A stretch of 62,604 nt of DNA from a virus (lineage: Duplodnaviria; Caudoviricetes), in the IMG/VR virus record IMGVR_UViG_3300044619_000874, positions 1-62,604 of that record. One strand, written 5' to 3'. Both the position numbers and the translations under genes were made by a program. Under the pieces are notes generated by a model. It did not search any database and was not told the origin of the DNA. It saw only the letters and a program-made list of their open reading frames with translations. Position 1 is the stretch's first letter. Every line of letters starts with the position of its first letter. Shown one piece after another: positions 1 to 62,604 of the stretch.

Positions 1-6
1 CCGGAG

Positions 7-132
7 GACAATGGATTCGTAGTACTTCAAAACCCAAAGGTGAAACATGAACGTCTCGTCTCTGCCCTCTGCCAATGAGGGTGCTCTGGTCTGGGTCAAT
101 CAAGCCGGTCGCGTCCGCGTTGACGTGGTTCG
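7..132. repeat. Terminal direct repeat, left copy (circular overlap)
   Basis: 126 bp identical to 62479-62604; positions 1-6 (ccggag) differ at 2 nt from 62473-62478 (ccgggt). Confidence 0.95.
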
Positions 133-928
133 GTCGGTGTTCAACTCGCTCGGGCTGGGCAAGTGCCTGCCCCGCAGGGAGAAGCGATCCATCGCACTGC
201 GGATCGCGATCAAGGCGTGGCTGATCACCCGCTACGGGAAGAAGGACGCCCGCACCATGCGGCTGTACCCTCTCGACCGCCGGGTGCTCGGCTTCGAGGT
301 GAGGAGGAAGGTGGACGGGTCGGAGATGAACGACCACCCCTACGTCTGCACCGTGAAGGCCAACGAGAAGGGTGCGTGGGTCACCTATGCCGGTAGCCCT
401 GCACCGCAGAGCGAGACCGACAACGTCTCTCGTCTCTACCTCGAACGTGTCGAGTGGTACTGCCCGACCACGGTCGGATCGTTGATCAAGAGGGCGGTGG
501 CCTACCACTGGCTGGGCACCAGCCTCAAGTCCAACGGTGGGCTGTACTTCCTGCCGGGTTGCCACCTGCCTGACTATCAGGCACTGGCCGCTGGGCTGGA
601 GCGTAGCACCACCAACCCCGACTCGGAGTTGGTGATGACCGCTGCCACGTTCGACGTTCGTAACAACCCGGGCGTGGCACGGGACGCGATGCTCTCCCTG
701 CGTGCGGAGATCAGGTCTGCCACTGACGAGATCAACAACGACCTCGTCGGTGCTCACGAGATGACCGAGCAGGGGATCGCGTCTCGCAAGGCACGGCTCG
801 ACAACCTGCTCAAGCAGGCGGCTGAGTACGCCGCCCTGTTCGAGACCTCGCTCGATGACATGAAGGCAATGGTCGAGAGCACGAAGGACGCTCTCGCCAT
901 CGCCGAACTCGCAGAGATCAGCGGCTGA
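47..928 (+). CDS. Hypothetical protein (DUF3150/DUF6744-like, upstream partner of AAA-vWA pair)
   Basis: 293 aa ORF, aaggtg upstream, helical C-terminus, GGLYFLP motif; position directly before an AAA ATPase and vWA gene. Confidence 0.6.
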   Translation: MNVSSLPSANEGALVWVNQAGRVRVDVVRSVFNSLGLGKCLPRREKRSIALRIAIKAWLITRYGKKDARTMRLYPLDRRVLGFEVRRKVDGSEMNDHPYVCTVKANEKGAWVTYAGSPAPQSETDNVSRLYLERVEWYCPTTVGSLIKRAVAYHWLGTSLKSNGGLYFLPGCHLPDYQALAAGLERSTTNPDSELVMTAATFDVRNNPGVARDAMLSLRAEIRSATDEINNDLVGAHEMTEQGIASRKARLDNLLKQAAEYAALFETSLDDMKAMVESTKDALAIAELAEISG

Positions 929-937
929 TCACTGCGT

Positions 938-954
938 GCGGCTAGTAGTTCTAG
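938..954 (+). repeat. Dispersed motif GCGGCTAGTAGTTCT(AG), perfect copy
   Basis: Exact 15-mer also at 4326, 58864, 61281 and 62380. Confidence 0.9.
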
Positions 955-990
955 AGGGGGCGGGCAACTTCGCTCGCCCCCTCTTTGTTT
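954..990 (+). terminator. Intrinsic terminator-like hairpin
   Basis: GAGGGGGCGGGC/GCTCGCCCCCTC stem followed by TTTGTTT. Confidence 0.7.
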
Positions 991-1019
991 CCCAACACCT
1001 GTTTCCGGAGGACGATTCA

Positions 1020-2147
1020 ATGTTGACTGGCATCTTCTCACACCCGATGTGGTTCCTGTTCGTTGCAATGCAGGCCGGTATCCCGACGCACGTCGTCGGC
1101 ATGCCGGGCTGTGCCAAGACCGCACTGCACATGGCCTGTGCCAAGGCGATGGGTCGGCGGTTCATCCCGCTGATCGGATCGCAATGCACACCCGAGGACG
1201 TCGGTGGTCTGCCCGTCCCCGACATGGTGGCTCGGCTCTGCCGCATGCTGCCCATGTCGTGGGTCGAGGCGGTGCTCACGCCCGGTGGCTTCCTGTTCTT
1301 CGATGAGTGGGGCAACGTGTCGCCCGCCGTGCATGCCTCGCTGCTCACCGTGGTGCAGGACAAGCGAGTCGGCGACCATCACATCGACATCGACACGATC
1401 ATGGCGGCAGCGTCGAACCCAATCGACATCTGCCCCAATGGCACGCCGCTATCCCTGCCCACCACGAACAGGTTCTTCAACGCCAAGTGGCGGAACGACA
1501 CGCGAGCCTTCCTCAATGGGCTCGTCACCTGCGAGTGGGACGCACCCGAGTTGCCCATCCTGCCGGTGGACTGGAAGTCGTACGTCCCCAAGTGGGGCGG
1601 CATCGTCTCCTCGTTCCTCTCTCGCAACGAGGCGATGATCAACGTGCCACCCAAGGATGACACGACCCCCTCGTATCCAACCGAGCGGACGTGGCGTAAC
1701 GCGGTGATGTGCCTCGCCGCTGCGGACGCAGTCGGTGCGGACATGGATTCGGACACGACCAATGTCCGGCTCATGGTCGAGGGCAACGTGGGTGAGGTGG
1801 CGACCAGCCAGTTCGCACACTTCAAGCAGACGCTCGACCTCGTTGACCCGCTCGACATCGTCGACGGCAAGACGAAGTTCGTGCATCGGGATGACCGCCC
1901 CGACCTGACGATGACCGTGCTCGGTGCCGTGGCTACTGCCGTGTCGAACGCCACGACCTTCACGCCTGATCGATGGGATGCGGCGGCCATCTTCTTCGGG
2001 GAGATCGGTGCGACGGCACACCCCGAGATCGCACTCCGCTACACGCGGGTGCTGCTCGATGCGACGAAGACCTTCAAGCACTCGCCCAGTGCCAAGGTGA
2101 TGAAGCCGCTGATCGCGTTGAACAACTCGCTCAAGGTGAGCGGCTAG
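1020..2147 (+). CDS. MoxR-like AAA+ ATPase
   Basis: Walker A GMPGCAKT, Walker B FLFFDE, sensor AASNP, NRF arginine finger; GGAGG RBS before ATG 1020. Confidence 0.85.
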   Translation: MLTGIFSHPMWFLFVAMQAGIPTHVVGMPGCAKTALHMACAKAMGRRFIPLIGSQCTPEDVGGLPVPDMVARLCRMLPMSWVEAVLTPGGFLFFDEWGNVSPAVHASLLTVVQDKRVGDHHIDIDTIMAAASNPIDICPNGTPLSLPTTNRFFNAKWRNDTRAFLNGLVTCEWDAPELPILPVDWKSYVPKWGGIVSSFLSRNEAMINVPPKDDTTPSYPTERTWRNAVMCLAAADAVGADMDSDTTNVRLMVEGNVGEVATSQFAHFKQTLDLVDPLDIVDGKTKFVHRDDRPDLTMTVLGAVATAVSNATTFTPDRWDAAAIFFGEIGATAHPEIALRYTRVLLDATKTFKHSPSAKVMKPLIALNNSLKVSG

Positions 2148-2187
2148 TTGTTTTAGATACCCCGCTCGGCAACTGGGCCGGGCGGGG
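2140..2187 (+). repeat. Motif variant GCGGCTAGTTGTTTTAG overlapping the ATPase stop codon, plus hairpin
   Basis: 2 mismatches to the 15-mer; stem 2160-2170/2177-2187. Confidence 0.75.
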
Positions 2188-2215
2188 CACGACCATAAGC
2201 ACAAGGGGATATGCG

Positions 2216-3826
2216 ATGGACTCGATCAGACTCAAGGTCGCACAGTTCAGGACGATGGTGAAAGACATCCTGCCCTACTTCACGGGCTATGTGTACGGCA
2301 TGATCGCCACCGAGAAGCGTGGCATCGGCACGATGGCAGTCGATGAGCGGGGTCGTCTCTACTACGACCCGGCCCTCGTCGAGCGGGTCGATCTCAAGGG
2401 CGGTCGGTTCGTGATCTGTCACGAGGCACTGCACGTTGCACTCGGCCACGCCCCGCTGGCACGCCGGTTCCTCGGTGACCGGCCGACCCCGGCCATGCTG
2501 CGGCGATACAACCTCGCCGCCGACTGCGTGGTCAACGGCATCCTCCAGTCGTGGTGGCACGAGGCACCGAGCGAGGAGGTTCTCGGTGGCAAGTTGGTGA
2601 CGCACGTCGCCCTCGGCCTGCCGCCGTCGCTCACCGTGACGCAGTACTACGCCCTGCTCGAACAGCAAGACGATCAGAAGAAGCAGGAGCGTGAGGCTGC
2701 ACGCAAGCAGCAACGAGACAACGACCCGCGCCAGCGTGGCAAGGGCGAGGATGGCGATGGCATGGAGGACGAAGGTGATGAAGACCAAGAAGATGGTTCG
2801 GCTGATCGTGATGACGACGAAGAAGAACGTGGCGGCCAATCGGATCGGGGTGATCACGACTCCGAGGATGGCGAAGACGGTAGCGACGGCGATTCGGAAG
2901 GCGGCGGAGACGAATCGTCCGACGAAGAAGATGGTGTTCCAGATGGGGACGCTGCCGGAGAAGGAGATACCGAGCGCGAAGGGGACGATGACGGTGATAG
3001 CGGTAGCGACGAGGGCAGTGGCGGCTCGGATTCGCAGGCTGGCGATCAAGGCCGGGGCGACGAGGACGATGCCGACGGGGAAGCCGACGGGGGATGGGCT
3101 TGCCGAGGTGGCGGCGGTGCTGACGGCCAGCCTCGCGAGTACGAGGACGAAGGCGAAGGCGGGTGGAAGGATCGCGAGTACTCGATGACCGACCAGTTGG
3201 AGCAGCGGATCGAGGAGGCAGAGCAGTCCTCTCCCGGTTCGGTGCCCGGCTGCCTCAAGGACGCGGTCGGTCTGCGGCTCCGGCCGCAGGCTGACCCGTT
3301 CGACGTGCTGCGTGCCACGGTGGCACGGGCCATCGCCTCGCCGGTCGGTGCCCCCGACTACACGCTGCGGAAGTTCAGCCGCAGGCAGCAGGCCGACGGG
3401 CCTCGGCTGCGTGGCGTGAAGAAGGAGATGCCCAACGTGGTTGTGATCCTCGACACGAGCGGCTCGATGCATGGCGACCGTGTCGCGAAGGCGATGGGCG
3501 TCATCGCCAAGGCAGTGAGCCGACTCAAGTCGGTGAAGGTGGTGTGCTACGACGCCGACCTGCATGGACGCAGGACGGTGACCTCGATGGCTGCCTTCTC
3601 ATGGCAGGGTGGTGGCGGCACCAACATGGGGAAGGCCATCGAGCAGGTCGACAAAGAGGATCGGCCCGACGCCATCGTGCTGGTGACCGACCTCGAAACC
3701 CCGTGGCCGGAGCGTATGCCCCGGGCCCGGGTGGTGGTGGCTGCGGTTGACTCGAAACCCTATTGGCTGGAGCGCGTGCCCGGCTGGGTGAAACTGTGTG
3801 ACGTCTCGAAAGGAGGTGACCGATGA
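2216..3826 (+). CDS. vWA-domain protein with N-terminal HEXXH metallopeptidase-like domain (DUF2201-like)
   Basis: HEALH, long D/E/G-rich linker, MIDAS DTSGS, GGGGT, VLVTD. Confidence 0.85.
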   Translation: MDSIRLKVAQFRTMVKDILPYFTGYVYGMIATEKRGIGTMAVDERGRLYYDPALVERVDLKGGRFVICHEALHVALGHAPLARRFLGDRPTPAMLRRYNLAADCVVNGILQSWWHEAPSEEVLGGKLVTHVALGLPPSLTVTQYYALLEQQDDQKKQEREAARKQQRDNDPRQRGKGEDGDGMEDEGDEDQEDGSADRDDDEEERGGQSDRGDHDSEDGEDGSDGDSEGGGDESSDEEDGVPDGDAAGEGDTEREGDDDGDSGSDEGSGGSDSQAGDQGRGDEDDADGEADGGWACRGGGGADGQPREYEDEGEGGWKDREYSMTDQLEQRIEEAEQSSPGSVPGCLKDAVGLRLRPQADPFDVLRATVARAIASPVGAPDYTLRKFSRRQQADGPRLRGVKKEMPNVVVILDTSGSMHGDRVAKAMGVIAKAVSRLKSVKVVCYDADLHGRRTVTSMAAFSWQGGGGTNMGKAIEQVDKEDRPDAIVLVTDLETPWPERMPRARVVVAAVDSKPYWLERVPGWVKLCDVSKGGDR

Positions 3827-4479
3827 CGTTCGATGAGCAGGTGGCTGCGTTGCGGGGGAAGGTTGAGCCGAAGTACTTCGACGGCCGAAAAGCCGAGGCC
3901 ACGCCGGAGCAGTGGGCCGCAAGGCTGGATCACACCCTGAGGTGGCGATGCGAGAACTGCGAGCGAGACCGCGAATCCACTCGCGAGTCCACCGCTCGCT
4001 GGCGGATGGCAAACCCGGAAAGATCACGGGAGGTGAATCGGAGGTGGGTGTCATCCGGCAGTCGCAACGAGTACCAGCGACGGCTGAGAAAGACGGACGT
4101 CCAGTTCCGGCTTTCGGAGAGTCTTCGGGTTCGACTCGCCCACGCAATGTCTGGCCGCAGTAGGGGGGGCTCTGCCGTGCGTGACCTCGGCTGCTCGGTC
4201 GCTGACCTCAAGGCCCACCTCGAACGGCAGTTCCTGCCGGGCATGACGTGGGACAACTGGGGCGTGGGTCAGGGCAAGTGGCAGATCGACCACATCTACC
4301 CGCTGGCACAGGCTGACCTGACCGTGCGGCTAGTAGTTCTAGCGGTGTGCAACTGGCGGAACCTACAGCCCCTGTGGTTCAAGGACAACAACCGCAAGGG
4401 CGATACCGTCACGCCTGAGGCGCAGCAACTGTTTGACGGTTTGGTTTCAGAGTTCACTGACAACGAAGGAGGTGCATGA
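3823..4479 (+). CDS. HNH endonuclease
   Basis: WQIDHIYPL...NWRNLQPLW...NNRKGD; Arg-rich helical N-terminus; ATGA overlap with upstream gene. Confidence 0.8.
   Translation: MTFDEQVAALRGKVEPKYFDGRKAEATPEQWAARLDHTLRWRCENCERDRESTRESTARWRMANPERSREVNRRWVSSGSRNEYQRRLRKTDVQFRLSESLRVRLAHAMSGRSRGGSAVRDLGCSVADLKAHLERQFLPGMTWDNWGVGQGKWQIDHIYPLAQADLTVRLVVLAVCNWRNLQPLWFKDNNRKGDTVTPEAQQLFDGLVSEFTDNEGGA
4326..4342 (+). repeat. Dispersed motif GCGGCTAGTAGTTCTAG, perfect copy inside HNH gene
   Basis: Exact match, intragenic. Confidence 0.85.
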
Positions 4480-5162
4480 TGATCGCTGAGTCTGACTGGC
4501 TCGAACCCTACTGCCGCCAGTGCTGCACTGTGTGGAACTCCAACTGGAGCACGGTGCCATACGGCAGGGTCGGATGGAAGAAAGCAGCGGAGAAGTACTG
4601 CGGTGCGTACTGGGGCAGGCTCACGCCAGAGCACTGCATGAGGATTCACTACCGCTTCACGCAGATGCGGAAGGAGATCGATGGCCTGTCGGTTGAGTAC
4701 GGCATGATCCGGGGGCCGAACTGGGATGACAAAACCCAGTGGCCCTACGCCGCCGTCGCTCGGTTCGATGATCAAGGCAAGATGCTGACCGGCTACTTGC
4801 TGCACCCCGGGGCTGCGTCTTGCCCGTACTACGTTCGCCACTCGCTGCCAGTGCCGGGCAAAGCAAGGGGCACAACGTATCGATCGCTGCGTACGGTCGA
4901 GGACATGATGCCGGTGATCAAGCCGGTGACCGGCGAGGCGGGCAGCCGCTCCGCCACAGTCACCATCACCCGCGATGACGTTGCCCGTACGGGTGACGTT
5001 CGCAAGGGGGACTGCTACCTGTTCGACCTGACGATGGAGCACTCGCCACGAGTGACCGTCGAAGGTAGGTACATGGGCAGGGCGGTTCAGTTCGGTGCGC
5101 TCGACGAGATCATTGATACCGTGCGGTGTCGGCTCGTGTTCGCTGACCTACCTAGTGCATGA
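4476..5162 (+). CDS. Hypothetical protein
   Basis: 228 aa, GGAGG RBS, ATGA coupling. Confidence 0.65.
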   Translation: MMIAESDWLEPYCRQCCTVWNSNWSTVPYGRVGWKKAAEKYCGAYWGRLTPEHCMRIHYRFTQMRKEIDGLSVEYGMIRGPNWDDKTQWPYAAVARFDDQGKMLTGYLLHPGAASCPYYVRHSLPVPGKARGTTYRSLRTVEDMMPVIKPVTGEAGSRSATVTITRDDVARTGDVRKGDCYLFDLTMEHSPRVTVEGRYMGRAVQFGALDEIIDTVRCRLVFADLPSA

Positions 5163-5170
5163 GGTGTGCG

Positions 5171-5260
5171 ATGGATATCCAGTGGCTGCTGACGGTGATC
5201 GAATCGTGGGCGTTCATCGCCCTTCAGTTCTACGTCTTCTCATTCATCAGGAGAAACTGA
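5171..5260 (+). CDS. Small hydrophobic peptide, 29 aa (MDIQWLLTVIESWAFIALQFYVFSFIRRN)
   Basis: GAGGTG RBS; fills the gap between two genes; translated by hand, below ORF-track cutoff. Confidence 0.55.
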   Translation: MDIQWLLTVIESWAFIALQFYVFSFIRRN

Positions 5261-5262
5261 CC

Positions 5263-6042
5263 ATGAAGATTGCATACGGATACGGGCGGCACAGCACGAG
5301 CAAGCAGGCAGTGACTGCCGAGGTGCAGGAAGCGTCGGTGATGGATCAGTACGAGCGGCTGCTCAAACCCAAGGGCTACTCGTGGGGCGGCTGGTTCTAC
5401 GACGCCGCAGTGTCGGGCAGCAAGGACTTCAGCGACCGACCCGAGGGGGTGCGGGTGTACATGATGGCTGGCGAGGGCGACGCCGTGATCTGCCACAACT
5501 CCGACCGCATGTTCCGGTCGCAGGCTGATGCAGAGAAGACGGTGCTGCTGCTCCAGTCTCGGGGCGTGCAGATCGTGATGCCCGACCTGCCCTCGTTCGA
5601 GAAGGCTGACCCTCGGATGCTGGCTCGCATCCGGTTCGTCATCGCCCAGTGGGAGCGGGAGAAGATCGGCGAGCGCACCTCGTCTGGCATGCAACGCATG
5701 TCAGCCAAGGGCAAGAAGTTCGGTGGCCGTATCCAGTCGGTGCCACTCGGGTGGCGTAACACTGGCGGCGGCATCGCACCATGCCCGGAGGAGCGGGCGA
5801 GGATCGAGGAGATGGCCCGCATGCACGCCGAGGGTGCGTCGTTCGAGCGCATCTCGATGATCGTTTCCTACCCGCCCCACAACTGGCGTCGTCCGCTCGC
5901 CCGCAAGGGTGGCGGCGCATGGTCGAAGCGTTACGTCAGGCTGGCGATCAAGGCTCGGTCTCTGGGGTATCCTCGCTGCTACCTTTATGATCGGCAACAC
6001 AGAGTCGCAGTCTGTCAAGCGCAGCCAGCAGCCTGCCCTTGA
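5263..6042 (+). CDS. Serine recombinase (resolvase catalytic domain plus short recombinase DNA-binding domain)
   Basis: YGRHSTSKQ (catalytic Ser), DAAVSG, SDRMFRS, AQWEREKIGERT, PLGW; AGGAG RBS. Confidence 0.9.
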   Translation: MKIAYGYGRHSTSKQAVTAEVQEASVMDQYERLLKPKGYSWGGWFYDAAVSGSKDFSDRPEGVRVYMMAGEGDAVICHNSDRMFRSQADAEKTVLLLQSRGVQIVMPDLPSFEKADPRMLARIRFVIAQWEREKIGERTSSGMQRMSAKGKKFGGRIQSVPLGWRNTGGGIAPCPEERARIEEMARMHAEGASFERISMIVSYPPHNWRRPLARKGGGAWSKRYVRLAIKARSLGYPRCYLYDRQHRVAVCQAQPAACP

Positions 6043-6505
6043 TCGTACGCCAGTCGCGGTCACGCTCCCGGCCCAGTGACATCAGCGACCGGCCCTCGAT
6101 TACATGGGCCTCGATCAGGGCCCGGTCGTCGGGCGTCATCTCACGCAGGCAGGCGAGGGCCTGCTGCTTCTGGTCGGTGGAGAAGGCTATGCCCAGTGCC
6201 TTGCCCATGTCGATCCGCTCGTTCGCCGCCTCGCGGGAACGCTTCACCCGACGCACCTCCTTGAGCAGGGCGTGGCGAATCGCAGTGCCGTAGTAGGTGG
6301 TGGGCTTCGATTTCGATGGGTCGTAGCAGAACGACGCATCGACCACGGCCATCTCGGCTACGCTGATCATGTCGCAGTGGCGGATCAGCCTCTCGTAGCA
6401 CAGGTGCTTGGCGATGAACGCACGCACGGCGGCTGGCACCAGCGGCAGGGCAGCCTCGGCTCGCTCCTTCTGCTCGTCTGTCAGCCGCCGCTGCTTGCGT
6501 GTCAC
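5948..6505 (-). CDS. Sigma-70 family (ECF-like) RNA polymerase sigma factor
   Basis: Region 2-like YDPSKSKPTTY...IRHALL and region 4-like MTPDDRALI...EGRSLMSLG; GTG start chosen from GTGA overlap. Confidence 0.75.
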   Translation of the reverse strand: MTRKQRRLTDEQKERAEAALPLVPAAVRAFIAKHLCYERLIRHCDMISVAEMAVVDASFCYDPSKSKPTTYYGTAIRHALLKEVRRVKRSREAANERIDMGKALGIAFSTDQKQQALACLREMTPDDRALIEAHVIEGRSLMSLGRERDRDWRTIKGRLLAALDRLRLCVADHKGSSEDTPETEP

Positions 6506-6702
6506 TTCATCTGCCTCGTCCAGACGTCGGCTCGCCACTCCCTTGCACAGGCCCGCTCGTAGCAGAGCAGGCAGAGGTGTGCATCAGTGGGCATGCCGCT
6601 GCTGTTGACCTTCACGGTCGCAGCACGGTGGCCGCAATCGGAGCACGGACTAGCGGTCGCGGAGGCGGCGGAGTACGCCAAGGGAGCGGGCCTTGCCTCC
6701 AC
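6502..6702 (-). CDS. Small zinc-finger protein
   Basis: CSDC...HLCLLC; GAGGAG RBS before GTG 6702. Confidence 0.55.
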   Translation of the reverse strand: MEARPAPLAYSAASATASPCSDCGHRAATVKVNSSGMPTDAHLCLLCYERACAREWRADVWTRQMK

Positions 6703-7027
6703 TCGACGACTCCTCGTACGAGCCGTCGTTGACTTTCGAGAGCGGCTCGTACTCGATCCGGCCTTGCGCTTGACGCAGGGCTTCTTGCGCAGAGCGAGCC
6801 TCTTTGACCCAGCCATAGGCGACGCAGCCTCCTGCTGCGGCCAGCCCCAGCAGCAACGCTAGGGCCAGCACTGCGTAGACCTTCCAGCCGGGGCCTTGCG
6901 ATCCTTCGCTCGGCACCCGGCCGACCGTATCTGACGGGTGAATATCTCCACTCAACGGATGAGTGTACGCTCGTCCAGTATGCACAGCACCCCCCAAGGT
7001 TGGCAACAGTTGTCCGCTCCTTATCAC
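6650..7027 (-). CDS. Single-pass membrane protein
   Basis: VYAVLALALLLGLAAAGGCVAYGW hydrophobic segment followed by a helical segment; coupled to upstream stop. Confidence 0.55.
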   Translation of the reverse strand: MIRSGQLLPTLGGAVHTGRAYTHPLSGDIHPSDTVGRVPSEGSQGPGWKVYAVLALALLLGLAAAGGCVAYGWVKEARSAQEALRQAQGRIEYEPLSKVNDGSYEESSSGGKARSLGVLRRLRDR

Positions 7028-7395
7028 TCTCGCTCGGGGGTTGCAGGATTTATGGGCTTCCTCCTCCGGGGTACGTCATGCCTTCGCCAACGACGGGACA
7101 GGGTCAGGTCGGGATTAGAGGCGAACCTCTCAAGCCCTTCCCGCACCCCGTCCTCCTCCATGTCGAGGGCGTTGCATGCCTCGGCGAACGGGAGTACTGC
7201 GTCTCCGCCGTACATCCAGCCCAGTGCTGCCGCCTTCTGCTTCTTGACCTCGCCCCGGTAGTACATCTGCTGGCTCGTGTCGGCAGTGGGCATCCCCCGC
7301 TCGGCGATAATGAACGCGGAGTGCGCGATCATGCTGGCGCAGAGGCGGCGGTACCCACCCTCGATCTCCTCTCTGGATAGGTGGTCGAGATTCAC
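7024..7395 (-). CDS. Hypothetical protein
   Basis: GTGA-coupled ORF within operon. Confidence 0.55.
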   Translation of the reverse strand: MNLDHLSREEIEGGYRRLCASMIAHSAFIIAERGMPTADTSQQMYYRGEVKKQKAAALGWMYGGDAVLPFAEACNALDMEEDGVREGLERFASNPDLTLSRRWRRHDVPRRRKPINPATPERE

Positions 7396-7781
7396 TCGGT
7401 CACCTCCTGCGCCTTGGCGGCGGGCGGCGGCTTGCACCCGGGCTGACGCAGGTCGTTGTTCAACTCCGGCCAGACCTCCTCACTGTGGCACGCGAACATC
7501 AGATTCCAGCCAGCGTGGGAGAGATGGTCTTCAGATCGATCCCCCTCAAGGTAGGCGTAGATGTGGGACAGGGCGTGGTTCAGGAACACCGAGATGGGCA
7601 GGCCCTTCTCGACATTGAACGACCCGTACTTCTCGGCCCCCTCGTGGCTGGCCTGCGCCATGCGGCGCAGCCCGATTGGCGAGAGCAACTCAAAGCGAAC
7701 GTCCTTCGCCGTGCGCTTGGCACCACGCCCGTACGTTGCGATACCACCATTGACCTTCGGCTTGTCGAACAGTCCCATCAT
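7392..7781 (-). CDS. dATP/dGTP diphosphohydrolase-domain protein (DUF5664-like)
   Basis: RFELLSP...GAEKYG..NVEKG...HALSH...EDHLSHAGWN signature. Confidence 0.8.
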   Translation of the reverse strand: MMGLFDKPKVNGGIATYGRGAKRTAKDVRFELLSPIGLRRMAQASHEGAEKYGSFNVEKGLPISVFLNHALSHIYAYLEGDRSEDHLSHAGWNLMFACHSEEVWPELNNDLRQPGCKPPPAAKAQEVTE

Positions 7782-8260
7782 TACCTCCACTCCTTGGCAT
7801 TGGACATGTCGATGAATGCATTGCAACGCACAATGCTCCCCCCATTGACAGTCCTCTGTGTCTCGGTGCGATCCACCCGGAAGCGAACGCAGTACTGCCC
7901 GCTCTCGTCGGTGATCTTCTGTGTCAGCAGAAGGCCCTCGTCCACGAGGAAGAGGAACCCGTAGAGCGGGACGCACAGGGCTGCGGATGCCGCCTTGGCG
8001 TGCTCGATCTTGTCCATCGTGACCAGCCACTCGTCGCCCCACTTGCCACGCAAGTCCTCGCGGGTCACGCCGTACCGGCACTTGGTCTCGACGACGCCAG
8101 CGATGTGCCCCATCTTGGTGATCACGGCGTCAACCTTGGCGGGCAGGTTGTCGGGCGTCCGGTAGTACTCCAGTCCGGTGCCACGCTCGAAGATCGAGGC
8201 GGCTGCCATCTCGTCCGACAGTGTCTTCTGCCCACGGGGCGTGAGTATGTCGAGGCTCAT
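7781..8260 (-). CDS. PD-(D/E)XK nuclease-family protein
   Basis: KVDAVI...VVETKCR motif. Confidence 0.65.
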   Translation of the reverse strand: MSLDILTPRGQKTLSDEMAAASIFERGTGLEYYRTPDNLPAKVDAVITKMGHIAGVVETKCRYGVTREDLRGKWGDEWLVTMDKIEHAKAASAALCVPLYGFLFLVDEGLLLTQKITDESGQYCVRFRVDRTETQRTVNGGSIVRCNAFIDMSNAKEWR

Positions 8261-8625
8261 CCCGGGTACTCCGCGAAGGCTCTGGTCTTGGTCGACGTAT
8301 GGATCGCATGGGCGAAGGCATGCATGTCTGCCAGCCTGATGGTCACCAGCCACTCGTGCTTCGACCGGCGGTGCATCACGACCGGCAGGTTGCCAGCCTT
8401 GGTGGCGTCACGCACAGCCTGCTCCATCGCCTTGTCAATGTTGATGCGCTCGACCCGCTTCGACTCGATGTGCAGGGTCGGCAACTCGGTGACCACGAGG
8501 TCGCCGTCACCTTCGGCTAGACCGCAGTACTGCTGCGACCTGCGGGCCGACAGGTAACCCATCGAGCGAAGCCGCTCGGCAAGTTCCCGTTCTGCTGCTG
8601 CGCCTTTGGCTCTTGAGTTGGTCAT
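8257..8625 (-). CDS. Holliday junction resolvase (Hjc-like)
   Basis: NSRAKGAAAERE...GDL...IESKR signature. Confidence 0.85.
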   Translation of the reverse strand: MTNSRAKGAAAERELAERLRSMGYLSARRSQQYCGLAEGDGDLVVTELPTLHIESKRVERINIDKAMEQAVRDATKAGNLPVVMHRRSKHEWLVTIRLADMHAFAHAIHTSTKTRAFAEYPG

Positions 8626-8679
8626 CGCGGTGCTCCTGCGGTCAGTGTAAGGAGGTGGTCAAGCGATCCATCAACACAA

Positions 8680-9063
8680 CTATCGCGCCGAGTTACTGCG
8701 CCTCTCGACCTCGACCCACTCGGGCAGCGGCGTCGGGTCGTCCTTCAATCCCTTGCGTCCCATCAGCCCAGCGAGGAACTCGACGTCCACCTCACCATCC
8801 TCTTGCCGCTTTGCTTCGAGGACGTGGCCGAGGGTCAGGCTTCGCTTGCCACCACTATGAAAACCAAAATGACAATCACGGCAAAGGAGAGCGAGATTTC
8901 GTACGTCGTGGCACCGCTCACCACCACGGCGACCGACGATGTGATGCACCTCATGCGTAGACCCCGGCGAGAACTTTCGTAGCCAGCACACGGCACACCG
9001 CTCGCACAGGAAGACGTACTCCCCGATGCGACGCTTCAGTGATTCGGTACGCTTACTCGGCAT
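8680..9063 (-). CDS. HNH endonuclease
   Basis: CAVC...HEVHHI...NLALLCRDCH. Confidence 0.8.
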   Translation of the reverse strand: MPSKRTESLKRRIGEYVFLCERCAVCWLRKFSPGSTHEVHHIVGRRGGERCHDVRNLALLCRDCHFGFHSGGKRSLTLGHVLEAKRQEDGEVDVEFLAGLMGRKGLKDDPTPLPEWVEVERRSNSAR

Positions 9064-9784
9064 CGCCTGCCTCCAGTTGGGCGAGCAGGCCATCGCCAAT
9101 GCCATCAAGCGCAGCGGCGTAGGGCTGGCCGTCGAAGTCCTCGATCACCAGCCGGGCACGGGCGACCAGCAGTTCCAGCAGGTCGCGGAGTTCCTCCTTG
9201 GGATATTCGTCAGACTCCCGCTTGCATATCTCGTCGACCGCGAACCGGGAGTACACCAGTAGTTCAATGCAGAATCGATCGGTCTCTTGCCTGCGATCCC
9301 ACTGCAACTCCGAGCGGGTGATGCAGCCGTTGGTGTAGGCGTCGGCCTCGTCCAGTGGATAGACGGCAATGTCCTGCCACCACTCTTGTGCCTCGATCAG
9401 GTAGGTCTTGTAGGTCTTGCCTCGGTACTTCTTGGGCACCGCCTCGGCGACGTGTGCCAGTTTCGTTTGCTTCGGAATAGGGAGCCGCCACGCCACGCCG
9501 TCGAGCAGGTAGAACCCTCGCTCCTTCGGTGTAGAGCACCGAGAGTTGATGAAGTGAGTGGCCTCGTGAGCCCAAGTGATCGGGCACCCATCCCCCGCTC
9601 GTGCGGCTGCGGCGTCGGACTCCGGCAGCCGGGACACGACATCCATCAGGGTGGGTGGCAGGTTCTTATCCGAACATCTGCGAACCACCGGCACCTGAAC
9701 GTCGTCCGAGAGCAGCAGTGACCCCATCCATAGGATCACGATGCTCGCCACGATCACCCAGCCAAAGTCATAAGCCACCTTCAT
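9053..9784 (-). CDS. Membrane-anchored putative zinc metallopeptidase
   Basis: N-terminal hydrophobic helix; AHEATH; downstream DEADAY as possible third ligand. Confidence 0.6.
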   Translation of the reverse strand: MKVAYDFGWVIVASIVILWMGSLLLSDDVQVPVVRRCSDKNLPPTLMDVVSRLPESDAAAARAGDGCPITWAHEATHFINSRCSTPKERGFYLLDGVAWRLPIPKQTKLAHVAEAVPKKYRGKTYKTYLIEAQEWWQDIAVYPLDEADAYTNGCITRSELQWDRRQETDRFCIELLVYSRFAVDEICKRESDEYPKEELRDLLELLVARARLVIEDFDGQPYAAALDGIGDGLLAQLEAGDAE

Positions 9785-9924
9785 CGCCGCCTCCTTGTGC
9801 GATTGCGCTCCATCTCATCGAGCAGCAAACGGATGCTGCCCGCCATCCAGATCACAGACACGACCGTCAGCGTCAGCATTACCGTCACCAACACGAGCAG
9901 CCCGTCACGCAGCGTCGAATCCAT
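9781..9924 (-). CDS. Small single-TM protein, 47 aa
   Basis: MDSTLRDGLLVLVTVMLTLTVVSVIWMAGSIRLLLDEMERNRTRRRR; GGAGG RBS; ATGA overlap downstream. Confidence 0.6.
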   Translation of the reverse strand: MDSTLRDGLLVLVTVMLTLTVVSVIWMAGSIRLLLDEMERNRTRRRR

Positions 9925-10228
9925 CGAACTCCTCCATGCGTTCCATCGCGATGCTCGCCGCCAGTAGCCACTGCGCTAGTGCCTTGACCTGCTCGGCTGA
10001 GTACAGGATGCAGACGTCCTCTGACTGCACCGTGACGCACGGCTGTGCCACGGGCCACGACGCAGTGCGGAGGTGGCGGGGCACTGCGTGAAACTCCTTC
10101 TCGTTACACACGTCAGTGGCGAGCAGCGACTCGGGCGTGCCGTGCCGAAACCCGAGGGTGAGCATCCAGCCGTTCTCGTTAGCCACCGTGCAGATGGCCT
10201 CGTTCTCTGGCGATGGGTCGCTGTTCAT
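9905..10228 (-). CDS. Hypothetical protein
   Basis: GGAGG RBS; ATGA-coupled to helicase stop. Confidence 0.55.
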   Translation of the reverse strand: MNSDPSPENEAICTVANENGWMLTLGFRHGTPESLLATDVCNEKEFHAVPRHLRTASWPVAQPCVTVQSEDVCILYSAEQVKALAQWLLAASIAMERMEEFDGFDAA

Positions 10229-11751
10229 CCGACCTCCTTCTGAAGTTCTCGTGTGATCGCCTTGACCAACCACTCGTTGCCGGGCGTGCGCTTCATCTTC
10301 TTGAGCGCGCCACGCAGGTAGTCCCGGGGCAGGAGTCGGATCAGTTGTCCGCGATACGGCCCCCACATCATGCGGGCACCCCTTGCCTTGGGCGTCTCGG
10401 CACTCGGCTTCGCGAACGGGTCGACCGACTTCGAGTCGAACGTGATGCCGACCACGAGTTGCCTGCGGCGGTGCTTCTCCGCCTCCATCTCGGCGAGGGC
10501 CCTCTCCTTGTCGAGGCGTTCGAGTTCACGCATCTCGGCAGCCACGTCAGCCAGTTCGACGTCGCCTTCCTCGGTTCTCTTGAGCAACTTCTCCCGGTAC
10601 TTCTGCACCTTCTCCGGCGGCAGCACGACGTCGATGGCCGAGCACACCCGGTGGTGCCGCACGTTGTCCTGATAGTCGTAAATCTTTGCGTGCGGCTTGT
10701 GCCCGTGGGCTATCGCCATCCGCCTCGTGTAGTCCGACGGCTGGGCGTCCACGTTGTCACGCTTGTCCGGCCGCAGGGCGCGCCCCAGTATCTGGAGGTA
10801 GCGCGGCAGGCTGCGGGTCGGGGTCAGCAGGTGCAACTCCTCGACCGGAGCGTCCCACCCCATCGTCAGCACGGCGACGTTGCAGATCAGTGTGGCATCA
10901 CCCGACTCGTACCTCTTCATCTCGTCATGCCGCTCGCTCTCGCTCTGCTTGCTGTGAACGAGGGCGGCACGCACTCCGTACCTCGTCTCGATCAGGTCGC
11001 GGAATGCACGGGCGTGGCTGATGTTCGGGCAGTAGACGGCACCCTTCGTGCGGTGGTTCGATGCAACGAGTGATGCCTGCTCGTGCAGCACCATCTCGTC
11101 GGACATGATCCGCTGCACTTCGGCAGCATCGAACTCACCGACCCCACCCGTCGGCAACTTGTACGACTTGACGATGATGCGGCGGGCGGAGATGGGCACG
11201 AGCCAGCCGTGCTCGATCGCAGGCACCACGCCGTACTGCACCGGCACCCTGCCGTAGTACCGCATGGCAGGCGAGCCGTGAGGGGTCGCCGTCAGCCCAC
11301 AGATCACTGCGCCGTTGGAGCGGTAGTAATCCAGTAGGTCGAGCGTCGGCCCCCCACAGCCATAGTGCGCCTCGTCAACCACGACGAGGTCGGGCGAGTA
11401 CTTCTGGCCCCGGTTCCCGGTGAGCAGGGACTGGAGCGAGGCAACGACAATCGGTGCCTCGGGCCGGGCATACAAATCCCCCTGCTCGATCTCCACATCA
11501 CGCAGCCGGTACGCCTCCACGCCTCTGGCGATCTGCGAGCAGAGCGTGATGCGGGGGTCGATGATCAGCGTGCGGGAGTACCGCTCACTGAGGATCGCCG
11601 CGATCAGCGTCTTGCCCACACCCGTGGCGATTTCACCGAGGGCCTTGCCGTCACTCCGCAGTACTGCGTCGAGCGAGTCGACCGCATGCTGCTGGATCGG
11701 GCGAGGCTTCGGTCGCGGGTCGTGGAACAGCGTCCGTGCTTCGTGCATCAC
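10225..11751 (-). CDS. Superfamily 2 DEAH helicase
   Basis: ATGVGKT, VVDEAH, GLTATP, LTMGWD, QILGRALR; C-terminal MWGPYRG...YL motif. Confidence 0.92.
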   Translation of the reverse strand: MMHEARTLFHDPRPKPRPIQQHAVDSLDAVLRSDGKALGEIATGVGKTLIAAILSERYSRTLIIDPRITLCSQIARGVEAYRLRDVEIEQGDLYARPEAPIVVASLQSLLTGNRGQKYSPDLVVVDEAHYGCGGPTLDLLDYYRSNGAVICGLTATPHGSPAMRYYGRVPVQYGVVPAIEHGWLVPISARRIIVKSYKLPTGGVGEFDAAEVQRIMSDEMVLHEQASLVASNHRTKGAVYCPNISHARAFRDLIETRYGVRAALVHSKQSESERHDEMKRYESGDATLICNVAVLTMGWDAPVEELHLLTPTRSLPRYLQILGRALRPDKRDNVDAQPSDYTRRMAIAHGHKPHAKIYDYQDNVRHHRVCSAIDVVLPPEKVQKYREKLLKRTEEGDVELADVAAEMRELERLDKERALAEMEAEKHRRRQLVVGITFDSKSVDPFAKPSAETPKARGARMMWGPYRGQLIRLLPRDYLRGALKKMKRTPGNEWLVKAITRELQKEVG

Positions 11752-12101
11752 GCCGCCTCCGATGCTCGGTAGGCTCGGCGAAGCGCGCCGTACATCTTCT
11801 CAAGTCGAACGTCGTTTCGACCGCTTGCCACCCACCGCTTCGCCCGCTCCTCCGGCGTCCACGACTGGCGGATCGCCGCTGCCCTCTCCAGAATCTCCTG
11901 CTCGGTCGGATCGTCCTTCGACGTCGACCGGAAGGACTCCGCCACCGGGCGTGTCTTGTTCGCGAACTTCAGCATCCGGTAGAGCGCGTGCCTCGGCACG
12001 TTGTGAATCCTCGCCGCCTCCTTCACCGACGTCCGCTGCGTCAGGTAGTGCTCCATCGCCCTCGACATCTGGGTCGACCGTGATCCCTCTCTCGCTTCCA
12101 T
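11748..12101 (-). CDS. HTH DNA-binding protein
   Basis: SVKEAARIHNVPRHALYR; AAGGAGG RBS before ATG 12101. Confidence 0.65.
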   Translation of the reverse strand: MEAREGSRSTQMSRAMEHYLTQRTSVKEAARIHNVPRHALYRMLKFANKTRPVAESFRSTSKDDPTEQEILERAAAIRQSWTPEERAKRWVASGRNDVRLEKMYGALRRAYRASEAA

Positions 12102-12267
12102 GCGGTATCCCTCCTTGAAGAATGGTTCGGACAAACAAAATCGATTGCAGTGACTTGACCTCCTGCACCAGCGCAGGAAGGTCGACGTGGATGAGGCGTG
12201 GCAGAATCTCTAGCGAGAGGTTCTCCAGCCGGTACTCGATCTCGGTGAGGTCGCGATCACTTAACAC
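11800..12267 (-). CDS. Hypothetical protein (3' part overlaps HTH gene)
   Basis: GGAGG RBS and plausible helical N-terminus; C-terminal part may be off-frame run-on. Confidence 0.4.
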   Translation of the reverse strand: MLSDRDLTEIEYRLENLSLEILPRLIHVDLPALVQEVKSLQSILFVRTILQGGIPHGSERGITVDPDVEGDGALPDAADVGEGGGEDSQRAEARALPDAEVREQDTPGGGVLPVDVEGRSDRAGDSGEGSGDPPVVDAGGAGEAVGGKRSKRRST

Positions 12268-12919
12268 TGGCTGCCTCCCTGAAAGGTTTCATGGCCTCGC
12301 GGTCGGCCTTCAGTGCCATGAGGTCGTCCTCGGTGATGCGACCTGACGCGACCGACATGGCAGCGCGAGCCAGCACCGAGTCACGCTCCTGCTCCGACTT
12401 GGCTGCGACCAGTGCCTGACGGGCGAGGCCGAGGGCCGAGTTGGGCTTGGCCTTCGGGCCTTCGAGCCCCGCACCGTCGAGGTCGCTGTCTGCTGCCACG
12501 CCGCAGAGTTCGGCGTAGTGCTTGCGTCGGAAGTAAGTGGTCTCGCTGAGAACCTTCTGCGGCTGACGCTCGGTCAACTTCGACGACGACCGCTCGAACT
12601 GACCGCTCACATGACGCAGCGTCGAGACCTCCCACTGCTCGTCGCCGATGATGAAAGTCTTCGAGGCGAGGTCGAGCCCGTGGCGGCAGTTGGCCGGGGT
12701 CACTGCATCGAGCACCTCATCGAGCGTGGCGTACATTCCGTACGCGCCCTTGGCGTTCTTCCTGATCGGCTGGTACTCGGCGCGGGCCTTGCACTTCGCC
12801 TCGGCCAACTTGTCGGTGTACTCCGACTCCATCGCTGGCATGAACGAGGTCTGAGGCTTGAGCCTCGGGTCGCGCTGGCACGGGTTGACGCAGGTCGGTT
12901 CTTCTTTCTGATCGCTCAT
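12257..12919 (-). CDS. ERF-family single-strand annealing protein
   Basis: YATLDEVLDAV...TYFRRKHY..LCGVAAD.D.DG; adjacent to exonuclease. Confidence 0.85.
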   Translation of the reverse strand: MSDQKEEPTCVNPCQRDPRLKPQTSFMPAMESEYTDKLAEAKCKARAEYQPIRKNAKGAYGMYATLDEVLDAVTPANCRHGLDLASKTFIIGDEQWEVSTLRHVSGQFERSSSKLTERQPQKVLSETTYFRRKHYAELCGVAADSDLDGAGLEGPKAKPNSALGLARQALVAAKSEQERDSVLARAAMSVASGRITEDDLMALKADREAMKPFREAASVK

Positions 12920-13914
12920 CGACTTACTCCTTTGAAGGCCCACTCTGGAAACTGAAGGACGTTGATCTCGCCGTATCCGCTGGGCAGCCAGTGGCCGCTC
13001 TCTTTGCGGGCCTCGATCTCGTCGAGGTCGTCGGTGATCCACTGCTCGCACATGGCGACGAGCGGCTCGGGGAGTTCGCACACTTGGACTTGGTGCGATG
13101 GCGTCGTGGAGCAAGCCACGAACGTGAGGCGTTGGTCAGAGAGCCCAGCCGCAGCGGCGATCTGGGAGTACCAAGCGGAGGCGTAGTGGTAGCCGTGGTC
13201 GAGGCAGCCCCTCCACCACGATTCGAGTGGGCGGGCGTCGCGGCACGACTTCCAGTCCAGCAGCACGCCGCCGTGAGTGACGGCGTCGTAGCGGCAGCGG
13301 ATCAGGTGGCCGTCGGGTCGGCGATAGAACGCCGAGAGTTCGTGCTTCCAGATATCCTCGTAGAGGTCTCTCGCCATTGCGTTCGAGAAGAACTGCGAGA
13401 GGATCGCCTCGACGATGGCGAGGTTCTCTTCCGACGCGACGATGGCGTCAGGCCCCTGCTCATCACGCCACGCCTTCGCGGCCTTGGAGGAGGAGAGCCC
13501 GCCGCCTGCGGTGCGGAACTCCTCCGGTACCGAGACGAGGTGAGAGCGGTACCGGGTCGGGCCCAGTTCGAGGGCCGCGTGTACAAGTGTTCCGAGGTCG
13601 GTAGCCGCCGACGAGAAGGCCGGGCGGGTGCGAGCGATGTGTCGCTCGTGGAACCAAACCGGCCCGTGGTAGCGGAAGTCCCAGCCGATGGACTTCGAGG
13701 GGCAGGGGAGGGTATGGTAGACGTGGTTCGGCAGGCCCTCCACTAGGAGGGTCTGGCCGGGCTGCAACCCCTCAAGGGCGGCAAGAAGTTCCGCAAGAGT
13801 CGGGGCGACTGGATTCGAACCAGCGACCTCTACGTCCCGAACGTAGCGCGAACCCTCGCCGCCGGTCTCAAGGAGATCGGCCATGTCAGCACTGCTTGCA
13901 TCTGATTCAGTCAT
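12916..13914 (-). CDS. Exonuclease VIII/RecE-like PD-(D/E)XK exonuclease (DUF3799-like)
   Basis: GTLVHAALE, RCRYD, LDWKS, YHYASAWY; start codon uncertain (13914 or 13884). Confidence 0.85.
   Translation of the reverse strand: MTESDASSADMADLLETGGEGSRYVRDVEVAGSNPVAPTLAELLAALEGLQPGQTLLVEGLPNHVYHTLPCPSKSIGWDFRYHGPVWFHERHIARTRPAFSSAATDLGTLVHAALELGPTRYRSHLVSVPEEFRTAGGGLSSSKAAKAWRDEQGPDAIVASEENLAIVEAILSQFFSNAMARDLYEDIWKHELSAFYRRPDGHLIRCRYDAVTHGGVLLDWKSCRDARPLESWWRGCLDHGYHYASAWYSQIAAAAGLSDQRLTFVACSTTPSHQVQVCELPEPLVAMCEQWITDDLDEIEARKESGHWLPSGYGEINVLQFPEWAFKGVSR
13799..13850 (-). other. attP-like core: 3' portion of tRNA-Pro(CGG)
   Basis: CTACG-TT-CGG-GA-CGTAG anticodon arm, AGGTC, GCTGG-TTCGAAT-CCAGT T-arm, CGCCCCGA acceptor strand; no 5' acceptor strand or D-arm; about 120 bp from integrase. 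Confidence 0.85.
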
Positions 13915-13966
13915 TGGTATTCTCGCGACGAAAGGAGCAGTGTACAGAAGTTCAGTGGGGGAGTCA

Positions 13967-14797
13967 ATGATCGGGTTGGCAGAACGCTATCTATTGGGGA
14001 GGGACGTTTCTCGCGGATACGCGGGGAACATCAGAAGGACGGCGGCCAAGATGGATAGGGCGGGGATCACCCCTGCCAATATCAACGGGCCTGCGGTCAG
14101 CATGTGGCTCTCCTCCTTGAAAGCAAACGGTCTGTCGAGCGTGAGTATAGCGAGTGAGCGCCGTAGCGCAATCACAATCTGGAAGTTCGGCATAGAGGAC
14201 GGGTCGATCACTACACCCATCCGCCATGTCCTTCAGCCTCGTGTCACTCGTCGTGTCACTCGTGCCTTCGGACGCGATGATCTTACTGGTGCTGTCAAGC
14301 GTCTCAAAGAATTGATCCTGCCCGCGTTTCAGAGCGGTTGCTGTCGAAAGCAGTGGATCGAGGCTTGGATTTTCTACGTCTACGAAACCGGAGCGCGGTT
14401 CACCGACGCATACGAACTCCGTTCCGAAGCACTCGTTCCCGGCGGGGTTGGCTGGACTGCGAGCAAGACGGGACGGCCGGTCATCAAACGCCTGTCAGCG
14501 AGTACTTCAGATCGGCTGGCAGCACTAGCATCCCTGTCCCCCGACGGCACGGTGTTCAAGTGGGCCGTGTCGCGGCGGCATGCGTTCGCTGCGATCAGAG
14601 CGGTGTTCAAGCAGATCGGGCTGGATGGCGGAAGGACGCAATGGCTGCGCCGCAGCGGGGCAACGCACGCCGAGATGATCAAGAAAGGTGCGGCACGCGA
14701 GTACCTGTGCCACGCCACGCAGGGGCTGGCCGAATCCAACTACATAGATTTTACGCAGTTGCTACCCGAGTTGCCAGTTCCGCCCGGGATTGAGTGA
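13967..14797 (+). CDS. int: Tyrosine recombinase/integrase
   Basis: ETGARF (R1), SKTG (K), QWLRRSGAT (R2), YLCH, NYID (Tyr); SAM-like N-terminal domain. Confidence 0.85.
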   Translation: MIGLAERYLLGRDVSRGYAGNIRRTAAKMDRAGITPANINGPAVSMWLSSLKANGLSSVSIASERRSAITIWKFGIEDGSITTPIRHVLQPRVTRRVTRAFGRDDLTGAVKRLKELILPAFQSGCCRKQWIEAWIFYVYETGARFTDAYELRSEALVPGGVGWTASKTGRPVIKRLSASTSDRLAALASLSPDGTVFKWAVSRRHAFAAIRAVFKQIGLDGGRTQWLRRSGATHAEMIKKGAAREYLCHATQGLAESNYIDFTQLLPELPVPPGIE

Positions 14798-14814
14798 GGT
14801 CGAGCGACACTCCA

Positions 14815-14845
14815 TTGACGAACGCGGGAGTGACCGCGCTATAGT
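14815..14845 (+). promoter_or_regulatory. Sigma70-like promoter candidate
   Basis: TTGACG-N19-TATAGT; spacer is long. Confidence 0.4.
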
Positions 14846-14877
14846 GGCTCTGGCGGTTCATTCACTCGCAGCACCCG

Positions 14878-15065
14878 CCCCGACTAATCAAAAGCGCGAG
14901 CCTAAATAACAGCGGCCAGTCCGCAACGCAAACCTGCACACGAAGTCCGGTCGCTCTCCCCGACGGCCCGGCAAACTGAAGGTAGACCAATAAGGTGCAG
15001 AGAGGCGGGAGTGAGAGTTGGGAGGAGGCCCCTCCCACCTTCTCATATTAGTCGGGGTCTGCACC
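14878..15065 (+). ncRNA. Candidate structured RNA or origin element
   Basis: CCCCGACTAAT (14878)/ATTAGTCGGGG (15047); GGTGCAGA (14994)/TCTGCACC (15058); inner hairpin 15012-15045. Confidence 0.35.
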
Positions 15066-15083
15066 CACCAAGGAGAACCAGAG

Positions 15084-15569
15084 ATGATCGCGATCAATCC
15101 GGCAATGCGATTCGGTAAGCACAAGGGGACTCTCGTCAGCGAGGTGCCGACCCAATACCTGACGTGGGTCATGGAGACATTCCCGCGACCGCCTGATTAC
15201 GTCGTGGCCGAAGTTGTGCGCCGTGGCTCTACGCAGTTCGGCGGGGATGCGATCCTCTGTCAGGCTGCTATCTCGGACAGGGCGTTCGATTCAGCAAGGG
15301 GTGGCCGGAAGAAGTGGCGGCGAAAGCCGCCGAGGGGGGCGAGTAACCCAAGGAGGGCTGCGAAGCGAGCAGCCCGGGGAGAGGTCGCACGACAGAAGGC
15401 GAAGGAGTCAGAGTCCCGAATGGCGAAGGGCGTCTGGATTGTCGGTGAGAACTTCGAGCGGCTCCGCCACGAGTTCATTGCAAGCGGCGGCGATGTGGAC
15501 TCCTGCCCGTTCGAGGCACCAGACAACGCTGACTTCCTCGATCACCTCTACAGCATCACCCACTCCTAG
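15084..15569 (+). CDS. DUF3820-like domain protein with basic tail
   Basis: MRFGKHKG...VPTQYLTW; AAGGAG RBS. Confidence 0.75.
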   Translation: MIAINPAMRFGKHKGTLVSEVPTQYLTWVMETFPRPPDYVVAEVVRRGSTQFGGDAILCQAAISDRAFDSARGGRKKWRRKPPRGASNPRRAAKRAARGEVARQKAKESESRMAKGVWIVGENFERLRHEFIASGGDVDSCPFEAPDNADFLDHLYSITHS

Positions 15570-18500
15570 CCTTCCGCTCCGACCGGGTAGCCCGGAACTT
15601 GGCAGCGCGCCTCTCGGTCGTGCTCTCTGCCTTCGAGGCGGCACGCGACTCCTTGTCCAAAACCTTCTTCCTTGCGAGCAGGGCTTGGAACTGCGGTGGC
15701 AGGCCCTCGGCGACCTCCTCGGGGATCGAGGTGGTAGAGAACGTGCGACGGCCCGGCACGCGCTGGAGCATCTCGTCGATGGCAGCCCGCTCGTCCCGGG
15801 TTCGCTGCTCGTCGCTGACGTAGTAGTGCCGGACGGGAGCCACGGAGTTCCACACAGCCCCGAGCGCACCGCTGGCCCGGTCTACGTTGGGGTCGAGGGC
15901 TGTGCCCACGAAGCCCGTGATGCGTGACGCACCGGGGATCAGGAGGTCGGCCGCCCACTTCACCGGCTCCTTCAGCCTGAAGGATTTGCCGTCGCCGCCA
16001 GCGAGATTGATCACTCCGCCGATCGCCTTGTCCCACTGCGACTGCGAGTACCCAACGTCCCGTCTGGTGAAGGCGTCCTTGCCGGTCGCCATCTCGGTGA
16101 ACACCCGCAGTGGTGGTGCAGCCTGTGCCGAGAAGTTCCGCAGCGTGGCACCCGCGCTTGCGGCAGCCGAGTCGAGGGCACCGTTGGCCGACGGCTTGTA
16201 GGCGAACGAGTCGAGGAACGACGCACCCGGGATATCGATCCCGCCGAGCACAGTGGACATGCCCTCGGGTGCGAGGCCGATGTTCATCGCGTCGGGCACG
16301 CCGAGCGACCGGAGTGTCTCGGGGTTGACGGTGAAGCCGCCCTTCTCCCGATAAGACTGCGGCAGGTACTGCGCGTTCTCGTCGGAGTTCTGCAACCGCT
16401 CGCGAGTCTGGAGAGCGTGGCGATATGCACCGCCGGGGTTCATCAACTCCTCGATGGCGAACTGGCCCGACCTTGCGTTGTACGAGTAGAACGGGGCCCA
16501 CAGGTTGCGGATGCCCTTCTCGAAGTCGGTGAGCGATTCGTAGTCAACGTGGATTCGCTTCAGCCTGCGGGCTGCTTCGCGAGGTGCAACACCTTCGGCG
16601 AGCAGGGCGTTGTAGCCCGAGAGCCGAGCGTGAGCGTCCGACCACTCCGATGCCTGCTCTGCCTTGCGGAAGAATGGATTGTTCGTGACCTTCCGAACTG
16701 GACGCTGGACGTTCGAGCCGGAGCCTACAGGGTCGGCGACCCAGTCCTTGCCGAACTGCGTCCACGACCGCTGCCTGTTCCCAAACGACACGCCCTTGAT
16801 TCCGTACCAGTCGAGCGAGTTCTTGTCTGTGACGATGTCCTTGACGGTCTGTGCGTTCGGGATCGGCAGCGGCATCGGCGTCGAGCCGGGCAGCACTTCG
16901 AGCAGCGACTTGCCAGTCCTGTCTCCGATCTCCCGCTCGACCATGCCCATCCCCTTGAGCGTGCCGGACTCGGCAAGGTCATTGAGGTAGGCTTGCAGGA
17001 TTTCTTCGTCACCCTTTCCGCCGGTCGCCATCTGTGCGTAGGCGGGCAGGGACTTGATGTACGGCAGGGCCTCGTCGTAACTGCCGTTGAGCAGCGACTG
17101 CGTGTGGTACATGCTCTTCGAGAGAGCGACCGGGTCTTTGACGGTGAGGAAGTTGCCGATCGTGCCCGACGCCCAGTCGCGCGTCACGCGGCTCGGCCAC
17201 GCCAAGACCTGTGACTTGAACGCCCGCATGTGCTCGGCGAGGAACTTGCCCGCTGCGCCCTGCGCCGCTGGGGACTTGACGAGGTTCTCCGCGTCGGTCA
17301 GCCGATCGATGAAGGACTGCGGAACGGAGTACCCGGAAAGGTCATTGACTCCGAGTTTCGCAAGAGCGCGAGCCTGCGCCCCCACGGCCCCGGCATTCAC
17401 GAGCGGGGTTTTTGCCTTGCCGGACTTCAGCCCGACCATCGAAAGTGCCTTGGCAAGCGGCACCATCTTCTCGCCCTTCGCAGCCCCAGCCACCTGCCTC
17501 ACGGCCCGGCTGGTGATGGCGTCTCCGAGTGCCTCGCCCGTAGCGATGGCGGCATACCGCCCGGTCGTGTACCGAGCGATGGCCTCGGCTGGGTGATTGC
17601 CAAACGCCACAGGATCAGCGGGGTCGAGGTCGCCGAGGAAGTCGGCGAGTGCTGCGGCCCGACGCTGCCCATACTTCGGGGTGCCCTTCGTCTTGGCGGC
17701 AAGTTCGATTGCGGTCTGGTGAGCCTTCGATCCCTGCACCGTCTGGTAGTACGCGCTATTTGGATCGTTGATCTCTTTGAACAGTTGGGCCGCCACCTCG
17801 TCACGCGACCAAAGTTTTCCGGCTGCGTCCTTGCGTCCCATCAGGAACTCGGGACGCTTGGCATAGAACCGCAGTTGGTCGATCGCGCCCGGCAGTTGCA
17901 GCGACTTCTTTCTGGCGATCTGGTCGCCAGTGATCAGGTCGAAGTACGCCCCCGCAGGGTTGCCGTTCTTGTTCAGCACTGTGCGATCAAGTGCCGTCGT
18001 GAGCGAGTATGGGCGATACTCGGCCCCGTACCTGTGCTTGAGCAGGTGGGCATTGATGCCAGCGTCCTTACTCTCCTGAAGGATGCTGACCTTGTTGCGA
18101 GCCCAGTCGTCGGCGATGGCCTTCAACTTCGGCGTGTTCTCGATCAGGTCGACGTCCTTGGCCGTAACCGCCACGCCCTCGATGTAGCGGTCGAGTGCCT
18201 CCTGAACGCGAACGTCCTTGGGGTCACTGAGCCCAGTGCGCCGCGCTACGTCGTCCGGTATCTTGGCGAACTGTAGTTGTTGAGCAACTTCACCTGCCGC
18301 TCGACCGCCGCGAGCAACACCATCCTGTCCGGCGTTGTTGATCTGCGTGACCGTCGATTGGCCGATCGGCTCGTAGAGTTTTCCGACCGCCTTGTTGGCG
18401 AACTGGTGGGCGGCAAGGCCGACCGGAGACCATCGGACTGTCTCTGGGATTCGATCGAGGACGCGAGCCGCAACATCCCCCGCAGCAGCACCAAGCGGAT

Positions 18501-19200
18501 CACCGACAAGCGATCCGAGTCCAAGCGATCGAGATAGCGGCGTGCTCTTGATGTCATCGTAGGACAGGTTGTTCGTGTTGAGGAAGCCGTCGAGGTGCCG
18601 CTGTTGGTCAGCACCCCACTTCCCTTGGGCGGTGCGGTTCTGGATGAGGTCTTCGAGGTTCGTGGCACGCTGCGCGGCACGAGTTCCCACAAGCGGGTCG
18701 GCTGCGTGCTCGGCGTAGTCGTCCACGCCTCGGCCCAGTCGGCGAAGTGCGCGGCCAGCCCGGCCGGTGACGTCCTCGGTCTTCGTACCGGCGGCGATGA
18801 GTCTCTGCTGGAGCGACTTGCTCGCCACCTCGGCAGCGTCATCGATCAGGCCGGTGGCCGCAGCCGCTCGGCCGCCCGGTGTCAGAGCCTTGAGCGGGCC
18901 GGAGAGGTACGTCAGCGGGTCAAGGGCAACGCTCGCCACCGTGCCCAGTGCGAACCTGCCGACAGGGTTGGTAATCCCCGTGGACTTCTCCACGAGATCG
19001 TCAGCCGAGTGTCGAGTGGCGGGGTCGAACGGATTCTCGAACGTCCCGTCCATGCCGTAGTCAACGGCGTTCCGCACGATGGCGGCCGGGGTGTCGAGAT
19101 ACCACAGCGCATTACTGACGCCACGAAGCGTGCGCGTCAGCGGGCTGGCGGAGGAGCCGTCTGGCGCGGCGGGAGTGGATGGCTCTGCGAAGTAGGCCAT
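15556..19200 (-). CDS. Large internal virion (ejection-type) protein
   Basis: 1214 aa, Ala/Gly-rich, last gene of virion operon; DYESLT.FEK.IR..WAPFYS motif; function inferred from position. Confidence 0.65.
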   Translation of the reverse strand: MAYFAEPSTPAAPDGSSASPLTRTLRGVSNALWYLDTPAAIVRNAVDYGMDGTFENPFDPATRHSADDLVEKSTGITNPVGRFALGTVASVALDPLTYLSGPLKALTPGGRAAAATGLIDDAAEVASKSLQQRLIAAGTKTEDVTGRAGRALRRLGRGVDDYAEHAADPLVGTRAAQRATNLEDLIQNRTAQGKWGADQQRHLDGFLNTNNLSYDDIKSTPLSRSLGLGSLVGDPLGAAAGDVAARVLDRIPETVRWSPVGLAAHQFANKAVGKLYEPIGQSTVTQINNAGQDGVARGGRAAGEVAQQLQFAKIPDDVARRTGLSDPKDVRVQEALDRYIEGVAVTAKDVDLIENTPKLKAIADDWARNKVSILQESKDAGINAHLLKHRYGAEYRPYSLTTALDRTVLNKNGNPAGAYFDLITGDQIARKKSLQLPGAIDQLRFYAKRPEFLMGRKDAAGKLWSRDEVAAQLFKEINDPNSAYYQTVQGSKAHQTAIELAAKTKGTPKYGQRRAAALADFLGDLDPADPVAFGNHPAEAIARYTTGRYAAIATGEALGDAITSRAVRQVAGAAKGEKMVPLAKALSMVGLKSGKAKTPLVNAGAVGAQARALAKLGVNDLSGYSVPQSFIDRLTDAENLVKSPAAQGAAGKFLAEHMRAFKSQVLAWPSRVTRDWASGTIGNFLTVKDPVALSKSMYHTQSLLNGSYDEALPYIKSLPAYAQMATGGKGDEEILQAYLNDLAESGTLKGMGMVEREIGDRTGKSLLEVLPGSTPMPLPIPNAQTVKDIVTDKNSLDWYGIKGVSFGNRQRSWTQFGKDWVADPVGSGSNVQRPVRKVTNNPFFRKAEQASEWSDAHARLSGYNALLAEGVAPREAARRLKRIHVDYESLTDFEKGIRNLWAPFYSYNARSGQFAIEELMNPGGAYRHALQTRERLQNSDENAQYLPQSYREKGGFTVNPETLRSLGVPDAMNIGLAPEGMSTVLGGIDIPGASFLDSFAYKPSANGALDSAAASAGATLRNFSAQAAPPLRVFTEMATGKDAFTRRDVGYSQSQWDKAIGGVINLAGGDGKSFRLKEPVKWAADLLIPGASRITGFVGTALDPNVDRASGALGAVWNSVAPVRHYYVSDEQRTRDERAAIDEMLQRVPGRRTFSTTSIPEEVAEGLPPQFQALLARKKVLDKESRAASKAESTTERRAAKFRATRSERKARSG

Positions 19201-19203
19201 TGA

Positions 19204-21762
19204 TCACTCCACCCGGGAACTGTCATCCATGCCGATCCGGGTAGTGCCCGCCTGCTGCGGAACGAACCGACGCCACATGGCACCAGCCACGTTGCGCGGG
19301 ATGCCAGCATTGGCGTAGGCGGCGGCCTCAAACTCGGCCTGACTCATCGGCTTCTGCCCCTGCACCGGCTGGCCGTTCTCGTCGAGGCGGTTCGCGAGGC
19401 GGTGCAGCCATCCGTACGCCATCGTGCCGGGGCCAGCCGACTGAGCCGCAAGCCAAGCGCGCCGCTGAACCACGCGGCCAGCCGTGCGCATAGCCTCTTC
19501 TCGGGTGCTCGTCTTGTCGCGCTGCATGATGGCATGAGCACCAGCCTCGGTCTGCTCCTCGATCGTTGCGCCCTCGGGCATCGCGTTCAGGGCGTTGTCG
19601 ACGATCTGCGGCAACTCCGGCGTGGCTTCCCTGCCGTCACCCTTGGCGGCGGGATCGGGGAGGGCCCCGGCCACTCCCTCTTGCGCCTTGCCCCGGATGA
19701 TGTCGCGGGCGGCATCTTCCTGACCAAGCGCGATCAGTGCCGCCGCCTTCTGGTCAGGCGTAGCATTGGGGTCAGTGAGTGTTCGGTTGGCAGCAGCCTG
19801 CTTGGCCTGCGGGGTCATCTGCGACTCTTGCCAGTTGTTGCGAGCGTTCTTGGTTCGAGTGTCCACCGAACGCTTGTCGTTCGCTGCTGTCTGTGCGCCG
19901 TCTCGTGCTTCCAGTGGCACGTTGCTAGAGAAGCCAGCACCATGTATCTGGTCGGCATAGTCCTCCAGCGTGATGCCCTTCTCCTGTAGTTGCGGGTTGG
20001 CCCGATACGAACGCACGGCCTCGAACCACTTCTTTCGCACGTCTGCGTTCGGCACTGCCGAGCGTTTCTTGGGCTGACTGTTCTGAGCGTCGACCATGTC
20101 ACGCATCTGGGCGCGATCCTTGGCGTCAGCCTCACCACGGCGGGACATGATCTCGTCGGTCAGCCCGTTGTCTACGAGCGGGCCTTGCTGCTCGACGTTC
20201 GCGAAGCCCTGCCCGGATCGCAGGCGGGACTGCGTGTCGGCGCGACTCATGGCGGCATTGCGATCGAACTGCTCTTGGTCATCCACTGCGGCACCGGGCT
20301 CACGCTTGGGCAGGCCGGGCCGACCGCCCGCTGCCTGCTGACCCGGCGGCGTGGCAACCACACCCTCGGCCACCTTGCGAGCGGCTGGCGGCGCGTCGGC
20401 GACCGGGCCCTGCTCTGGCGTGGCAGCGTCGGCACCGAACCTCGCACCGGGAGGAATGAGTACTGATCGACCGTTGCCGGTGTGGACTACTGCGCCCTGC
20501 CGGAACCTGTGCGAGCCGGGGCCGTGCTCTTTCTCGTACGCCTTCTTCTCGTTGTCGAACTGGACGCGCTCGGCGTGCTCGTTCACCCGCGAGTCGTAGT
20601 GCGCCCGAGAGGCTTCGTCGAGGGAGTCGACGTCGATGGACACAACGCGACCATCGGGCCTGCGGACGTTGACCGTCCGGGTCGACGGGTCGTGTCCCGT
20701 GATCTGGCCGTCGACCTGCTGGCCGTCAGTGAGCCGGAACCTCTGATCGCCGGGGCGGAGTTGTGGCTGCAAAGCCTTAGCCCGATCAGCCGGGGCGGGG
20801 GAGTGCGGGAGGTTCAGGCCACGAACGTAGTTCATGGTGCCCTCACCCAACCGGCTCGTGTGTACATGCCTCGGTCGGCCGTCGGCGCCAACGATCGTGA
20901 CCACGTTGTTCTCGTGGTCGTGGCCGACGACGTTGCCTTCAAAACTGTACTTGCCAGTGTTGTCGGTGAGGCGAACAGGAGTGGGTGCCTGTACGGCAGC
21001 GGGCCGAGGGGCGGGCTCTTGGGGCTTCGGGAGTTGCGGCGGCAGCGTCCCGCCGTGGGCCTGATCCGGCGCGTTGTTGTCGAACGTCGGGGCCGTCTTC
21101 GGTGGCGGGAAGAACGGCTTTGGTTGTGCCGCCTGCGGGCGCGGTGCCTGTGGCTTCGGCTGGGCGGCTGCCTCTCGCTGCTGCTTGAGGGTAGCGCGCT
21201 TCGAGGTGATCTGATTCCGGTCTCGCTCGTCGGCGACGTAGCGCGGTGCGTTGAATGCAGCCGCGTGCGTCTCGTCGTCTACCTCTTCGTGCGGCACGGC
21301 GATGGTCGAGCCATCCTGTCGCCGCATCAGGATAGAGCCAGCGTTGTTGTCGTACCCGGCGATCTCGCCGGTCATGGTGTAACCACCACGACTGGTGACC
21401 GTGCGAGGATTCCACGGGGCTGCGGGCTTCGGTTGAGCGGCAGGAGGTGGTGCAGCCGGGTTCTGCTGAACCTCACGAACGGGGCCCGGGGCAGGTCGAG
21501 GCTCTTCCCGAGTGACCCGAGGAGTGAACGTCGGAACGTCCACCTTCATGGAGTCAAGGAACTGCTGGTTCGTTCCGGTGTTGATCGCCCGACCGGCATT
21601 CTCCATTGCGCCGCGCTGCGCAAGGACTGCGGGGCTACCGCCCATCTCGTCAGCCATAGGAGGGGCGGCCTGCGGCATGGCAGCCACGCCGGGCCGGGCA
21701 GCCTGCTGCGCCTGACGCTCGGCGGTCATTCGTCGGACGCGGTCTTCAAGTGTCTCTGCCAC
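19204..21762 (-). CDS. Internal virion protein with three SHD1-like domains
   Basis: 852 aa, Pro/Gln/Ala-rich linkers; three repeats of R.T..G....G.i.G.D.....v.....DG....v....l. Confidence 0.65.
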   Translation of the reverse strand: MAETLEDRVRRMTAERQAQQAARPGVAAMPQAAPPMADEMGGSPAVLAQRGAMENAGRAINTGTNQQFLDSMKVDVPTFTPRVTREEPRPAPGPVREVQQNPAAPPPAAQPKPAAPWNPRTVTSRGGYTMTGEIAGYDNNAGSILMRRQDGSTIAVPHEEVDDETHAAAFNAPRYVADERDRNQITSKRATLKQQREAAAQPKPQAPRPQAAQPKPFFPPPKTAPTFDNNAPDQAHGGTLPPQLPKPQEPAPRPAAVQAPTPVRLTDNTGKYSFEGNVVGHDHENNVVTIVGADGRPRHVHTSRLGEGTMNYVRGLNLPHSPAPADRAKALQPQLRPGDQRFRLTDGQQVDGQITGHDPSTRTVNVRRPDGRVVSIDVDSLDEASRAHYDSRVNEHAERVQFDNEKKAYEKEHGPGSHRFRQGAVVHTGNGRSVLIPPGARFGADAATPEQGPVADAPPAARKVAEGVVATPPGQQAAGGRPGLPKREPGAAVDDQEQFDRNAAMSRADTQSRLRSGQGFANVEQQGPLVDNGLTDEIMSRRGEADAKDRAQMRDMVDAQNSQPKKRSAVPNADVRKKWFEAVRSYRANPQLQEKGITLEDYADQIHGAGFSSNVPLEARDGAQTAANDKRSVDTRTKNARNNWQESQMTPQAKQAAANRTLTDPNATPDQKAAALIALGQEDAARDIIRGKAQEGVAGALPDPAAKGDGREATPELPQIVDNALNAMPEGATIEEQTEAGAHAIMQRDKTSTREEAMRTAGRVVQRRAWLAAQSAGPGTMAYGWLHRLANRLDENGQPVQGQKPMSQAEFEAAAYANAGIPRNVAGAMWRRFVPQQAGTTRIGMDDSSRVE

Positions 21763-21773
21763 GGCGAACCCCG

Positions 21774-24700
21774 CTAGTCTTGGTACATGGTGCCGGGGTA
21801 GCCGATCCTGCTCGCGCCGCCCGCTGGCCGACGCATTTCGCGTAGCCGCATCTCTCTTATGGACTGAAGGAGGGCCGCCTCGTCACCCGGCATGGGGGCG
21901 GAAACGGGCATAGGCTCGCTCGGATCGTCGCCAAAATCAGGCACTCCAACGGGCGGGGCTGGCGGCCAGATGGCGTTCGAGGCGTGCCTGTATCCAACAA
22001 GGGCGGCTGCGGCTGCGGCTGGTACACGCACATAGTTGCTGCCAGCCGCCTGACGAACGCGTCCGAGGGTCGCATCGATAGCCCGCCGGGTGGCCGTTGG
22101 CGGAGGGTCGAGGCTCTGCGGAGTCTTCCCGCGATACTCGGCACGCATTCCCGCCGTGCTGGCCCACGGGTTCTGAGGGCGAACGCCCGGGGCGGCGGCA
22201 ACATCATCCACGATGTCGGCACCATCGAGGCCGGAGCCCGGGGTGTCGTCGATTGGAACGTAGAACGGATTGTCCGCGTCAGCGAAGTCCGATGGGTCAA
22301 TGTCACCTTGCGGTGCATCAGGCACGGCATTGCCGCTTGGGGTAGGCAGCGGGCCTTCGCGGAACGGAGGGGCCTCGAACGTGGTTCCCCAGCCAGTGTC
22401 GTGCCCACGAGCACCAGACCGACGTCGTTGCTGTGCAGCGCGGATCGCGGCAGTCGGGTCGCCATGCACCCGAAGGTCGTGCATGTCCGGCCGTGCCTCG
22501 GGACTGCCTTCATTGACGCGGGTCACGCTCCCGGCGTGCGGGGCGTCAATGGCATCGGCCTGCCATTGTTCGATGGGTCGTGTTGATGTCGCAGCCGCCT
22601 GCGCCCTGCGTCGGGCTGACGCTGCGCCAACGTCAACCACCTGCGGAGGTGGCTGCGAGGGACGGGTGGCTGTGGTGCGAGGAGCGGTCGCTGCCACAGT
22701 GCTCGTCGGCGGAGCAGTGGGTGGCGGGGCGGAGCCAGTGCCGCCTTCGTTCACAACCGTGTCGCTTGCAACTGGCCTTCGCGCCTTAGTGGCCGCAGTC
22801 TCTGCACGCTCTGCCTCGATGGCTTGGAGTTCTGCGTCCGTAGGCTGGCCTGTGGAGTAGTCAGACAGATCGTCCGCAAGTTCGGACGCAGCGACGTTGG
22901 GGTCAACCTTGCGCGCGGCTCGTTCTTCTGCCGACCATCCTGCTCGAACTGCCGCACGGCGAGAAGCCTCGTCGCCCTCGCCACTAGCCGCCTTACGCTG
23001 ACGGCCGGGCATGCCTGCTGCGAGTTCGGTTTCGCTCACTTCGGCCAGATCGTCGCCGACTGTGGGTGCAGCGGTCGTTGGCGGTGCGGCCTTCTTCCCG
23101 CCACGCCGAGCACCCCGGCCTTGGATCGGGAGAGCATCCTCGTCGCCGAGTGCCCAAGTGGGCTGGAGGTCTTTAAGGCCACGGTCGACCTTGGTGTCTG
23201 GCGTGAGAGGATCGCTGACGCGACGCAGGCTGGGGTTGACCTCTGGCTTCTTTTGATCGAAAGCGCGAACAGGCCCAACGTCCGCACCGCTACCCCAGTC
23301 CTTGAAGTCTCGGGTCGTAGCCTCACGCTCGCGAATGACGTCTGCGATGGCGTCGTAGCCCGGGTCGCCCTTTGCGAGCGTGCCAGCATCGTAGTCGGCG
23401 ATCAGTTGATCAACTGACTTGCCACCAACCGTGCCACGGTACTCCTTCTGCGGAGCGCGAGTGACGTCTTTCGGCTCACTGAGAACGATGCCGTCGTCCT
23501 TGCCCGGCGCACCAGCCTTCGGGAGGTCGGGGTAGGCGTCTGGCTTGAATGGCCGAGCGCGTGCATTGCCCCGGAGGAACGTCCGCGTGTCACTCGGGGC
23601 AGCAACGAAGCCCTCTTCAGCCTCACTCCACCGAGTCTCGGAGCCGGGGCGCGCAGGCGGCCTGCTGCCAAGCCCGGGGCGGGCGGCAGAGTCTGCAATG
23701 GCGGCGGCGTCGCGGGCCTGCACAGACGCAGGAAGGTTGGTCGGCATCGGGCGGCCAGCGTCAGCCATGAGAGCGGCTGCGTATCCGTGAATGGAGTCGC
23801 TGTCCATGACGGCGGAGACGCGCTCGCCCGGCACGGCAGACTTCATCGCCGACTCGGCGGTGCGGTAGGCGAGCGAGTAGGCGAATCGGCCGTCCTTGTC
23901 TGCCTTGATGGAGTCGATGACCCGCTTGTACTCGTCGATGCCGAACTCTTTGATGACGCTGTTGCGCACCTGATCGATTCGCGCAGTTGCGGGCTGGGTT
24001 GGTCGGCCCTCCATGCGCGTGATGTTGGCCTTTGCAACCTCGGACGCCTCGATCTCGTCGCGGTCGAGCCGGGCACCTACCTCGGGCTGAACCGGATCAA
24101 CACCAGATGCACCGATGGCGGCGGCCTTGCGAGCATCTGCGTCAGTCAGGTCATCCTTCGGCCCGGCATTGCGGTACTTCGTCTTGCCAACGAAGTTCTC
24201 GAACAACTTCGGGTCGTTGCTCATCAAGTGGCGGATGCCGGTGTTGTCGAGTTCGTCGCCCTTCTTGACGGGCACCTGCTTCGTGACGGTCTTCTTGCCT
24301 TCCTTCACGTTGATCGTGTAGGTGAAGTCGTACGGGGCGGAGTACTTACTATTGCGCAGTTGGCCGACGATGTCGGTGACCATCTTGTTGAGGTACGGCG
24401 AGGCAGATGTGCCGCCGACGCTCGTGACTGCGCGCTGGTTTCGCGACCGCCGCTCCATCGAACCCGGCGTGATAGTGCTGCCGTCGGGCATGCGCACCGG
24501 GATTTGCTGGCGAGTGGACTTCTTGCCGCTGTTCGGATCGATCTCCGGCTCACGGTCAACCACCTCGCGCTTGGTCTGCGGGGCCTCTGCGGCCCGCTGC
24601 GCCACCGGGAGCGGCTTGCTGCCGTCGCCGCCACCGGCAACGACTTCGCTGCCAGCGGGCTCGCTGCGGCTGCGCCATGCAGTGGCTCCGCGCTCAAGCA

Positions 24701-25319
24701 CCGGGCCAATGTCCTCCGCCTCGGCCTCTTCCGTGCCGGGGTTGCGGCGGTCGCGTCGATTGGTGGACTCGCCAAGCGGAGTCTCGGCCCGGCGTCGCCC
24801 TGCCGTCACGCCCTCCAGAGAGGTGCGGGTGCGGCTGATGTCCTCGCGCTGCCCACTCTTCGCCTCGAACTCGGCCTTGTCTGCGAGAGCGCGCTTGGCT
24901 TCGTCCGGCCGGTCATAGAGGGAGTTGCCGCCGACCCGGTCGGGGCCTTCCTCGCGGGCAGGGGAGGGCAGGGCGTCACGCTTGGGGTCAAACCCCTTGG
25001 CCGCCTCGGGCGTCTCGACCTTGCCGAACACCATCTGCTCGTACTGGGCCTGCCACAGACGGTTCTGCTTTCCGAGCAACTCGGAGTTCTTCTGATGAAC
25101 GCCCGGCTTGACAGTGTCTGACGTCAAGGAACGCTGACCGCGAGGGGTCAGCATGAACTCGCGCAGTTCTGGCGCGGTCATGTTTCCCGGTCTCACGACG
25201 CGGGTCTTCGGGGCAGGGGCCCGGCCAGCACCCTTGGCCGTCGCTGCTACGGCGTCAGGAAGTTTGGCTTCGAGGAACTGCGCGATCGTGCGGGCTGCGC
25301 CCTTGCTTCCACCGGCCAT
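21774..25319 (-). CDS. Large low-complexity virion-region protein
   Basis: 1181 aa, Pro/Ala/Arg-rich, with a hydrophobic patch near the C-terminus. Confidence 0.6.
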   Translation of the reverse strand: MAGGSKGAARTIAQFLEAKLPDAVAATAKGAGRAPAPKTRVVRPGNMTAPELREFMLTPRGQRSLTSDTVKPGVHQKNSELLGKQNRLWQAQYEQMVFGKVETPEAAKGFDPKRDALPSPAREEGPDRVGGNSLYDRPDEAKRALADKAEFEAKSGQREDISRTRTSLEGVTAGRRRAETPLGESTNRRDRRNPGTEEAEAEDIGPVLERGATAWRSRSEPAGSEVVAGGGDGSKPLPVAQRAAEAPQTKREVVDREPEIDPNSGKKSTRQQIPVRMPDGSTITPGSMERRSRNQRAVTSVGGTSASPYLNKMVTDIVGQLRNSKYSAPYDFTYTINVKEGKKTVTKQVPVKKGDELDNTGIRHLMSNDPKLFENFVGKTKYRNAGPKDDLTDADARKAAAIGASGVDPVQPEVGARLDRDEIEASEVAKANITRMEGRPTQPATARIDQVRNSVIKEFGIDEYKRVIDSIKADKDGRFAYSLAYRTAESAMKSAVPGERVSAVMDSDSIHGYAAALMADAGRPMPTNLPASVQARDAAAIADSAARPGLGSRPPARPGSETRWSEAEEGFVAAPSDTRTFLRGNARARPFKPDAYPDLPKAGAPGKDDGIVLSEPKDVTRAPQKEYRGTVGGKSVDQLIADYDAGTLAKGDPGYDAIADVIREREATTRDFKDWGSGADVGPVRAFDQKKPEVNPSLRRVSDPLTPDTKVDRGLKDLQPTWALGDEDALPIQGRGARRGGKKAAPPTTAAPTVGDDLAEVSETELAAGMPGRQRKAASGEGDEASRRAAVRAGWSAEERAARKVDPNVAASELADDLSDYSTGQPTDAELQAIEAERAETAATKARRPVASDTVVNEGGTGSAPPPTAPPTSTVAATAPRTTATRPSQPPPQVVDVGAASARRRAQAAATSTRPIEQWQADAIDAPHAGSVTRVNEGSPEARPDMHDLRVHGDPTAAIRAAQQRRRSGARGHDTGWGTTFEAPPFREGPLPTPSGNAVPDAPQGDIDPSDFADADNPFYVPIDDTPGSGLDGADIVDDVAAAPGVRPQNPWASTAGMRAEYRGKTPQSLDPPPTATRRAIDATLGRVRQAAGSNYVRVPAAAAAALVGYRHASNAIWPPAPPVGVPDFGDDPSEPMPVSAPMPGDEAALLQSIREMRLREMRRPAGGASRIGYPGTMYQD

Positions 25320-25322
25320 GCG

Positions 25323-25670
25323 TCAGCCCTTCTTCTTTTGGAACGGGAACGAGTTCTTCTTCTTCTTGAAGGGGAACTTCTTGTTCTTCTTCTTCGCGTC
25401 GTCGATAGGCGACTTGTCGTCGTCCTCTTTGTCCTCGTCGTCATCGATGGCGACCTTGCGCACCTCGACCGGAATGTCGTCGCTCTCGACCTTTGGGGCC
25501 TTGGAGTCGCCCTTGCCCTCGCTGTGCAGGTCGGCGAGGTCTTCCTGCTCTTTGTCAGCGTCGTCGTCCGACGCCTTCTTCTTCTCGTCGGACTTGTGGT
25601 TCTTGAGCAGGGCAGCCTTCAGCATTCGCTTGAGTGCGGTCGGCTTGATGTCGTCGATGTCGAAATCCAC
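25323..25670 (-). CDS. Highly charged small protein with Lys-rich FPF tail
   Basis: D/E/K-rich; KKKNKKFPFKKKKNSFPFQKKKG; AAGGAG RBS. Confidence 0.65.
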   Translation of the reverse strand: MDFDIDDIKPTALKRMLKAALLKNHKSDEKKKASDDDADKEQEDLADLHSEGKGDSKAPKVESDDIPVEVRKVAIDDDEDKEDDDKSPIDDAKKKNKKFPFKKKKNSFPFQKKKG

Positions 25671-25681
25671 GGGGGAACTCC

Positions 25682-26251
25682 TTATCCAAGTAGTCGTCGA
25701 AGGGCGTCGAGGTATGCCTTCTGCTGCGCGGCGTTGACGGTGGCGGCGGCTTGTTGACCGGCGAACCCGCGCGACCAGTCGGCCTGTGACATGGCATGAC
25801 GAACCATCGCCAACGCCTGCGCCTCACTCTCGCTGCCGTACTGGTAGGCGAGCCGAGACTTGGCGTTGTTCAACTGGTCTTGCGCGTCGATGCCAGCGGC
25901 GTCAGCGCGACCGGCCGAGAGTGCTTGCTGCTGGCCGACCTGCGCGAAGTAGTCAGTGCCCCGAGAAGAACTGACTCCGTTGCGAGCCATCTGCTTCTGG
26001 AAGACGCGAGGGTCGCCCATCATCTGAGCCTGACCCATGCGGTTGTTGATCGCGGACTGGGTAGAGGCGTCAGAGATGTAGTTGGGCTGCTGCCATGTGG
26101 ACTGGCCCGAGTAGTTACCTGCCTGCGCGGGGGCGGCAGGAGCCGGGAACGGCATGGCCTTTGGCGCGCTCGGTGCGCTCGGTGCGTTGGGCCCAGTGCT
26201 GCCGGGTGCCAGAAGGATGGGCGAACCAGACCCAAGTGGTGCAGAGATCAT
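25682..26251 (-). CDS. Gln/Ala-rich putative internal virion protein
   Basis: ATGA-coupled; QAAA-rich composition. Confidence 0.55.
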   Translation of the reverse strand: MISAPLGSGSPILLAPGSTGPNAPSAPSAPKAMPFPAPAAPAQAGNYSGQSTWQQPNYISDASTQSAINNRMGQAQMMGDPRVFQKQMARNGVSSSRGTDYFAQVGQQQALSAGRADAAGIDAQDQLNNAKSRLAYQYGSESEAQALAMVRHAMSQADWSRGFAGQQAAATVNAAQQKAYLDALRRLLG

Positions 26252-26790
26252 CGCATGCCCCCTCGCAAGGCCGACCAAGGATTGAACGCGCTCTGCACGC
26301 CACCAGCGAAGCCGATGTTGTTGGCCGCGATCTGCGCCGCGAGGCCGACCTGACTGTTGGATCGCTCGGCGTAGTCGCCGTAAATCTTCGAGAGGTTTGT
26401 CGCGCCGGAGGTTGTCAACTCCGAACGCTTCGCCTGCTGCTCCATCTGGAGTTGCTGGTTCTGGGCGTCGATGCCGCGACCTATCTGCGAGGCGTCATTC
26501 CACGCCGCGCCGCGCGCGAGAGCGGAGACGTTCGGGTTCGGCTGGTTGCCAGTGCTGAGTAGCCCGGAGAGGACTCCCTGCCTTCCGATGCCGCCGCCGA
26601 CGTTAACGCTGGAGCGGTAGTTCTGTGCTGCGGGCTGCGGCTGCGAGCCAGTGGAGGCGATACCGACGGGCGCAGAGGTGGCTGCGTTGCCGACTTTCCC
26701 GCGAGTGTTTCTGTCCTTCCAGTGAGTCCACCCATCCGGGGCGGCGTCGCCGTTTCGGAATACCGCCTGCTGTGGTGTCATGCCTGCCAT
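26248..26790 (-). CDS. Putative internal virion protein
   Basis: 180 aa, Gly/Gln/Asn/Ala-rich. Confidence 0.55.
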   Translation of the reverse strand: MAGMTPQQAVFRNGDAAPDGWTHWKDRNTRGKVGNAATSAPVGIASTGSQPQPAAQNYRSSVNVGGGIGRQGVLSGLLSTGNQPNPNVSALARGAAWNDASQIGRGIDAQNQQLQMEQQAKRSELTTSGATNLSKIYGDYAERSNSQVGLAAQIAANNIGFAGGVQSAFNPWSALRGGMR

Positions 26791-26829
26791 CTGCTGTCTC
26801 CACCCGGTTTATGGGGCGGGGACGAGCGA

Positions 26830-27285
26830 TCACGGCACGGCTTCAGGCCAACTTGCCGCCTGCCGGATAGCCAGCCGGATCAGCGTTTTCCCGGCCAACT
26901 CGACGTACGGCAGTTTCCGCTTGGTTGCCTCCTCGTTCAGCCAAGTGGAGATCAGTTCCACGTTGTCCCGGCACCACTGGAGGCCCTTCAAATCCATCTC
27001 TCGGGCTCTGGCGTTGCACTTACAGGTGGGGGACGAGGTGATCCCGATCCGCTTCAGCATTCCCTTCATCGCCGTCCCTGCGCCACGAGGAGGCGGAGGC
27101 TTGGGCGGGCCGTAGACTTCCGGCTTGGCAGCCTTCGCCGGGCGGGGCTTCGGGTAGGCCGGGTGCTTCTCGTCAATCGTCCACTCGTCCCCCCGCTTGG
27201 AGACGACGCAGGGCATGACGTCGGAGACTTTGTACCCGCGCTCGGCACAGCGGGCGAACAAGTGCTTCTTGTGACAGGTGATCAT
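26830..27285 (-). CDS. Hypothetical Cys-containing protein
   Basis: ATGA overlap with Cys-rich gene stop; GAGTAMK...CKCNARAREMD. Confidence 0.6.
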   Translation of the reverse strand: MITCHKKHLFARCAERGYKVSDVMPCVVSKRGDEWTIDEKHPAYPKPRPAKAAKPEVYGPPKPPPPRGAGTAMKGMLKRIGITSSPTCKCNARAREMDLKGLQWCRDNVELISTWLNEEATKRKLPYVELAGKTLIRLAIRQAASWPEAVP

Positions 27286-29519
27286 GGGAGGGGGTTCTCT
27301 TCTCGGCCACCAGCGCAACGAGGCTTGGCTCTCCGGGTATTTGCTTCCGGCACTGGAGGAACGGGTGCGGGGTAGGGGCCGCAAAACGCGCCAGCGGGGG
27401 TGGAGGAGCCGCTTGTGTCAAACACGGACAGTACGTTCGGGGCCGTCTCCCATGTCTTTGTGCGGCAGTTGTAAACGTAGGTGAGGTACTCGTACTTCGT
27501 GGAGGTACTGCACGCGGTGCAGCATACGTCACTCGCCTCGCAGTTTGCGGTAGCGACTACCTCCACGAGCCCGATGATGATCGCGTTCTTTTCGCGGAGT
27601 TCGTCGAACACTGAGCAATCCGCGCCGGGAAAGCAGTACGGCTGAAGGTCGTAGAAGTGAGACTCGGTTGTCGGGAAGTAGTTGGTCAGGAAACCGGATT
27701 CGGGGCTCGGCCCGCAGGTCACCATGTCGGCCTCTTCTACAGTCGCGGGCGGGGCGACGGGCGAGCAGTTACAGTCGCAGTCGATCACCGCGCCCGGCTC
27801 GTAGAAGGTTCCGCCCCACTCCTTGCATTTGTCCCGCGAGACGTACGAGAGCCCGTACTCGGTGCAGCATCCGCCGACAAAGTCGCCCCCGCATTGTTTG
27901 CCGCATGTCGGCTCGTCGTACGGGCCGTTGTCGTCGGGCTCGCACACGCCGTTCACGCAGGCGTACTTCTGCTTTGTGCAAGCCCCGTCGCAGTTCGGGT
28001 CGTCGTACCCGCCGTTGTCGTCGGGCACGCACTGGTCGTCAACGCAGGAGTACTTCTTGGGCTTGTTGCAGTTGCCGCCGCAGTCGTCTGTGTCGTACTC
28101 GCCGTCGGGGTCTTGGACGCAGGTCTTCGTGCCGTCCCCGTTGTCTTGGCAGGTGTACGCCTCCTTGCAATCTTCGGGGGCACCATCGAGGCAGGCGTCT
28201 TCGCTGTCGTACGGGCCAGAGTCGCCCGACGCGCACGCATCAGGGGCGGTGCAGTACCAGTACACCTTCGCGCACGCCGCCTCCTTGCACGCCACATCGT
28301 CGTCGTACGGCCCGCCCTTCTCCTCCGTGCCAGCAGGGCAGTTGCCCTTGTAGCAGTTGCGTTCGCCGTTGCTGTCCTCGCAGCAGTAGTACTTCTCGCA
28401 CTCGGGCTCGCAATCGTAGAGCGTGTCGTATGGCCCGCTGACCGCGTTCTCGCCGTAGTACTCGCACTCATCATCGCGGCATGTCTTGTTGCCGTCGCTG
28501 TCTTCGCAGCAGTAGTACTTGACGCCGCATTCGGACGAGCACTCGCGCGGCGTGGAGTACGGCCCGCCGTCCTCTGTCTGGTCGGGAGGGCACCCGTACT
28601 TGTAGCAGTCCTTGACGCCAGCATCGTCCTTGCAGCAGAAGTACACCGGGTCAGGCGGGCACTCGCCGTCGCAGTCGGGAGTGTCGTACTGATTGACGAT
28701 CACCGACGGGTCGATGGCGTCACTGAACGCCACGCACTCATAGCCGTCTACCGGGTACGGAGTCTTCTGGGCACAGACGTAGTAGACGGGGCACTTGTCG
28801 TTGCATTCAGTTTCGTCTGTGTACACGCCAACCGTCGTGGTGCCTGAAGGGCATTCGTCCGGGTGGCACGACCGAGTGCCGGTCGAGTCTTGGCAGCAGT
28901 AGTAGAGAGGCTTGCAGTTCGCATCGCATTCGTCGAAGTCAACGTACGGCCCGCCGACCTCGCTCATGCCTATCGGGCAGCCGCCAAGATGACACTCCTT
29001 CGGCCCGCCCGGAGACTGGCAGCAGTAGTACTGCGAGTCTTTGCAGTTGTCCTTGCAAACCTGCAAGTCGGTGTACGGCCCGGCCGGGTCTTCGGTGCAG
29101 TCGTAGGTGTCGGTGTTGCATTTGTAATGCGTCACCTTGCACTTGTCTTCACACTCCTCTGGCGTGTCGTAAACACCGTAAGAGTTGAATCCGAAGTACT
29201 CGCACTCCTGCGTGTAGCAGGCCCGGTCGTCTGGCGAGGGGCCGCAGCAGTAGTGCTTCTCTGGCTGGCAATATGCTTGGCACTCGATGAGTTCGGCGTA
29301 CGGGCCAGATACTTCAGGGAAGCAGGTGTACGAGTCGGTGTTGCAGGCGTATTGCTGGCACGCCTCTTCGCACTCGGTCTGTGAGGCGTATGTCCCGGCC
29401 GGGTCTTCGGTACAGGTGTGGGTGGAGGTGTCGCACTTCCACTTCTTGCAGCACAGGCACGAGGCGATGAACCCGGCAGCCCGGCGCAGCAGCCCACTGG
29501 CGTTGCGTGCAAGGGGCAT
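27282..29519 (-). CDS. Cysteine-rich tandem-repeat protein (virion operon)
   Basis: About 14 modules with 4 or 6 Cys, most carrying G(P/V)Y and ending CxxxC, plus a GGCC module. Confidence 0.8.
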   Translation of the reverse strand: MPLARNASGLLRRAAGFIASCLCCKKWKCDTSTHTCTEDPAGTYASQTECEEACQQYACNTDSYTCFPEVSGPYAELIECQAYCQPEKHYCCGPSPDDRACYTQECEYFGFNSYGVYDTPEECEDKCKVTHYKCNTDTYDCTEDPAGPYTDLQVCKDNCKDSQYYCCQSPGGPKECHLGGCPIGMSEVGGPYVDFDECDANCKPLYYCCQDSTGTRSCHPDECPSGTTTVGVYTDETECNDKCPVYYVCAQKTPYPVDGYECVAFSDAIDPSVIVNQYDTPDCDGECPPDPVYFCCKDDAGVKDCYKYGCPPDQTEDGGPYSTPRECSSECGVKYYCCEDSDGNKTCRDDECEYYGENAVSGPYDTLYDCEPECEKYYCCEDSNGERNCYKGNCPAGTEEKGGPYDDDVACKEAACAKVYWYCTAPDACASGDSGPYDSEDACLDGAPEDCKEAYTCQDNGDGTKTCVQDPDGEYDTDDCGGNCNKPKKYSCVDDQCVPDDNGGYDDPNCDGACTKQKYACVNGVCEPDDNGPYDEPTCGKQCGGDFVGGCCTEYGLSYVSRDKCKEWGGTFYEPGAVIDCDCNCSPVAPPATVEEADMVTCGPSPESGFLTNYFPTTESHFYDLQPYCFPGADCSVFDELREKNAIIIGLVEVVATANCEASDVCCTACSTSTKYEYLTYVYNCRTKTWETAPNVLSVFDTSGSSTPAGAFCGPYPAPVPPVPEANTRRAKPRCAGGREENPLP

Positions 29520-29521
29520 GG

Positions 29522-30319
29522 CTACACCGTGCAGTCGGTTACGGGGATGTCAATCGGCCCGGCAGATTCTGCGGGCGAGCCAAGCACATAGCGGCTCTCC
29601 CGCTTGAAGGTGAGCGCGCCGCTGCTGTCTATGACGTCGTAGACGTACTCCATCTGCTCAAGCGGAATCGAATCATCGACCTCTGCGTCTGCGCCGAATC
29701 CGAATATCGTGCGCTTGCGAAGCGCAAGCCGCTCTCCCTCGATAGATATGCCGGTGATGACCTCGATGGTTTCGCCCTTCGGCTTGATGGTGAACTCAAG
29801 ACCGTTCCGATCCACCCCAAAGACCTTCTCGTTGCTGCTCTTGACGTTGAGCCTGCGGCCTCGAAGGGTATTGCTCTCGAACGTGGCAACCTCGCCGTTG
29901 CCCCCGCTGCCGTTGAGCGAGACTCGCGGGCCATCGACTCGAATGAACGGGCCAGCCGAAATGGAAAAGGAGTTGCGGTAGACGTTGGTGTTCGTCGGCT
30001 GGAAGGGCTCGCGGAGGGGGCGATCCTCTGTCTCTGGCGCGGGAGGTCGGCGGTCGTCCTCTGCACGCTTCTCCTCCTGTGGCGGCCGGATGCGTGGCAT
30101 CTCGCCGCTGATCTGCTCTAGGTTGGGGAAGCGGTACTTGCGGAGTTCCGGCGTGACGAACTTGAAGTCGGGAGGAGTCGCGTCAACAGACACGGGGCCG
30201 CGATGGATAAGGGCTTGCGAGCAGTTACCAATCGCTGACATGGCACTGTTGGCCGCCAGCGGATTGATCCCGCCGTCGATAAGTGCCTGCTCTAGGCGAA
30301 CCGCCTGCTTGGTAAGCAT
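29522..30319 (-). CDS. Putative tail protein
   Basis: 265 aa between nozzle-like gene and Cys-rich gene; beta-rich C-terminus. Confidence 0.5.
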   Translation of the reverse strand: MLTKQAVRLEQALIDGGINPLAANSAMSAIGNCSQALIHRGPVSVDATPPDFKFVTPELRKYRFPNLEQISGEMPRIRPPQEEKRAEDDRRPPAPETEDRPLREPFQPTNTNVYRNSFSISAGPFIRVDGPRVSLNGSGGNGEVATFESNTLRGRRLNVKSSNEKVFGVDRNGLEFTIKPKGETIEVITGISIEGERLALRKRTIFGFGADAEVDDSIPLEQMEYVYDVIDSSGALTFKRESRYVLGSPAESAGPIDIPVTDCTV

Positions 30320-30320
30320 G

Positions 30321-33300
30321 TCAGGCTCCCGGCGTTCCGAAGACGTCTACCGAGTGAATCTCGATGGGCCCGGTCGTAGAACGCTCTGCCGACAGTTCGA
30401 TGGCTACATGGCGGTCGTTGCCCTGTATGTCATCGACGGTGTGCGAAGAGAACAGAGCACGACACACGCCGGTAGAGATGCGGTCGGGCAGCAGGCCAGC
30501 GTCCATGTCGAGCGTGACGCACGGCTCTTGCGTCTGGTACACGACGCCCGTCCCGCGATCTCTCGCCGCTACATTGACTCGCGGGTGAGGCGAGTTGTTG
30601 TAGTACATGCGGAGTTTCATCAGGCTCGGGCCAGCGGTGGGGGTGAACAGCAGGCCGACGTTGCGGTTCTTGTCTGCCATCTCCACAGGCAAGGAGTCGT
30701 GCGGGTACTCCATGTTCCCTGACTTGAACCAGCACGGGATCGGGGCGGAGTTATTGTCCCCAACCGTGCAGGTGGCCGTTGCCCGTACGCCACCAGCGGG
30801 CGGAGGGTCAATGCTTACGCTTGCCGTCGTATAGCCGTAGCCGCCGTACCGCAGGTACACGCCAAGCAGCGTGCCGTCGCCAGAGATGGCGGCTTCGGCC
30901 ACAGCCCCATCGCCGTTGCCAGAGATAGTCACCTGTGGCGTCTTGGTGTAGCCCTTGCCGGGATTCGTGAGGGTGATGGTTTGGATCGAGTCGCACTCGA
31001 CGTCTTTGTCGCCAGAGTTGACCTCGTACAACTTCCCTTCCGGCCCGCCGTAGATGCAGCGGCTCACGCCAGCCGCGTCCCGAACTGTGGCGGAGCCCAC
31101 GAGAGCGGCTGGGTACCGCTCCTCCCACCACCCCTGCGCGTCGAACGAGAAGCAGAGCATCCGGGTGGGGTACTTGCCGGGCCCATCCCCCTTGAACCGC
31201 ACAGCCACGCGGAGGCAACGTGTCTTGCGGTCGGCCGTCACGGAGAACCAATCGTCCTGTGCGAAGTCGATCTTGTCGTCGAACAGGCTGCGGATACCGA
31301 GCGAGAGCGGCTGTACTTGCCCGCTTGCGTCCATCGCGTACACCCCTTGCGTGTCCATGCAGTAGACGAGACCCTCGAACTCATCCCAGCACCGCTGATT
31401 CAAGCACCCGCGATACGCTGCGATCTGGACGTTGGCGTCGATGATGGGCTGCGAGACGTAGGACAGGCGGTAAGAATGCCGCGTCTGCATCACCCCCAGT
31501 GAGGAGCCGTACGGAATCAGTGCCGTGATGTGGTCGTGACCCTTGACGTTCGTCTGGATGTTGATCTGGTTGATGTCAGGGCAGGACTCGGGCTCGTTGT
31601 ACTCTGAGAACTTGAGCCGGTTCGGACTGTTGCCGCCCGTGTCTACAGCCATCCACAGGCGGTCTTGAAACATCACCGCCACCGTCTTGTTCTTCGGCGG
31701 CACGCCAAAGCGATTCGCGTTGAGTTCGCCGTTCGGCAGCAGCACCGGCATGGCGGCGTAACCGGCGCGGTCGTAGTCAGTGAGTTGCTGGTCGGAGAGT
31801 TTGTCGGTGAATGAGGTTACGCCGCTGGCTACGCGATAGACCGTGTACGCCTGATCGCTCGTTGTGCGCCAGAGTTCGACCCTGAGTGGTCGTTGCGTGG
31901 CACTCGCTGGTGGCGGTGCCGCCACGACCCATGTCAACTGCTCGGCCCCCTCTCCAGTGTCGATGGTCGTTACGGGGGAGAGGCTGGAGCAGATAGGCCC
32001 GCCGCGATCTTCTGGGGTGTCGTCAACGTAGCGGTAGTAGCAGTCGTACTTACCTCGAATGTGAGGTCGGATAATGGCGACCGCTTTCGCGCCGCCGACG
32101 GGCACGCTGAGTTTCGGGGGGGAAGTGTACGAGCCACCCTTGAGGACGTTGACGGCCGTGATCTTGCCGTCCTTTACTGTGGTTTCGAGCACCGCTCCGT
32201 AGCCGTCGGAGTCGTCTACCTGAATGAAGGGCGGAACAGTGAACCCAGTGCCACCATCGTCTACCTTGACGCTCTTGATCGCGTAGGTTGAAGCAGCAGT
32301 GTCATCCCCCGCTCCGATAGTTGACTCGTGGGAGTAGAAGGCGATCCGCAGCGCAGAGGAGCCGCCACACTCGCCGGGCTTGTCGCCCACACCCAGCCTG
32401 CCCGAAGCGTGTATCTCGTACGCGACGTCCTTGTCGTACGGGCCGCCGCCGTTGGTGCCCTGTATGCCGCCGTTGCCGGGAGCGTAGCCCGGAATGTATA
32501 TGGTGCGGCCGCTAGTAAGAATCTCGACGCTGATCGGCGATCCTGCGGGGTAAAGCGCCGTGACGCTGGGCGGGAAACCCTCTGGGCCCGTTATGAGTCG
32601 CGTGCCGAAGGTGAGCAGCACCACCGCAGCGGTAGTGCTACCTGCAACCTTTACGACAAACTGGATTTCAGCCCCCCGATACCCAGCGTAGTACCAGACA
32701 CTCCCGTTCATGTCGGCGTAGTCCACCCAACTGCTTTGGATGATGTTCCCCATGCCGGGAACGAGCAGTTGCGGTGCGCCACCGCCCCCGCTAGTGATCA
32801 CCGCAGGCAGGCAGATGTACGGGGATGGCCTCGACACGACGCGGTACTTGCCGATGGCCTTCGGGTTGGAGACTGGGGTGGTCGGGCCGGTCGGGTCAGG
32901 CGTGTCGCCGTCCAGTGTGGCCGTGAGGGCCCCGAACTTGGAGTGCTGGTCTCCCAGTATCACGGTCGGCGTGGACTCATAGCCCTCGCCGTACTCCAGC
33001 ATGGAGAAGTCGCCCACCGCGTTGCCGGTGAGGAAGGCGCGGGCCTTCGCAACCTTGTCGGGACTGCCGCCGTCTATCGTCACCTTCGGGGCAGAGGTGT
33101 AGTAGTTGCCGCCCTCGATAACGTCGATGCGGGCGACGTAACTTTTCGGCGTTCCAGACGGCGTGACCGACGGCTTCGAGTTTGGGGCGTCGATGCCCAT
33201 GTCAACCGCCTCCGCATTCGTCAGATCAATGCGTGACGGGCGGATGCCGTTGCCCTGAAACAGGTAGCCGTATTTGTTCGGGCCTACCGCCAGCGTGGCC

Positions 33301-33332
33301 GGAGTGCTCTTTGCGATGGTACGGAGAAGCAT
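30321..33332 (-). CDS. Tail nozzle/stabilization-like protein with inserted beta repeats
   Basis: FQDRLW, KFSE.NEPE, ITALIPYGSSL, GCLNQRC; repeated GxGYTxxPxVT modules. Confidence 0.65.
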   Translation of the reverse strand: MLLRTIAKSTPATLAVGPNKYGYLFQGNGIRPSRIDLTNAEAVDMGIDAPNSKPSVTPSGTPKSYVARIDVIEGGNYYTSAPKVTIDGGSPDKVAKARAFLTGNAVGDFSMLEYGEGYESTPTVILGDQHSKFGALTATLDGDTPDPTGPTTPVSNPKAIGKYRVVSRPSPYICLPAVITSGGGGAPQLLVPGMGNIIQSSWVDYADMNGSVWYYAGYRGAEIQFVVKVAGSTTAAVVLLTFGTRLITGPEGFPPSVTALYPAGSPISVEILTSGRTIYIPGYAPGNGGIQGTNGGGPYDKDVAYEIHASGRLGVGDKPGECGGSSALRIAFYSHESTIGAGDDTAASTYAIKSVKVDDGGTGFTVPPFIQVDDSDGYGAVLETTVKDGKITAVNVLKGGSYTSPPKLSVPVGGAKAVAIIRPHIRGKYDCYYRYVDDTPEDRGGPICSSLSPVTTIDTGEGAEQLTWVVAAPPPASATQRPLRVELWRTTSDQAYTVYRVASGVTSFTDKLSDQQLTDYDRAGYAAMPVLLPNGELNANRFGVPPKNKTVAVMFQDRLWMAVDTGGNSPNRLKFSEYNEPESCPDINQINIQTNVKGHDHITALIPYGSSLGVMQTRHSYRLSYVSQPIIDANVQIAAYRGCLNQRCWDEFEGLVYCMDTQGVYAMDASGQVQPLSLGIRSLFDDKIDFAQDDWFSVTADRKTRCLRVAVRFKGDGPGKYPTRMLCFSFDAQGWWEERYPAALVGSATVRDAAGVSRCIYGGPEGKLYEVNSGDKDVECDSIQTITLTNPGKGYTKTPQVTISGNGDGAVAEAAISGDGTLLGVYLRYGGYGYTTASVSIDPPPAGGVRATATCTVGDNNSAPIPCWFKSGNMEYPHDSLPVEMADKNRNVGLLFTPTAGPSLMKLRMYYNNSPHPRVNVAARDRGTGVVYQTQEPCVTLDMDAGLLPDRISTGVCRALFSSHTVDDIQGNDRHVAIELSAERSTTGPIEIHSVDVFGTPGA

Positions 33333-33342
33333 CGCATCCTCG

Positions 33343-33618
33343 CTACGCTACGGCCGGAATGAGGTACAGATTGCCTCTGACGTCCAGCGTCAGGACGGTG
33401 TCGGGCTTCCCGACGCCGCCAGAGATCACCCACATCTGCTCGACCAAGTCGCTGCCGCCAGCGTTGTTGGGATCGCCCATCAGCCGCATGCCGCCGCGAC
33501 TGGTGAGTTGGCCGGGCTTCGACAACATGAAGTTGCACTGCTGCGTGGCCCCGCCCGGAGGCACGGCATAGGGCGAGGCTTGGGTTACAAGCCCTCCCCA
33601 CTTCTGAATCCGCTGCAT
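33343..33618 (-). CDS. Small tail protein resembling a nozzle N-terminal segment
   Basis: WGGLVT..SP..VP.G....N....PGQL..RGG. Confidence 0.5.
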   Translation of the reverse strand: MQRIQKWGGLVTQASPYAVPPGGATQQCNFMLSKPGQLTSRGGMRLMGDPNNAGGSDLVEQMWVISGGVGKPDTVLTLDVRGNLYLIPAVA

Positions 33619-33621
33619 GGC

Positions 33622-34578
33622 TTACGCCCCCTGATCGGGGCCGAGCGGTGCGTAGGTTCCGGCGTACTGCGTGGTCACAGCGTCGGGCGTCCGGTCGTAC
33701 GGGGCTCGGCGACCCGAGATCGGAGCGATCACATCACCTTCCATCGCGAGTTTCAGATCGCGCTGGTACAGGCCAACGGCGGCGTTGATGTCCTTGCCCA
33801 TCATGCGGGCCATCCAGAGTTCGGAGCCCGTGAGGATGGCGGAGAACATGCCCGGCGACACATCGAGGTAGTCGCTGATGACGTACCGGCACTGTTCGGT
33901 GAACGCGCCAATGTTGGAGTCCAACAGCAGCGAAGTAGAGGAGGCGCGCGTCGTGATGCGGGCCTGTGCCTGATACGGGTAGAACCCGGAGAGCGGCTCC
34001 GGGTAGTTGCCCGGCGTGCCGATACGGAAGATCGAGCCTACGCAGCGGGCCGGGAAGTTCGTGCTGATGCCCGTGACGGTCGTGCCGTTGGAAGTGACAA
34101 ACCCCGTCCGCACCTGCGTCTCGTACCCCATCAGCGTCAGCGGCTTCGGGGCGCGGCGGTAGGTGTACTGGATGGCTGTGTTCGTGGCGAACTTGCCGCC
34201 GATGCACAGTTCCCATCGGTCGAAGAAGGCGGGGTCAGTGCTCTTGCGCACCGTCCAGTAAACGGCCTCGCCCAACGTGAGTTGGCTCTGTTCAAGCCGT
34301 AGCCACTCGGCCGGGCTGATGTACGAGGTCACCGTCGTGCGGTCGGGGAGCACGATGGCATCGACGTTCTTGCAGTCCTCCGGCAGCGGGTAGGTGTTGT
34401 CGGTCGGGGTTACGTTGATCGTGCCCGTCGTGACATGCCACAGCCAGTCTTTGGCGTTGCACACATCCCGGTAGGAGTGATGAACAGAGGCGCGGATGAC
34501 GCGGTGCTCCTGATCCTGCGATCCGCCACCAGCGGACTGCATGAGGTATTCGATTGCGTCGTGGGCACAGTAGTGCAT
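33622..34578 (-). CDS. Head-tail adaptor / tail tubular protein A-like
   Basis: DWLW...TYPLPED...YTYRRAP; position before nozzle genes. Confidence 0.65.
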   Translation of the reverse strand: MHYCAHDAIEYLMQSAGGGSQDQEHRVIRASVHHSYRDVCNAKDWLWHVTTGTINVTPTDNTYPLPEDCKNVDAIVLPDRTTVTSYISPAEWLRLEQSQLTLGEAVYWTVRKSTDPAFFDRWELCIGGKFATNTAIQYTYRRAPKPLTLMGYETQVRTGFVTSNGTTVTGISTNFPARCVGSIFRIGTPGNYPEPLSGFYPYQAQARITTRASSTSLLLDSNIGAFTEQCRYVISDYLDVSPGMFSAILTGSELWMARMMGKDINAAVGLYQRDLKLAMEGDVIAPISGRRAPYDRTPDAVTTQYAGTYAPLGPDQGA

Positions 34579-34606
34579 GGTCGTCTCCTAGAGTCTGGTC
34601 TGTGTG

Positions 34607-34807
34607 TTACTTGTGCTTTACGCCAGCGATCTTGTCCTTCGCAAACTGGATCACCTCTGGCGTCCAGTGCTGGGCAGCCATGTCCTTGACCGCTTGCGGG
34701 GCGTTATCGGGCAGCGGGCGAGCAGGCGAGTAGGTGCAGGCCCACAGGGTTCCGTTGCGGTTCTCGATGTAACTGATGACGCCGTGCTTTCCGATAGTCG
34801 TTCGCAT
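34607..34807 (-). CDS. Small fibre-associated protein
   Basis: 66 aa, HWTPEVI; follows fibre gene with TGATG overlap. Confidence 0.5.
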   Translation of the reverse strand: MRTTIGKHGVISYIENRNGTLWACTYSPARPLPDNAPQAVKDMAAQHWTPEVIQFAKDKIAGVKHK

Positions 34808-35334
34808 CAGAGGCTCCCCCGCAGCGGCGGATCGTCGGTCAAGTATGTGAAAGAGACAGAGAAGCCGCTCCCGGCGTCTTCACCGTCCTCAATCACCATC
34901 ACGGGGGCTTCTGCGTCAGCGTATGCGAGACTCCCGATGATCTTGCCTGCGGACGAGATCACCACTCCGGCGTAAGGATTCCGCGAGGTTTGCCCACTGG
35001 TCATGGTTTCCTTTATTGAAAACGGAAGCCCAAGCAGGGTGCTGTCGGGTCGCACGTCTGCGGCTTCAGCACTTGAAACGCCGATGAACAGGGTGACGAG
35101 TTGACCACTGCGAACCCAGTATCCTGCGCACGACGTGTCGATGGTCGCGTCATTACCGGGCGCAAGAAACTGCGGCTGCCACTCGCCGCTGAACTGCGTT
35201 TCGCCCTCCACGAGCAAGAAGCCATCGCTGCCCAGTGTGAGAGCGTTCCCAGCGTCAGCACTGACCGTAGACGGGCCGGGAGGCCCCTTGAGGGACTGCC
35301 ACCCGGCACCGTCGTATACCTTGACGTCCTTCAA
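34807..35334 (-). CDS. Tail fibre tip protein
   Basis: VKVYDGAGW start, GPPGP, VSADAGNALTLGSDG, GYWVRSGQLVTL...GLPF. Confidence 0.7.
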   Translation of the reverse strand: MKDVKVYDGAGWQSLKGPPGPSTVSADAGNALTLGSDGFLLVEGETQFSGEWQPQFLAPGNDATIDTSCAGYWVRSGQLVTLFIGVSSAEAADVRPDSTLLGLPFSIKETMTSGQTSRNPYAGVVISSAGKIIGSLAYADAEAPVMVIEDGEDAGSGFSVSFTYLTDDPPLRGSL

Positions 35335-35338
35335 TGGA

Positions 35339-36223
35339 CTACTCCTCGATCCAGAAGTCGCCGATGGCTGCGGTGGCGGGCTGCGTCGGGCTCTTGGTCA
35401 CAGCGACCGAGCGGCCATCAGCACCGTCTGCGCCCGGAGCACCATCGGCACCGGCGTCGCCCTTGTCGCCCTTTTCGCCAGCCGCAGCGGCGGCACCGTC
35501 AGCACCCTTTGAGGCGATGAGTTGCCACGATGCGGGCTCGGCGTCGGGCGTGACGCCCGTGCTACTCGGGTTGGCGATCTGGACGTAGGACGATCCGAGA
35601 TACGTCACGACGTCGTAGTTGTCGTAGTCGGGGCCAGCGACGAACTCGCCCTTGTAGGTGAACCCTTGACCGTCGGCACCGGGAGCCCCGTCAGCACCCG
35701 CCGCACCGTCAGCACCCTTCGTGGCGAGGGGAGCCCACGCAGTCGTGTCGGTGATGTCCTCGTCGCCGAACCCAGCGATCATGATGTAGGTGGTGCCTTG
35801 ATAGGTCACCACATCGTTGACGGCATATGCACTGCCGTCCCACTCACCCCGAAAGGTGAAGCCAACGCCATCGGCACCCGGAGCCCCGTCAGCACCAGCC
35901 TGACCGTCTTGGCCCGGAGCACCATCGGCACCGTCCGCACCGTCCTTGCCCGCCGGGCCGCGAATGCTGCCGACGTTCACCCACGAGGTGCCGTCCCACA
36001 CGAGGCCCTCGCCGGGATTCGTGCCAGCAGGGAAGCCAGCCGGAACCGGATCGGCAACGATCCACATGTCGCCAACGTCAGGGGTAGCGGACGGTGGGTA
36101 GACAGAGGCAGTGCCCTTGATGTCTACGCCGGAGCCGTCCTTGCCGTCCTTGCCGTCCGCGCCCGGAGGCCCGACGATGGAGACCCACGCTGTGCCGTCA
36201 AAGATGCTGACGTTCTTTGCCAT
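35339..36223 (-). CDS. Collagen-like tail fibre protein
   Basis: Gly-X-Y runs (GADGAPG); two G(E)W/F...Y...DVVTY.G modules. Confidence 0.8.
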   Translation of the reverse strand: MAKNVSIFDGTAWVSIVGPPGADGKDGKDGSGVDIKGTASVYPPSATPDVGDMWIVADPVPAGFPAGTNPGEGLVWDGTSWVNVGSIRGPAGKDGADGADGAPGQDGQAGADGAPGADGVGFTFRGEWDGSAYAVNDVVTYQGTTYIMIAGFGDEDITDTTAWAPLATKGADGAAGADGAPGADGQGFTYKGEFVAGPDYDNYDVVTYLGSSYVQIANPSSTGVTPDAEPASWQLIASKGADGAAAAAGEKGDKGDAGADGAPGADGADGRSVAVTKSPTQPATAAIGDFWIEE

Positions 36224-36235
36224 TGCTATCTGCCT

Positions 36236-36439
36236 CTAGGTGTTACTGATCCACACGGTTCCCGGCTTCGCACTTGCGGGCTGGGTGTTCTGCACTAGGA
36301 CTTCCACTGACTCGCCAGCGTCGCCCTTATCGCCTTTGTCGCCCTTGTCGCCTTTGGGGCCGGGCGTGCCTCCACCGCTCCCAGTGGTTATGGGCTTCCA
36401 CGAGTCGGTATCGACGTCGAAGTAGTAAATGACTGCCAT
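36236..36439 (-). CDS. Short collagen-like fibre connector
   Basis: GPKGDKGDKGDKGDAG; C-terminal QP....GTVW. Confidence 0.7.
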   Translation of the reverse strand: MAVIYYFDVDTDSWKPITTGSGGGTPGPKGDKGDKGDKGDAGESVEVLVQNTQPASAKPGTVWISNT

Positions 36440-36440
36440 G

Positions 36441-37829
36441 TCAGTACGCCGCCTTCCAGCGGATGCCCGAGAATGTCGCCTCGCTTGATCGTGCGCCGGG
36501 ACTAACTTTGATGTCACGATTGTTCTGATGAATCGTGCAGAACCCGTAGGTGACAGCAGTGCCAACAAGCCGCATGGCGAGGGGGAACTTCGATTCAAGT
36601 TCTGCAAGCGGGAACTGTGGCGGCAGTCGCAGCGGCACCCACTCGCCGATGCCCGCACCAAACGACAGAGTCCCCTTGAGTTCGATGAAGCCCCCAATCA
36701 TCCTCGCCTGAATCTCGGTAGAAACAGACTCCTTCGCCCCATCCATGCGCACCATCCATGTCCAATCAATGTCGGGCGGAGGAGGCTTCGTGCCACCGAC
36801 GAGCATTAACTTCACCGCGTCAAGGACGGACTTCTTGAAGTCGGCCAACGCTGGATCGTTGATCGTCGGCGAGCCAAGCGGACTGATCGCGGTCAGTTTG
36901 TCATCGACCTGCTTGCGCGAGTACAGCATCAACGCCATCTGGTTGTCGAAGTCGGCCTTGCTGAACGCTTGGTCGATCCGCATGAAGCGGTCGTCGGTCT
37001 GCTTCTGCGTGTATACGTCGGTCTTGAGGGGGTAGCGGAAGTCCGCTTCAGCCCGCGTGTAGATCGAATCAAAGATTGTCTGTACTTGGTTACGGAGAAG
37101 GTCGAGGGCTTCGAGCCTGCCGTACCGGGTGTCGGCGGTTGCGAGCGTGACGTACGGGGCGAGGTCAATGACCGGAGCGGCCTTGCTCTCCAGCGTCTCG
37201 ATGCGTGGCAGGAGGGCGTTTAGCGGTTCGAGGTCGGACTTGTAGACGAGGAACTCGTTGTTGAGTCCGACGTTCAGAACGAGCCGGGCTCCGTAGCCCT
37301 CGCCCGTGTCCGTGTACCCGAGAGCGACAGGTGGCAGCAACGTGTCGCCAAACCCGTAAGCCTGCGACACGACGGTCTTAGCGAGGAACGGCTGCTGATT
37401 GTCCTGCTTGGCGGCGTATCGGTCATCTGACTCGACCCGCGTGTAGATCGAGTCGAACACCGCCTGCAACTGCGTCGTGATCAGCGTCGTGGTCGAGAGC
37501 GGGGCGAACTTCCCGTCTACTTCCACCTTCGTGTAGGTGACGGCTTGGTCGGCCTTGAGGTCGATCTTCACCTGCAACTGCCGTGCGGTCTCGGTGACGG
37601 CGAACAGGACTTGGTTCTGCACGGCATCGAGGTCGAGGGCACCCTCATCACGGCACACCTTGATCGCGGCGTCAGTCTCTGGCTTGGTGTAGTACACCGA
37701 CAGGTCTGTGGCCGGGATGGCCGCAATGGCGGCATCGACGTACTCGGTCTTGGCGTAGTCCTCAAGACCAGCCGGTGACGCGACTATCTCTTCCCACTTC
37801 CCGTTGTTGTAGACGTTGAGAGTTTTCAT
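36441..37829 (-). CDS. Tail fibre / receptor-binding protein
   Basis: YTK/YTR repeats; C-terminal PDIDWT...LRLP head domain. Confidence 0.75.
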   Translation of the reverse strand: MKTLNVYNNGKWEEIVASPAGLEDYAKTEYVDAAIAAIPATDLSVYYTKPETDAAIKVCRDEGALDLDAVQNQVLFAVTETARQLQVKIDLKADQAVTYTKVEVDGKFAPLSTTTLITTQLQAVFDSIYTRVESDDRYAAKQDNQQPFLAKTVVSQAYGFGDTLLPPVALGYTDTGEGYGARLVLNVGLNNEFLVYKSDLEPLNALLPRIETLESKAAPVIDLAPYVTLATADTRYGRLEALDLLRNQVQTIFDSIYTRAEADFRYPLKTDVYTQKQTDDRFMRIDQAFSKADFDNQMALMLYSRKQVDDKLTAISPLGSPTINDPALADFKKSVLDAVKLMLVGGTKPPPPDIDWTWMVRMDGAKESVSTEIQARMIGGFIELKGTLSFGAGIGEWVPLRLPPQFPLAELESKFPLAMRLVGTAVTYGFCTIHQNNRDIKVSPGARSSEATFSGIRWKAAY

Positions 37830-37830
37830 G

Positions 37831-38913
37831 CTAATAGGCGTAGGCTTGAGCCCCCGTCAGTTCGGTACCGGTGATCTTGCCGTCCCCGACCACGCCGACG
37901 CCGCCGTCCGCGTAGAACCGAACGAACACGCGGCGGTAAGACACGCCAGTGTCGTAGCCGAATGCCACGACGGTTTGGTCGCGGGGTGGCTTCGGGAAGT
38001 TCGCGGGCAGTCGCTGCGCTACCGTGAACGTGCCTGTGGCGGTGACGGTGAGGGTCAGTTCTCCACGCAGTTGGATCATTCCGTTCAGGACACGGGCCTC
38101 GATCAGGCCAGAGCCCGCGACCTTCACGCATGGAGTCCAGTCGATGTCGGCCGGTACGGTCTTGCCGCCAGCCATCACATTGCGAACCTCGTCAATGACG
38201 CTCTTCCGCATCGCGGCGAGGGAGTCGTCGGAAAGGCGGAGCGTGGAGAGTTGGCGGGTCGTGAGGTTGACTGTTGCAGGTGACAACCACAGGTCGCCGT
38301 CCTTGAGGTCGCCAGCCGGAGCGGTGGGGCTCTCGTATACGGCAGGTCGCTCGCCGCCTGCACCAGTGGGAATGTTGAACAGGTCAACCATTCCGACAGG
38401 GGCGAAGGGCTTGTCGAGTTCATCGGATGCAAGCCGCATCAGCCGACCGCCGTCGTCCTGCGTCAGCGTCGATGGGTTCTGTGGCGTCGGCAGGCCAGCC
38501 TCTGACTTGACGATCTTCGTGACCGAGCGGACTGGGCCGTTCATCACGATGGTGGTCTGGTACTCCTGTCGCTTGATGGCGACGAGGGCACCGGAAGCGT
38601 CGAAGTAGTGCAGGCCGTCGGCGTAGTCCTTGAAGGCGTCTTCGAGGGCGGAGGGCGTTGCGGCAGTCGGCTGTGGCGTCGCGCCCGCATGGCCGGTGAT
38701 CGGCTGTGTCGGGAACAGGTCGGTCACATCGGCAAGGGCCGTATCGACGTACTCGGTCGTGGCGTACGCCGACAGGTCAACGTCACCTGTTGCAGCGTTT
38801 GCAACAAGTGCATCGACCTCCAAGTCGGTGTAGTACCCGACCAGCCCCTTCGTGTAGGCCCACGAGGAGGTGGAGTCAGTCCGCGTCGGTAGTGCGCGAT
38901 CAGGTGCTGGCAT
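37831..38913 (-). CDS. Tail fibre / receptor-binding protein
   Basis: DLSAYATTEYVD; GDLW motif; paralogous C-terminal head domain. Confidence 0.7.
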   Translation of the reverse strand: MPAPDRALPTRTDSTSSWAYTKGLVGYYTDLEVDALVANAATGDVDLSAYATTEYVDTALADVTDLFPTQPITGHAGATPQPTAATPSALEDAFKDYADGLHYFDASGALVAIKRQEYQTTIVMNGPVRSVTKIVKSEAGLPTPQNPSTLTQDDGGRLMRLASDELDKPFAPVGMVDLFNIPTGAGGERPAVYESPTAPAGDLKDGDLWLSPATVNLTTRQLSTLRLSDDSLAAMRKSVIDEVRNVMAGGKTVPADIDWTPCVKVAGSGLIEARVLNGMIQLRGELTLTVTATGTFTVAQRLPANFPKPPRDQTVVAFGYDTGVSYRRVFVRFYADGGVGVVGDGKITGTELTGAQAYAY

Positions 38914-39269
38914 CAGACGTCACAGATGGGAATGAGGTACTTCTTGCCACCAATCACAACCGGGATGGCCCCAGTGATGAGAGGCTGATGGAAGGTCTGG
39001 CCGTCAGCAGACAGGCCAATGGGAGTGCCGTCGGCTTGCTCAATGATCGGGTCTTCCACGACGGTGATCGGGCTGGAAGCGGTGAACTCGCTGGTGCCAG
39101 TTCCAGTCCCGGTGGAGTCCCCAGTGGGGTCAATCCAGATGGCATCCACGCCGGGAGGGGCGGGCGCAACATCCGACACGAAGACCTGCGGCTCCGACGA
39201 ACCGCCGACGCCCGCAAGGGGAGCCCATGCGGTGCCGTTCCAAACGCGGAGTTCAACTGCGTCAGCCAT
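38913..39269 (-). CDS. Fibre connector protein
   Basis: LRVWNGTAW start; VSDVAP...AIWID; TGATG overlaps at both ends. Confidence 0.65.
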   Translation of the reverse strand: MADAVELRVWNGTAWAPLAGVGGSSEPQVFVSDVAPAPPGVDAIWIDPTGDSTGTGTGTSEFTASSPITVVEDPIIEQADGTPIGLSADGQTFHQPLITGAIPVVIGGKKYLIPICDV

Positions 39270-40354
39270 CAGGTAATCCTCACTGACGCACCGTCGAAGT
39301 ACACCGTGTCGCAGCCGCCGCACGCGACACTGAGCCAGCCGTTCGTCCGCACGTTCACCGTGCCGAGTACTGGGACTGTCGCGGTCGGGGAAGTGCGGCC
39401 AGTGATGAACGCCCGAGTGCCCACGCTCGGACGAGCGAAGGCGGGGGGGAGTTGGAGGTAGGCAAGTCCACCCTGCGAAGCCTGCGTGGTCTGGCCCGCC
39501 GCCATCTCGAAGGAGCCCCTGAGGTAGAGGACGCCATTCAACTGAATGGCCTCGACTGTCGAGGTCTGGGGGCCGGGCTGGATGGCGGCAATGATCGGAC
39601 AGGGCGTCCAAGTCGTGATGTCCGGTGGCGGAACCACCCCACCGTTCAGCGTCTTGCGAATGTCGGGGAGAATGGCCGCTGCAATGGCCGCAGTGTCAAC
39701 GGCCTCGCCAGCGGGGAGTGCTGCGAGTTTGGCGTCGATCTCTGACTGCACTTGAGCGAGCGTGATCCCCTTGCTGGCCGGAGCACTGGCCGCATCAACA
39801 GGCTTGGCCCAGATGGTCGGCAGGGCGGGGTCGCCCGGAGGGGAGGGCGGCTGCGTGTCGGATACCACTACGGGCTCGGCGAAGTACCAGCCACTCGCAG
39901 GGTCTAGGTCTGCCCGAAGGTAGCCCTGCTGAGTCGGCGTCGGAAGTTCGTAGCCGGGAGCACCGCCAGCACGAATCGGGCCACCGGAGCCGTAGAGCAG
40001 CGTCCCGAAGACGGCGGAGGTCGAACTCAACCAACCCGCACCGCCGCCGAAGTCGCCAAGATCGCCGGGCCCCGTAATGTCCACGCGAGTGAACAGAACC
40101 GGCTGGGACTGGAACGCAGCCTTGAGAGCCATCTCCTCCGACCACTGCTGGATCGGAAGGTTGGGCGAGGCAGTGAGGCCGGTGATCGGGCCAGTGGCAG
40201 TCGTGTCAACCGTGCCGCTTGGCATCGAGGCAGTGGCGAGATCGACAATGCTCTTGACGGTGACGCGCTGCGTGGTGGTGCCGTTCACGACCGGCACGAT
40301 GCTGGTCGCTGTGGCTACCCCGGTCGGCAGTGCTGTGATCTTGACGTCGGCCAT
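39269..40354 (-). CDS. Tail fibre / receptor-binding protein
   Basis: MADVKITALP...TQRVT anchor-type start; paralogous head domain. Confidence 0.75.
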   Translation of the reverse strand: MADVKITALPTGVATATSIVPVVNGTTTQRVTVKSIVDLATASMPSGTVDTTATGPITGLTASPNLPIQQWSEEMALKAAFQSQPVLFTRVDITGPGDLGDFGGGAGWLSSTSAVFGTLLYGSGGPIRAGGAPGYELPTPTQQGYLRADLDPASGWYFAEPVVVSDTQPPSPPGDPALPTIWAKPVDAASAPASKGITLAQVQSEIDAKLAALPAGEAVDTAAIAAAILPDIRKTLNGGVVPPPDITTWTPCPIIAAIQPGPQTSTVEAIQLNGVLYLRGSFEMAAGQTTQASQGGLAYLQLPPAFARPSVGTRAFITGRTSPTATVPVLGTVNVRTNGWLSVACGGCDTVYFDGASVRIT

Positions 40355-40509
40355 TACTGCTGCTGTTCAGTTCGGAGTTTGTCGCCCCGCTCGGTGTTCA
40401 GTACTTCGCCGGTCTCGGCGAGGATTCGATAGGTGACGATGTCCGGGGGTGGAGGCGGGACGTACCCACCCTTGGTTCGGTCTTGGCATGGGGCAAGGAA
40501 GCGATCCAC
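40354..40509 (-). CDS. Small tail-associated protein, 51 aa
   Basis: ILAETGEVLNTERGDKLRTE; TAATG overlap; translated by hand. Confidence 0.55.
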   Translation of the reverse strand: MDRFLAPCQDRTKGGYVPPPPPDIVTYRILAETGEVLNTERGDKLRTEQQQ

Positions 40510-40512
40510 GGC

Positions 40513-40827
40513 TCACCCCTTGACCATCAGAGTTCCCTTGACGTCGGCACCCCGGACTACGATGTACGTTGCGGCGTAGATGGCGTGGGGCAACTCGTAA
40601 GCCTTACCGTCAGCCACCGCGAGAGTTGCGGGCTGGGCCTCCTGATTGAGCAGGGGGGCGGGCTCGTCGCCGGGCTTGGCGACACAGCACAGTTCGAGCG
40701 TGCCAGCACCTTCCTCGACGAGCAGGATGGCACCAGAGCAGGCGGAGAACTGCACGAGCGTGCCGGAGCCGTCGGCCTTGAAGTCGACGGGGTACGATCC
40801 GCCTCCGCGCTCAACCTTACCGGGCAT
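40513..40827 (-). CDS. Hypothetical virion protein
   Basis: 104 aa, beta-rich, AGGAG RBS. Confidence 0.55.
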   Translation of the reverse strand: MPGKVERGGGSYPVDFKADGSGTLVQFSACSGAILLVEEGAGTLELCCVAKPGDEPAPLLNQEAQPATLAVADGKAYELPHAIYAATYIVVRGADVKGTLMVKG

Positions 40828-40880
40828 GGGACTTCTCCTGCTTGTGTGCAGGTGTTATGGCCCCGGCTGCGGCGGTCGCG

Positions 40881-41435
40881 TCAGGACTTCTTATTCCAGT
40901 GCGGGGTGTGGGTTTCCCTGATCCGACGCTCTGCCGCCCGTAGGGTGGTGCCCGGATTTTCACGCACCTCCTTCTTGGCAAGTTCCCTGACCAGCCGTGG
41001 GTTCAGCCCGTTTGCCCGCTTGGGCGGCGCGACGCCCTCGGGAGGCTCGTAGTTCACTTGCCCGCGAAGTTCGAGTTTCCGCTCCTTGGCGACGCGGAGC
41101 ACGTCTTCCCTGTCGGAGACCCACGCCTTCGGGTCGAGGTGGCACTTCTTGTTCGCCAGCCCCGACATGTAGTACTTGCCCTCGGTGCTGATCCCGGCGG
41201 CCTTAGCCTCCTTGAGCATCCACTTGGCCTGCTTGGTCGGCAGCCCATCGAGCCACTCGCCGTTCTTCCGGCCCTTCATCCACGAGTCGTTCGTGCCGTG
41301 GACTGCCGGTGCGGCTTGGAGCGCGCACATCTCCGCCCAGCGGGGCGTCTGGCCGTCAGAGATCATCTTCCGGTAGTGCCGCTGCACTTCCGCACTAGCG
41401 TTCGAGATGTCGGGCGGAAGATCGATGTCAACCAT
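40881..41435 (-). CDS. Hypothetical protein downstream of portal
   Basis: 184 aa, overlaps portal stop. Confidence 0.6.
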   Translation of the reverse strand: MVDIDLPPDISNASAEVQRHYRKMISDGQTPRWAEMCALQAAPAVHGTNDSWMKGRKNGEWLDGLPTKQAKWMLKEAKAAGISTEGKYYMSGLANKKCHLDPKAWVSDREDVLRVAKERKLELRGQVNYEPPEGVAPPKRANGLNPRLVRELAKKEVRENPGTTLRAAERRIRETHTPHWNKKS

Positions 41436-43536
41436 TCGGGACTCCTTCAGGCGAGGCCACCCCCGCGCCGCTGCCTTCTTCTTGAGAAGCGTTACCCCCG
41501 GCGGGGGGAGGGAGACCCGGTTCTCCGGGGGGAGGCATTGGCGGCGGCGGGGGTGGCGGTGGAAGTAGGAACGGAGTGGGATCGAGGTCGTTTGCCTTCG
41601 CCCATTCGGTGAGCAAGGCGTTCATGGGGCCGACTACGCCAGCAGCGACAAGGGGCTGGAGCAGCGGGGCGAGCGTCTGGAACGCCATGCCCATGCGGTC
41701 TTGCGAAGCCTGCTTGTCTAGCCGCCGAGCCGAGCCGCTCTCGATGGAGTACTCGAACTCGCGCGTGATGGCGGAGAAGTCCATGCCGTCCTTGGGGGAC
41801 ATGTGCATGGCCCACGCCTCTGCCCCAAGCGGGCCGAGCACCGGGGCGACGTCCTTGGGTTGCAGGAGCCACCGGGAGGCCATCGCCTCCTTGCGCGCAA
41901 CGAGCGACATGAAGTGCTCGAAGTTCGAGGCCATGTCGTCTGGCCGAATAGAGAGGTTCGACTGCTTGATCGACGCCTCGCTGGCCGATCGCATTTGATT
42001 CCGCGAGGAGCCGTACACGAGTTCCGTGAGGCCGACGCGCTTGTCGAACTGCTCCCCGACGGCAGCCAAAATTTCCCACATGTCCCGAGTCACGCCCGGC
42101 GTCTGGAACACGGAGATGATGTCGTTCACTGATCGGCCAAGCGACTCGCTGACCTCGATCAGTTTGAAGCCGTTCTCGGATGGGGCGAGTATCTGATCCT
42201 TGAGGTCTGTATCCGCCGCCTTCGAGACGCCGATCATCGTCTCGCACGAGACGGCAATGCGGGTCATCAGGAAACTCATTCCCCAATTCAGGAAGCGAAG
42301 TTCTCCGATGCCCGGCCGGATGTGAGACACGGGCCAGAGCGAGTTTGGCTTGCGGTGAGGAGCCCACATCGTGAACGGCCACCCGCCATTGTCGGCCCAC
42401 AGCGGGATGGGCCATGACGCCCGGACTCGCAGCGACTGCGGCAGGCCGTCCTGATCCAGTTCCTCGTCCATCACGGACGGCGGTACGTTGAGCGGGAAGT
42501 CCACGCCCTCTGCCACAACGATGTATGCGTTGTCGCCGAGCGGGTCGAACGTGCCACGGTCTTCCTTCTTGGCGTCCTTCAGCCGGTCGCCGAACCCGCA
42601 CTTGCTCCAAATCTTCCAGAACTGCACGAGGTCGTTGGTCTTGCCGGTTCGCTTCTTGCCCGGCCGCCCGTCACCGTAGCGATCGTCGGTGTGCTTGGAG
42701 GTGGACTCGTACGATTCGAGGTTCGGCTTGAGGTCGGCGCGCGAGAGGGCAAACATGCGGCAGACCTGATCAATCGGGAGCGTGCATCGCTTGGCGCACC
42801 AGTTGATCTCCTCGATGACCTGCGCATCCGGATCGAGCAGGAGGTTGTCGATCGAGTCGAAGAATGAGCCGATGACGAGCGTGGGCTCTGCGGGCGGCAC
42901 GTTGGGCTGCTCGACCGCCTCTGTCCACAGGACGCCGCCGCCCTTGATGATCCCCTCGTCGACAACCTGCCTGCCATGCGAGATGAGGTTGTTCTCGACG
43001 GGCGTCCAGTTGAGGTAGGTCTCAAGGAGTTCGGCCTGCATCTCCTTGGCTTGGTCAGCCATGCCGATGGCCTGCGACGCCTGCATGAAACGCATCACGC
43101 CTTCGTCGGGCATCGGCTGCCCGGTCATTGGGTCAACCTGATAGGCGTTCGGATCGACTCCCACCATCTCTGGCGGGATCACCGGGAACTTCCGGGGCGT
43201 GACCGTGCGCACTGGGTTGCGGTTGTAGATCACCGCGCCAATGAGTTTCACGGCCTCCCACACCCGGTTCACCGTGAGGCGAAACGCGGGCGCGGGAGTT
43301 GGCCGTGACATGAGGTTCTGACCCTTGACGCTGTTCTCGAAGAACCAGCGGGGCCCGCCGTCGAAGAAGTGCATGGCCTCGCGGGCGTCCGAGTCGAACG
43401 CGGACTTGGCCCGCTTGGCCGCACTGATCTTCTTCAGCCACGCCTGCGCGATGGGCCGGAGTGGGGAGTTGGGGTTGAGCGAGGTCTGCTTCATGTCCTC
43501 GCCGTCGCCCTTGTCCTCCATTAAGTCTTCCGCCAT
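41428..43536 (-). CDS. Portal protein
   Basis: 702 aa after terminase; LTVNRVW, RSASEA, Pro-rich C-terminal tail. Confidence 0.8.
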   Translation of the reverse strand: MAEDLMEDKGDGEDMKQTSLNPNSPLRPIAQAWLKKISAAKRAKSAFDSDAREAMHFFDGGPRWFFENSVKGQNLMSRPTPAPAFRLTVNRVWEAVKLIGAVIYNRNPVRTVTPRKFPVIPPEMVGVDPNAYQVDPMTGQPMPDEGVMRFMQASQAIGMADQAKEMQAELLETYLNWTPVENNLISHGRQVVDEGIIKGGGVLWTEAVEQPNVPPAEPTLVIGSFFDSIDNLLLDPDAQVIEEINWCAKRCTLPIDQVCRMFALSRADLKPNLESYESTSKHTDDRYGDGRPGKKRTGKTNDLVQFWKIWSKCGFGDRLKDAKKEDRGTFDPLGDNAYIVVAEGVDFPLNVPPSVMDEELDQDGLPQSLRVRASWPIPLWADNGGWPFTMWAPHRKPNSLWPVSHIRPGIGELRFLNWGMSFLMTRIAVSCETMIGVSKAADTDLKDQILAPSENGFKLIEVSESLGRSVNDIISVFQTPGVTRDMWEILAAVGEQFDKRVGLTELVYGSSRNQMRSASEASIKQSNLSIRPDDMASNFEHFMSLVARKEAMASRWLLQPKDVAPVLGPLGAEAWAMHMSPKDGMDFSAITREFEYSIESGSARRLDKQASQDRMGMAFQTLAPLLQPLVAAGVVGPMNALLTEWAKANDLDPTPFLLPPPPPPPPMPPPGEPGLPPPAGGNASQEEGSGAGVASPEGVPNG

Positions 43537-43565
43537 CGCGAGCCTCCTGTACGCCTGTTATGGCG

Positions 43566-43910
43566 TCAGTCCCCCTTCTTGCTGCTTCGGGCCAGAACCT
43601 GAACAACCTGCGGCATAAGCGTGTTCAGACGCTTGAGAGCCTCGGTTGCCGGGTGGAACCGCCAGCAGCCCCACTGCCGCCATGCCGTGTTGTCGAGGAG
43701 GCCCGGGTCGTCGGCGTGCCGGACGCTGGGCTTCTCCACGAACCCGGTGTCGGGCGAGAAGGTCAGGATGTAGACCGTGTTCACTCCCGGCCTGCGGGAA
43801 ACCCAGCCGACGCACGGGTCAGATGGGTTCTGCGGGTTGTCGTAGAACAGAACCATGTCACCCAGTTCAACAGTCTGGGTTGGGAATTCACTGCCATTCG
43901 AGGCTGCCAA
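43566..43910 (-). CDS. Hypothetical protein
   Basis: 114 aa between terminase large subunit and portal. Confidence 0.6.
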   Translation of the reverse strand: MAASNGSEFPTQTVELGDMVLFYDNPQNPSDPCVGWVSRRPGVNTVYILTFSPDTGFVEKPSVRHADDPGLLDNTAWRQWGCWRFHPATEALKRLNTLMPQVVQVLARSSKKGD

Positions 43911-45588
43911 CGTAGTCCTCCTTGCTGGTAAGGCTCTCGGATTCCGGCCCTAGATACACGCAGGACGCAGGCCGGTTCTTATTGCGTCGCGCGAGGTAGT
44001 CAATTATCCACTTGGGTGTCGTGTCTGTCTCGTCCTTTTTCACCGGGAGGTGGTACCTCGGATTGGACGCGACGATGTACTCAAGGCACTGGCATGCATG
44101 CACTTCACCGCGAGTGTTCGGCTCGTCGCTGACAATGGACAAACCGTTCACGAAGTGCGTCTTCTTGCGGTACCGGCGCAACTCCTTCTCAAGGTTCGGG
44201 CACGCGCCCCGTAGCACTCGCAGCCTCGGAGTGCCGTCCGTGCGAATGTGCAGTGCGGTGCGAACCGCCGACGTTCGGGCCTGAATGTCGTCGCACCCAG
44301 CCAAGAACCCGGCCCCGGTAGTGCGGGAGCGCAGGTTGTAGTTCCGAAGTTGCTCCATGTACTGCTCCACCACCGCCCGGCCAGAGCCGATGTCGGTGAT
44401 CCGGCCGCCGTGCATGTCGATGATCCACTGGTAGAACGACTGCCCCTCGCACGCCTTGGCGAACCTCTCCCCGAAGATCGAGGCAGAGCACTGCCGGATA
44501 TACAGTTCGTCGTAGATCAGGATCATGGAGTTGTCGGGCGGGACGGCCGCAAACAGGGCGGCGGTCACGGCGTGCCCCGGGTCAACGGCGACGTAGCGCG
44601 TCCAGTCCTCCGGTATGGTCGCGCCATTCGGGAGTGCGCTCCGTTCTAGCCCGTGAATGGACATGGCGAAGTTGGGGTACACCATCACCGAGTCAGTGAT
44701 GAACTCGCCTTCGGCGCGCATTCGCAGGACGTCTTCGCCCTGTGCTGCCCACCGCTCGATCATCTTCGACTTCTCTTCTCCATCGATCCAAGCGTTATCG
44801 AGAAAGCGCAGCGTGAACTTCTTGATGCTGGGATTGGGGTCTCCCGCCTCTGCCGCCCTGTCGGCGCGCTCGGAGAGGCTCATCAGAGACTCCGACCGGG
44901 AGTGCGGCATGGCCGACCAGCACAGGCGGCCCTTGCGGTCAGCGAGACGAGCCTGCGCTTCGGCAAGGATGCTGTCGTTCCCGACGTCCTCGTCTAGGTG
45001 CAAGCGATCGCAAGAATAGCCCTGCGCAGGCTCGCCTTCAGCGGAGAAGAACTGAATCTTCCAGCCGTTGTGAAGTTCGATGTGGTTGCAGTAGTTGGCA
45101 GCCTTGAGCACCCACGAGATGCTCTTGATCATCCGGGGAGGGATCAGCGGTGGCGCAGGCTTGGCGAGGTGCTTCCGCGCGCTGTCCCGTGAGGGGTCAT
45201 AGGCCCGCCACTTATTCGTCTGCTCGTCCCGAATGATCTTAAACGCCCCTGCCTTCAGGAGGTACGGCACACACACCAGACCGATGTGCGTCCAGTTCCT
45301 CCCGATGATGACCAGCATGCCGTCCTTCTCGGGGTACTTGCCGTACGGGTCTTGACCTGTTGCGGCGCGAGCGTCCTCGACGAATGTGCAGAGAGACTTC
45401 CCCGATCTGTTGCCGCCGATCACGAGCACTTCCGAGGTGGTGCATGCGTGAACCTCCTCCTGCAACGCCGACGGCGTGTAGAGTTTGAGGGCCTCGATCC
45501 GCCGCTCGTTGATCTCCGACTGTAGTTCGCGGAGACGGTCTTGGGCGAACTTACTCGGCTTGGGAGTTGGCCGGGGCAACGGCTGCAT
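43888..45588 (-). CDS. terL: Terminase large subunit
   Basis: GGNRSGKS (Walker A), LHLDED (Walker B), VAVDPG and HACQCLEY nuclease motifs. Confidence 0.92.
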   Translation of the reverse strand: MQPLPRPTPKPSKFAQDRLRELQSEINERRIEALKLYTPSALQEEVHACTTSEVLVIGGNRSGKSLCTFVEDARAATGQDPYGKYPEKDGMLVIIGRNWTHIGLVCVPYLLKAGAFKIIRDEQTNKWRAYDPSRDSARKHLAKPAPPLIPPRMIKSISWVLKAANYCNHIELHNGWKIQFFSAEGEPAQGYSCDRLHLDEDVGNDSILAEAQARLADRKGRLCWSAMPHSRSESLMSLSERADRAAEAGDPNPSIKKFTLRFLDNAWIDGEEKSKMIERWAAQGEDVLRMRAEGEFITDSVMVYPNFAMSIHGLERSALPNGATIPEDWTRYVAVDPGHAVTAALFAAVPPDNSMILIYDELYIRQCSASIFGERFAKACEGQSFYQWIIDMHGGRITDIGSGRAVVEQYMEQLRNYNLRSRTTGAGFLAGCDDIQARTSAVRTALHIRTDGTPRLRVLRGACPNLEKELRRYRKKTHFVNGLSIVSDEPNTRGEVHACQCLEYIVASNPRYHLPVKKDETDTTPKWIIDYLARRNKNRPASCVYLGPESESLTSKEDYVGSLEWQ

Positions 45589-46102
45589 GTTCCACCTCCA
45601 ATGCTGGCCGTGCCGGGAATGACACGCTGGCCGCAGCCTCCACGAGCCTCTGCTCGATCTCGGCGTTGAGTTCTTCCTCCGACCAGAAGGTCAGGGGCTT
45701 CTTCGAGCCGCCCTGCTCGGCGTTGGTGGTCACGAGGCGAGTGATGAGTTCGAGCATCTTGGTGCGAGTGGCACTGCCCGGCTTCGCGTCAAAATAGTTC
45801 TTCAGCATCATGGAGGAGAATCCGGCGGTGCCGCCGAAGTACTCCATGAGGTTCTCAAGCAACTCGGCCGAGTGCGGCACGGTTGCTCCACCTTGGCGGG
45901 CTTGAGAGATCAGCGTGTCAACCGCCTTGCTCTCGATCTTGCCCATCTTGCGGGCGCGGTACTCTTCCTTCTGAAGAGCCGCCATCTTCCGCCGCTTGGC
46001 GACGCAAGCCAAGCACCGCGTGTACTGTTTCTGGTACAGCGGAAAGTGGATCGCATCATCGGGGCGTGTGTCCCCGCACTCACTGCAAACCTTGTCGCTC
46101 AT
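45551..46102 (-). CDS. Probable terminase small subunit
   Basis: Immediately upstream of and overlapping terL; CxxC...CxxC N-terminus; WSEEEL. Confidence 0.55.
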   Translation of the reverse strand: MSDKVCSECGDTRPDDAIHFPLYQKQYTRCLACVAKRRKMAALQKEEYRARKMGKIESKAVDTLISQARQGGATVPHSAELLENLMEYFGGTAGFSSMMLKNYFDAKPGSATRTKMLELITRLVTTNAEQGGSKKPLTFWSEEELNAEIEQRLVEAAASVSFPARPALEVEHAAVAPANSQAE

Positions 46103-46113
46103 TCTTCCCTCCA

Positions 46114-46150
46114 GAAGAAACTCACGCAGCAGGCGTCCCCGCTGCGTGAG
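46114..46150 (-). terminator. Intrinsic terminator
   Basis: CTCACGCAGC/GCTGCGTGAG stem followed by TTTCTT on - strand. Confidence 0.7.
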
Positions 46151-46176
46151 CCCCGAGCGTCCGGTAACAACCGGAC

Positions 46177-46728
46177 TTAGTTGAGAAGGCTCTGTAGCGG
46201 ACTCTGTGGTCTGCCAGAGCCACCGATCCGCTGACCGCCTGCGCCGTACAGGTCGATCCCCGGCGCGGATTGCTGAACTCCACCGCCGCCGCTGAACATG
46301 TTGCCCATCTGGGACGACATGTTGTTCAGCGCACCGACATGCCCCATCTGGGCCTTGAGTTGGTTGTCCGAGTCATGGCGGGCGGTCTCCGCCTGATACC
46401 GGCCGGTCTCGGAGTCGTACTGACGCCGGGCCGCCTCGTGCTTCATCAGGTTGCTTTCACGAGCCGCAATCTGCGCCCGGGCGGCGTAAGCAGAGTCACC
46501 AGAAGCCTGATTGGAGTTGAAGTTGGCGCGATCGGCGTAGCGTTGCGATTCAACCGCCGCAGGCGCGTGGTTCATAGAGTTGTGCAGGAAGCCGCTGTAG
46601 CCGACGTACGAGTTGGCGGCGGCGGCGGAACGGTTGGCCTGCTGCTGCGCCTCGAACGCCTGCTGCTGCATGGCACGCTCGCGATCACGCAGCGTCCAGT
46701 CGATGCCTTCGTTGTCGAGGTAGCCCAT
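46177..46728 (-). CDS. Hypothetical Gln/Ala/Asn-rich protein
   Basis: 183 aa, AGGAG RBS. Confidence 0.6.
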   Translation of the reverse strand: MGYLDNEGIDWTLRDRERAMQQQAFEAQQQANRSAAAANSYVGYSGFLHNSMNHAPAAVESQRYADRANFNSNQASGDSAYAARAQIAARESNLMKHEAARRQYDSETGRYQAETARHDSDNQLKAQMGHVGALNNMSSQMGNMFSGGGGVQQSAPGIDLYGAGGQRIGGSGRPQSPLQSLLN

Positions 46729-46740
46729 TACGATCTCTCC

Positions 46741-47169
46741 TTAGTCGAGTTGAAGTACTCGCCCACCGTGCGCCTGCGACCCGCCGCTCGGGCTGCTGAA
46801 CGAGTTCGATGACGACCGGCTGGTCAGCCGCACCTTGGGCACGACCTCCCCGAACACGCCGTCGTATGCTCCGCCAGCACCGCCGCTGGACGTGTATGCG
46901 TTGATGTATGCAGTCAGGTCGGCAATGCGCCTGCCGGTGGCAAGAGCCGTCTCTATGTCGCCCTTCGCCAAGGCAGCGGCGCGGGCTGCGCTCGTCTGCG
47001 AGAGGTCGTCACCGATCTTGTAGAGGAGGTCTTGCCCGCTGTAGTCGTACGAACTAGACGAGGAGGCACTGGTGCTGCCGCCGCCGGGGTACGAAACAGA
47101 CCACGAAGGGTCGTGCTGCTTTCGGCCCTGCTCTTCCGGCATCAGGTCGTTCAGGTCTGGCTGTGCCAT
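46741..47169 (-). CDS. Hypothetical Ser/Gly-rich protein
   Basis: ORF in operon orientation. Confidence 0.5.
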   Translation of the reverse strand: MAQPDLNDLMPEEQGRKQHDPSWSVSYPGGGSTSASSSSSYDYSGQDLLYKIGDDLSQTSAARAAALAKGDIETALATGRRIADLTAYINAYTSSGGAGGAYDGVFGEVVPKVRLTSRSSSNSFSSPSGGSQAHGGRVLQLD

Positions 47170-47183
47170 TTCGTCACTCAATG

Positions 47184-47223
47184 AAACGGGCGGCGGGGCG
47201 GCCTCCTGCCATCCCGCCGCCCG
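47184..47223 (-). terminator. Terminator-like hairpin after capsid cluster
   Basis: CGGGCGGCGGG/CCCGCCGCCCG stem followed by TTT on - strand. Confidence 0.55.
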
Positions 47224-47255
47224 CAAGGTCAGTCAGTACTAGTCCTGACTGAAGA

Positions 47256-47471
47256 TCACTTCTTGCCGTCTTCGCCCCGGAGGGCAGCGGCACGGGTCTC
47301 CAACTTCTTCGCGTGGAAGCGGGCCCGGGCGGCCAGCCGCTTCTCACGACTCTCTTTGTTCACCTGACGAATCTGGTGCTTCATCTCCGGGCGGTCGACC
47401 GCATCGGTGGTGTCTTCAGCAAACGCCACCGGGGCCACAGCGAGGATCAGAGCAACGAGAGCGAAACGCAT
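47256..47471 (-). CDS. Small secreted protein
   Basis: MRFALVALILAVAPVAFA signal peptide, then a basic helix. Confidence 0.6.
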   Translation of the reverse strand: MRFALVALILAVAPVAFAEDTTDAVDRPEMKHQIRQVNKESREKRLAARARFHAKKLETRAAALRGEDGKK

Positions 47472-47485
47472 CGAGGGTCTCCTGA

Positions 47486-47986
47486 TCACGGAACGGTGGG
47501 GGTGGTCGGGGTCGTGGTGGTCGTGTCGGCGTCTTCGGTGCCAACGCGAACGGCGGGCATGTTCTCGGCATCCTCTGGCACTTCATCGCCGTCCACGTTG
47601 ATGAACAGACGCGGCGTCGAGGTGCCGGAGACGAGATACGAGACGCGGGTGTTGAGGGGTTTCTGGGTCGGGCCGTCGATGACCAGCCAGAAGACCTCGT
47701 TCGCCACAACCGGCTTGGCGAGGTACTCGTCCACGACGCCCTTGTAGCCACGCAGCGTGACTTCGGTGCCGGGGGCGAGGTCTGCTCCGGTCGTGTTCTT
47801 CAGGGCCACGCAGGTCACGATCTCGTTCGAGAGCACCGCGCCAGTCTTGGCGTGGACGTCCGTGAACTGCTTCTTCGTGTTGGTCTGCGACTGGCCGGTG
47901 AGGGTGTCGGTCTTCTCAATGGGGTGAACCCACAGGGTGCCGAGAACCTGACCGCGACCGAAACCGGGATCGAGAACGTAACTCAT
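47486..47986 (-). CDS. Capsid decoration/cement protein
   Basis: Follows major capsid gene; GVVDEYL...FWLVIDGP. Confidence 0.6.
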   Translation of the reverse strand: MSYVLDPGFGRGQVLGTLWVHPIEKTDTLTGQSQTNTKKQFTDVHAKTGAVLSNEIVTCVALKNTTGADLAPGTEVTLRGYKGVVDEYLAKPVVANEVFWLVIDGPTQKPLNTRVSYLVSGTSTPRLFINVDGDEVPEDAENMPAVRVGTEDADTTTTTPTTPTVP

Positions 47987-48022
47987 CGTCGAATATCTCC
48001 TGCTGAGAGAGAGGTGTGTGGA

Positions 48023-49150
48023 TCAGGTGCCCTTGGCGTCGACCAACTTAAAGAAGTTGCGCGGACTTGCGAAACGCATGTTTGCCAAAACGCTGGCGAC
48101 GTATCGGTAACTCTGGTTCGTTTCCGAATAGTAAGGGCCCTCGGCCGTGATAAGTTGCCCTTCCATGCAGTGGAGGTACATGTTGGCGATCGAGAGACCG
48201 TAGCCGCAGCCCGTGGGAACGGCATACTCGGTCGAAATTTCACAGCCGTCCTGCTCGAATACGTCACTGAAGCCGTAAGACTTGAGGCCGTTCGTCTTCG
48301 TGACGATCGTGCGCTCCTTCGAGTCGAGCCTGTTCATATAGTCAATAAACATGCGTCGATCGAGCATCACGAGATCAATAGCACTGGCCTTTGAATCATT
48401 GCGCTTGGCCTGATGGATGCCTTCGCGCACAGCCTCGACGCACTGATCCTTCCACGTCGGGGTCGTGCCCTTGAAGAAGGACGACGTGTAGTTCACGATG
48501 ATCGGGGTGTAGTAGTCGTACTCCGGGTCGCACGCGACGTTGGGCCACGAGCCCTTCTCCAACTGCGAGCCAGCCTCGGCACCGAGTTCGGTGGAGAGAC
48601 CGGCGTAGTTGTCCTTGGCCCAGCAGAACGGGTCTTCCGCACGAGCAGTTGCCTCGCGAGCACCCGTGTCCACGTTGACCGTGCCGTTGAACCCGAATAG
48701 GGTGTCAAGCCCTTGGAATCGCAGTTCGTTACCGACGGCGTCGCCGTCAACGTATACCTCACGACTGAGGTGTTGCTCCATCGACTCCTGAAGACGCGAG
48801 GCCATCTTGCCCGCGACGTTGATGAGAGCCTGCTGACCACGGTTCTCAAGCATCTCACGACGGAAGATCGCGTCGGTGACTTGGTAGCCCCGGTAATCGA
48901 GTTTGGCGGTCTTCCAGAGGTTCTGGCGGCTGAAGGTACGCGGAGTCTCTCCGTTGTTACCGGAGACAGGCTGGTTGCGGAAACGAACTTCCCACGAGAA
49001 GCCCCTGCCGCTCTGATTGGTCAGCACGTTGCCGCTGCCTTCGAGCGAGGCGAAGACGCGGAACTTCCGAAGTACGTTGACCTCTTCCTCACGAAGGTAG
49101 TTCGTGATGGTCGTACCAATAGCGCGTGCCCAATCAGTCGCCGACGCCAT
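48023..49150 (-). CDS. Major capsid protein
   Basis: 375 aa following scaffold; strong codon bias; YVDGD...FQGL; size and position typical. Confidence 0.85.
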   Translation of the reverse strand: MASATDWARAIGTTITNYLREEEVNVLRKFRVFASLEGSGNVLTNQSGRGFSWEVRFRNQPVSGNNGETPRTFSRQNLWKTAKLDYRGYQVTDAIFRREMLENRGQQALINVAGKMASRLQESMEQHLSREVYVDGDAVGNELRFQGLDTLFGFNGTVNVDTGAREATARAEDPFCWAKDNYAGLSTELGAEAGSQLEKGSWPNVACDPEYDYYTPIIVNYTSSFFKGTTPTWKDQCVEAVREGIHQAKRNDSKASAIDLVMLDRRMFIDYMNRLDSKERTIVTKTNGLKSYGFSDVFEQDGCEISTEYAVPTGCGYGLSIANMYLHCMEGQLITAEGPYYSETNQSYRYVASVLANMRFASPRNFFKLVDAKGT

Positions 49151-49172
49151 GCCGTGTCTCCTTGTTGAGGGC

Positions 49173-50258
49173 TTAGATCAGCCCGTCGCCTTCGAGTGTC
49201 TGTCGCAGTTGTTCTTCAAAACTCATCCCACGGCGTCCGGCCGAGGGACTGTTGGTCGTCACACCGGCCCTGTTGGCCGTTCGAGATGCAGCGCGCCGCA
49301 GGTATTCCATGTTGGCTTCCGCAGGAGACTGCCTCGGCGTCGGCGCGGTGGCCGGTGGTGCCGAGTACTGCTGCTGCGGGAGTTGGCTTTGGAACGCCTG
49401 CTGCTGTGCTGCACTCGCGTCTGCGCTGCGAGCCTGATGCAGTAGGTCGCGCTCGACCATCTGCAAGGCGAAGTTCCATCGGGCCTCCGGTGAGGAGATG
49501 CCGAGGCTCTTTGCCTGCTCGATGTAGTTTTTGGCCGCCTCACCTTCCGGTGAGACATTTCCGTTTTTGTCGTACAGCCAATCGCGGTTCTTTTCTTCGA
49601 GGGTCGCGACGTACTGATGTCGCTGAACCTCGGCAAATTGCCGCTGAATCATCTCTTGGGCCTGCTGCTGGGCAAGCCGCGAAACCATCGGGGCGAGGGC
49701 CTCTTCCGGGTTGGTCAGAAACTTCTCGGCGAAGTTCTGGCGGTACTGGAAGTAGTCGGTGATGGCTTCCTTGGCGTGCAGTGGGGCGTCGGGGTGGATG
49801 GCATCCCGGCCCTGATCGTCCTTGACGATGTACCGCTTGTAGCCGTCCTTGAGTTCGGGCGGCGACCACCACGACTTTTGCTCCGGCTGATGCGGGGCAG
49901 GAGCCTGCTGCGGTGCGACCTGCGGATTGTTCCGCGACGTCAGCCACTGCTCATAGTCCGGGCGATTCTTCAAGTACTCCTGCGTGTAGGGCAGGTACTG
50001 CTGGTACTGGGCCAGCGCATGGCTGGCCTGCTTCTCGCGCTCCAGTGCTTGGTAGAGCCGGGTTGCGATCTCCCGGTCATCGTCCACGCCTTGGAAGTCG
50101 GGGAGGGTGCGGAACGCGCTCCAGATCGACTGTTCGGGGTTCGCCTGCGGCTCCGGCTCGGAGTCGGCCTCCGGCTGCTCGACGTCCGGGGCTTCCTGCT
50201 CCGGGGAGTCGTCCACCTCGGGGGCGTCGTCCAGCATCTCTTCGTCTTCGAGGGCCAT
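49173..50258 (-). CDS. Scaffolding protein
   Basis: Acidic N-terminus, coiled coil, SFEEQL C-terminus; directly before capsid gene. Confidence 0.75.
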   Translation of the reverse strand: MALEDEEMLDDAPEVDDSPEQEAPDVEQPEADSEPEPQANPEQSIWSAFRTLPDFQGVDDDREIATRLYQALEREKQASHALAQYQQYLPYTQEYLKNRPDYEQWLTSRNNPQVAPQQAPAPHQPEQKSWWSPPELKDGYKRYIVKDDQGRDAIHPDAPLHAKEAITDYFQYRQNFAEKFLTNPEEALAPMVSRLAQQQAQEMIQRQFAEVQRHQYVATLEEKNRDWLYDKNGNVSPEGEAAKNYIEQAKSLGISSPEARWNFALQMVERDLLHQARSADASAAQQQAFQSQLPQQQYSAPPATAPTPRQSPAEANMEYLRRAASRTANRAGVTTNSPSAGRRGMSFEEQLRQTLEGDGLI

Positions 50259-50277
50259 GTTCTTCCTTCGCTCGGGG

Positions 50278-50718
50278 TTACTTGAAACTCTGCGTCCAAT
50301 AGATGGATCGCCCGTTCTGCACAGCCCCCACGCCGATCTCGGAGTAGGAGGGGCTGAGAATGTTCCTGCGATGACCGGGGCTATTCATCCAGTCCCGCAT
50401 CACCACGTCAGGCGTCGGCTGGCCGTAGGCGACGTTCTCGCCGAAGCCGTTATTGCTGTGGTACATGCGACGCTGCCGGGCTTGGACGCCCGACCAGCCG
50501 CGTGCCACGGTCATCAACTTCTCGCTGATCTTCAGTGGTCGTAGGCCACGAGCGCGACGCTCGGCGTTGACCTTGGCTACGACTTCGTTCTCGTAGGCTG
50601 ACCCGACATACACGCGACGACACACGCCGCCGTCGCACTCGGTCTTGATGAGCCTGTTCTCTGCCGCCGCTGTTCCGCAGAGTGCGAAAGCGGCAAGCAC
50701 CAATACGGTGCGCCTCAT
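50278..50718 (-). CDS. Secreted CAP/SCP-domain protein
   Basis: Signal peptide; VNAERRARGLRPL, GENVAYG, WMNSPGHRRNIL, IGVG, YWTQ. Confidence 0.9.
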   Translation of the reverse strand: MRRTVLVLAAFALCGTAAAENRLIKTECDGGVCRRVYVGSAYENEVVAKVNAERRARGLRPLKISEKLMTVARGWSGVQARQRRMYHSNNGFGENVAYGQPTPDVVMRDWMNSPGHRRNILSPSYSEIGVGAVQNGRSIYWTQSFK

Positions 50719-50778
50719 TGGGCCTCCTTGCTCGTTAGGGGCTGACATGCTTATGGAGCAGGGAGCCATAACACCGAC

Positions 50779-52092
50779 ATGGGAAATCCGAACGACGCAT
50801 GGATGCAGGAAGGCGCAGCGCACGCCCGGCGCGGGCTCGTCGACATGATTGGGCGACACATGCCCGATCACGACCCGGAGGAGTTGGCTGATATCCTGAT
50901 CTCTCGCTCCGGCGAGCCGATGTACTGGGACGTCGTTGAGGCCCTTGACGGCGAGATCGCGCAGTCCGCCCAAGGCCACCCGCGCGGGATCACCGCCGAC
51001 GAGCGGGATGCGCTGGGCGGCAATCGTTTCATGCCGGACTACCTGCTCGGGCCGGGCGACCAGAAGGCTTACGCCGCCCTGCGGGACTCCAACCTCCTGA
51101 ATGCAGCGGTCGGCAGGCGGCCGGTCGCAAGCATCGACGACCTGATCGGCGGGGCGAACTACCGCGAGGGCGAGGAGGCCAAACCTCTTGAACAGTTCAG
51201 CCACGGGTCTGCGCCGCCGGGGTTTGAGCGCGACTGGAACCTCGCAAACGCTGGGCACGACTACAACACCGCCTCACAGATGCCCACGCGGCACTCGACG
51301 TTCTTCGGGGGCTCGCCCTACCCGCAGCACCAGTGGATCGGCCAGCCGTCCACGCTGCTCAACTCGTGGAACAACAACCGCGACGGCGTGCTCGGTCAGG
51401 CGATGGGCGCGTTCGATAAGTGGGGCAGGGCGGCTAAGGCTGCTGGCAGGACTCCCGGTGCGTGGGGTGGCGAGACGCACGGCATCGACGGGACGGTCGG
51501 CGCGGTAGCGAAGTGGGGCGCAAACTTCCCGCCGCAACTAGAGAAAGCGGAGCAGGCGGAGTGGGGCGGTAATGCAGTCGGTCGAGGCAGCCCGCTCGTG
51601 CCGAACGGACTGCGAGATCCGCAACTCCGGCAGGACTCAATCGACAATCTAAAACACTTCACCGCCCAAGCATCAGAGACGCCCGACGTCTTCACCTACG
51701 GCAAGTCGGTGGGTCGTGGCTACTCGCCTGCTCTCGGGTGGGCTTTTGATATGGGCACCGAAATCGCCGACCCGCTTACGGCCGCCTCGCTCGGTGCATC
51801 GTTCGCCCCGAAGGTCATGTTCAATGTGGCGTCCGGTGGGATTGGACGAGGCGTGCTGCGGTCACTTGCCGACGACGCCCCGAGGTTCCTCGCAAAGGAG
51901 GCGGGACAGGAGGCGGCCTCGCCGATCACTTGGGGGGTCGGGGCACTCACGTTCCCGAAGATGGCTGGAGCACTCACTGGCGAGAACGTCACGCCAGCCG
52001 ATCAGGCCAAGGCTGCCGCCGAGATCGAGGCGCAGCACAGGCAGGCGAATGCTGCCGTGCAGAACATTCGCCAGATGAAGAAAGATTATTAG
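50779..52092 (+). CDS. Hypothetical protein in inverted orientation
   Basis: 437 aa, GGAG upstream, phage-like codon usage. Confidence 0.65.
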   Translation: MGNPNDAWMQEGAAHARRGLVDMIGRHMPDHDPEELADILISRSGEPMYWDVVEALDGEIAQSAQGHPRGITADERDALGGNRFMPDYLLGPGDQKAYAALRDSNLLNAAVGRRPVASIDDLIGGANYREGEEAKPLEQFSHGSAPPGFERDWNLANAGHDYNTASQMPTRHSTFFGGSPYPQHQWIGQPSTLLNSWNNNRDGVLGQAMGAFDKWGRAAKAAGRTPGAWGGETHGIDGTVGAVAKWGANFPPQLEKAEQAEWGGNAVGRGSPLVPNGLRDPQLRQDSIDNLKHFTAQASETPDVFTYGKSVGRGYSPALGWAFDMGTEIADPLTAASLGASFAPKVMFNVASGGIGRGVLRSLADDAPRFLAKEAGQEAASPITWGVGALTFPKMAGALTGENVTPADQAKAAAEIEAQHRQANAAVQNIRQMKKDY

Positions 52093-52346
52093 TCCTCGGA
52101 CTTGCCGAACCGGCTCCTGATGCTGGCAGCGTAGAGTTCAGCCCGCACGTCCGCAGCGGTCTTGCGCCACTCGTAGGCTTCGCCCTCAATGAGGTCGACC
52201 CGGGCCTTCTCGTACCGGAGCAGGGCGCGGAGTTTCAGTACTTCGGTACGCAGGGACTCGATCTCGGCTGCGGCGTCGAGTTGCGTCTGGTACAGGTTAG
52301 GCGTGTAGACCCACGACTTGATGCGTTCGAGGATGTCCCCAGTCAT
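52089..52346 (-). CDS. Hypothetical coiled-coil protein
   Basis: DILERIK...AAAEIESLR. Confidence 0.55.
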   Translation of the reverse strand: MTGDILERIKSWVYTPNLYQTQLDAAAEIESLRTEVLKLRALLRYEKARVDLIEGEAYEWRKTAADVRAELYAASIRSRFGKSED

Positions 52347-52460
52347 ACGTCAATTTGCTCCATTTTAGTAGTTTTGTGCATACGTTCGGGGCGTCTGTGA
52401 GGATGTCTGCTTTATCTGGCGTCCCGCGCGTATGCCTCCGGTATATCGGTCGCTACGAAA

Positions 52461-52706
52461 TCAAAGTCGCTCCAGCAGGGAGCGAAGCGTGGCGGCTTGC
52501 TTGTCGCTCCAATCGTCGCCAATCCTGACAGAGGCATAGATGCAGTTCTCAATCGCCTCACGCTCCTCGTCGGTGAGCGCGGGCTGCGGTGGATGAACCA
52601 GCGGGCCTCCTGCACCGCCTGACAAGGACGCCCGCAATGACTCTCGCTGCTCGTCTGTGAGCGTCACGTTTATTTGCGACGGAACTTGACATTGTGTTTT
52701 AGTCAC
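52461..52706 (-). CDS. LTDEER-family small protein
   Basis: LTDEEREA...TLRSLLERL. Confidence 0.6.
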   Translation of the reverse strand: MTKTQCQVPSQINVTLTDEQRESLRASLSGGAGGPLVHPPQPALTDEEREAIENCIYASVRIGDDWSDKQAATLRSLLERL

Positions 52707-53032
52707 TTCGTTCTCTCCAGTAGGTTGCGAAGCGTGTCAACGCGATCAAACTCTTCGCAGTTTCCAGCGAGTTCTTCCGCCCACTCCACCGCCTCCCGCT
52801 CCTCGTCGGTGAGCGTGGGCTGAAAAATCCTCGCAATCCTCCGCGCCGCAAGCCTCGCCCTGTCTTCGGCGTAACTGTTGCCGCCCTGCCACTTCTTTGT
52901 GGTGCCATCGCGATACCACCGCATGGCGCAGTGGACGATTTCGGCAACCCGCTCCAGTTGGGATTCCCCGTGAGAACCAGCGGATGCAGGAGGCATCGCT
53001 GCGGCGTCCTGCGGTGTAGTTTCGTCTGTCAT
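52703..53032 (-). CDS. LTDEER-family small protein
   Basis: LTDEEREA...TLRNLLERT. Confidence 0.6.
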   Translation of the reverse strand: MTDETTPQDAAAMPPASAGSHGESQLERVAEIVHCAMRWYRDGTTKKWQGGNSYAEDRARLAARRIARIFQPTLTDEEREAVEWAEELAGNCEEFDRVDTLRNLLERTK

Positions 53033-53057
53033 GCGATGCTCCTGATCCTGCGTGTTC

Positions 53058-53513
53058 TCAGCCTAGCCGTTCCAGCAACGCGCGGAGCGTCCTCGCTGCG
53101 GCATCGTCTCTGCGGCACGCACCATCCGATACGTCCTCCACGCCGTACAAAGCGTCGATTCCGCGATTCAACGCCTTCCGTTCCTCGTCGGTGAGCGTGA
53201 GCGGCGTGAGGGAGCAGTACTGCGTTGTGGTGCCTACGACATGCGGACACTGCACCGTTTCGCGGCTCTCTGCTGCACCAAATCGCACGGTGGGGTGCTC
53301 CATCATCGCGACCCGAAGCGTGGCGAGGTGCTCGTCAAACGCCCTTGCGGTGCGCATCCAGTAGTCACGTTCCTTCACCAAGGACTTCAGTTGCTCGGGC
53401 CATTCGGCTCGGATGCTCTCGATCTCGTAGGCAGCCTCTTCCATGAGGTCGGAGGCCGGGCTGGCGGCTGGCATGATCGACCAGTTGCGAAGCCGGGTGA
53501 CGATGTCGCTCAT
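53058..53513 (-). CDS. LTDEER-family protein
   Basis: MSDIVTRLR...LTDEERKA...TLRALLERL. Confidence 0.6.
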   Translation of the reverse strand: MSDIVTRLRNWSIMPAASPASDLMEEAAYEIESIRAEWPEQLKSLVKERDYWMRTARAFDEHLATLRVAMMEHPTVRFGAAESRETVQCPHVVGTTTQYCSLTPLTLTDEERKALNRGIDALYGVEDVSDGACRRDDAAARTLRALLERLG

Positions 53514-53767
53514 CGCTGGAACCTCACGGTAATGAACGTCCCAAGGAAGGCCCCGCAGACGAGCGGAACCAAGTACTTCGGATTGCGGCTGAAGGAGATC
53601 GTCCCGTACGCGAGCATGGCGTAGAGGAAGCACGAGATCACCGCAGCCCGGAAGGCCCGACGCTTGGCTACCTCGGCGATGTACCGGGCGTACATGATGT
53701 CCACGACGAAGTAGGTCGCGAACACCAGCCACGCAGTCATCCACTGGAACTCGTCGGTGTGCATCAC
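53510..53767 (-). CDS. Small multi-pass membrane protein
   Basis: Three hydrophobic segments. Confidence 0.65.
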   Translation of the reverse strand: MMHTDEFQWMTAWLVFATYFVVDIMYARYIAEVAKRRAFRAAVISCFLYAMLAYGTISFSRNPKYLVPLVCGAFLGTFITVRFQR

Positions 53768-54354
53768 TTCTCCATCGAGCGGAACAGGGCTGCGTCGGCC
53801 GACTCCAGACGACGCTCAAGGGCCTCGACCTGCTTTGCCAAGGACTTGCGTTCCTTGTATGCGAGCACGCACTGGCGGAGTTGCTTGATCACCCGGGCAG
53901 CCCGGTCGCAGATGGCCCGCATCTGGTTGGCGTCGAACTCGTGGCAGTACTTCTCCAGCACCTCGACGATGTCGAACCGATCCTGCGGGATCGCCTCTCG
54001 GTACTCGCTGGTCAGGGGAGCGGCCAGCCCGCCTTGATAAGGCAGTCCTTCAACCGCTCGATCTCCAGCCGGAGTTTCTGGTTCTGCTGCCGCAACGAGT
54101 CCAGTTGCTCGGACGTAGACGGGGGTGTGCTTTCCGACGTAGGCCCCGGTGATATTGAAGGCTGCATACTCTTCTGCGTCGTCGTAAGACATGCCGTCCC
54201 TCTCGACCATGATCTGGACGATCTTGTCGATGGAGTACACGGCGGAGATGGGGCGTAGGTGGTTGTCGGTGAGCCCGATGAAGGCTTCGTCCCAACCGTC
54301 AGCGAGGAGCACGTCCTCGTCGATCTCGGCTATCGCTTCACGGTCGATTGGCAT
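53764..54354 (-). CDS. Conserved phage hypothetical protein
   Basis: ADGWDEAFIG...EEYAAFNITGAYVG.HTP. Confidence 0.65.
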   Translation of the reverse strand: MPIDREAIAEIDEDVLLADGWDEAFIGLTDNHLRPISAVYSIDKIVQIMVERDGMSYDDAEEYAAFNITGAYVGKHTPVYVRATGLVAAAEPETPAGDRAVEGLPYQGGLAAPLTSEYREAIPQDRFDIVEVLEKYCHEFDANQMRAICDRAARVIKQLRQCVLAYKERKSLAKQVEALERRLESADAALFRSMEK

Positions 54355-54785
54355 GCCTTGGTCTCCTCGGCGGCAATGGCTTCGGCTCGGGCTCGCTCAT
54401 ACACGGCAGATGCTTCTTCGGGGGTGTCGTATGAACCGAGGCATCGATTGCAGTGCATCGCCATGAACTTCTCGCCCCTCCCGTAGACGCCGGTCGGCAG
54501 GTCTCGGTATCGGTGGCGAATGTTCAGCGACTGACCCCGGAGCGTCGTGGCCCGGAGGTTCGAGATTCGGTTGTCCCACGGCACGCCGTTCTTGTGGTCG
54601 ATGGTGCCGGGCGTCGGCCAGTAACCGTGAGCCAGAAACCAAACATGGTCGTGCTGCCGAATCCTCTTGGCCCCATCTGAACGATGGATGTAGCCACTCT
54701 TGGTCTTGCACCAGAGCATCGGGCACACCTGCTCGGCGTACTCGGGATCGACGACGTACTTCCAAGTGCTGCGATTCCGGGGCAT
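54330..54785 (-). CDS. HNH homing endonuclease (HNH plus AP2-like domain)
   Basis: IDHKNG...DNRISNLR; GVY...LGSYDTPEEA. Confidence 0.85.
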   Translation of the reverse strand: MPRNRSTWKYVVDPEYAEQVCPMLWCKTKSGYIHRSDGAKRIRQHDHVWFLAHGYWPTPGTIDHKNGVPWDNRISNLRATTLRGQSLNIRHRYRDLPTGVYGRGEKFMAMHCNRCLGSYDTPEEASAVYERARAEAIAAEETKACQSTVKR

Positions 54786-54816
54786 GGCGATACTCCGTTC
54801 GGGATTCGCGAACTGG

Positions 54817-54855
54817 AAACGCGGCCCGCAGGTCTTGGGCTTCCTGCGGGCCGCG
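54817..54855 (-). terminator. Hairpin after ssb
   Basis: GCGGCCCGCAGG/CCTGCGGGCCGC stem followed by TTT on - strand. Confidence 0.55.
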
Positions 54856-54879
54856 CCCCAACACCTGCGTCCTTGCAGG

Positions 54880-55251
54880 CTAAAATCCATGCCACGAGTC
54901 ATCCGACTCGGACTTCGGGCCACCGGCACCGGGCTGACGCTTCGGCCACTTCAGCGAGATGCCGACGTCATCAGCCATGACGGTCACCGAGGTTCGCTCG
55001 ACGCCGTCCTTCTCGTACTTCTCGACTTCGAGCCGCCCGGTCACCATGACCCGGTCGCCCTTGCCGACCTTCTCGGCGACGAGAGCGGCCATCTCGTCGA
55101 AGCACAGGACGTTGACCCATGAAGTTACGGGGTCACGACCCTCGATCTTCTTGGTAGAGGCCACGCTGAAGCGGCACATGTCTTTGCCGCCCTTGGTCTG
55201 CTTGAGTTCAGGGGCCTGACCGACATTGCCGAACACTTCTGCCTTGATCAT
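54880..55251 (-). CDS. ssb: Single-stranded DNA-binding protein
   Basis: GNVGQAPEL, FSVA, KGDRVMVTGRL, acidic C-terminus ending in F. Confidence 0.92.
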   Translation of the reverse strand: MIKAEVFGNVGQAPELKQTKGGKDMCRFSVASTKKIEGRDPVTSWVNVLCFDEMAALVAEKVGKGDRVMVTGRLEVEKYEKDGVERTSVTVMADDVGISLKWPKRQPGAGGPKSESDDSWHGF

Positions 55252-55294
55252 CTGAATCATCTCCTTGGTGTTGGGGACTGACCTAACGTGGCCC

Positions 55295-55321
55295 ATCATA
55301 GCGCGGTGGTCAAGCGTTCAG
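55295..55321 (-). promoter_or_regulatory. Promoter-like element CTGAACGCTTGACCACCG-N3-TATGAT upstream of ssb
   Basis: 18-mer identical to 62458-62475 on the opposite strand; -10-like hexamer follows. Confidence 0.6.
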
Positions 55322-55420
55322 TCGGACGCAATATCCCCGCGCAAAACGCATGTTCGTGATGTTTGCGATCGGGCCATAAGCCTTGCACCGAGCACCTTCC
55401 CCCCAACACTGAGGTGCTGC

Positions 55421-56215
55421 ATGCTTCGATCAATCGCGTTCGCTCTCGCGCTGGCCGGTGCCGCAGTACTCGGTCTCGCCTTCTCGCTGTTCGGTGCTGG
55501 CATGGCACTCGCTGGCACGATCACCGGCACTGCCCAGACGTTCGACTCCGAGATTCGGCAGCGGCTGAGTGAGTACGAGGATTGGGGTGTCTGGAATGCA
55601 GGCACCCTGCAAGCCAACGTCACCAGCGGGGCAGGGCGGATCAACTACTCCCTGACGGCCTCGGCACCGGCTACGCCACTGGCTCGTGATCCCGGCGTGG
55701 CGATCTTCAACACGGGGAACGGGTACTACGTCGGCGGGCTCTCCTACGTCACCAACAGTGCCGAGGGGAAGGGCTTCACCTTGACCGTGCCATATCAGTA
55801 CGCCAATGGGAACCGGCTCGACCTGTGGCTGATGACCAATGGGCCTGTCTCGGCAGACATCACCGCCTCTGAACTCTTGGGGTCAGGGACTACGGTGAGC
55901 CTTTCTCCGTACCAGAACTACATCGTGTCGTTCATCTCGACGGGGCTGACCGAAGACCTGACCGTGAGCATGGTGGGCCGGGGCAACTTCAACAGCGCAC
56001 AGGGGCAGATGTCATTCGGTGCCGCAGCACTTTCCCCTGTGGTGGTGCCCGAGCCGGAGTACTGGCTGGCGTTCCTGCTGCTCATCGGCGGCTTCGTGGC
56101 ATACCGGGTGGTCGAGACGATCTGGTGGTTCTACGACACGGTGCGGACGCTGGAAGACGACTTCGAGGGACGAAAACTCCCCGAGGGTGACTTGGAAGAC
56201 CGCTGGCTGCCGTAG
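55421..56215 (+). CDS. Secreted PEP-CTERM-type protein
   Basis: Signal peptide, Thr/Ser/Gly-rich body, VPEPEY followed by TM helix and a cytoplasmic tail. Confidence 0.75.
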   Translation: MLRSIAFALALAGAAVLGLAFSLFGAGMALAGTITGTAQTFDSEIRQRLSEYEDWGVWNAGTLQANVTSGAGRINYSLTASAPATPLARDPGVAIFNTGNGYYVGGLSYVTNSAEGKGFTLTVPYQYANGNRLDLWLMTNGPVSADITASELLGSGTTVSLSPYQNYIVSFISTGLTEDLTVSMVGRGNFNSAQGQMSFGAAALSPVVVPEPEYWLAFLLLIGGFVAYRVVETIWWFYDTVRTLEDDFEGRKLPEGDLEDRWLP

Positions 56216-56336
56216 CACTTCGGATCGAGAGGGTAGCCACCGACCGCCAGTGGCGTGATTCACTCCCTCCGATCTGTGGCCGACGCCTGACGCAGCCTGA
56301 CAACGGCCGGGCGCAGGGGCGGAGTTGGCCTGCGGC

Positions 56337-56429
56337 TCACACAGCCGGGCCGTCAATGAACTGCATCGGGAGGAACTCGTCCTCCTCGGCTTCCCACTCG
56401 TCCTCGTCGCAGATGTGCCACCCAGCCAT
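56337..56429 (-). CDS. Acidic micro-protein, 30 aa
   Basis: MAGWHICDEDEWEAEEDEFLPMQFIDGPAV; GGAGG RBS; translated by hand. Confidence 0.5.
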   Translation of the reverse strand: MAGWHICDEDEWEAEEDEFLPMQFIDGPAV

Positions 56430-56572
56430 GCTCGCCTCCAGTGAGAGGCTTATGGCTCGACCGGCCTAAGTCGGGAAATCGATTCTGAGGGCCCTAGCGT
56501 GCGTTCTGGCGGGTTCGGCCACCCGGTGTACCTGCGTACACCAATCGGGCTTCTGGGGCGATCCTAGCGCGC

Positions 56573-57112
56573 CTACGGGCCATCTACGATCGGCAGGCAC
56601 ATCTGGCCCGGCAGAAACTTGGAAGGCTCGGGCTGGAGGGGCTCCGGGGCAACCACGGGCACCTCGTAGTTCTTCCGGGCCTCCGCGTAGATGTGGCCGA
56701 TGTGGTTGTCGTACCACGGCCTGCCCGTCCGGCTCCTGCTCCCCCAGCGGTTCAGTGCGCTGGCAATCTTCCCAAACGACCAGCACTCGTCGTCGCGGAG
56801 CATTCGGACGACCCGGCGAACCGCCTGCTCTAAGGGGTTCTCGATCAGCCTGCTATCGCGGGTGACCTCGTACCCGTAGGGCGGTCGGCCGATGCGGCGG
56901 TTCTCATCGCGAGCCCGCTCTTGACCCTCGCGGACGAGAGTGGCGACGCCGTCAGTGCGGTTACGACGAAGGTCGTGCGTCTTGTCGTGGCATGTCGGGC
57001 ACAGCGGCACAGTGCGAGTCCCGCCGCGCGACTGCGGGATGACGTGATGCTGCTCCTCGGCCGGGGAGCCGCACTCAAAGCAGCGATCGGGGTGTATGAC
57101 CAGCGCATCCAT
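56573..57112 (-). CDS. HNH-like domain fused to serine-recombinase DNA-binding (recombinase) domain
   Basis: CFEC...HHVIP.SRGG...LCPTCH, then GRPPYGY...SFGKIASALN..G.RSRTGRPW. Confidence 0.75.
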   Translation of the reverse strand: MDALVIHPDRCFECGSPAEEQHHVIPQSRGGTRTVPLCPTCHDKTHDLRRNRTDGVATLVREGQERARDENRRIGRPPYGYEVTRDSRLIENPLEQAVRRVVRMLRDDECWSFGKIASALNRWGSRSRTGRPWYDNHIGHIYAEARKNYEVPVVAPEPLQPEPSKFLPGQMCLPIVDGP

Positions 57113-57228
57113 GCGCTATGGGTTTCGCGCAGCGTGTCAAGTTTGGCAACAGGTTTAGCGCGCTACAGGGGGCGAGATATTTTGAGCGTCAACTCGTGGT
57201 GGCATGTATGTATGGGCCAGCCGCCGCC

Positions 57229-57260
57229 GGGGGGCTCGGGGCGGGGCGGGGCGGGGCGGG
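57229..57260 (+). repeat. G-run tract (GGGGC)n, potential G-quadruplex
   Basis: GGGGGG-CTC-GGGG-C-GGGG-C-GGGG-C-GGGG-C-GGG. Confidence 0.7.
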
Positions 57261-57471
57261 CAGCGGCGTGGCGGGCCTGTTTTTCCGCAGCGAACGCGGG
57301 GCACCGTGGGAACCTTCGGTGCCCCAAGGGCGTACCGCGATCCCAGATTGTGGCATTCCCGCCCGCATTACTTATGGCGCGACATTCGCACCGCACTACA
57401 TTCCGCCGTCGGATTTCTTCGCACGCCCCACGTTCGCGGGCACCGCTCGATTCCCCGCGAGTTATCGCCGT

Positions 57472-57488
57472 GCGGCTAGGTGTTTTGG
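57472..57488 (+). repeat. Motif variant GCGGCTAGGTGTTTTGG
   Basis: 3 mismatches to the 15-mer; precedes first early gene. Confidence 0.55.
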
Positions 57489-57521
57489 ATCGATGCAACA
57501 CCCCCAACGGAGACGACGACG

Positions 57522-57755
57522 ATGATCCACAACCGACTGACAGTGAGCCTCGACCGGGACGACGTCACCATGATCGTGGCCGCCCTCGCAACGATGCGAG
57601 TGGACGCCGAAACCAACGCGGCCAACATGGCGGCCGTCGATGATGACATGCGAGACGATGACGCCATCGCCGATGCCCGGGCAGTGGTCGCCGACTTGCA
57701 ACGGCTGAGCGACCGACTCGTGTCCGCTGCGGTCTACGCCGCGAGATACCGCTGA
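57522..57755 (+). CDS. Hypothetical acidic helical protein
   Basis: GGAG RBS, 77 aa. Confidence 0.6.
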   Translation: MIHNRLTVSLDRDDVTMIVAALATMRVDAETNAANMAAVDDDMRDDDAIADARAVVADLQRLSDRLVSAAVYAARYR

Positions 57756-57830
57756 GCGGCTAGTCGTTCTGCCCCCCCTCAACACCTTGACGCGATGCGG
57801 CCCGTAGCAGGGCGTTCCTGCTGCGGGCCG
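57756..57830 (+). repeat. Motif GCGGCTAGTCGTTCT plus hairpin
   Basis: 1 mismatch; stem 57798-57811/57817-57830. Confidence 0.8.
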
Positions 57831-57851
57831 TTCGCATTTGGAGACTCTTCG

Positions 57852-58853
57852 ATGATCGCTCTCAACACCGTGATGCCACGCCTGCCCAAGATGGGCAAGC
57901 CTCCCCGGGCTCGTACTGCCAAGGCCAAGGGGCCGATCTTCCCGCGTCGTGCTGCGATGGAACTGGCACAGTTCGTGATGGATGCCCCGTCTGCCGCCGC
58001 CATCGCCGCGAAGTGTCGATGGATGATCGAAGACATGGTCGCCCGGTTTCCCGGCCGTGGGCCGCACGTTTCGGGCTCGTGGGAATGGATGCTCGCACGC
58101 ATCGCCGACGCCATCGACAACGGCACCGATGCCTTCACGCTCATCAGCATGGACGGCAACACGAAGTTGCCCTTCGCGTCGTGGTCATGCCTGCCTGTCG
58201 TGACGTGCCCGGGCATGGGTGCGTGCGGGAAGTTCTGCTACAGCCTGCGGGCATGGCGGAACCCATCGGCCTACGGTCGCCAACTGTGGGCGACCATCGT
58301 GCTGCGGTTCTATCGCCGCCGCATCATCGATGCGTGGAAGGCCCTCCCCGCTGGCATCGTCGTGCGGCTGTACGTTGACGGTGACTTCGACTCGGCCGAG
58401 ACGCTGCGGTTCTGGTTCAACCTGATCGCCCAACGGCCCGACCTGCGGGTCTACGGGTACTCGAAATCGTGGCACCTGCTGATCGATTGGCACCGTGCGG
58501 GACATACGTTCCCGGCCAACTACTACGTCAACGTGTCGAGCGGGTCGAAGTACGACAACGACCCTGCGATGCGGCAGGCCATGCTCGACCTGCCCGTGGC
58601 TCGCGGCGAGTTCATCGTCGTGAAGGTCAAGGGTGAGGGCACGCTCTGGCCGAAGGGTTTCCAGCGGTACCAGTCCAAGGCATACCACGAGGCGGTCTAC
58701 GCCGAGGCCAAGCGTCTCGGCATCAAGGGCGTGTCGTGCGGCGGTGACTGCGGTGCGTGCGGCAACGGCACCCACTGGTGCGGTGCGATCCAGCCCAACG
58801 GCACCGTGAAGCAGTCGCTGATCGGCCTGCCCATCCTTATCGGTGCCCACTGA
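57852..58853 (+). CDS. gp88-like Cys-cluster (radical-SAM-like) protein
   Basis: GNTKL, TCPGMGACGKFCY, RLYVDGDF, YGYSK, CGGDCGAC. Confidence 0.75.
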   Translation: MIALNTVMPRLPKMGKPPRARTAKAKGPIFPRRAAMELAQFVMDAPSAAAIAAKCRWMIEDMVARFPGRGPHVSGSWEWMLARIADAIDNGTDAFTLISMDGNTKLPFASWSCLPVVTCPGMGACGKFCYSLRAWRNPSAYGRQLWATIVLRFYRRRIIDAWKALPAGIVVRLYVDGDFDSAETLRFWFNLIAQRPDLRVYGYSKSWHLLIDWHRAGHTFPANYYVNVSSGSKYDNDPAMRQAMLDLPVARGEFIVVKVKGEGTLWPKGFQRYQSKAYHEAVYAEAKRLGIKGVSCGGDCGACGNGTHWCGAIQPNGTVKQSLIGLPILIGAH

Positions 58854-58863
58854 AACGGGCACT

Positions 58864-58879
58864 GCGGCTAGTAGTTCTG
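58864..58879 (+). repeat. Dispersed motif, perfect copy
   Basis: GCGGCTAGTAGTTCTG. Confidence 0.9.
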
Positions 58880-58912
58880 AACCCCAGCACCCTCTCGAAA
58901 GGACGATGACGC

Positions 58913-59089
58913 ATGGCTTCCTACGACGTCTTCATCAACTCCGGCGTGAACGTGACCATCCCCGACAGCGTTGACCCATCGACGCCCGAGGGGCACCGCA
59001 TCCTCCGCGATGCCACGCTCGCCCGCCTTCGCACGCTCCTCGACGAGGGCGGCGAGATCGACCTCGACTACGAACGATACGACGGCTGA
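58913..59089 (+). CDS. Small hypothetical protein, 58 aa
   Basis: MASYDVFINSGVNVTIPD...DYERYDG; AAGGA RBS; translated by hand. Confidence 0.6.
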   Translation: MASYDVFINSGVNVTIPDSVDPSTPEGHRILRDATLARLRTLLDEGGEIDLDYERYDG

Positions 59090-59097
59090 CAGTTCTG

Positions 59098-59121
59098 AAC
59101 CCTCACCCTCAACAGGAGATT
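59098..59121 (+). repeat. 24-bp leader repeat, copy 1
   Basis: AACCCTCACCCTCAACAGGAGATT, identical at 59387-59410. Confidence 0.9.
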
Positions 59122-59127
59122 GCGACC

Positions 59128-59388
59128 ATGCCATGCGGATACCACTTTCGCATCTGCAAATGCTGCGACCACCCGGGCCACGAGCGTGGCATACCCGGGT
59201 GCAAGCACAGCGGCCAGCCCGGATACCACCTCCTCGTGACACTGCCGGGTTCGACCGGCCACGTTGCGACCGAGGATCGCGTGATGCTCGACCGCACGCT
59301 GTTCAGTAGTTGGCCCATCGCCCGCATTCACAAGCAGTACAGCAAGGCGTACCCGCACTGCGAAGTCGAAGTGACCCGGCTCCCTTAA
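59128..59388 (+). CDS. Small Cys/His-rich protein
   Basis: AGGAG RBS, 86 aa. Confidence 0.6.
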   Translation: MPCGYHFRICKCCDHPGHERGIPGCKHSGQPGYHLLVTLPGSTGHVATEDRVMLDRTLFSSWPIARIHKQYSKAYPHCEVEVTRLP

Positions 59389-59410
59389 CCCTCACCCTCA
59401 ACAGGAGATT
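59387..59410 (+). repeat. 24-bp leader repeat, copy 2
   Basis: Identical to 59098-59121. Confidence 0.9.
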
Positions 59411-59415
59411 CGACC

Positions 59416-59685
59416 GTGAACGTCCACCTGAATGCTGACCTGCCCGCCGTGAACGATGTGCCGACGCTACACGCCTTCGACTACATCACGCTGCTGGAGT
59501 ACTGCCGATTGGCACGGCTCGACCACGCCAAGACTCTCGAACGACTGACCGACTCGACGATCACGTTCGGCGGCGGATGCGGCGAGATGACGTTCATCGC
59601 CGCCCATCACCTGTCGGAAGAACTCGGCGTCGAAAACCCAGCCAGCCTCACGGCACGGTGCTGGACGCCCGTCTGGCTCGGCTGA
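59416..59685 (+). CDS. Hypothetical protein
   Basis: AGGAG RBS, GTG start. Confidence 0.6.
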   Translation: MNVHLNADLPAVNDVPTLHAFDYITLLEYCRLARLDHAKTLERLTDSTITFGGGCGEMTFIAAHHLSEELGVENPASLTARCWTPVWLG

Positions 59686-59768
59686 CCAACCAACCCACAA
59701 CCCAGTACTGCGGCCCCGGCGGGAGCGTTTCCCGTGCGGGGTCGCAGCGTTTCCAGAGGAGAGTTCCC

Positions 59769-60176
59769 GTGTACTACGTTCGCTTCCACCTTGCCAAAGG
59801 CCAGCACTTCAAGCACTGGCAGATCACTGCCCCCGATGGATCGAAGACCTTCCACGATCCCAACGATGTGCAGATCAAGATGTTCGGCTGCACCCTGCAC
59901 AACCAGCCGGGTACCGCTGCCCGCATTAACGCGGGCGAGATCGACAAGACCGTCTGTGCTGGCGTCGAGTGCGAGCATCTCGTCGTGAAGCAACTGCGGT
60001 GCTGGCACCTGCCCGCACCGGGTGAGCGTGTCTTCTACAACCCGCGAGTCACCCCGTTCTGGCGTGACTGTGAGGGCGTGAACATCGACGGCTCGGGGTG
60101 GGAGCAGATCACCACCATGAGCAGCGGCCTGTTCGCGACCGGCCGCGTGGCCGAGCACGTTCTCTCCCTCGGCTGA
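59769..60176 (+). CDS. Hypothetical protein
   Basis: GAGGAG RBS before GTG; RFHLAKG.HFKHWQI...YNPR. Confidence 0.65.
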   Translation: MYYVRFHLAKGQHFKHWQITAPDGSKTFHDPNDVQIKMFGCTLHNQPGTAARINAGEIDKTVCAGVECEHLVVKQLRCWHLPAPGERVFYNPRVTPFWRDCEGVNIDGSGWEQITTMSSGLFATGRVAEHVLSLG

Positions 60177-60213
60177 TTGATTCTGTGACCCCAACCCCCA
60201 ACACGAAAGGACG

Positions 60214-60648
60214 ATGACGATGCATGGGCTCTTTGTTCAGCGGCCGTTCGCCAGTTCGCTGGTGCATGGCACGAAGATGATCGAGACGCGGTCGTACCCG
60301 CTGCCCGAGTCTCTGCTCGGGAAGAGGGTGTTCATCATCGAGACGCCACGCACCGGGCAACGCCGGTCGGGTGATCGCGGGGAGATCGTCGGCACCGTGC
60401 GGTTCGGTGGCTGGAAGTTGTACCTCGACAAGGAAGAGTGGCTCTCCGATGCCCTGCTGCATCGCGTCGAGGACGGCGACCTGCTGTACGGGTGGCGTGA
60501 CGACAAGAAGAAGTACGGCTGGGAGGTGACCGAGTACGAGCCGTGGACTGTGTGCAACTACCGAGGCACAGGGTACGGCAGGGTCTGGGTCACAGGCTGC
60601 GAGCCCGCCGCCCTCATCCCCGACGTTCAGCGTGCGGTTCGTTCGTGA
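60214..60648 (+). CDS. ASCH-domain protein
   Basis: LFVQRPFASSLVHGTKMIETRS...GEIVGTV. Confidence 0.85.
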   Translation: MTMHGLFVQRPFASSLVHGTKMIETRSYPLPESLLGKRVFIIETPRTGQRRSGDRGEIVGTVRFGGWKLYLDKEEWLSDALLHRVEDGDLLYGWRDDKKKYGWEVTEYEPWTVCNYRGTGYGRVWVTGCEPAALIPDVQRAVRS

Positions 60649-60733
60649 ACCCCGGCCCGTGATCGGCAGCCCTCCGCAGGGCGGGCTGCCATTCGTGGAT
60701 CGTGGATCGATGACCAATCTGGAGTACTGAATC

Positions 60734-61276
60734 ATGGCTGATCAACTGAAGATCGTGTGCCGCCCGTCCTTCGACGAGATGTATGTCGAGAGCGAGAGCG
60801 GCTACATGCTGGCGAACCTGTACCGCTCCGCCAAGATGGCGGACGGCGACGTCGAGGTTATTGTCGGGGACGACTGCTGTTCGCTTGCCGCCCACAACGT
60901 CACCACCGAGGAGCAGTGGCGTGGCATCTGCGATCTGTTCGCTGCCGCACCGGAGATGCTCGCGGTGCTGCGTGACCTGCGTGCCACGCTGGAGGTGTTG
61001 ACTGGGTGGCGTGAACTCGACGGCACGCAGATCGACCAACTCATCGCCAGCGATGGGCTGCACTACCTCGACAAGGTCATCGCCAAGGCCGAGCCACCCC
61101 GCAAGGTGAAGAAGCGTCTGCTCGTCTCGGTCGAGGTCGAGGTCGAGGCCGACTCCGACGCCACGCTCGACGTGTTCAAGACCCGTGCCCTCGACAGCGT
61201 CTACACCGGGGGCGGTGTGTGCGTGTCGTTCAAGGGCAAGACGGTGACCACGCTCGGCGAACTCTACGAGGAGTGA
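60734..61276 (+). CDS. Hypothetical protein
   Basis: AAAPEMLAVL motif common in small phage proteins; GGAG RBS. Confidence 0.65.
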   Translation: MADQLKIVCRPSFDEMYVESESGYMLANLYRSAKMADGDVEVIVGDDCCSLAAHNVTTEEQWRGICDLFAAAPEMLAVLRDLRATLEVLTGWRELDGTQIDQLIASDGLHYLDKVIAKAEPPRKVKKRLLVSVEVEVEADSDATLDVFKTRALDSVYTGGGVCVSFKGKTVTTLGELYEE

Positions 61277-61280
61277 GTGA

Positions 61281-61347
61281 GCGGCTAGTAGTTCTAGACA
61301 CACAGTTCCACGACCCCGGCAGGTGCGTTGCCTGACCGGGGTCGTGG
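61281..61347 (+). repeat. Perfect motif plus bulged hairpin
   Basis: GCGGCTAGTAGTTCTAG; stem 61308-61323/61331-61347. Confidence 0.9.
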
Positions 61348-61366
61348 TGTTTCAAGAGGTGATGCG

Positions 61367-61735
61367 ATGGGTGCGATGAAGCGTGCGGCCTACGAGGTGA
61401 GCGGAGCAATGCTCGACCGCTTCGTGGCTTGGTCGAAGACCGAGGAGTTCAGGGAGGGCGGCGTCTACCACAAGGCCGACGCCATCGTGAAGTGGATGCG
61501 GGAGGAGGGGTTCGTGGGCAGCCGCCCGCTGTTCGCCCTGCTGCGTGAACTGCACGAGGAGACGAAGCCGGGCACCAATGACGGCGGTGCGTCGTGGCGT
61601 TGGTGGCTGGTCGAGCGGGTGACCGAGTGCATCGAGCGGAAGTACGAGCGGGAGTACGAGGTGGCCGAGGCCGCTCGCACCCTGCTGCGTTCGATGACCG
61701 ACGAGGTGGACGCCATCGTGAAAGGAGATGCGTGA
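61367..61735 (+). CDS. Hypothetical protein
   Basis: GAGGTG RBS. Confidence 0.6.
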   Translation: MGAMKRAAYEVSGAMLDRFVAWSKTEEFREGGVYHKADAIVKWMREEGFVGSRPLFALLRELHEETKPGTNDGGASWRWWLVERVTECIERKYEREYEVAEAARTLLRSMTDEVDAIVKGDA

Positions 61736-62034
61736 TGCGATTCCGCAAGGCCAAGGACGGCACGATCTCGTACCACGCCAAGGTCGGGCGAGGCGTGGAC
61801 TATCAGGTGCAGTACTACCCGAAGACAGGGTGGAAGGCACAGCGTCGTGAGTTCTACGAGGTCGGTGTTCGCTTTGGAGGCGGGCACATTCACGACTCGC
61901 TCACTGATGCCAAGGCGTGGTGCGTCAAGGACTACCTCGCGTTCGCAGTCCAGCGTGATGCGTTCGATTCCATCATGGAGGAGAGGAGGTTGGTGCGTGA
62001 AGACGGTGACCGAGCAGGAGTACCGGGTGAGTGA
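61735..62034 (+). CDS. Hypothetical protein
   Basis: TGATG coupling, AGGAG RBS. Confidence 0.55.
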   Translation: MRFRKAKDGTISYHAKVGRGVDYQVQYYPKTGWKAQRREFYEVGVRFGGGHIHDSLTDAKAWCVKDYLAFAVQRDAFDSIMEERRLVREDGDRAGVPGE

Positions 62035-62308
62035 GCGTGTCGTGCTCCGCCCGGGTGTGAAGTTCAGGGCAGGCGGAGGGCCGTACTACCGCATGCCCGA
62101 CGGGACACGAGTGAGCCTCGCTGCGGCGGGGCCGTTCACCTTCCACGCATACCACAGGCGTGGCAAGGCAGGGTGGATCGAGGCAACCGACAAGCACGGC
62201 TGCTTCGCCCCGCTCCATGTGGCAGGTAGGCGGCGTCGTGTGACGCCGTCGTTGGTACCCCGACCGTACATCGTGCGGTCAACCGTCCGGAGGAAGAAGG
62301 ATGAGTAA
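61997..62308 (+). CDS. Hypothetical basic protein
   Basis: GGAGG RBS before GTG. Confidence 0.55.
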   Translation: MKTVTEQEYRVSERVVLRPGVKFRAGGGPYYRMPDGTRVSLAAAGPFTFHAYHRRGKAGWIEATDKHGCFAPLHVAGRRRRVTPSLVPRPYIVRSTVRRKKDE

Positions 62309-62378
62309 TGCGGAATGGATTCCGCTGGTGATCGAGGTGATCAGGCTGATCGCTGAGATCGTGCGGCAAGGAGGCTGA
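62301..62378 (+). CDS. Micro-peptide, 25 aa (MSNAEWIPLVIEVIRLIAEIVRQGG)
   Basis: Purine-rich RBS; ends 1 nt before the motif; translated by hand. Confidence 0.5.
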   Translation: MSNAEWIPLVIEVIRLIAEIVRQGG

Positions 62379-62379
62379 T

Positions 62380-62446
62380 GCGGCTAGTAGTTCTGGACAG
62401 CACGGCGGGCCACGGGAGATCGGTTCTCTCGTGGCCCCCGTGCTTT
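62380..62446 (+). repeat. Perfect motif plus bulged hairpin with TTT
   Basis: GCGGCTAGTAGTTCTGG; stem 62399-62444. Confidence 0.9.
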
Positions 62447-62457
62447 ACCGGGGTCGG

Positions 62458-62484
62458 CTGAACGCTTGACCACCGGGTGACAAT
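62458..62484 (+). promoter_or_regulatory. Promoter-like element CTGAACGCTTGACCACCG-N3-GACAAT upstream of ORF 47-928
   Basis: 18-mer identical to the inverted copy at 55304-55321. Confidence 0.55.
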
Positions 62485-62604
62485 GGATTCGTAGTACTTC
62501 AAAACCCAAAGGTGAAACATGAACGTCTCGTCTCTGCCCTCTGCCAATGAGGGTGCTCTGGTCTGGGTCAATCAAGCCGGTCGCGTCCGCGTTGACGTGG
62601 TTCG
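62479..62604. repeat. Terminal direct repeat, right copy
   Basis: Identical to 7-132. Confidence 0.95.

What the first reader, a model, noticed from the sequence alone, without database searches (positions are those of the whole stretch)
57472..62395. Strand-specific 15-mer GCGGCTAGTAGTTCT punctuates only the early region: candidate undescribed control or cassette system
Seen: five perfect copies (58864, 61281, 62380, 938, 4326), near copies (57756, 2140, 57472) and degenerate ones (59082, 60169). All are on + within about 9.5 kb across the junction, and I noticed none elsewhere. The fullest form contains CTAG-N5-CTAG. Most copies sit at or just after a stop codon and before a GC hairpin. The region is bracketed by the HNH-recombinase fusion and the serine recombinase. 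Inference, alternatives: (a) recombination borders of shuffled gene cassettes, analogous to integron cassettes or T4-type promoter-stem-loop modules; (b) antitermination or pause signals ahead of terminators; (c) programmed nick or protein-loading sites on first-injected DNA; (d) repeated early promoters or operators.
Basis: partly seen in the sequence, partly recalled or inferred. Interest (0 to 1): 0.85.

Follow-up and report, generated by a model that had tools for sequence, protein, structure and literature searches.

The report
Repeated gene-boundary signal in phage operon
A short one-strand DNA signal sits at nearly every gene boundary of one variable operon in an uncultured freshwater phage and its relatives; it most likely controls transcription of each gene unit, and genes are swapped at it.

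Summary
GCGGCTAGTAGTTCT occurs 5 times perfectly, 3 times with 1-3 mismatches and twice degenerately. All copies are on the + strand, within 9.3 kb of a circularly closed 62,472-nt phage genome. That stretch is the genome's only long + strand operon, a block of accessory genes.

The 15-mer is the core of a ~21-nt signal, TGAnC-GGCT-N4-G-N-T-YY-GGA. Five related phage genomes carry the same signal at the same gene junctions, always co-oriented with the genes (42 sites).

- **Position:** it abuts or overlaps the stop codon of the gene before. A CA-rich spacer follows, then either a ribosome site and ATG, or a covarying GC hairpin plus ribosome site.
- **Gene exchange:** between close relatives, genes are gained and lost at this signal and at the repeated leaders next to it.

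Best reading (about 0.4, inferred): a phage-specific promoter-type signal heading each expression unit, with a conserved phage ECF-type sigma factor as candidate reader.

Rivals: an RNA-level antitermination or processing signal, a stoperator-like operator, or a dedicated recombination site (least supported).

It is a new variant of known reiterated phage control cassettes (T4 PeSLs, T7 promoters, mycobacteriophage stoperators). No RNA ends or binding data exist.

The parts
57472..57486 (+). First copy (GCGGCTAGGTGTTTT, 3 mismatches). It lies in the 410-nt non-coding region between the divergent gene sets, 35 nt before the first ATG of the + operon (57522).
   Evidence: relatives also have a first copy in this non-coding region
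57756..57770 (+). Copy with 1 mismatch, directly after the TGA of gene 57522-57755. The hairpin 57796-57832 follows, then the ribosome site and ATG 57852 of the GP88-like gene.
58864..58878 (+). Perfect copy 10 nt after the stop of the GP88-like gene. A CA-rich leader follows, then ATG 58913.
   Evidence: this junction differs in relative L048
59082..59096 (+). Degenerate GA-type copy. Its TGA is the stop codon of gene 58913-59089. The leader CCTCACCCTCAACAGGAGA follows, then ATG 59128.
60169..60183 (+). Degenerate GA-type copy. Its TGA is the stop codon of gene 59769-60176. A CA-rich leader follows, then ATG 60214.
   Evidence: an RNA-library contig of a related strain diverges from the window upstream of 60164
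61281..61295 (+). Perfect copy, followed by a CA spacer, a GC hairpin (loop TGCGTT) and a ribosome site. The module 61281-61361 is 88-89% identical to L209 and L210.
62380..62394 (+). Perfect copy followed by a GC hairpin. The next gene starts at 62519, which equals 47 across the junction.
938..952 (+). Perfect copy, immediately followed by the hairpin 953-984 with a T-rich tail, then the ribosome site and ATG 1020 of the AAA/MoxR-like gene.
2140..2154 (+). Copy with 2 mismatches. Its TAG is the stop codon of the AAA gene. A hairpin follows, then the DUF2201/VWA gene.
4326..4340 (+). Perfect copy inside the HNH/endonuclease VII-like ORF 3823-4479, read as RLVVL. It is about 150 nt before the overlapping start of the next gene (4476).
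57522..62472 (+). First part of the + strand accessory operon, up to the junction. It holds the GP88-like gene and about 11 small genes of no known family.
47..6042 (+). Second part of the + operon: DUF6744-like gene, AAA/MoxR-like gene, DUF2201/VWA gene, HNH gene, 4476-5162, and a serine recombinase.
5948..6538 (-). ECF-type sigma factor, convergent with the end of the + operon. It is the candidate reader of the signal (inferred).

Best explanation
**What it is.** The 15-mer is the core of a ~21-nt, one-stranded signal, TGAnC-GGCT-N4-G-N-T-YY-GGA. It heads the expression units of the phage's only long + strand operon, which is a hyper-variable block of accessory genes.

**Unit layout.** Each unit reads: signal (touching or overlapping the previous stop codon), CA-rich spacer, an optional GC hairpin, ribosome site, then one or a few ORFs.

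**Most likely function (inferred).** I read the signal as a promoter-type element that a phage-specified transcription machine recognises. The candidate reader is the ECF-type sigma factor at 5948-6538, which is conserved in all five relatives.
- A GC-rich 5' half (GGCT) would be the binding part.
- The central four bases would set lineage specificity.
- The AT-rich 3' half (GTTCT) would be the melting part, with a start at the purines that follow.
- The hairpin would then end and stabilise the transcript of the unit before. This resembles the promoter-then-hairpin order that I recall from T7.

**Side effect (shown by comparison).** The same ~20 nt, and a few leader types, recur at every junction. 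They act as patches of homology at which genes are gained, lost and swapped.

**Shown versus inferred.** Shown: the anatomy, strand bias, conservation at orthologous junctions, lineage-specific variants and breakpoints. Inferred: that transcription starts here, and who reads the signal.
For: 1. **Far above chance and strand-pure.**: 13 matches against 0.99 expected; a PWM built from other genomes finds 6-11 + strand sites against 0-1 - strand sites in each of 6 genomes; shuffles give 0.15-0.75.
2. **Conserved at the same junctions.** The signal sits before and after the GP88-like gene, before the 61328-61735 homologue, before and after the DUF6744-like gene, and after the AAA gene. These genomes share only about 50-64% protein identity. 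The module 61281-61361 is 88-89% identical to L209 and L210, while most flanking coding matches are 67-81%.
3. **One contiguous block.** GGCT, G8 and T10 are invariant in 42 of 42 sites. An AT-rich 3' half sits in a 63% GC genome, and purines follow.
4. **Lineage-specific centre.** The window has AGTA, L210 has TGTA, and L050, L130 and L209 have GA(T/C)(T/A), with near-uniformity inside the window and L210. This would be expected if a phage-encoded reader co-evolves with the site.
5. **A first copy ahead of the first ORF.** It lies in the long non-coding region in the window, L050, L130, L209 and L213.
6. **Steady distance to the ATG.** In units without a hairpin the distance is 30-40 nt.
7. 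**The signal travels with the gene behind it.** In L209 an inserted cassette brings its own signal plus leader plus ORF, and L210 has neither at that junction. L048 carries a different motif subtype joined to a different downstream gene.
8. **Copies inside coding sequence where genes overlap.** The window has a copy inside the HNH ORF. L209 and L210 have one inside the homologue of 4476-5162. The protein sequence has bent to carry the DNA word: VRLVV replaces DRAQL with no change in length.
9. **A conserved phage sigma factor exists.** A profile of five homologues hits ECF SigK at E 6.6e-8 and RpoE over regions 2-4.
10. **Context.** In more distant phages that carry the GP88-like gene, the reiterated intergenic element is a recognisable TTGACT-17 nt-CATTAT promoter (L062 and L071). 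Halovirus HF2 intergenic repeats were shown to carry promoters (PMC8707807; abstract in a search listing only).
Against: - **No RNA 5' ends.** The one RNA run found holds only assembled contigs of a related strain. Two of these contigs run across the motif. That fits read-through and says nothing about transcription starts.
- **Hairpins downstream.** In 25 of 42 sites a strong hairpin with a T-rich tail lies 0-26 nt downstream of the signal. A transcript started at the signal would meet a terminator at once, unless the hairpins are leaky or are ignored by the modified polymerase.
- **Order is reversed.** In PeSLs (PMC4122927, figure legend passage) and in L071 the stem-loop comes before the promoter.
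- **Does not fit a textbook ECF promoter.** There is no information at -35-like positions.
- **No sigma-70-like hexamers at the sites**.
- **The sigma gene lies in the - strand replication block** and has no motif upstream, so it may serve other genes.
- **No phage RNA polymerase was found** (Pfam and PHROGs on the large ORFs; no D.D.D motif).
- **Uniformity of copies could come from gene conversion** rather than co-evolution. L209 carries a coding copy of the TGTA type while its intergenic copies are of the GA type.
Confidence: 0.4

Rival explanations
1. **RNA-level signal in the untranslated gap.** The signal would be transcribed and bound or cut as single-stranded RNA as soon as the ribosome leaves the stop codon. 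It could be a reiterated nut/boxA-like antitermination site loaded before the CA-rich spacer and terminator. Or it could be a processing site that separates the units, leaving the hairpin as an end-protector.
For: - The order stop codon, signal, CA-rich spacer, hairpin is constant in all hairpin-bearing units of six genomes.
- The upstream ORF's stop codon is one of the signal's own stop triplets in 28 of 42 sites, so the signal starts exactly where translation ends.
- The signal is predicted unpaired.
- The hairpin family is under structural selection: 13 of 16 pairs show compensatory changes, and the loop GCGTT is nearly invariant.
- A copy lies in the leader before the first gene, as for nut sites.
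- Contigs from an RNA library run across the signal.
- From recall only: in lambda, nutR lies between the cro stop codon and tR1, and boxA is a U-rich GCUCUUU word.
Against: - 17 of 42 sites have no strong hairpin.
- Some hairpins have no full signal, or only a remnant of one (59685 and 60648 in the window; the L210 junction at 6031).
- The spacing from signal to hairpin varies from 0 to 26 nt.
- Processive antitermination needs one or two sites per operon, not eight to ten.
- A host Nus factor would not explain the lineage-specific centre.
- Copies inside translated ORFs would be covered by ribosomes.
- Rfam has no match in the region.
- No N-like, Q-like or RNase gene was recognised. The only trace is a faint PHROG Q-like hit on the sigma factor, E 0.008.
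Confidence: 0.22
2. **Operator or roadblock sites for a phage DNA-binding regulator (stoperator-like).** A protein would bind the asymmetric word at the operon's promoter region and at each junction, and shut the accessory operon off. This could happen in lysogeny or late in infection.
For: - The anatomy matches the published description of L5-type sites: asymmetric 13-mers in promoter regions and in short intergenic spaces, with orientation tied to the direction of transcription (PMC9283540, abstract and introduction passages).
- Here there are 8-10 co-oriented sites, a first copy in the non-coding region, and the rest in short gaps.
- The invariant GGCT and G-N-T lie about one helical turn apart, as for a monomer with two contact surfaces.
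- Lineage-specific variants resemble immunity groups.
- The genome encodes an HTH protein (11748-12134, HTH_psq, E 2.4e-6) and a serine recombinase.
Against: - The sites are confined to one operon; none lies among the roughly 50 kb of - strand genes.
- No repressor-like gene was recognised in the roughly 70 ORFs scanned.
- There is no sign of lysogeny. One scan of 185,579 species genomes with the capsid protein found a single 11.6-kb contig in a metagenome bin and no flanked prophage.
- This reading does not explain why the signal always lies before the hairpin, or why an inserted cassette brings one.
Confidence: 0.18
3. **Dedicated site-specific recombination site (integron-like).** The conserved serine recombinase at the end of the array, or the HNH-recombinase protein at its start, would cut and join at the word and so move cassettes.
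For: - A resolvase-family recombinase closes the array in the window, L050 and L130, and the region matches in L209 and L210.
- Direct repeats in one orientation bound the variable genes.
- Four precisely mapped differences between strains fall at the edge of the word or inside it: L209 2126, L130 12007, and the window at 57773 and 60164.
Against: - Of the 5 indels between L209 and L210, only 1 has the word at a border, and only at one end. The others are flanked by an 18-nt repeat of a gene's 3' end, a 37-nt leader repeat, or roughly 20-nt ribosome-site and start repeats. That is the mark of homology-driven exchange.
- The word lacks the dyad symmetry of serine-recombinase crossover sites. 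A near-palindrome exists in only 3 window copies and not in the relatives.
- There is no tyrosine integrase and no attC-like fold.
- The genome has its own general recombination genes: ERF, a PDDEXK nuclease and RusA.
Confidence: 0.07
4. **No function of its own.** The word would be a passenger of a duplicated intergenic module, kept alike by gene conversion. Alternatively it marks strand-specific nicks.
For: - Whole modules (spacer, hairpin, leader) are clearly paralogous and duplicated.
- Gene conversion is suggested by the coding copies.
- From recall only: strand-specific nick sites exist in T5-like and phiKMV-like phages.
Against: - Four positions plus two are invariant in 42 of 42 sites across six genomes, while the flanks are free.
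- The word is kept at orthologous junctions although the neighbouring genes have diverged to about 50% identity.
- The window keeps the tetranucleotide CTAG inside the word. Elsewhere the genome avoids it: 42 found against 209 expected, and 11 of the 12 in the operon region lie in the word.
- Nick sites in other phages are not tied to gene boundaries (recall).
Confidence: 0.06

Closest known systems
PeSLs (promoter-early stem-loops) of T4-type phages
   Same: - Short composite regulatory cassettes repeated at the gene boundaries of hyper-variable regions.
- Each ends in a ribosome site and a start codon.
- Indels and replacements between close relatives are bounded by them.
- Sequence variants differ between phage pairs.

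Sources: PMC4122927 (abstract, introduction and figure-legend passages); PMC2839356 (abstract in a search listing).
   Different: - In PeSLs the stem-loop lies upstream of a sigma-70-type -35/-10 promoter. Here the conserved word lies upstream of the hairpin.
- The word has no sigma-70-like hexamers.
- It overlaps the previous stop codon.
- The host and the phage lineage are unrelated to T4.
Stoperators of Cluster A mycobacteriophages (L5 gp71 sites)
   Same: Asymmetric short words in many copies, in promoter regions and in short intergenic gaps, with orientation tied to the direction of transcription (PMC9283540 passages).
   Different: - Stoperators are spread over the whole genome and go with a known immunity repressor in temperate phages.
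- Here the sites are in one operon only.
- No repressor was found and there is no sign of lysogeny.
Phage-polymerase promoters of T7-type phages
   Same: - A contiguous block of about 20 nt, highly uniform, all in one orientation.
- It lies at or over gene ends and is often followed by a hairpin.
- A few central positions set the specificity between relatives.

All of these T7 features are from recall, not from a call.
   Different: No T7-like or other phage RNA polymerase gene was recognised here. The only candidate reader is an ECF-type sigma factor.
Lambda-type nut sites (boxA + boxB)
   Same: A single-stranded word just after a stop codon and ahead of a terminator, followed by a hairpin with a conserved loop (recall for lambda; for this phage).
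   Different: - Eight to ten copies instead of two.
- Long GC stems with T-rich tails instead of a small boxB.
- No N-like protein.
- The centre of the word differs between lineages.
Integron cassette arrays
   Same: A one-way array of variable small genes separated by a repeated element, with a recombinase gene at one end.
   Different: - The recombinase is a serine enzyme, not a tyrosine integrase.
- The repeat is 21 nt and unstructured, not a folded attC.
- The repeat lies at the 5' side of an inserted cassette.
- Most indel borders are other repeats.

Membership tests
PeSL (T4-type composite terminator/promoter cassette) | Repeated at gene boundaries of a hyper-variable region, ending in a Shine-Dalgarno sequence and a start codon | tested here: met
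   gene content between the conserved genes differs among the window, L050, L130, L209 and L210
PeSL (T4-type composite terminator/promoter cassette) | Stem-loop lies just upstream of a sigma-70-type -35/-10 promoter (PMC4122927, Fig. 3 legend passage) | tested here: not met
   The conserved word precedes the hairpin in all 17 aligned hairpin units. There are 0 sigma-70-like promoter hits at the sites and no -35 signal.
PeSL (T4-type composite terminator/promoter cassette) | Indels between close relatives are bounded by the elements | tested here: met
   Window against L048; L209 against L210, where 5 indels all have borders in the intergenic modules but only 1 at the word itself; the right border of the L130 and L213 difference lies inside the word.
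Stoperator system (Cluster A mycobacteriophages) | Asymmetric word in many copies, orientation tied to transcription, in promoter regions and short intergenic gaps | tested here: met
Stoperator system (Cluster A mycobacteriophages) | Sites spread across the genome, on both transcription arms | tested here: not met
   No site of PWM score above 13.4 lies outside 57472..4340. The cross-genome PWM gives 0-1 - strand hits per genome.
Stoperator system (Cluster A mycobacteriophages) | A cognate immunity repressor binds the word and blocks elongation | not testable with these tools
   No repressor family hit in the ORFs scanned; the only DNA-binding hit is an HTH_psq protein at 11748-12134. Binding cannot be tested here.
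T7-type phage-polymerase promoter | The phage encodes its own RNA polymerase | tested here: not met
   No Pfam or PHROG polymerase hit in the ORFs of 745-1214 aa or in the others scanned; no D.D.D motif. Three large ORFs remain without any match, so a very divergent enzyme is not excluded.
ECF sigma factor promoter | A sigma factor of the ECF group is present | tested here: met
   Five-sequence profile against the PDB: SigK 6.6e-8, SigL 0.0014, RpoE 0.0022 over regions 2-4. Pfam Sigma70_r2 is only E 0.0011 and below its cut-off.
ECF sigma factor promoter | Two blocks (-35 and -10) about 16-17 nt apart (recalled definition) | tested here: not met
   One contiguous 21-nt block. Information is at most 0.3 bit at nearly all positions from -45 to -6; the exception is position -23, at 0.53 bit.
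Lambda-type nut site | boxA word plus a small boxB hairpin, one site per operon, and an N-type protein (recalled definition) | tested here: inconclusive
   A word followed by a hairpin with a conserved loop is present. But there are 8-10 copies, the stems are long with T-rich tails, and no N-like protein was recognised. The boxA likeness rests on recall.
Integron | Tyrosine integrase, folded attC sites, cassettes cut out precisely at the sites (recalled definition) | tested here: not met
   The recombinase is of the serine type; the word is unpaired; 4 of the 5 L209 and L210 indels have borders that are other repeats.

The most novel reading that the evidence does not exclude
The word could be the recognition site of a still unrecognised phage-encoded factor, in a lytic phage of an uncultured freshwater host. 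The factor would re-programme transcription unit by unit. It might be a single-block promoter read by a minimal ECF-like sigma factor, or a reiterated loader for local terminator read-through.

The four central bases would act as a lineage 'code' that isolates the accessory-gene arrays of co-infecting relatives, while the shared flanks still let cassettes move between them. That would make it a combined expression-and-exchange system, distinct from PeSLs, stoperators and integrons.
Probability: 0.15. Interest if true: 0.8.

Novelty: new variant of a known kind. Interest (0 to 1): 0.5.

Why it matters
Reiterated control cassettes explain how phages keep newly acquired genes expressed and how their variable regions are shuffled. 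So far they have been worked out mainly for T4-type phages, T7-type phages and mycobacteriophages.

This case comes from an uncultured, high-GC freshwater lineage with no relative among 50,697 deposited phage records. It differs from the known cases in three ways:
- the order of parts is different (word, then hairpin);
- the word overlaps the stop codon of the gene before;
- the centre of the word changes in concert between lineages.

If a phage factor reads it, the pair would be a compact, orthogonal expression part. It would also give a handle for annotating transcription units in metagenomic phage genomes.

The practical value now is modest. The function is inferred and the host is unknown.

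Tried and rejected
**Searches for relatives that found little**
- Megablast and blastn of the region against deposited phages gave no match. tblastn with the terminase gave only two remote hits.
- An exact 15-mer scan of viral contigs gave 40 single, unrelated hits. None resembles the window by blastn, so the exact word is private to this phage.
Only the already known contig of L050 had 3. It was not useful for counting family members.
- Single-protein scans of viral contigs with the DUF2201 and GP88-like proteins found nothing. The portal protein found only a 17-kb fragment with an identical portal.

**Known RNA and promoter families**
- Rfam at E up to 1 gave three weak matches, none in the + operon. 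No tRNA genes were found.
- The sigma-70 promoter scan found 0 sites in 55000-62604 and 2 unrelated - strand sites in 1-9000. A host-type promoter reading was dropped.
- By eye the word fits neither a sigma-54 promoter nor a consensus pause or ops site. These comparisons rest on recalled consensus sequences and were given no weight.

**Ideas tested and dropped**
- Trans-acting antisense RNA: no reverse-complement copy of the word exists in the genome at up to 2 mismatches.
- The 4326 copy as a 15-nt insertion in the HNH gene: rejected. Homologues have the same length there, with DRAQL where the window has VRLVV.
L209 has the gene without the internal word.
- Phage RNA polymerase: no family hits and no D.D.D motif. 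One Atlas query gave no usable hit.

**RNA run**
- One metatranscriptome run holds a tenth of the sampled words. It is kept as contigs of a related strain at depth 2-5.
- It cannot show starts, ends or strand. Parts without cover mean nothing.

**Host**
- One contig in a metagenome bin labelled Phycisphaerales carries a capsid gene 84% identical.
- Binning of a phage contig is weak evidence, so I name no host.

**Limits**
- Supplementary files of the papers were not opened. They might hold PeSL or stoperator site lists that would sharpen the comparison.

Full report
**The record.** The window is a complete IMG/VR virus record. Its first 132 nt recur at its end (1-132 = 62473-62604, 98% identical). 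The genome is therefore circularly closed or terminally redundant, with 62,472 unique bases. GC content is about 63%.

A GC3-based ORF map puts most genes on the - strand:
- capsid, portal and terminase;
- tail proteins;
- the ERF, nuclease and helicase block;
- RusA.

One long + strand operon runs from 57522 across the junction to 6042. It holds:
- a GP88-family gene (PF17338);
- many small genes with no known family;
- a DUF6744-like gene;
- an AAA/MoxR-like ATPase;
- a DUF2201/VWA protein;
- an HNH/endonuclease VII-like gene;
- a resolvase-type recombinase.

Isolated + strand ORFs also exist at 15018-15569 and 55265-56215. Deposited phages hold no relative.

**The observation.** The copy counts, strand purity and chance statistics are given under the observation check. 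In brief, eight strong and two degenerate copies all lie on the + strand inside the + operon, against a chance expectation of about one. What looked like 'strand-specific and only in the early region' is one fact: the word is co-oriented with the only long + operon.

**Anatomy.**
- The word touches the gene before it. The upstream stop codon lies 0-15 nt before the word or inside it.
- After the word comes a CA-rich stretch.
- Then comes either a ribosome site and start codon 30-36 nt on (57472, 58864, 59082, 60169), or a strong GC hairpin with a T-rich tail followed by a ribosome site (57756, 61281, 62380, 938, 2140).
- Where + genes overlap (ATGA-type junctions) there is no word.
- Two junctions with hairpins carry only remnants: GGCTGA at 59685 and TGATCGGC after 60648.
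- The word itself is predicted unpaired.
- CTAG is strongly avoided in this genome (42 found, 209 expected). Eleven of the 12 CTAGs in the operon region lie in the word.

**Relatives.** The GP88-like protein has 681 homologues in metagenomes. Scans with protein alignments brought in five related genomes:
- L050 (the same contig as L131 and L211);
- L130 (the same contig as L212);
- L209;
- L210;
- L213.

A 1.3-kb fragment at 91% DNA identity, L048, also came in. tblastx shows conserved order from the capsid gene through the + operon to the sigma-like gene.

All five genomes carry arrays of the same kind of word in the + orientation:
- L050 has 10 copies of (GAT)TGGCTGATTGTTCTG;
- L130 and L213 have TGA(T/A)CGGCTGATTGATT;
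- L209 has 7 copies of TGATCGGCTGA(T/C)(T/A)GTT;
- L210 has 5 copies of GGCTTGTAGTT plus one GA-type copy.

A logo of 42 sites gives TGAnC-GGCT-N4-G-N-T-YY-GGA. GGCT, G8 and T10 are invariant in 42 of 42 sites. No information lies upstream where a -35 element would be. A PWM built without the genome being scanned (and without its near twin) finds 6-11 + strand hits and 0-1 - strand hits per genome. Shuffles give 0.15-0.75.

The word sits at the same junctions in the different genomes:
- before and after the GP88-like gene;
- before the homologue of 61328-61735;
- before and after the DUF6744-like gene;
- after the AAA gene.

The proteins at these junctions share only about 50-64% identity. The module 61281-61361 is 88-89% identical to L209 and L210, while most flanking coding matches are 67-81%.

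The upstream ORF ends at one of the word's own stop triplets in 28 of 42 sites (17 at TGA at -5, 11 at TAG or TGA at +3). A hairpin of -25 kcal/mol or stronger follows in 25 of 42 sites. Seventeen hairpin units align as one family. Thirteen of the 16 pairs show compensatory changes, and the loop GCGTT is nearly invariant.

**Gene exchange.**
- *L048 against the window.* L048 matches the window through the stop codon of the GP88-like gene. It then jumps to the leader of the gene at 59416 and lacks the two small genes 58913-59089 and 59128-59388. Its junction carries a different subtype of the word (TCGGCTGATCGTTTC) joined to the leader CCTCACCCTCAACAGGAGA. The window has that leader twice, on either side of gene 59128-59388.
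- *L209 against L210.* These differ by five indels in the operon:
  - a cassette made of word, leader and ORF, flanked by an 18-nt repeat of a gene's 3' end;
  - an ORF flanked by a 37-nt leader repeat;
  - a replaced 5' part of a gene just after a module;
  - a small ORF flanked by a repeated ribosome-site stretch;
  - the HNH gene, flanked by a 19-nt ribosome-site and start repeat.
- *L130 against L213.* These are 97-99% identical except for a replaced block whose right border lies inside the word.
- *RNA-library contigs.* Contigs of a related strain diverge from the window upstream of 57773 and 60164, at the edges of two copies. They also diverge at three other places.

So the word is one of several short repeats at which exchange happens. 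That fits homology-driven recombination, and the phage has ERF, a PDDEXK nuclease and RusA. It does not fit a dedicated site-specific system.

**Copies inside genes.** The 4326 copy is not an insertion. Homologues of the HNH protein have the same length there. The closest four read VRLVVL like the window, and the more distant ones read DRAQLL. The gene has therefore been bent to spell the word.

L209 and L210 carry CGGCTTGTAGTT inside the homologue of 4476-5162 (DRLVVM), where the window reads YRFTQM. L210's intergenic copies are of that same TGTA type. L209's are not.

These coding copies lie in the part of the operon where genes overlap and no intergenic space exists.

**Possible readers.** The ORF at 5948-6538(-) is conserved in all five relatives at 49-67% identity. 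As a profile it matches ECF sigma factors in the PDB: SigK 6.6e-8, and RpoE over regions 2-4 at 0.0022. An HTH_psq protein lies at 11748-12134. No RNA polymerase, repressor, N-like or clear Q-like protein was recognised in the ORFs scanned.

**Weighing the readings.** A promoter-type signal explains the most features:
- a contiguous, uniform, one-way block with a GC-rich half and an AT-rich half followed by purines;
- a first copy ahead of the first gene;
- a steady 30-40 nt to the ATG;
- the word travelling with the downstream gene;
- copies embedded in coding sequence;
- a lineage-specific centre;
- a conserved phage sigma factor.

Its weak points are the hairpins downstream of the word, the lack of a two-block ECF layout, and the absence of any RNA 5' end data.

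The constant order stop codon, word, hairpin favours an RNA-level signal (antitermination or processing). That reading fits poorly with the many hairpin-less sites, the hairpins without a word, the copy number and the coding copies.

A stoperator-like operator fits the anatomy as published (PMC9283540). It lacks a repressor, any sign of lysogeny and genome-wide spread.

I put the promoter-type reading at 0.4, the RNA-level reading at 0.22, the operator at 0.18, dedicated recombination at 0.07, and passenger or nick sites at 0.06.

**Comparison with known systems.**
- *PeSLs.* They share the role and the shuffling but have the reverse order of parts and a sigma-70 promoter (PMC4122927 passages).
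- *Distant phages with the GP88-like gene.* They show that ordinary layout: a hairpin with a T run, then TTGACT-17 nt-CATTAT, then ATG (L071 and L062). Other lineages have their own reiterated words.
- *Halovirus HF2.* Its intergenic repeats were shown to carry promoters (PMC8707807; abstract in a search listing only).

The finding is therefore a new variant of a known kind, in a lineage with no cultured member.

Noticed in passing
window 1-132 and 62473-62604: A 132-nt direct repeat at the two ends (98% identical). The record is labelled linear but is circularly closed or terminally redundant. The gene at 47-928 starts inside the repeat.
   Followed up: yes
window 5948-6538 (-): A phage-encoded ECF-type sigma factor, conserved in five related genomes. 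Pfam alone misses it (Sigma70_r2 below its cut-off), but a five-sequence profile hits SigK at 6.6e-8.
   Followed up: partly
window 57228-57273: A (GGGGC)n tract in the 410-nt non-coding region between the divergent gene sets. The matching regions of L050 (about 9080-9110) and L130 (about 9300-9340) also hold G-rich or GC-repeat tracts. It could be an origin, a packaging site or a G-quadruplex.
   Followed up: no
window 7392-8081 (-): The ORF carries the N-terminal domain of dATP/dGTP diphosphohydrolase (PF18909, E 6.8e-14). This family is linked, by recall, to phages that replace adenine. No PurZ-like hit came up in the ORFs I scanned, and not all ORFs were scanned.
   Followed up: no
window 59101-59119 and 59390-59408; 60720-60736; 58897-58912 and 60197-60213: Three leader types recur: CCTCACCCTCAACAGGAGA; GGAGTACTGAATCATG (also in L130, with a variant in L048); and CGAAAGGACGATGACG. 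They recur before unrelated genes and across genomes, and they flank indels.
   Followed up: partly
window 52548-52586, 52784-52822, 53166-53204: A 39-nt direct repeat family (core CTCCTCGTCGGTGAGCG on the + strand) in a stretch where few ORFs pass the GC3 filter. It may mark paralogous small - strand genes or a second reiterated element.
   Followed up: no
window 3823-4479, 8680-9108, 54330-54929, 56573-57112: Four HNH-type nuclease genes in one 62-kb genome. One is fused to a Recombinase-domain fragment. The homologue of 3823-4479 is present in L209 and absent in L210, and it is flanked by a 19-nt repeat.
   Followed up: partly
whole window: Strong avoidance of CTAG (42 found, 209 expected from base composition). 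A quarter of all CTAGs lie in the ten copies of the word.
   Followed up: partly
L208 (genome contig): An 11.6-kb contig in a metagenome bin labelled Phycisphaerales carries a capsid gene 84% identical to the window's. It is a weak host clue and may only reflect binning.
   Followed up: no
L142/L143/L161, L170/L174, L181, L112/L163, L154/L179: Other phage lineages that carry the GP88-like gene each have their own reiterated intergenic word near it. Examples are 17 copies of ACAGGCACTC, 38 copies of GCTGCACTAT, and 6 copies of the palindrome GTCAAGACGGTCTTGAC.
   Followed up: no
window 35339-36223 (-): The ORF has collagen-like repeats and a CBM_5_12 carbohydrate-binding module. It is probably a fibre or receptor-binding protein.
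   Followed up: no
window 55265-57112: A + strand ORF of 316 aa with no family, and the HNH-recombinase gene, lie between the SSB gene and the non-coding region. L050 and L130 have no match to this stretch, so it looks like an inserted block.
   Followed up: no
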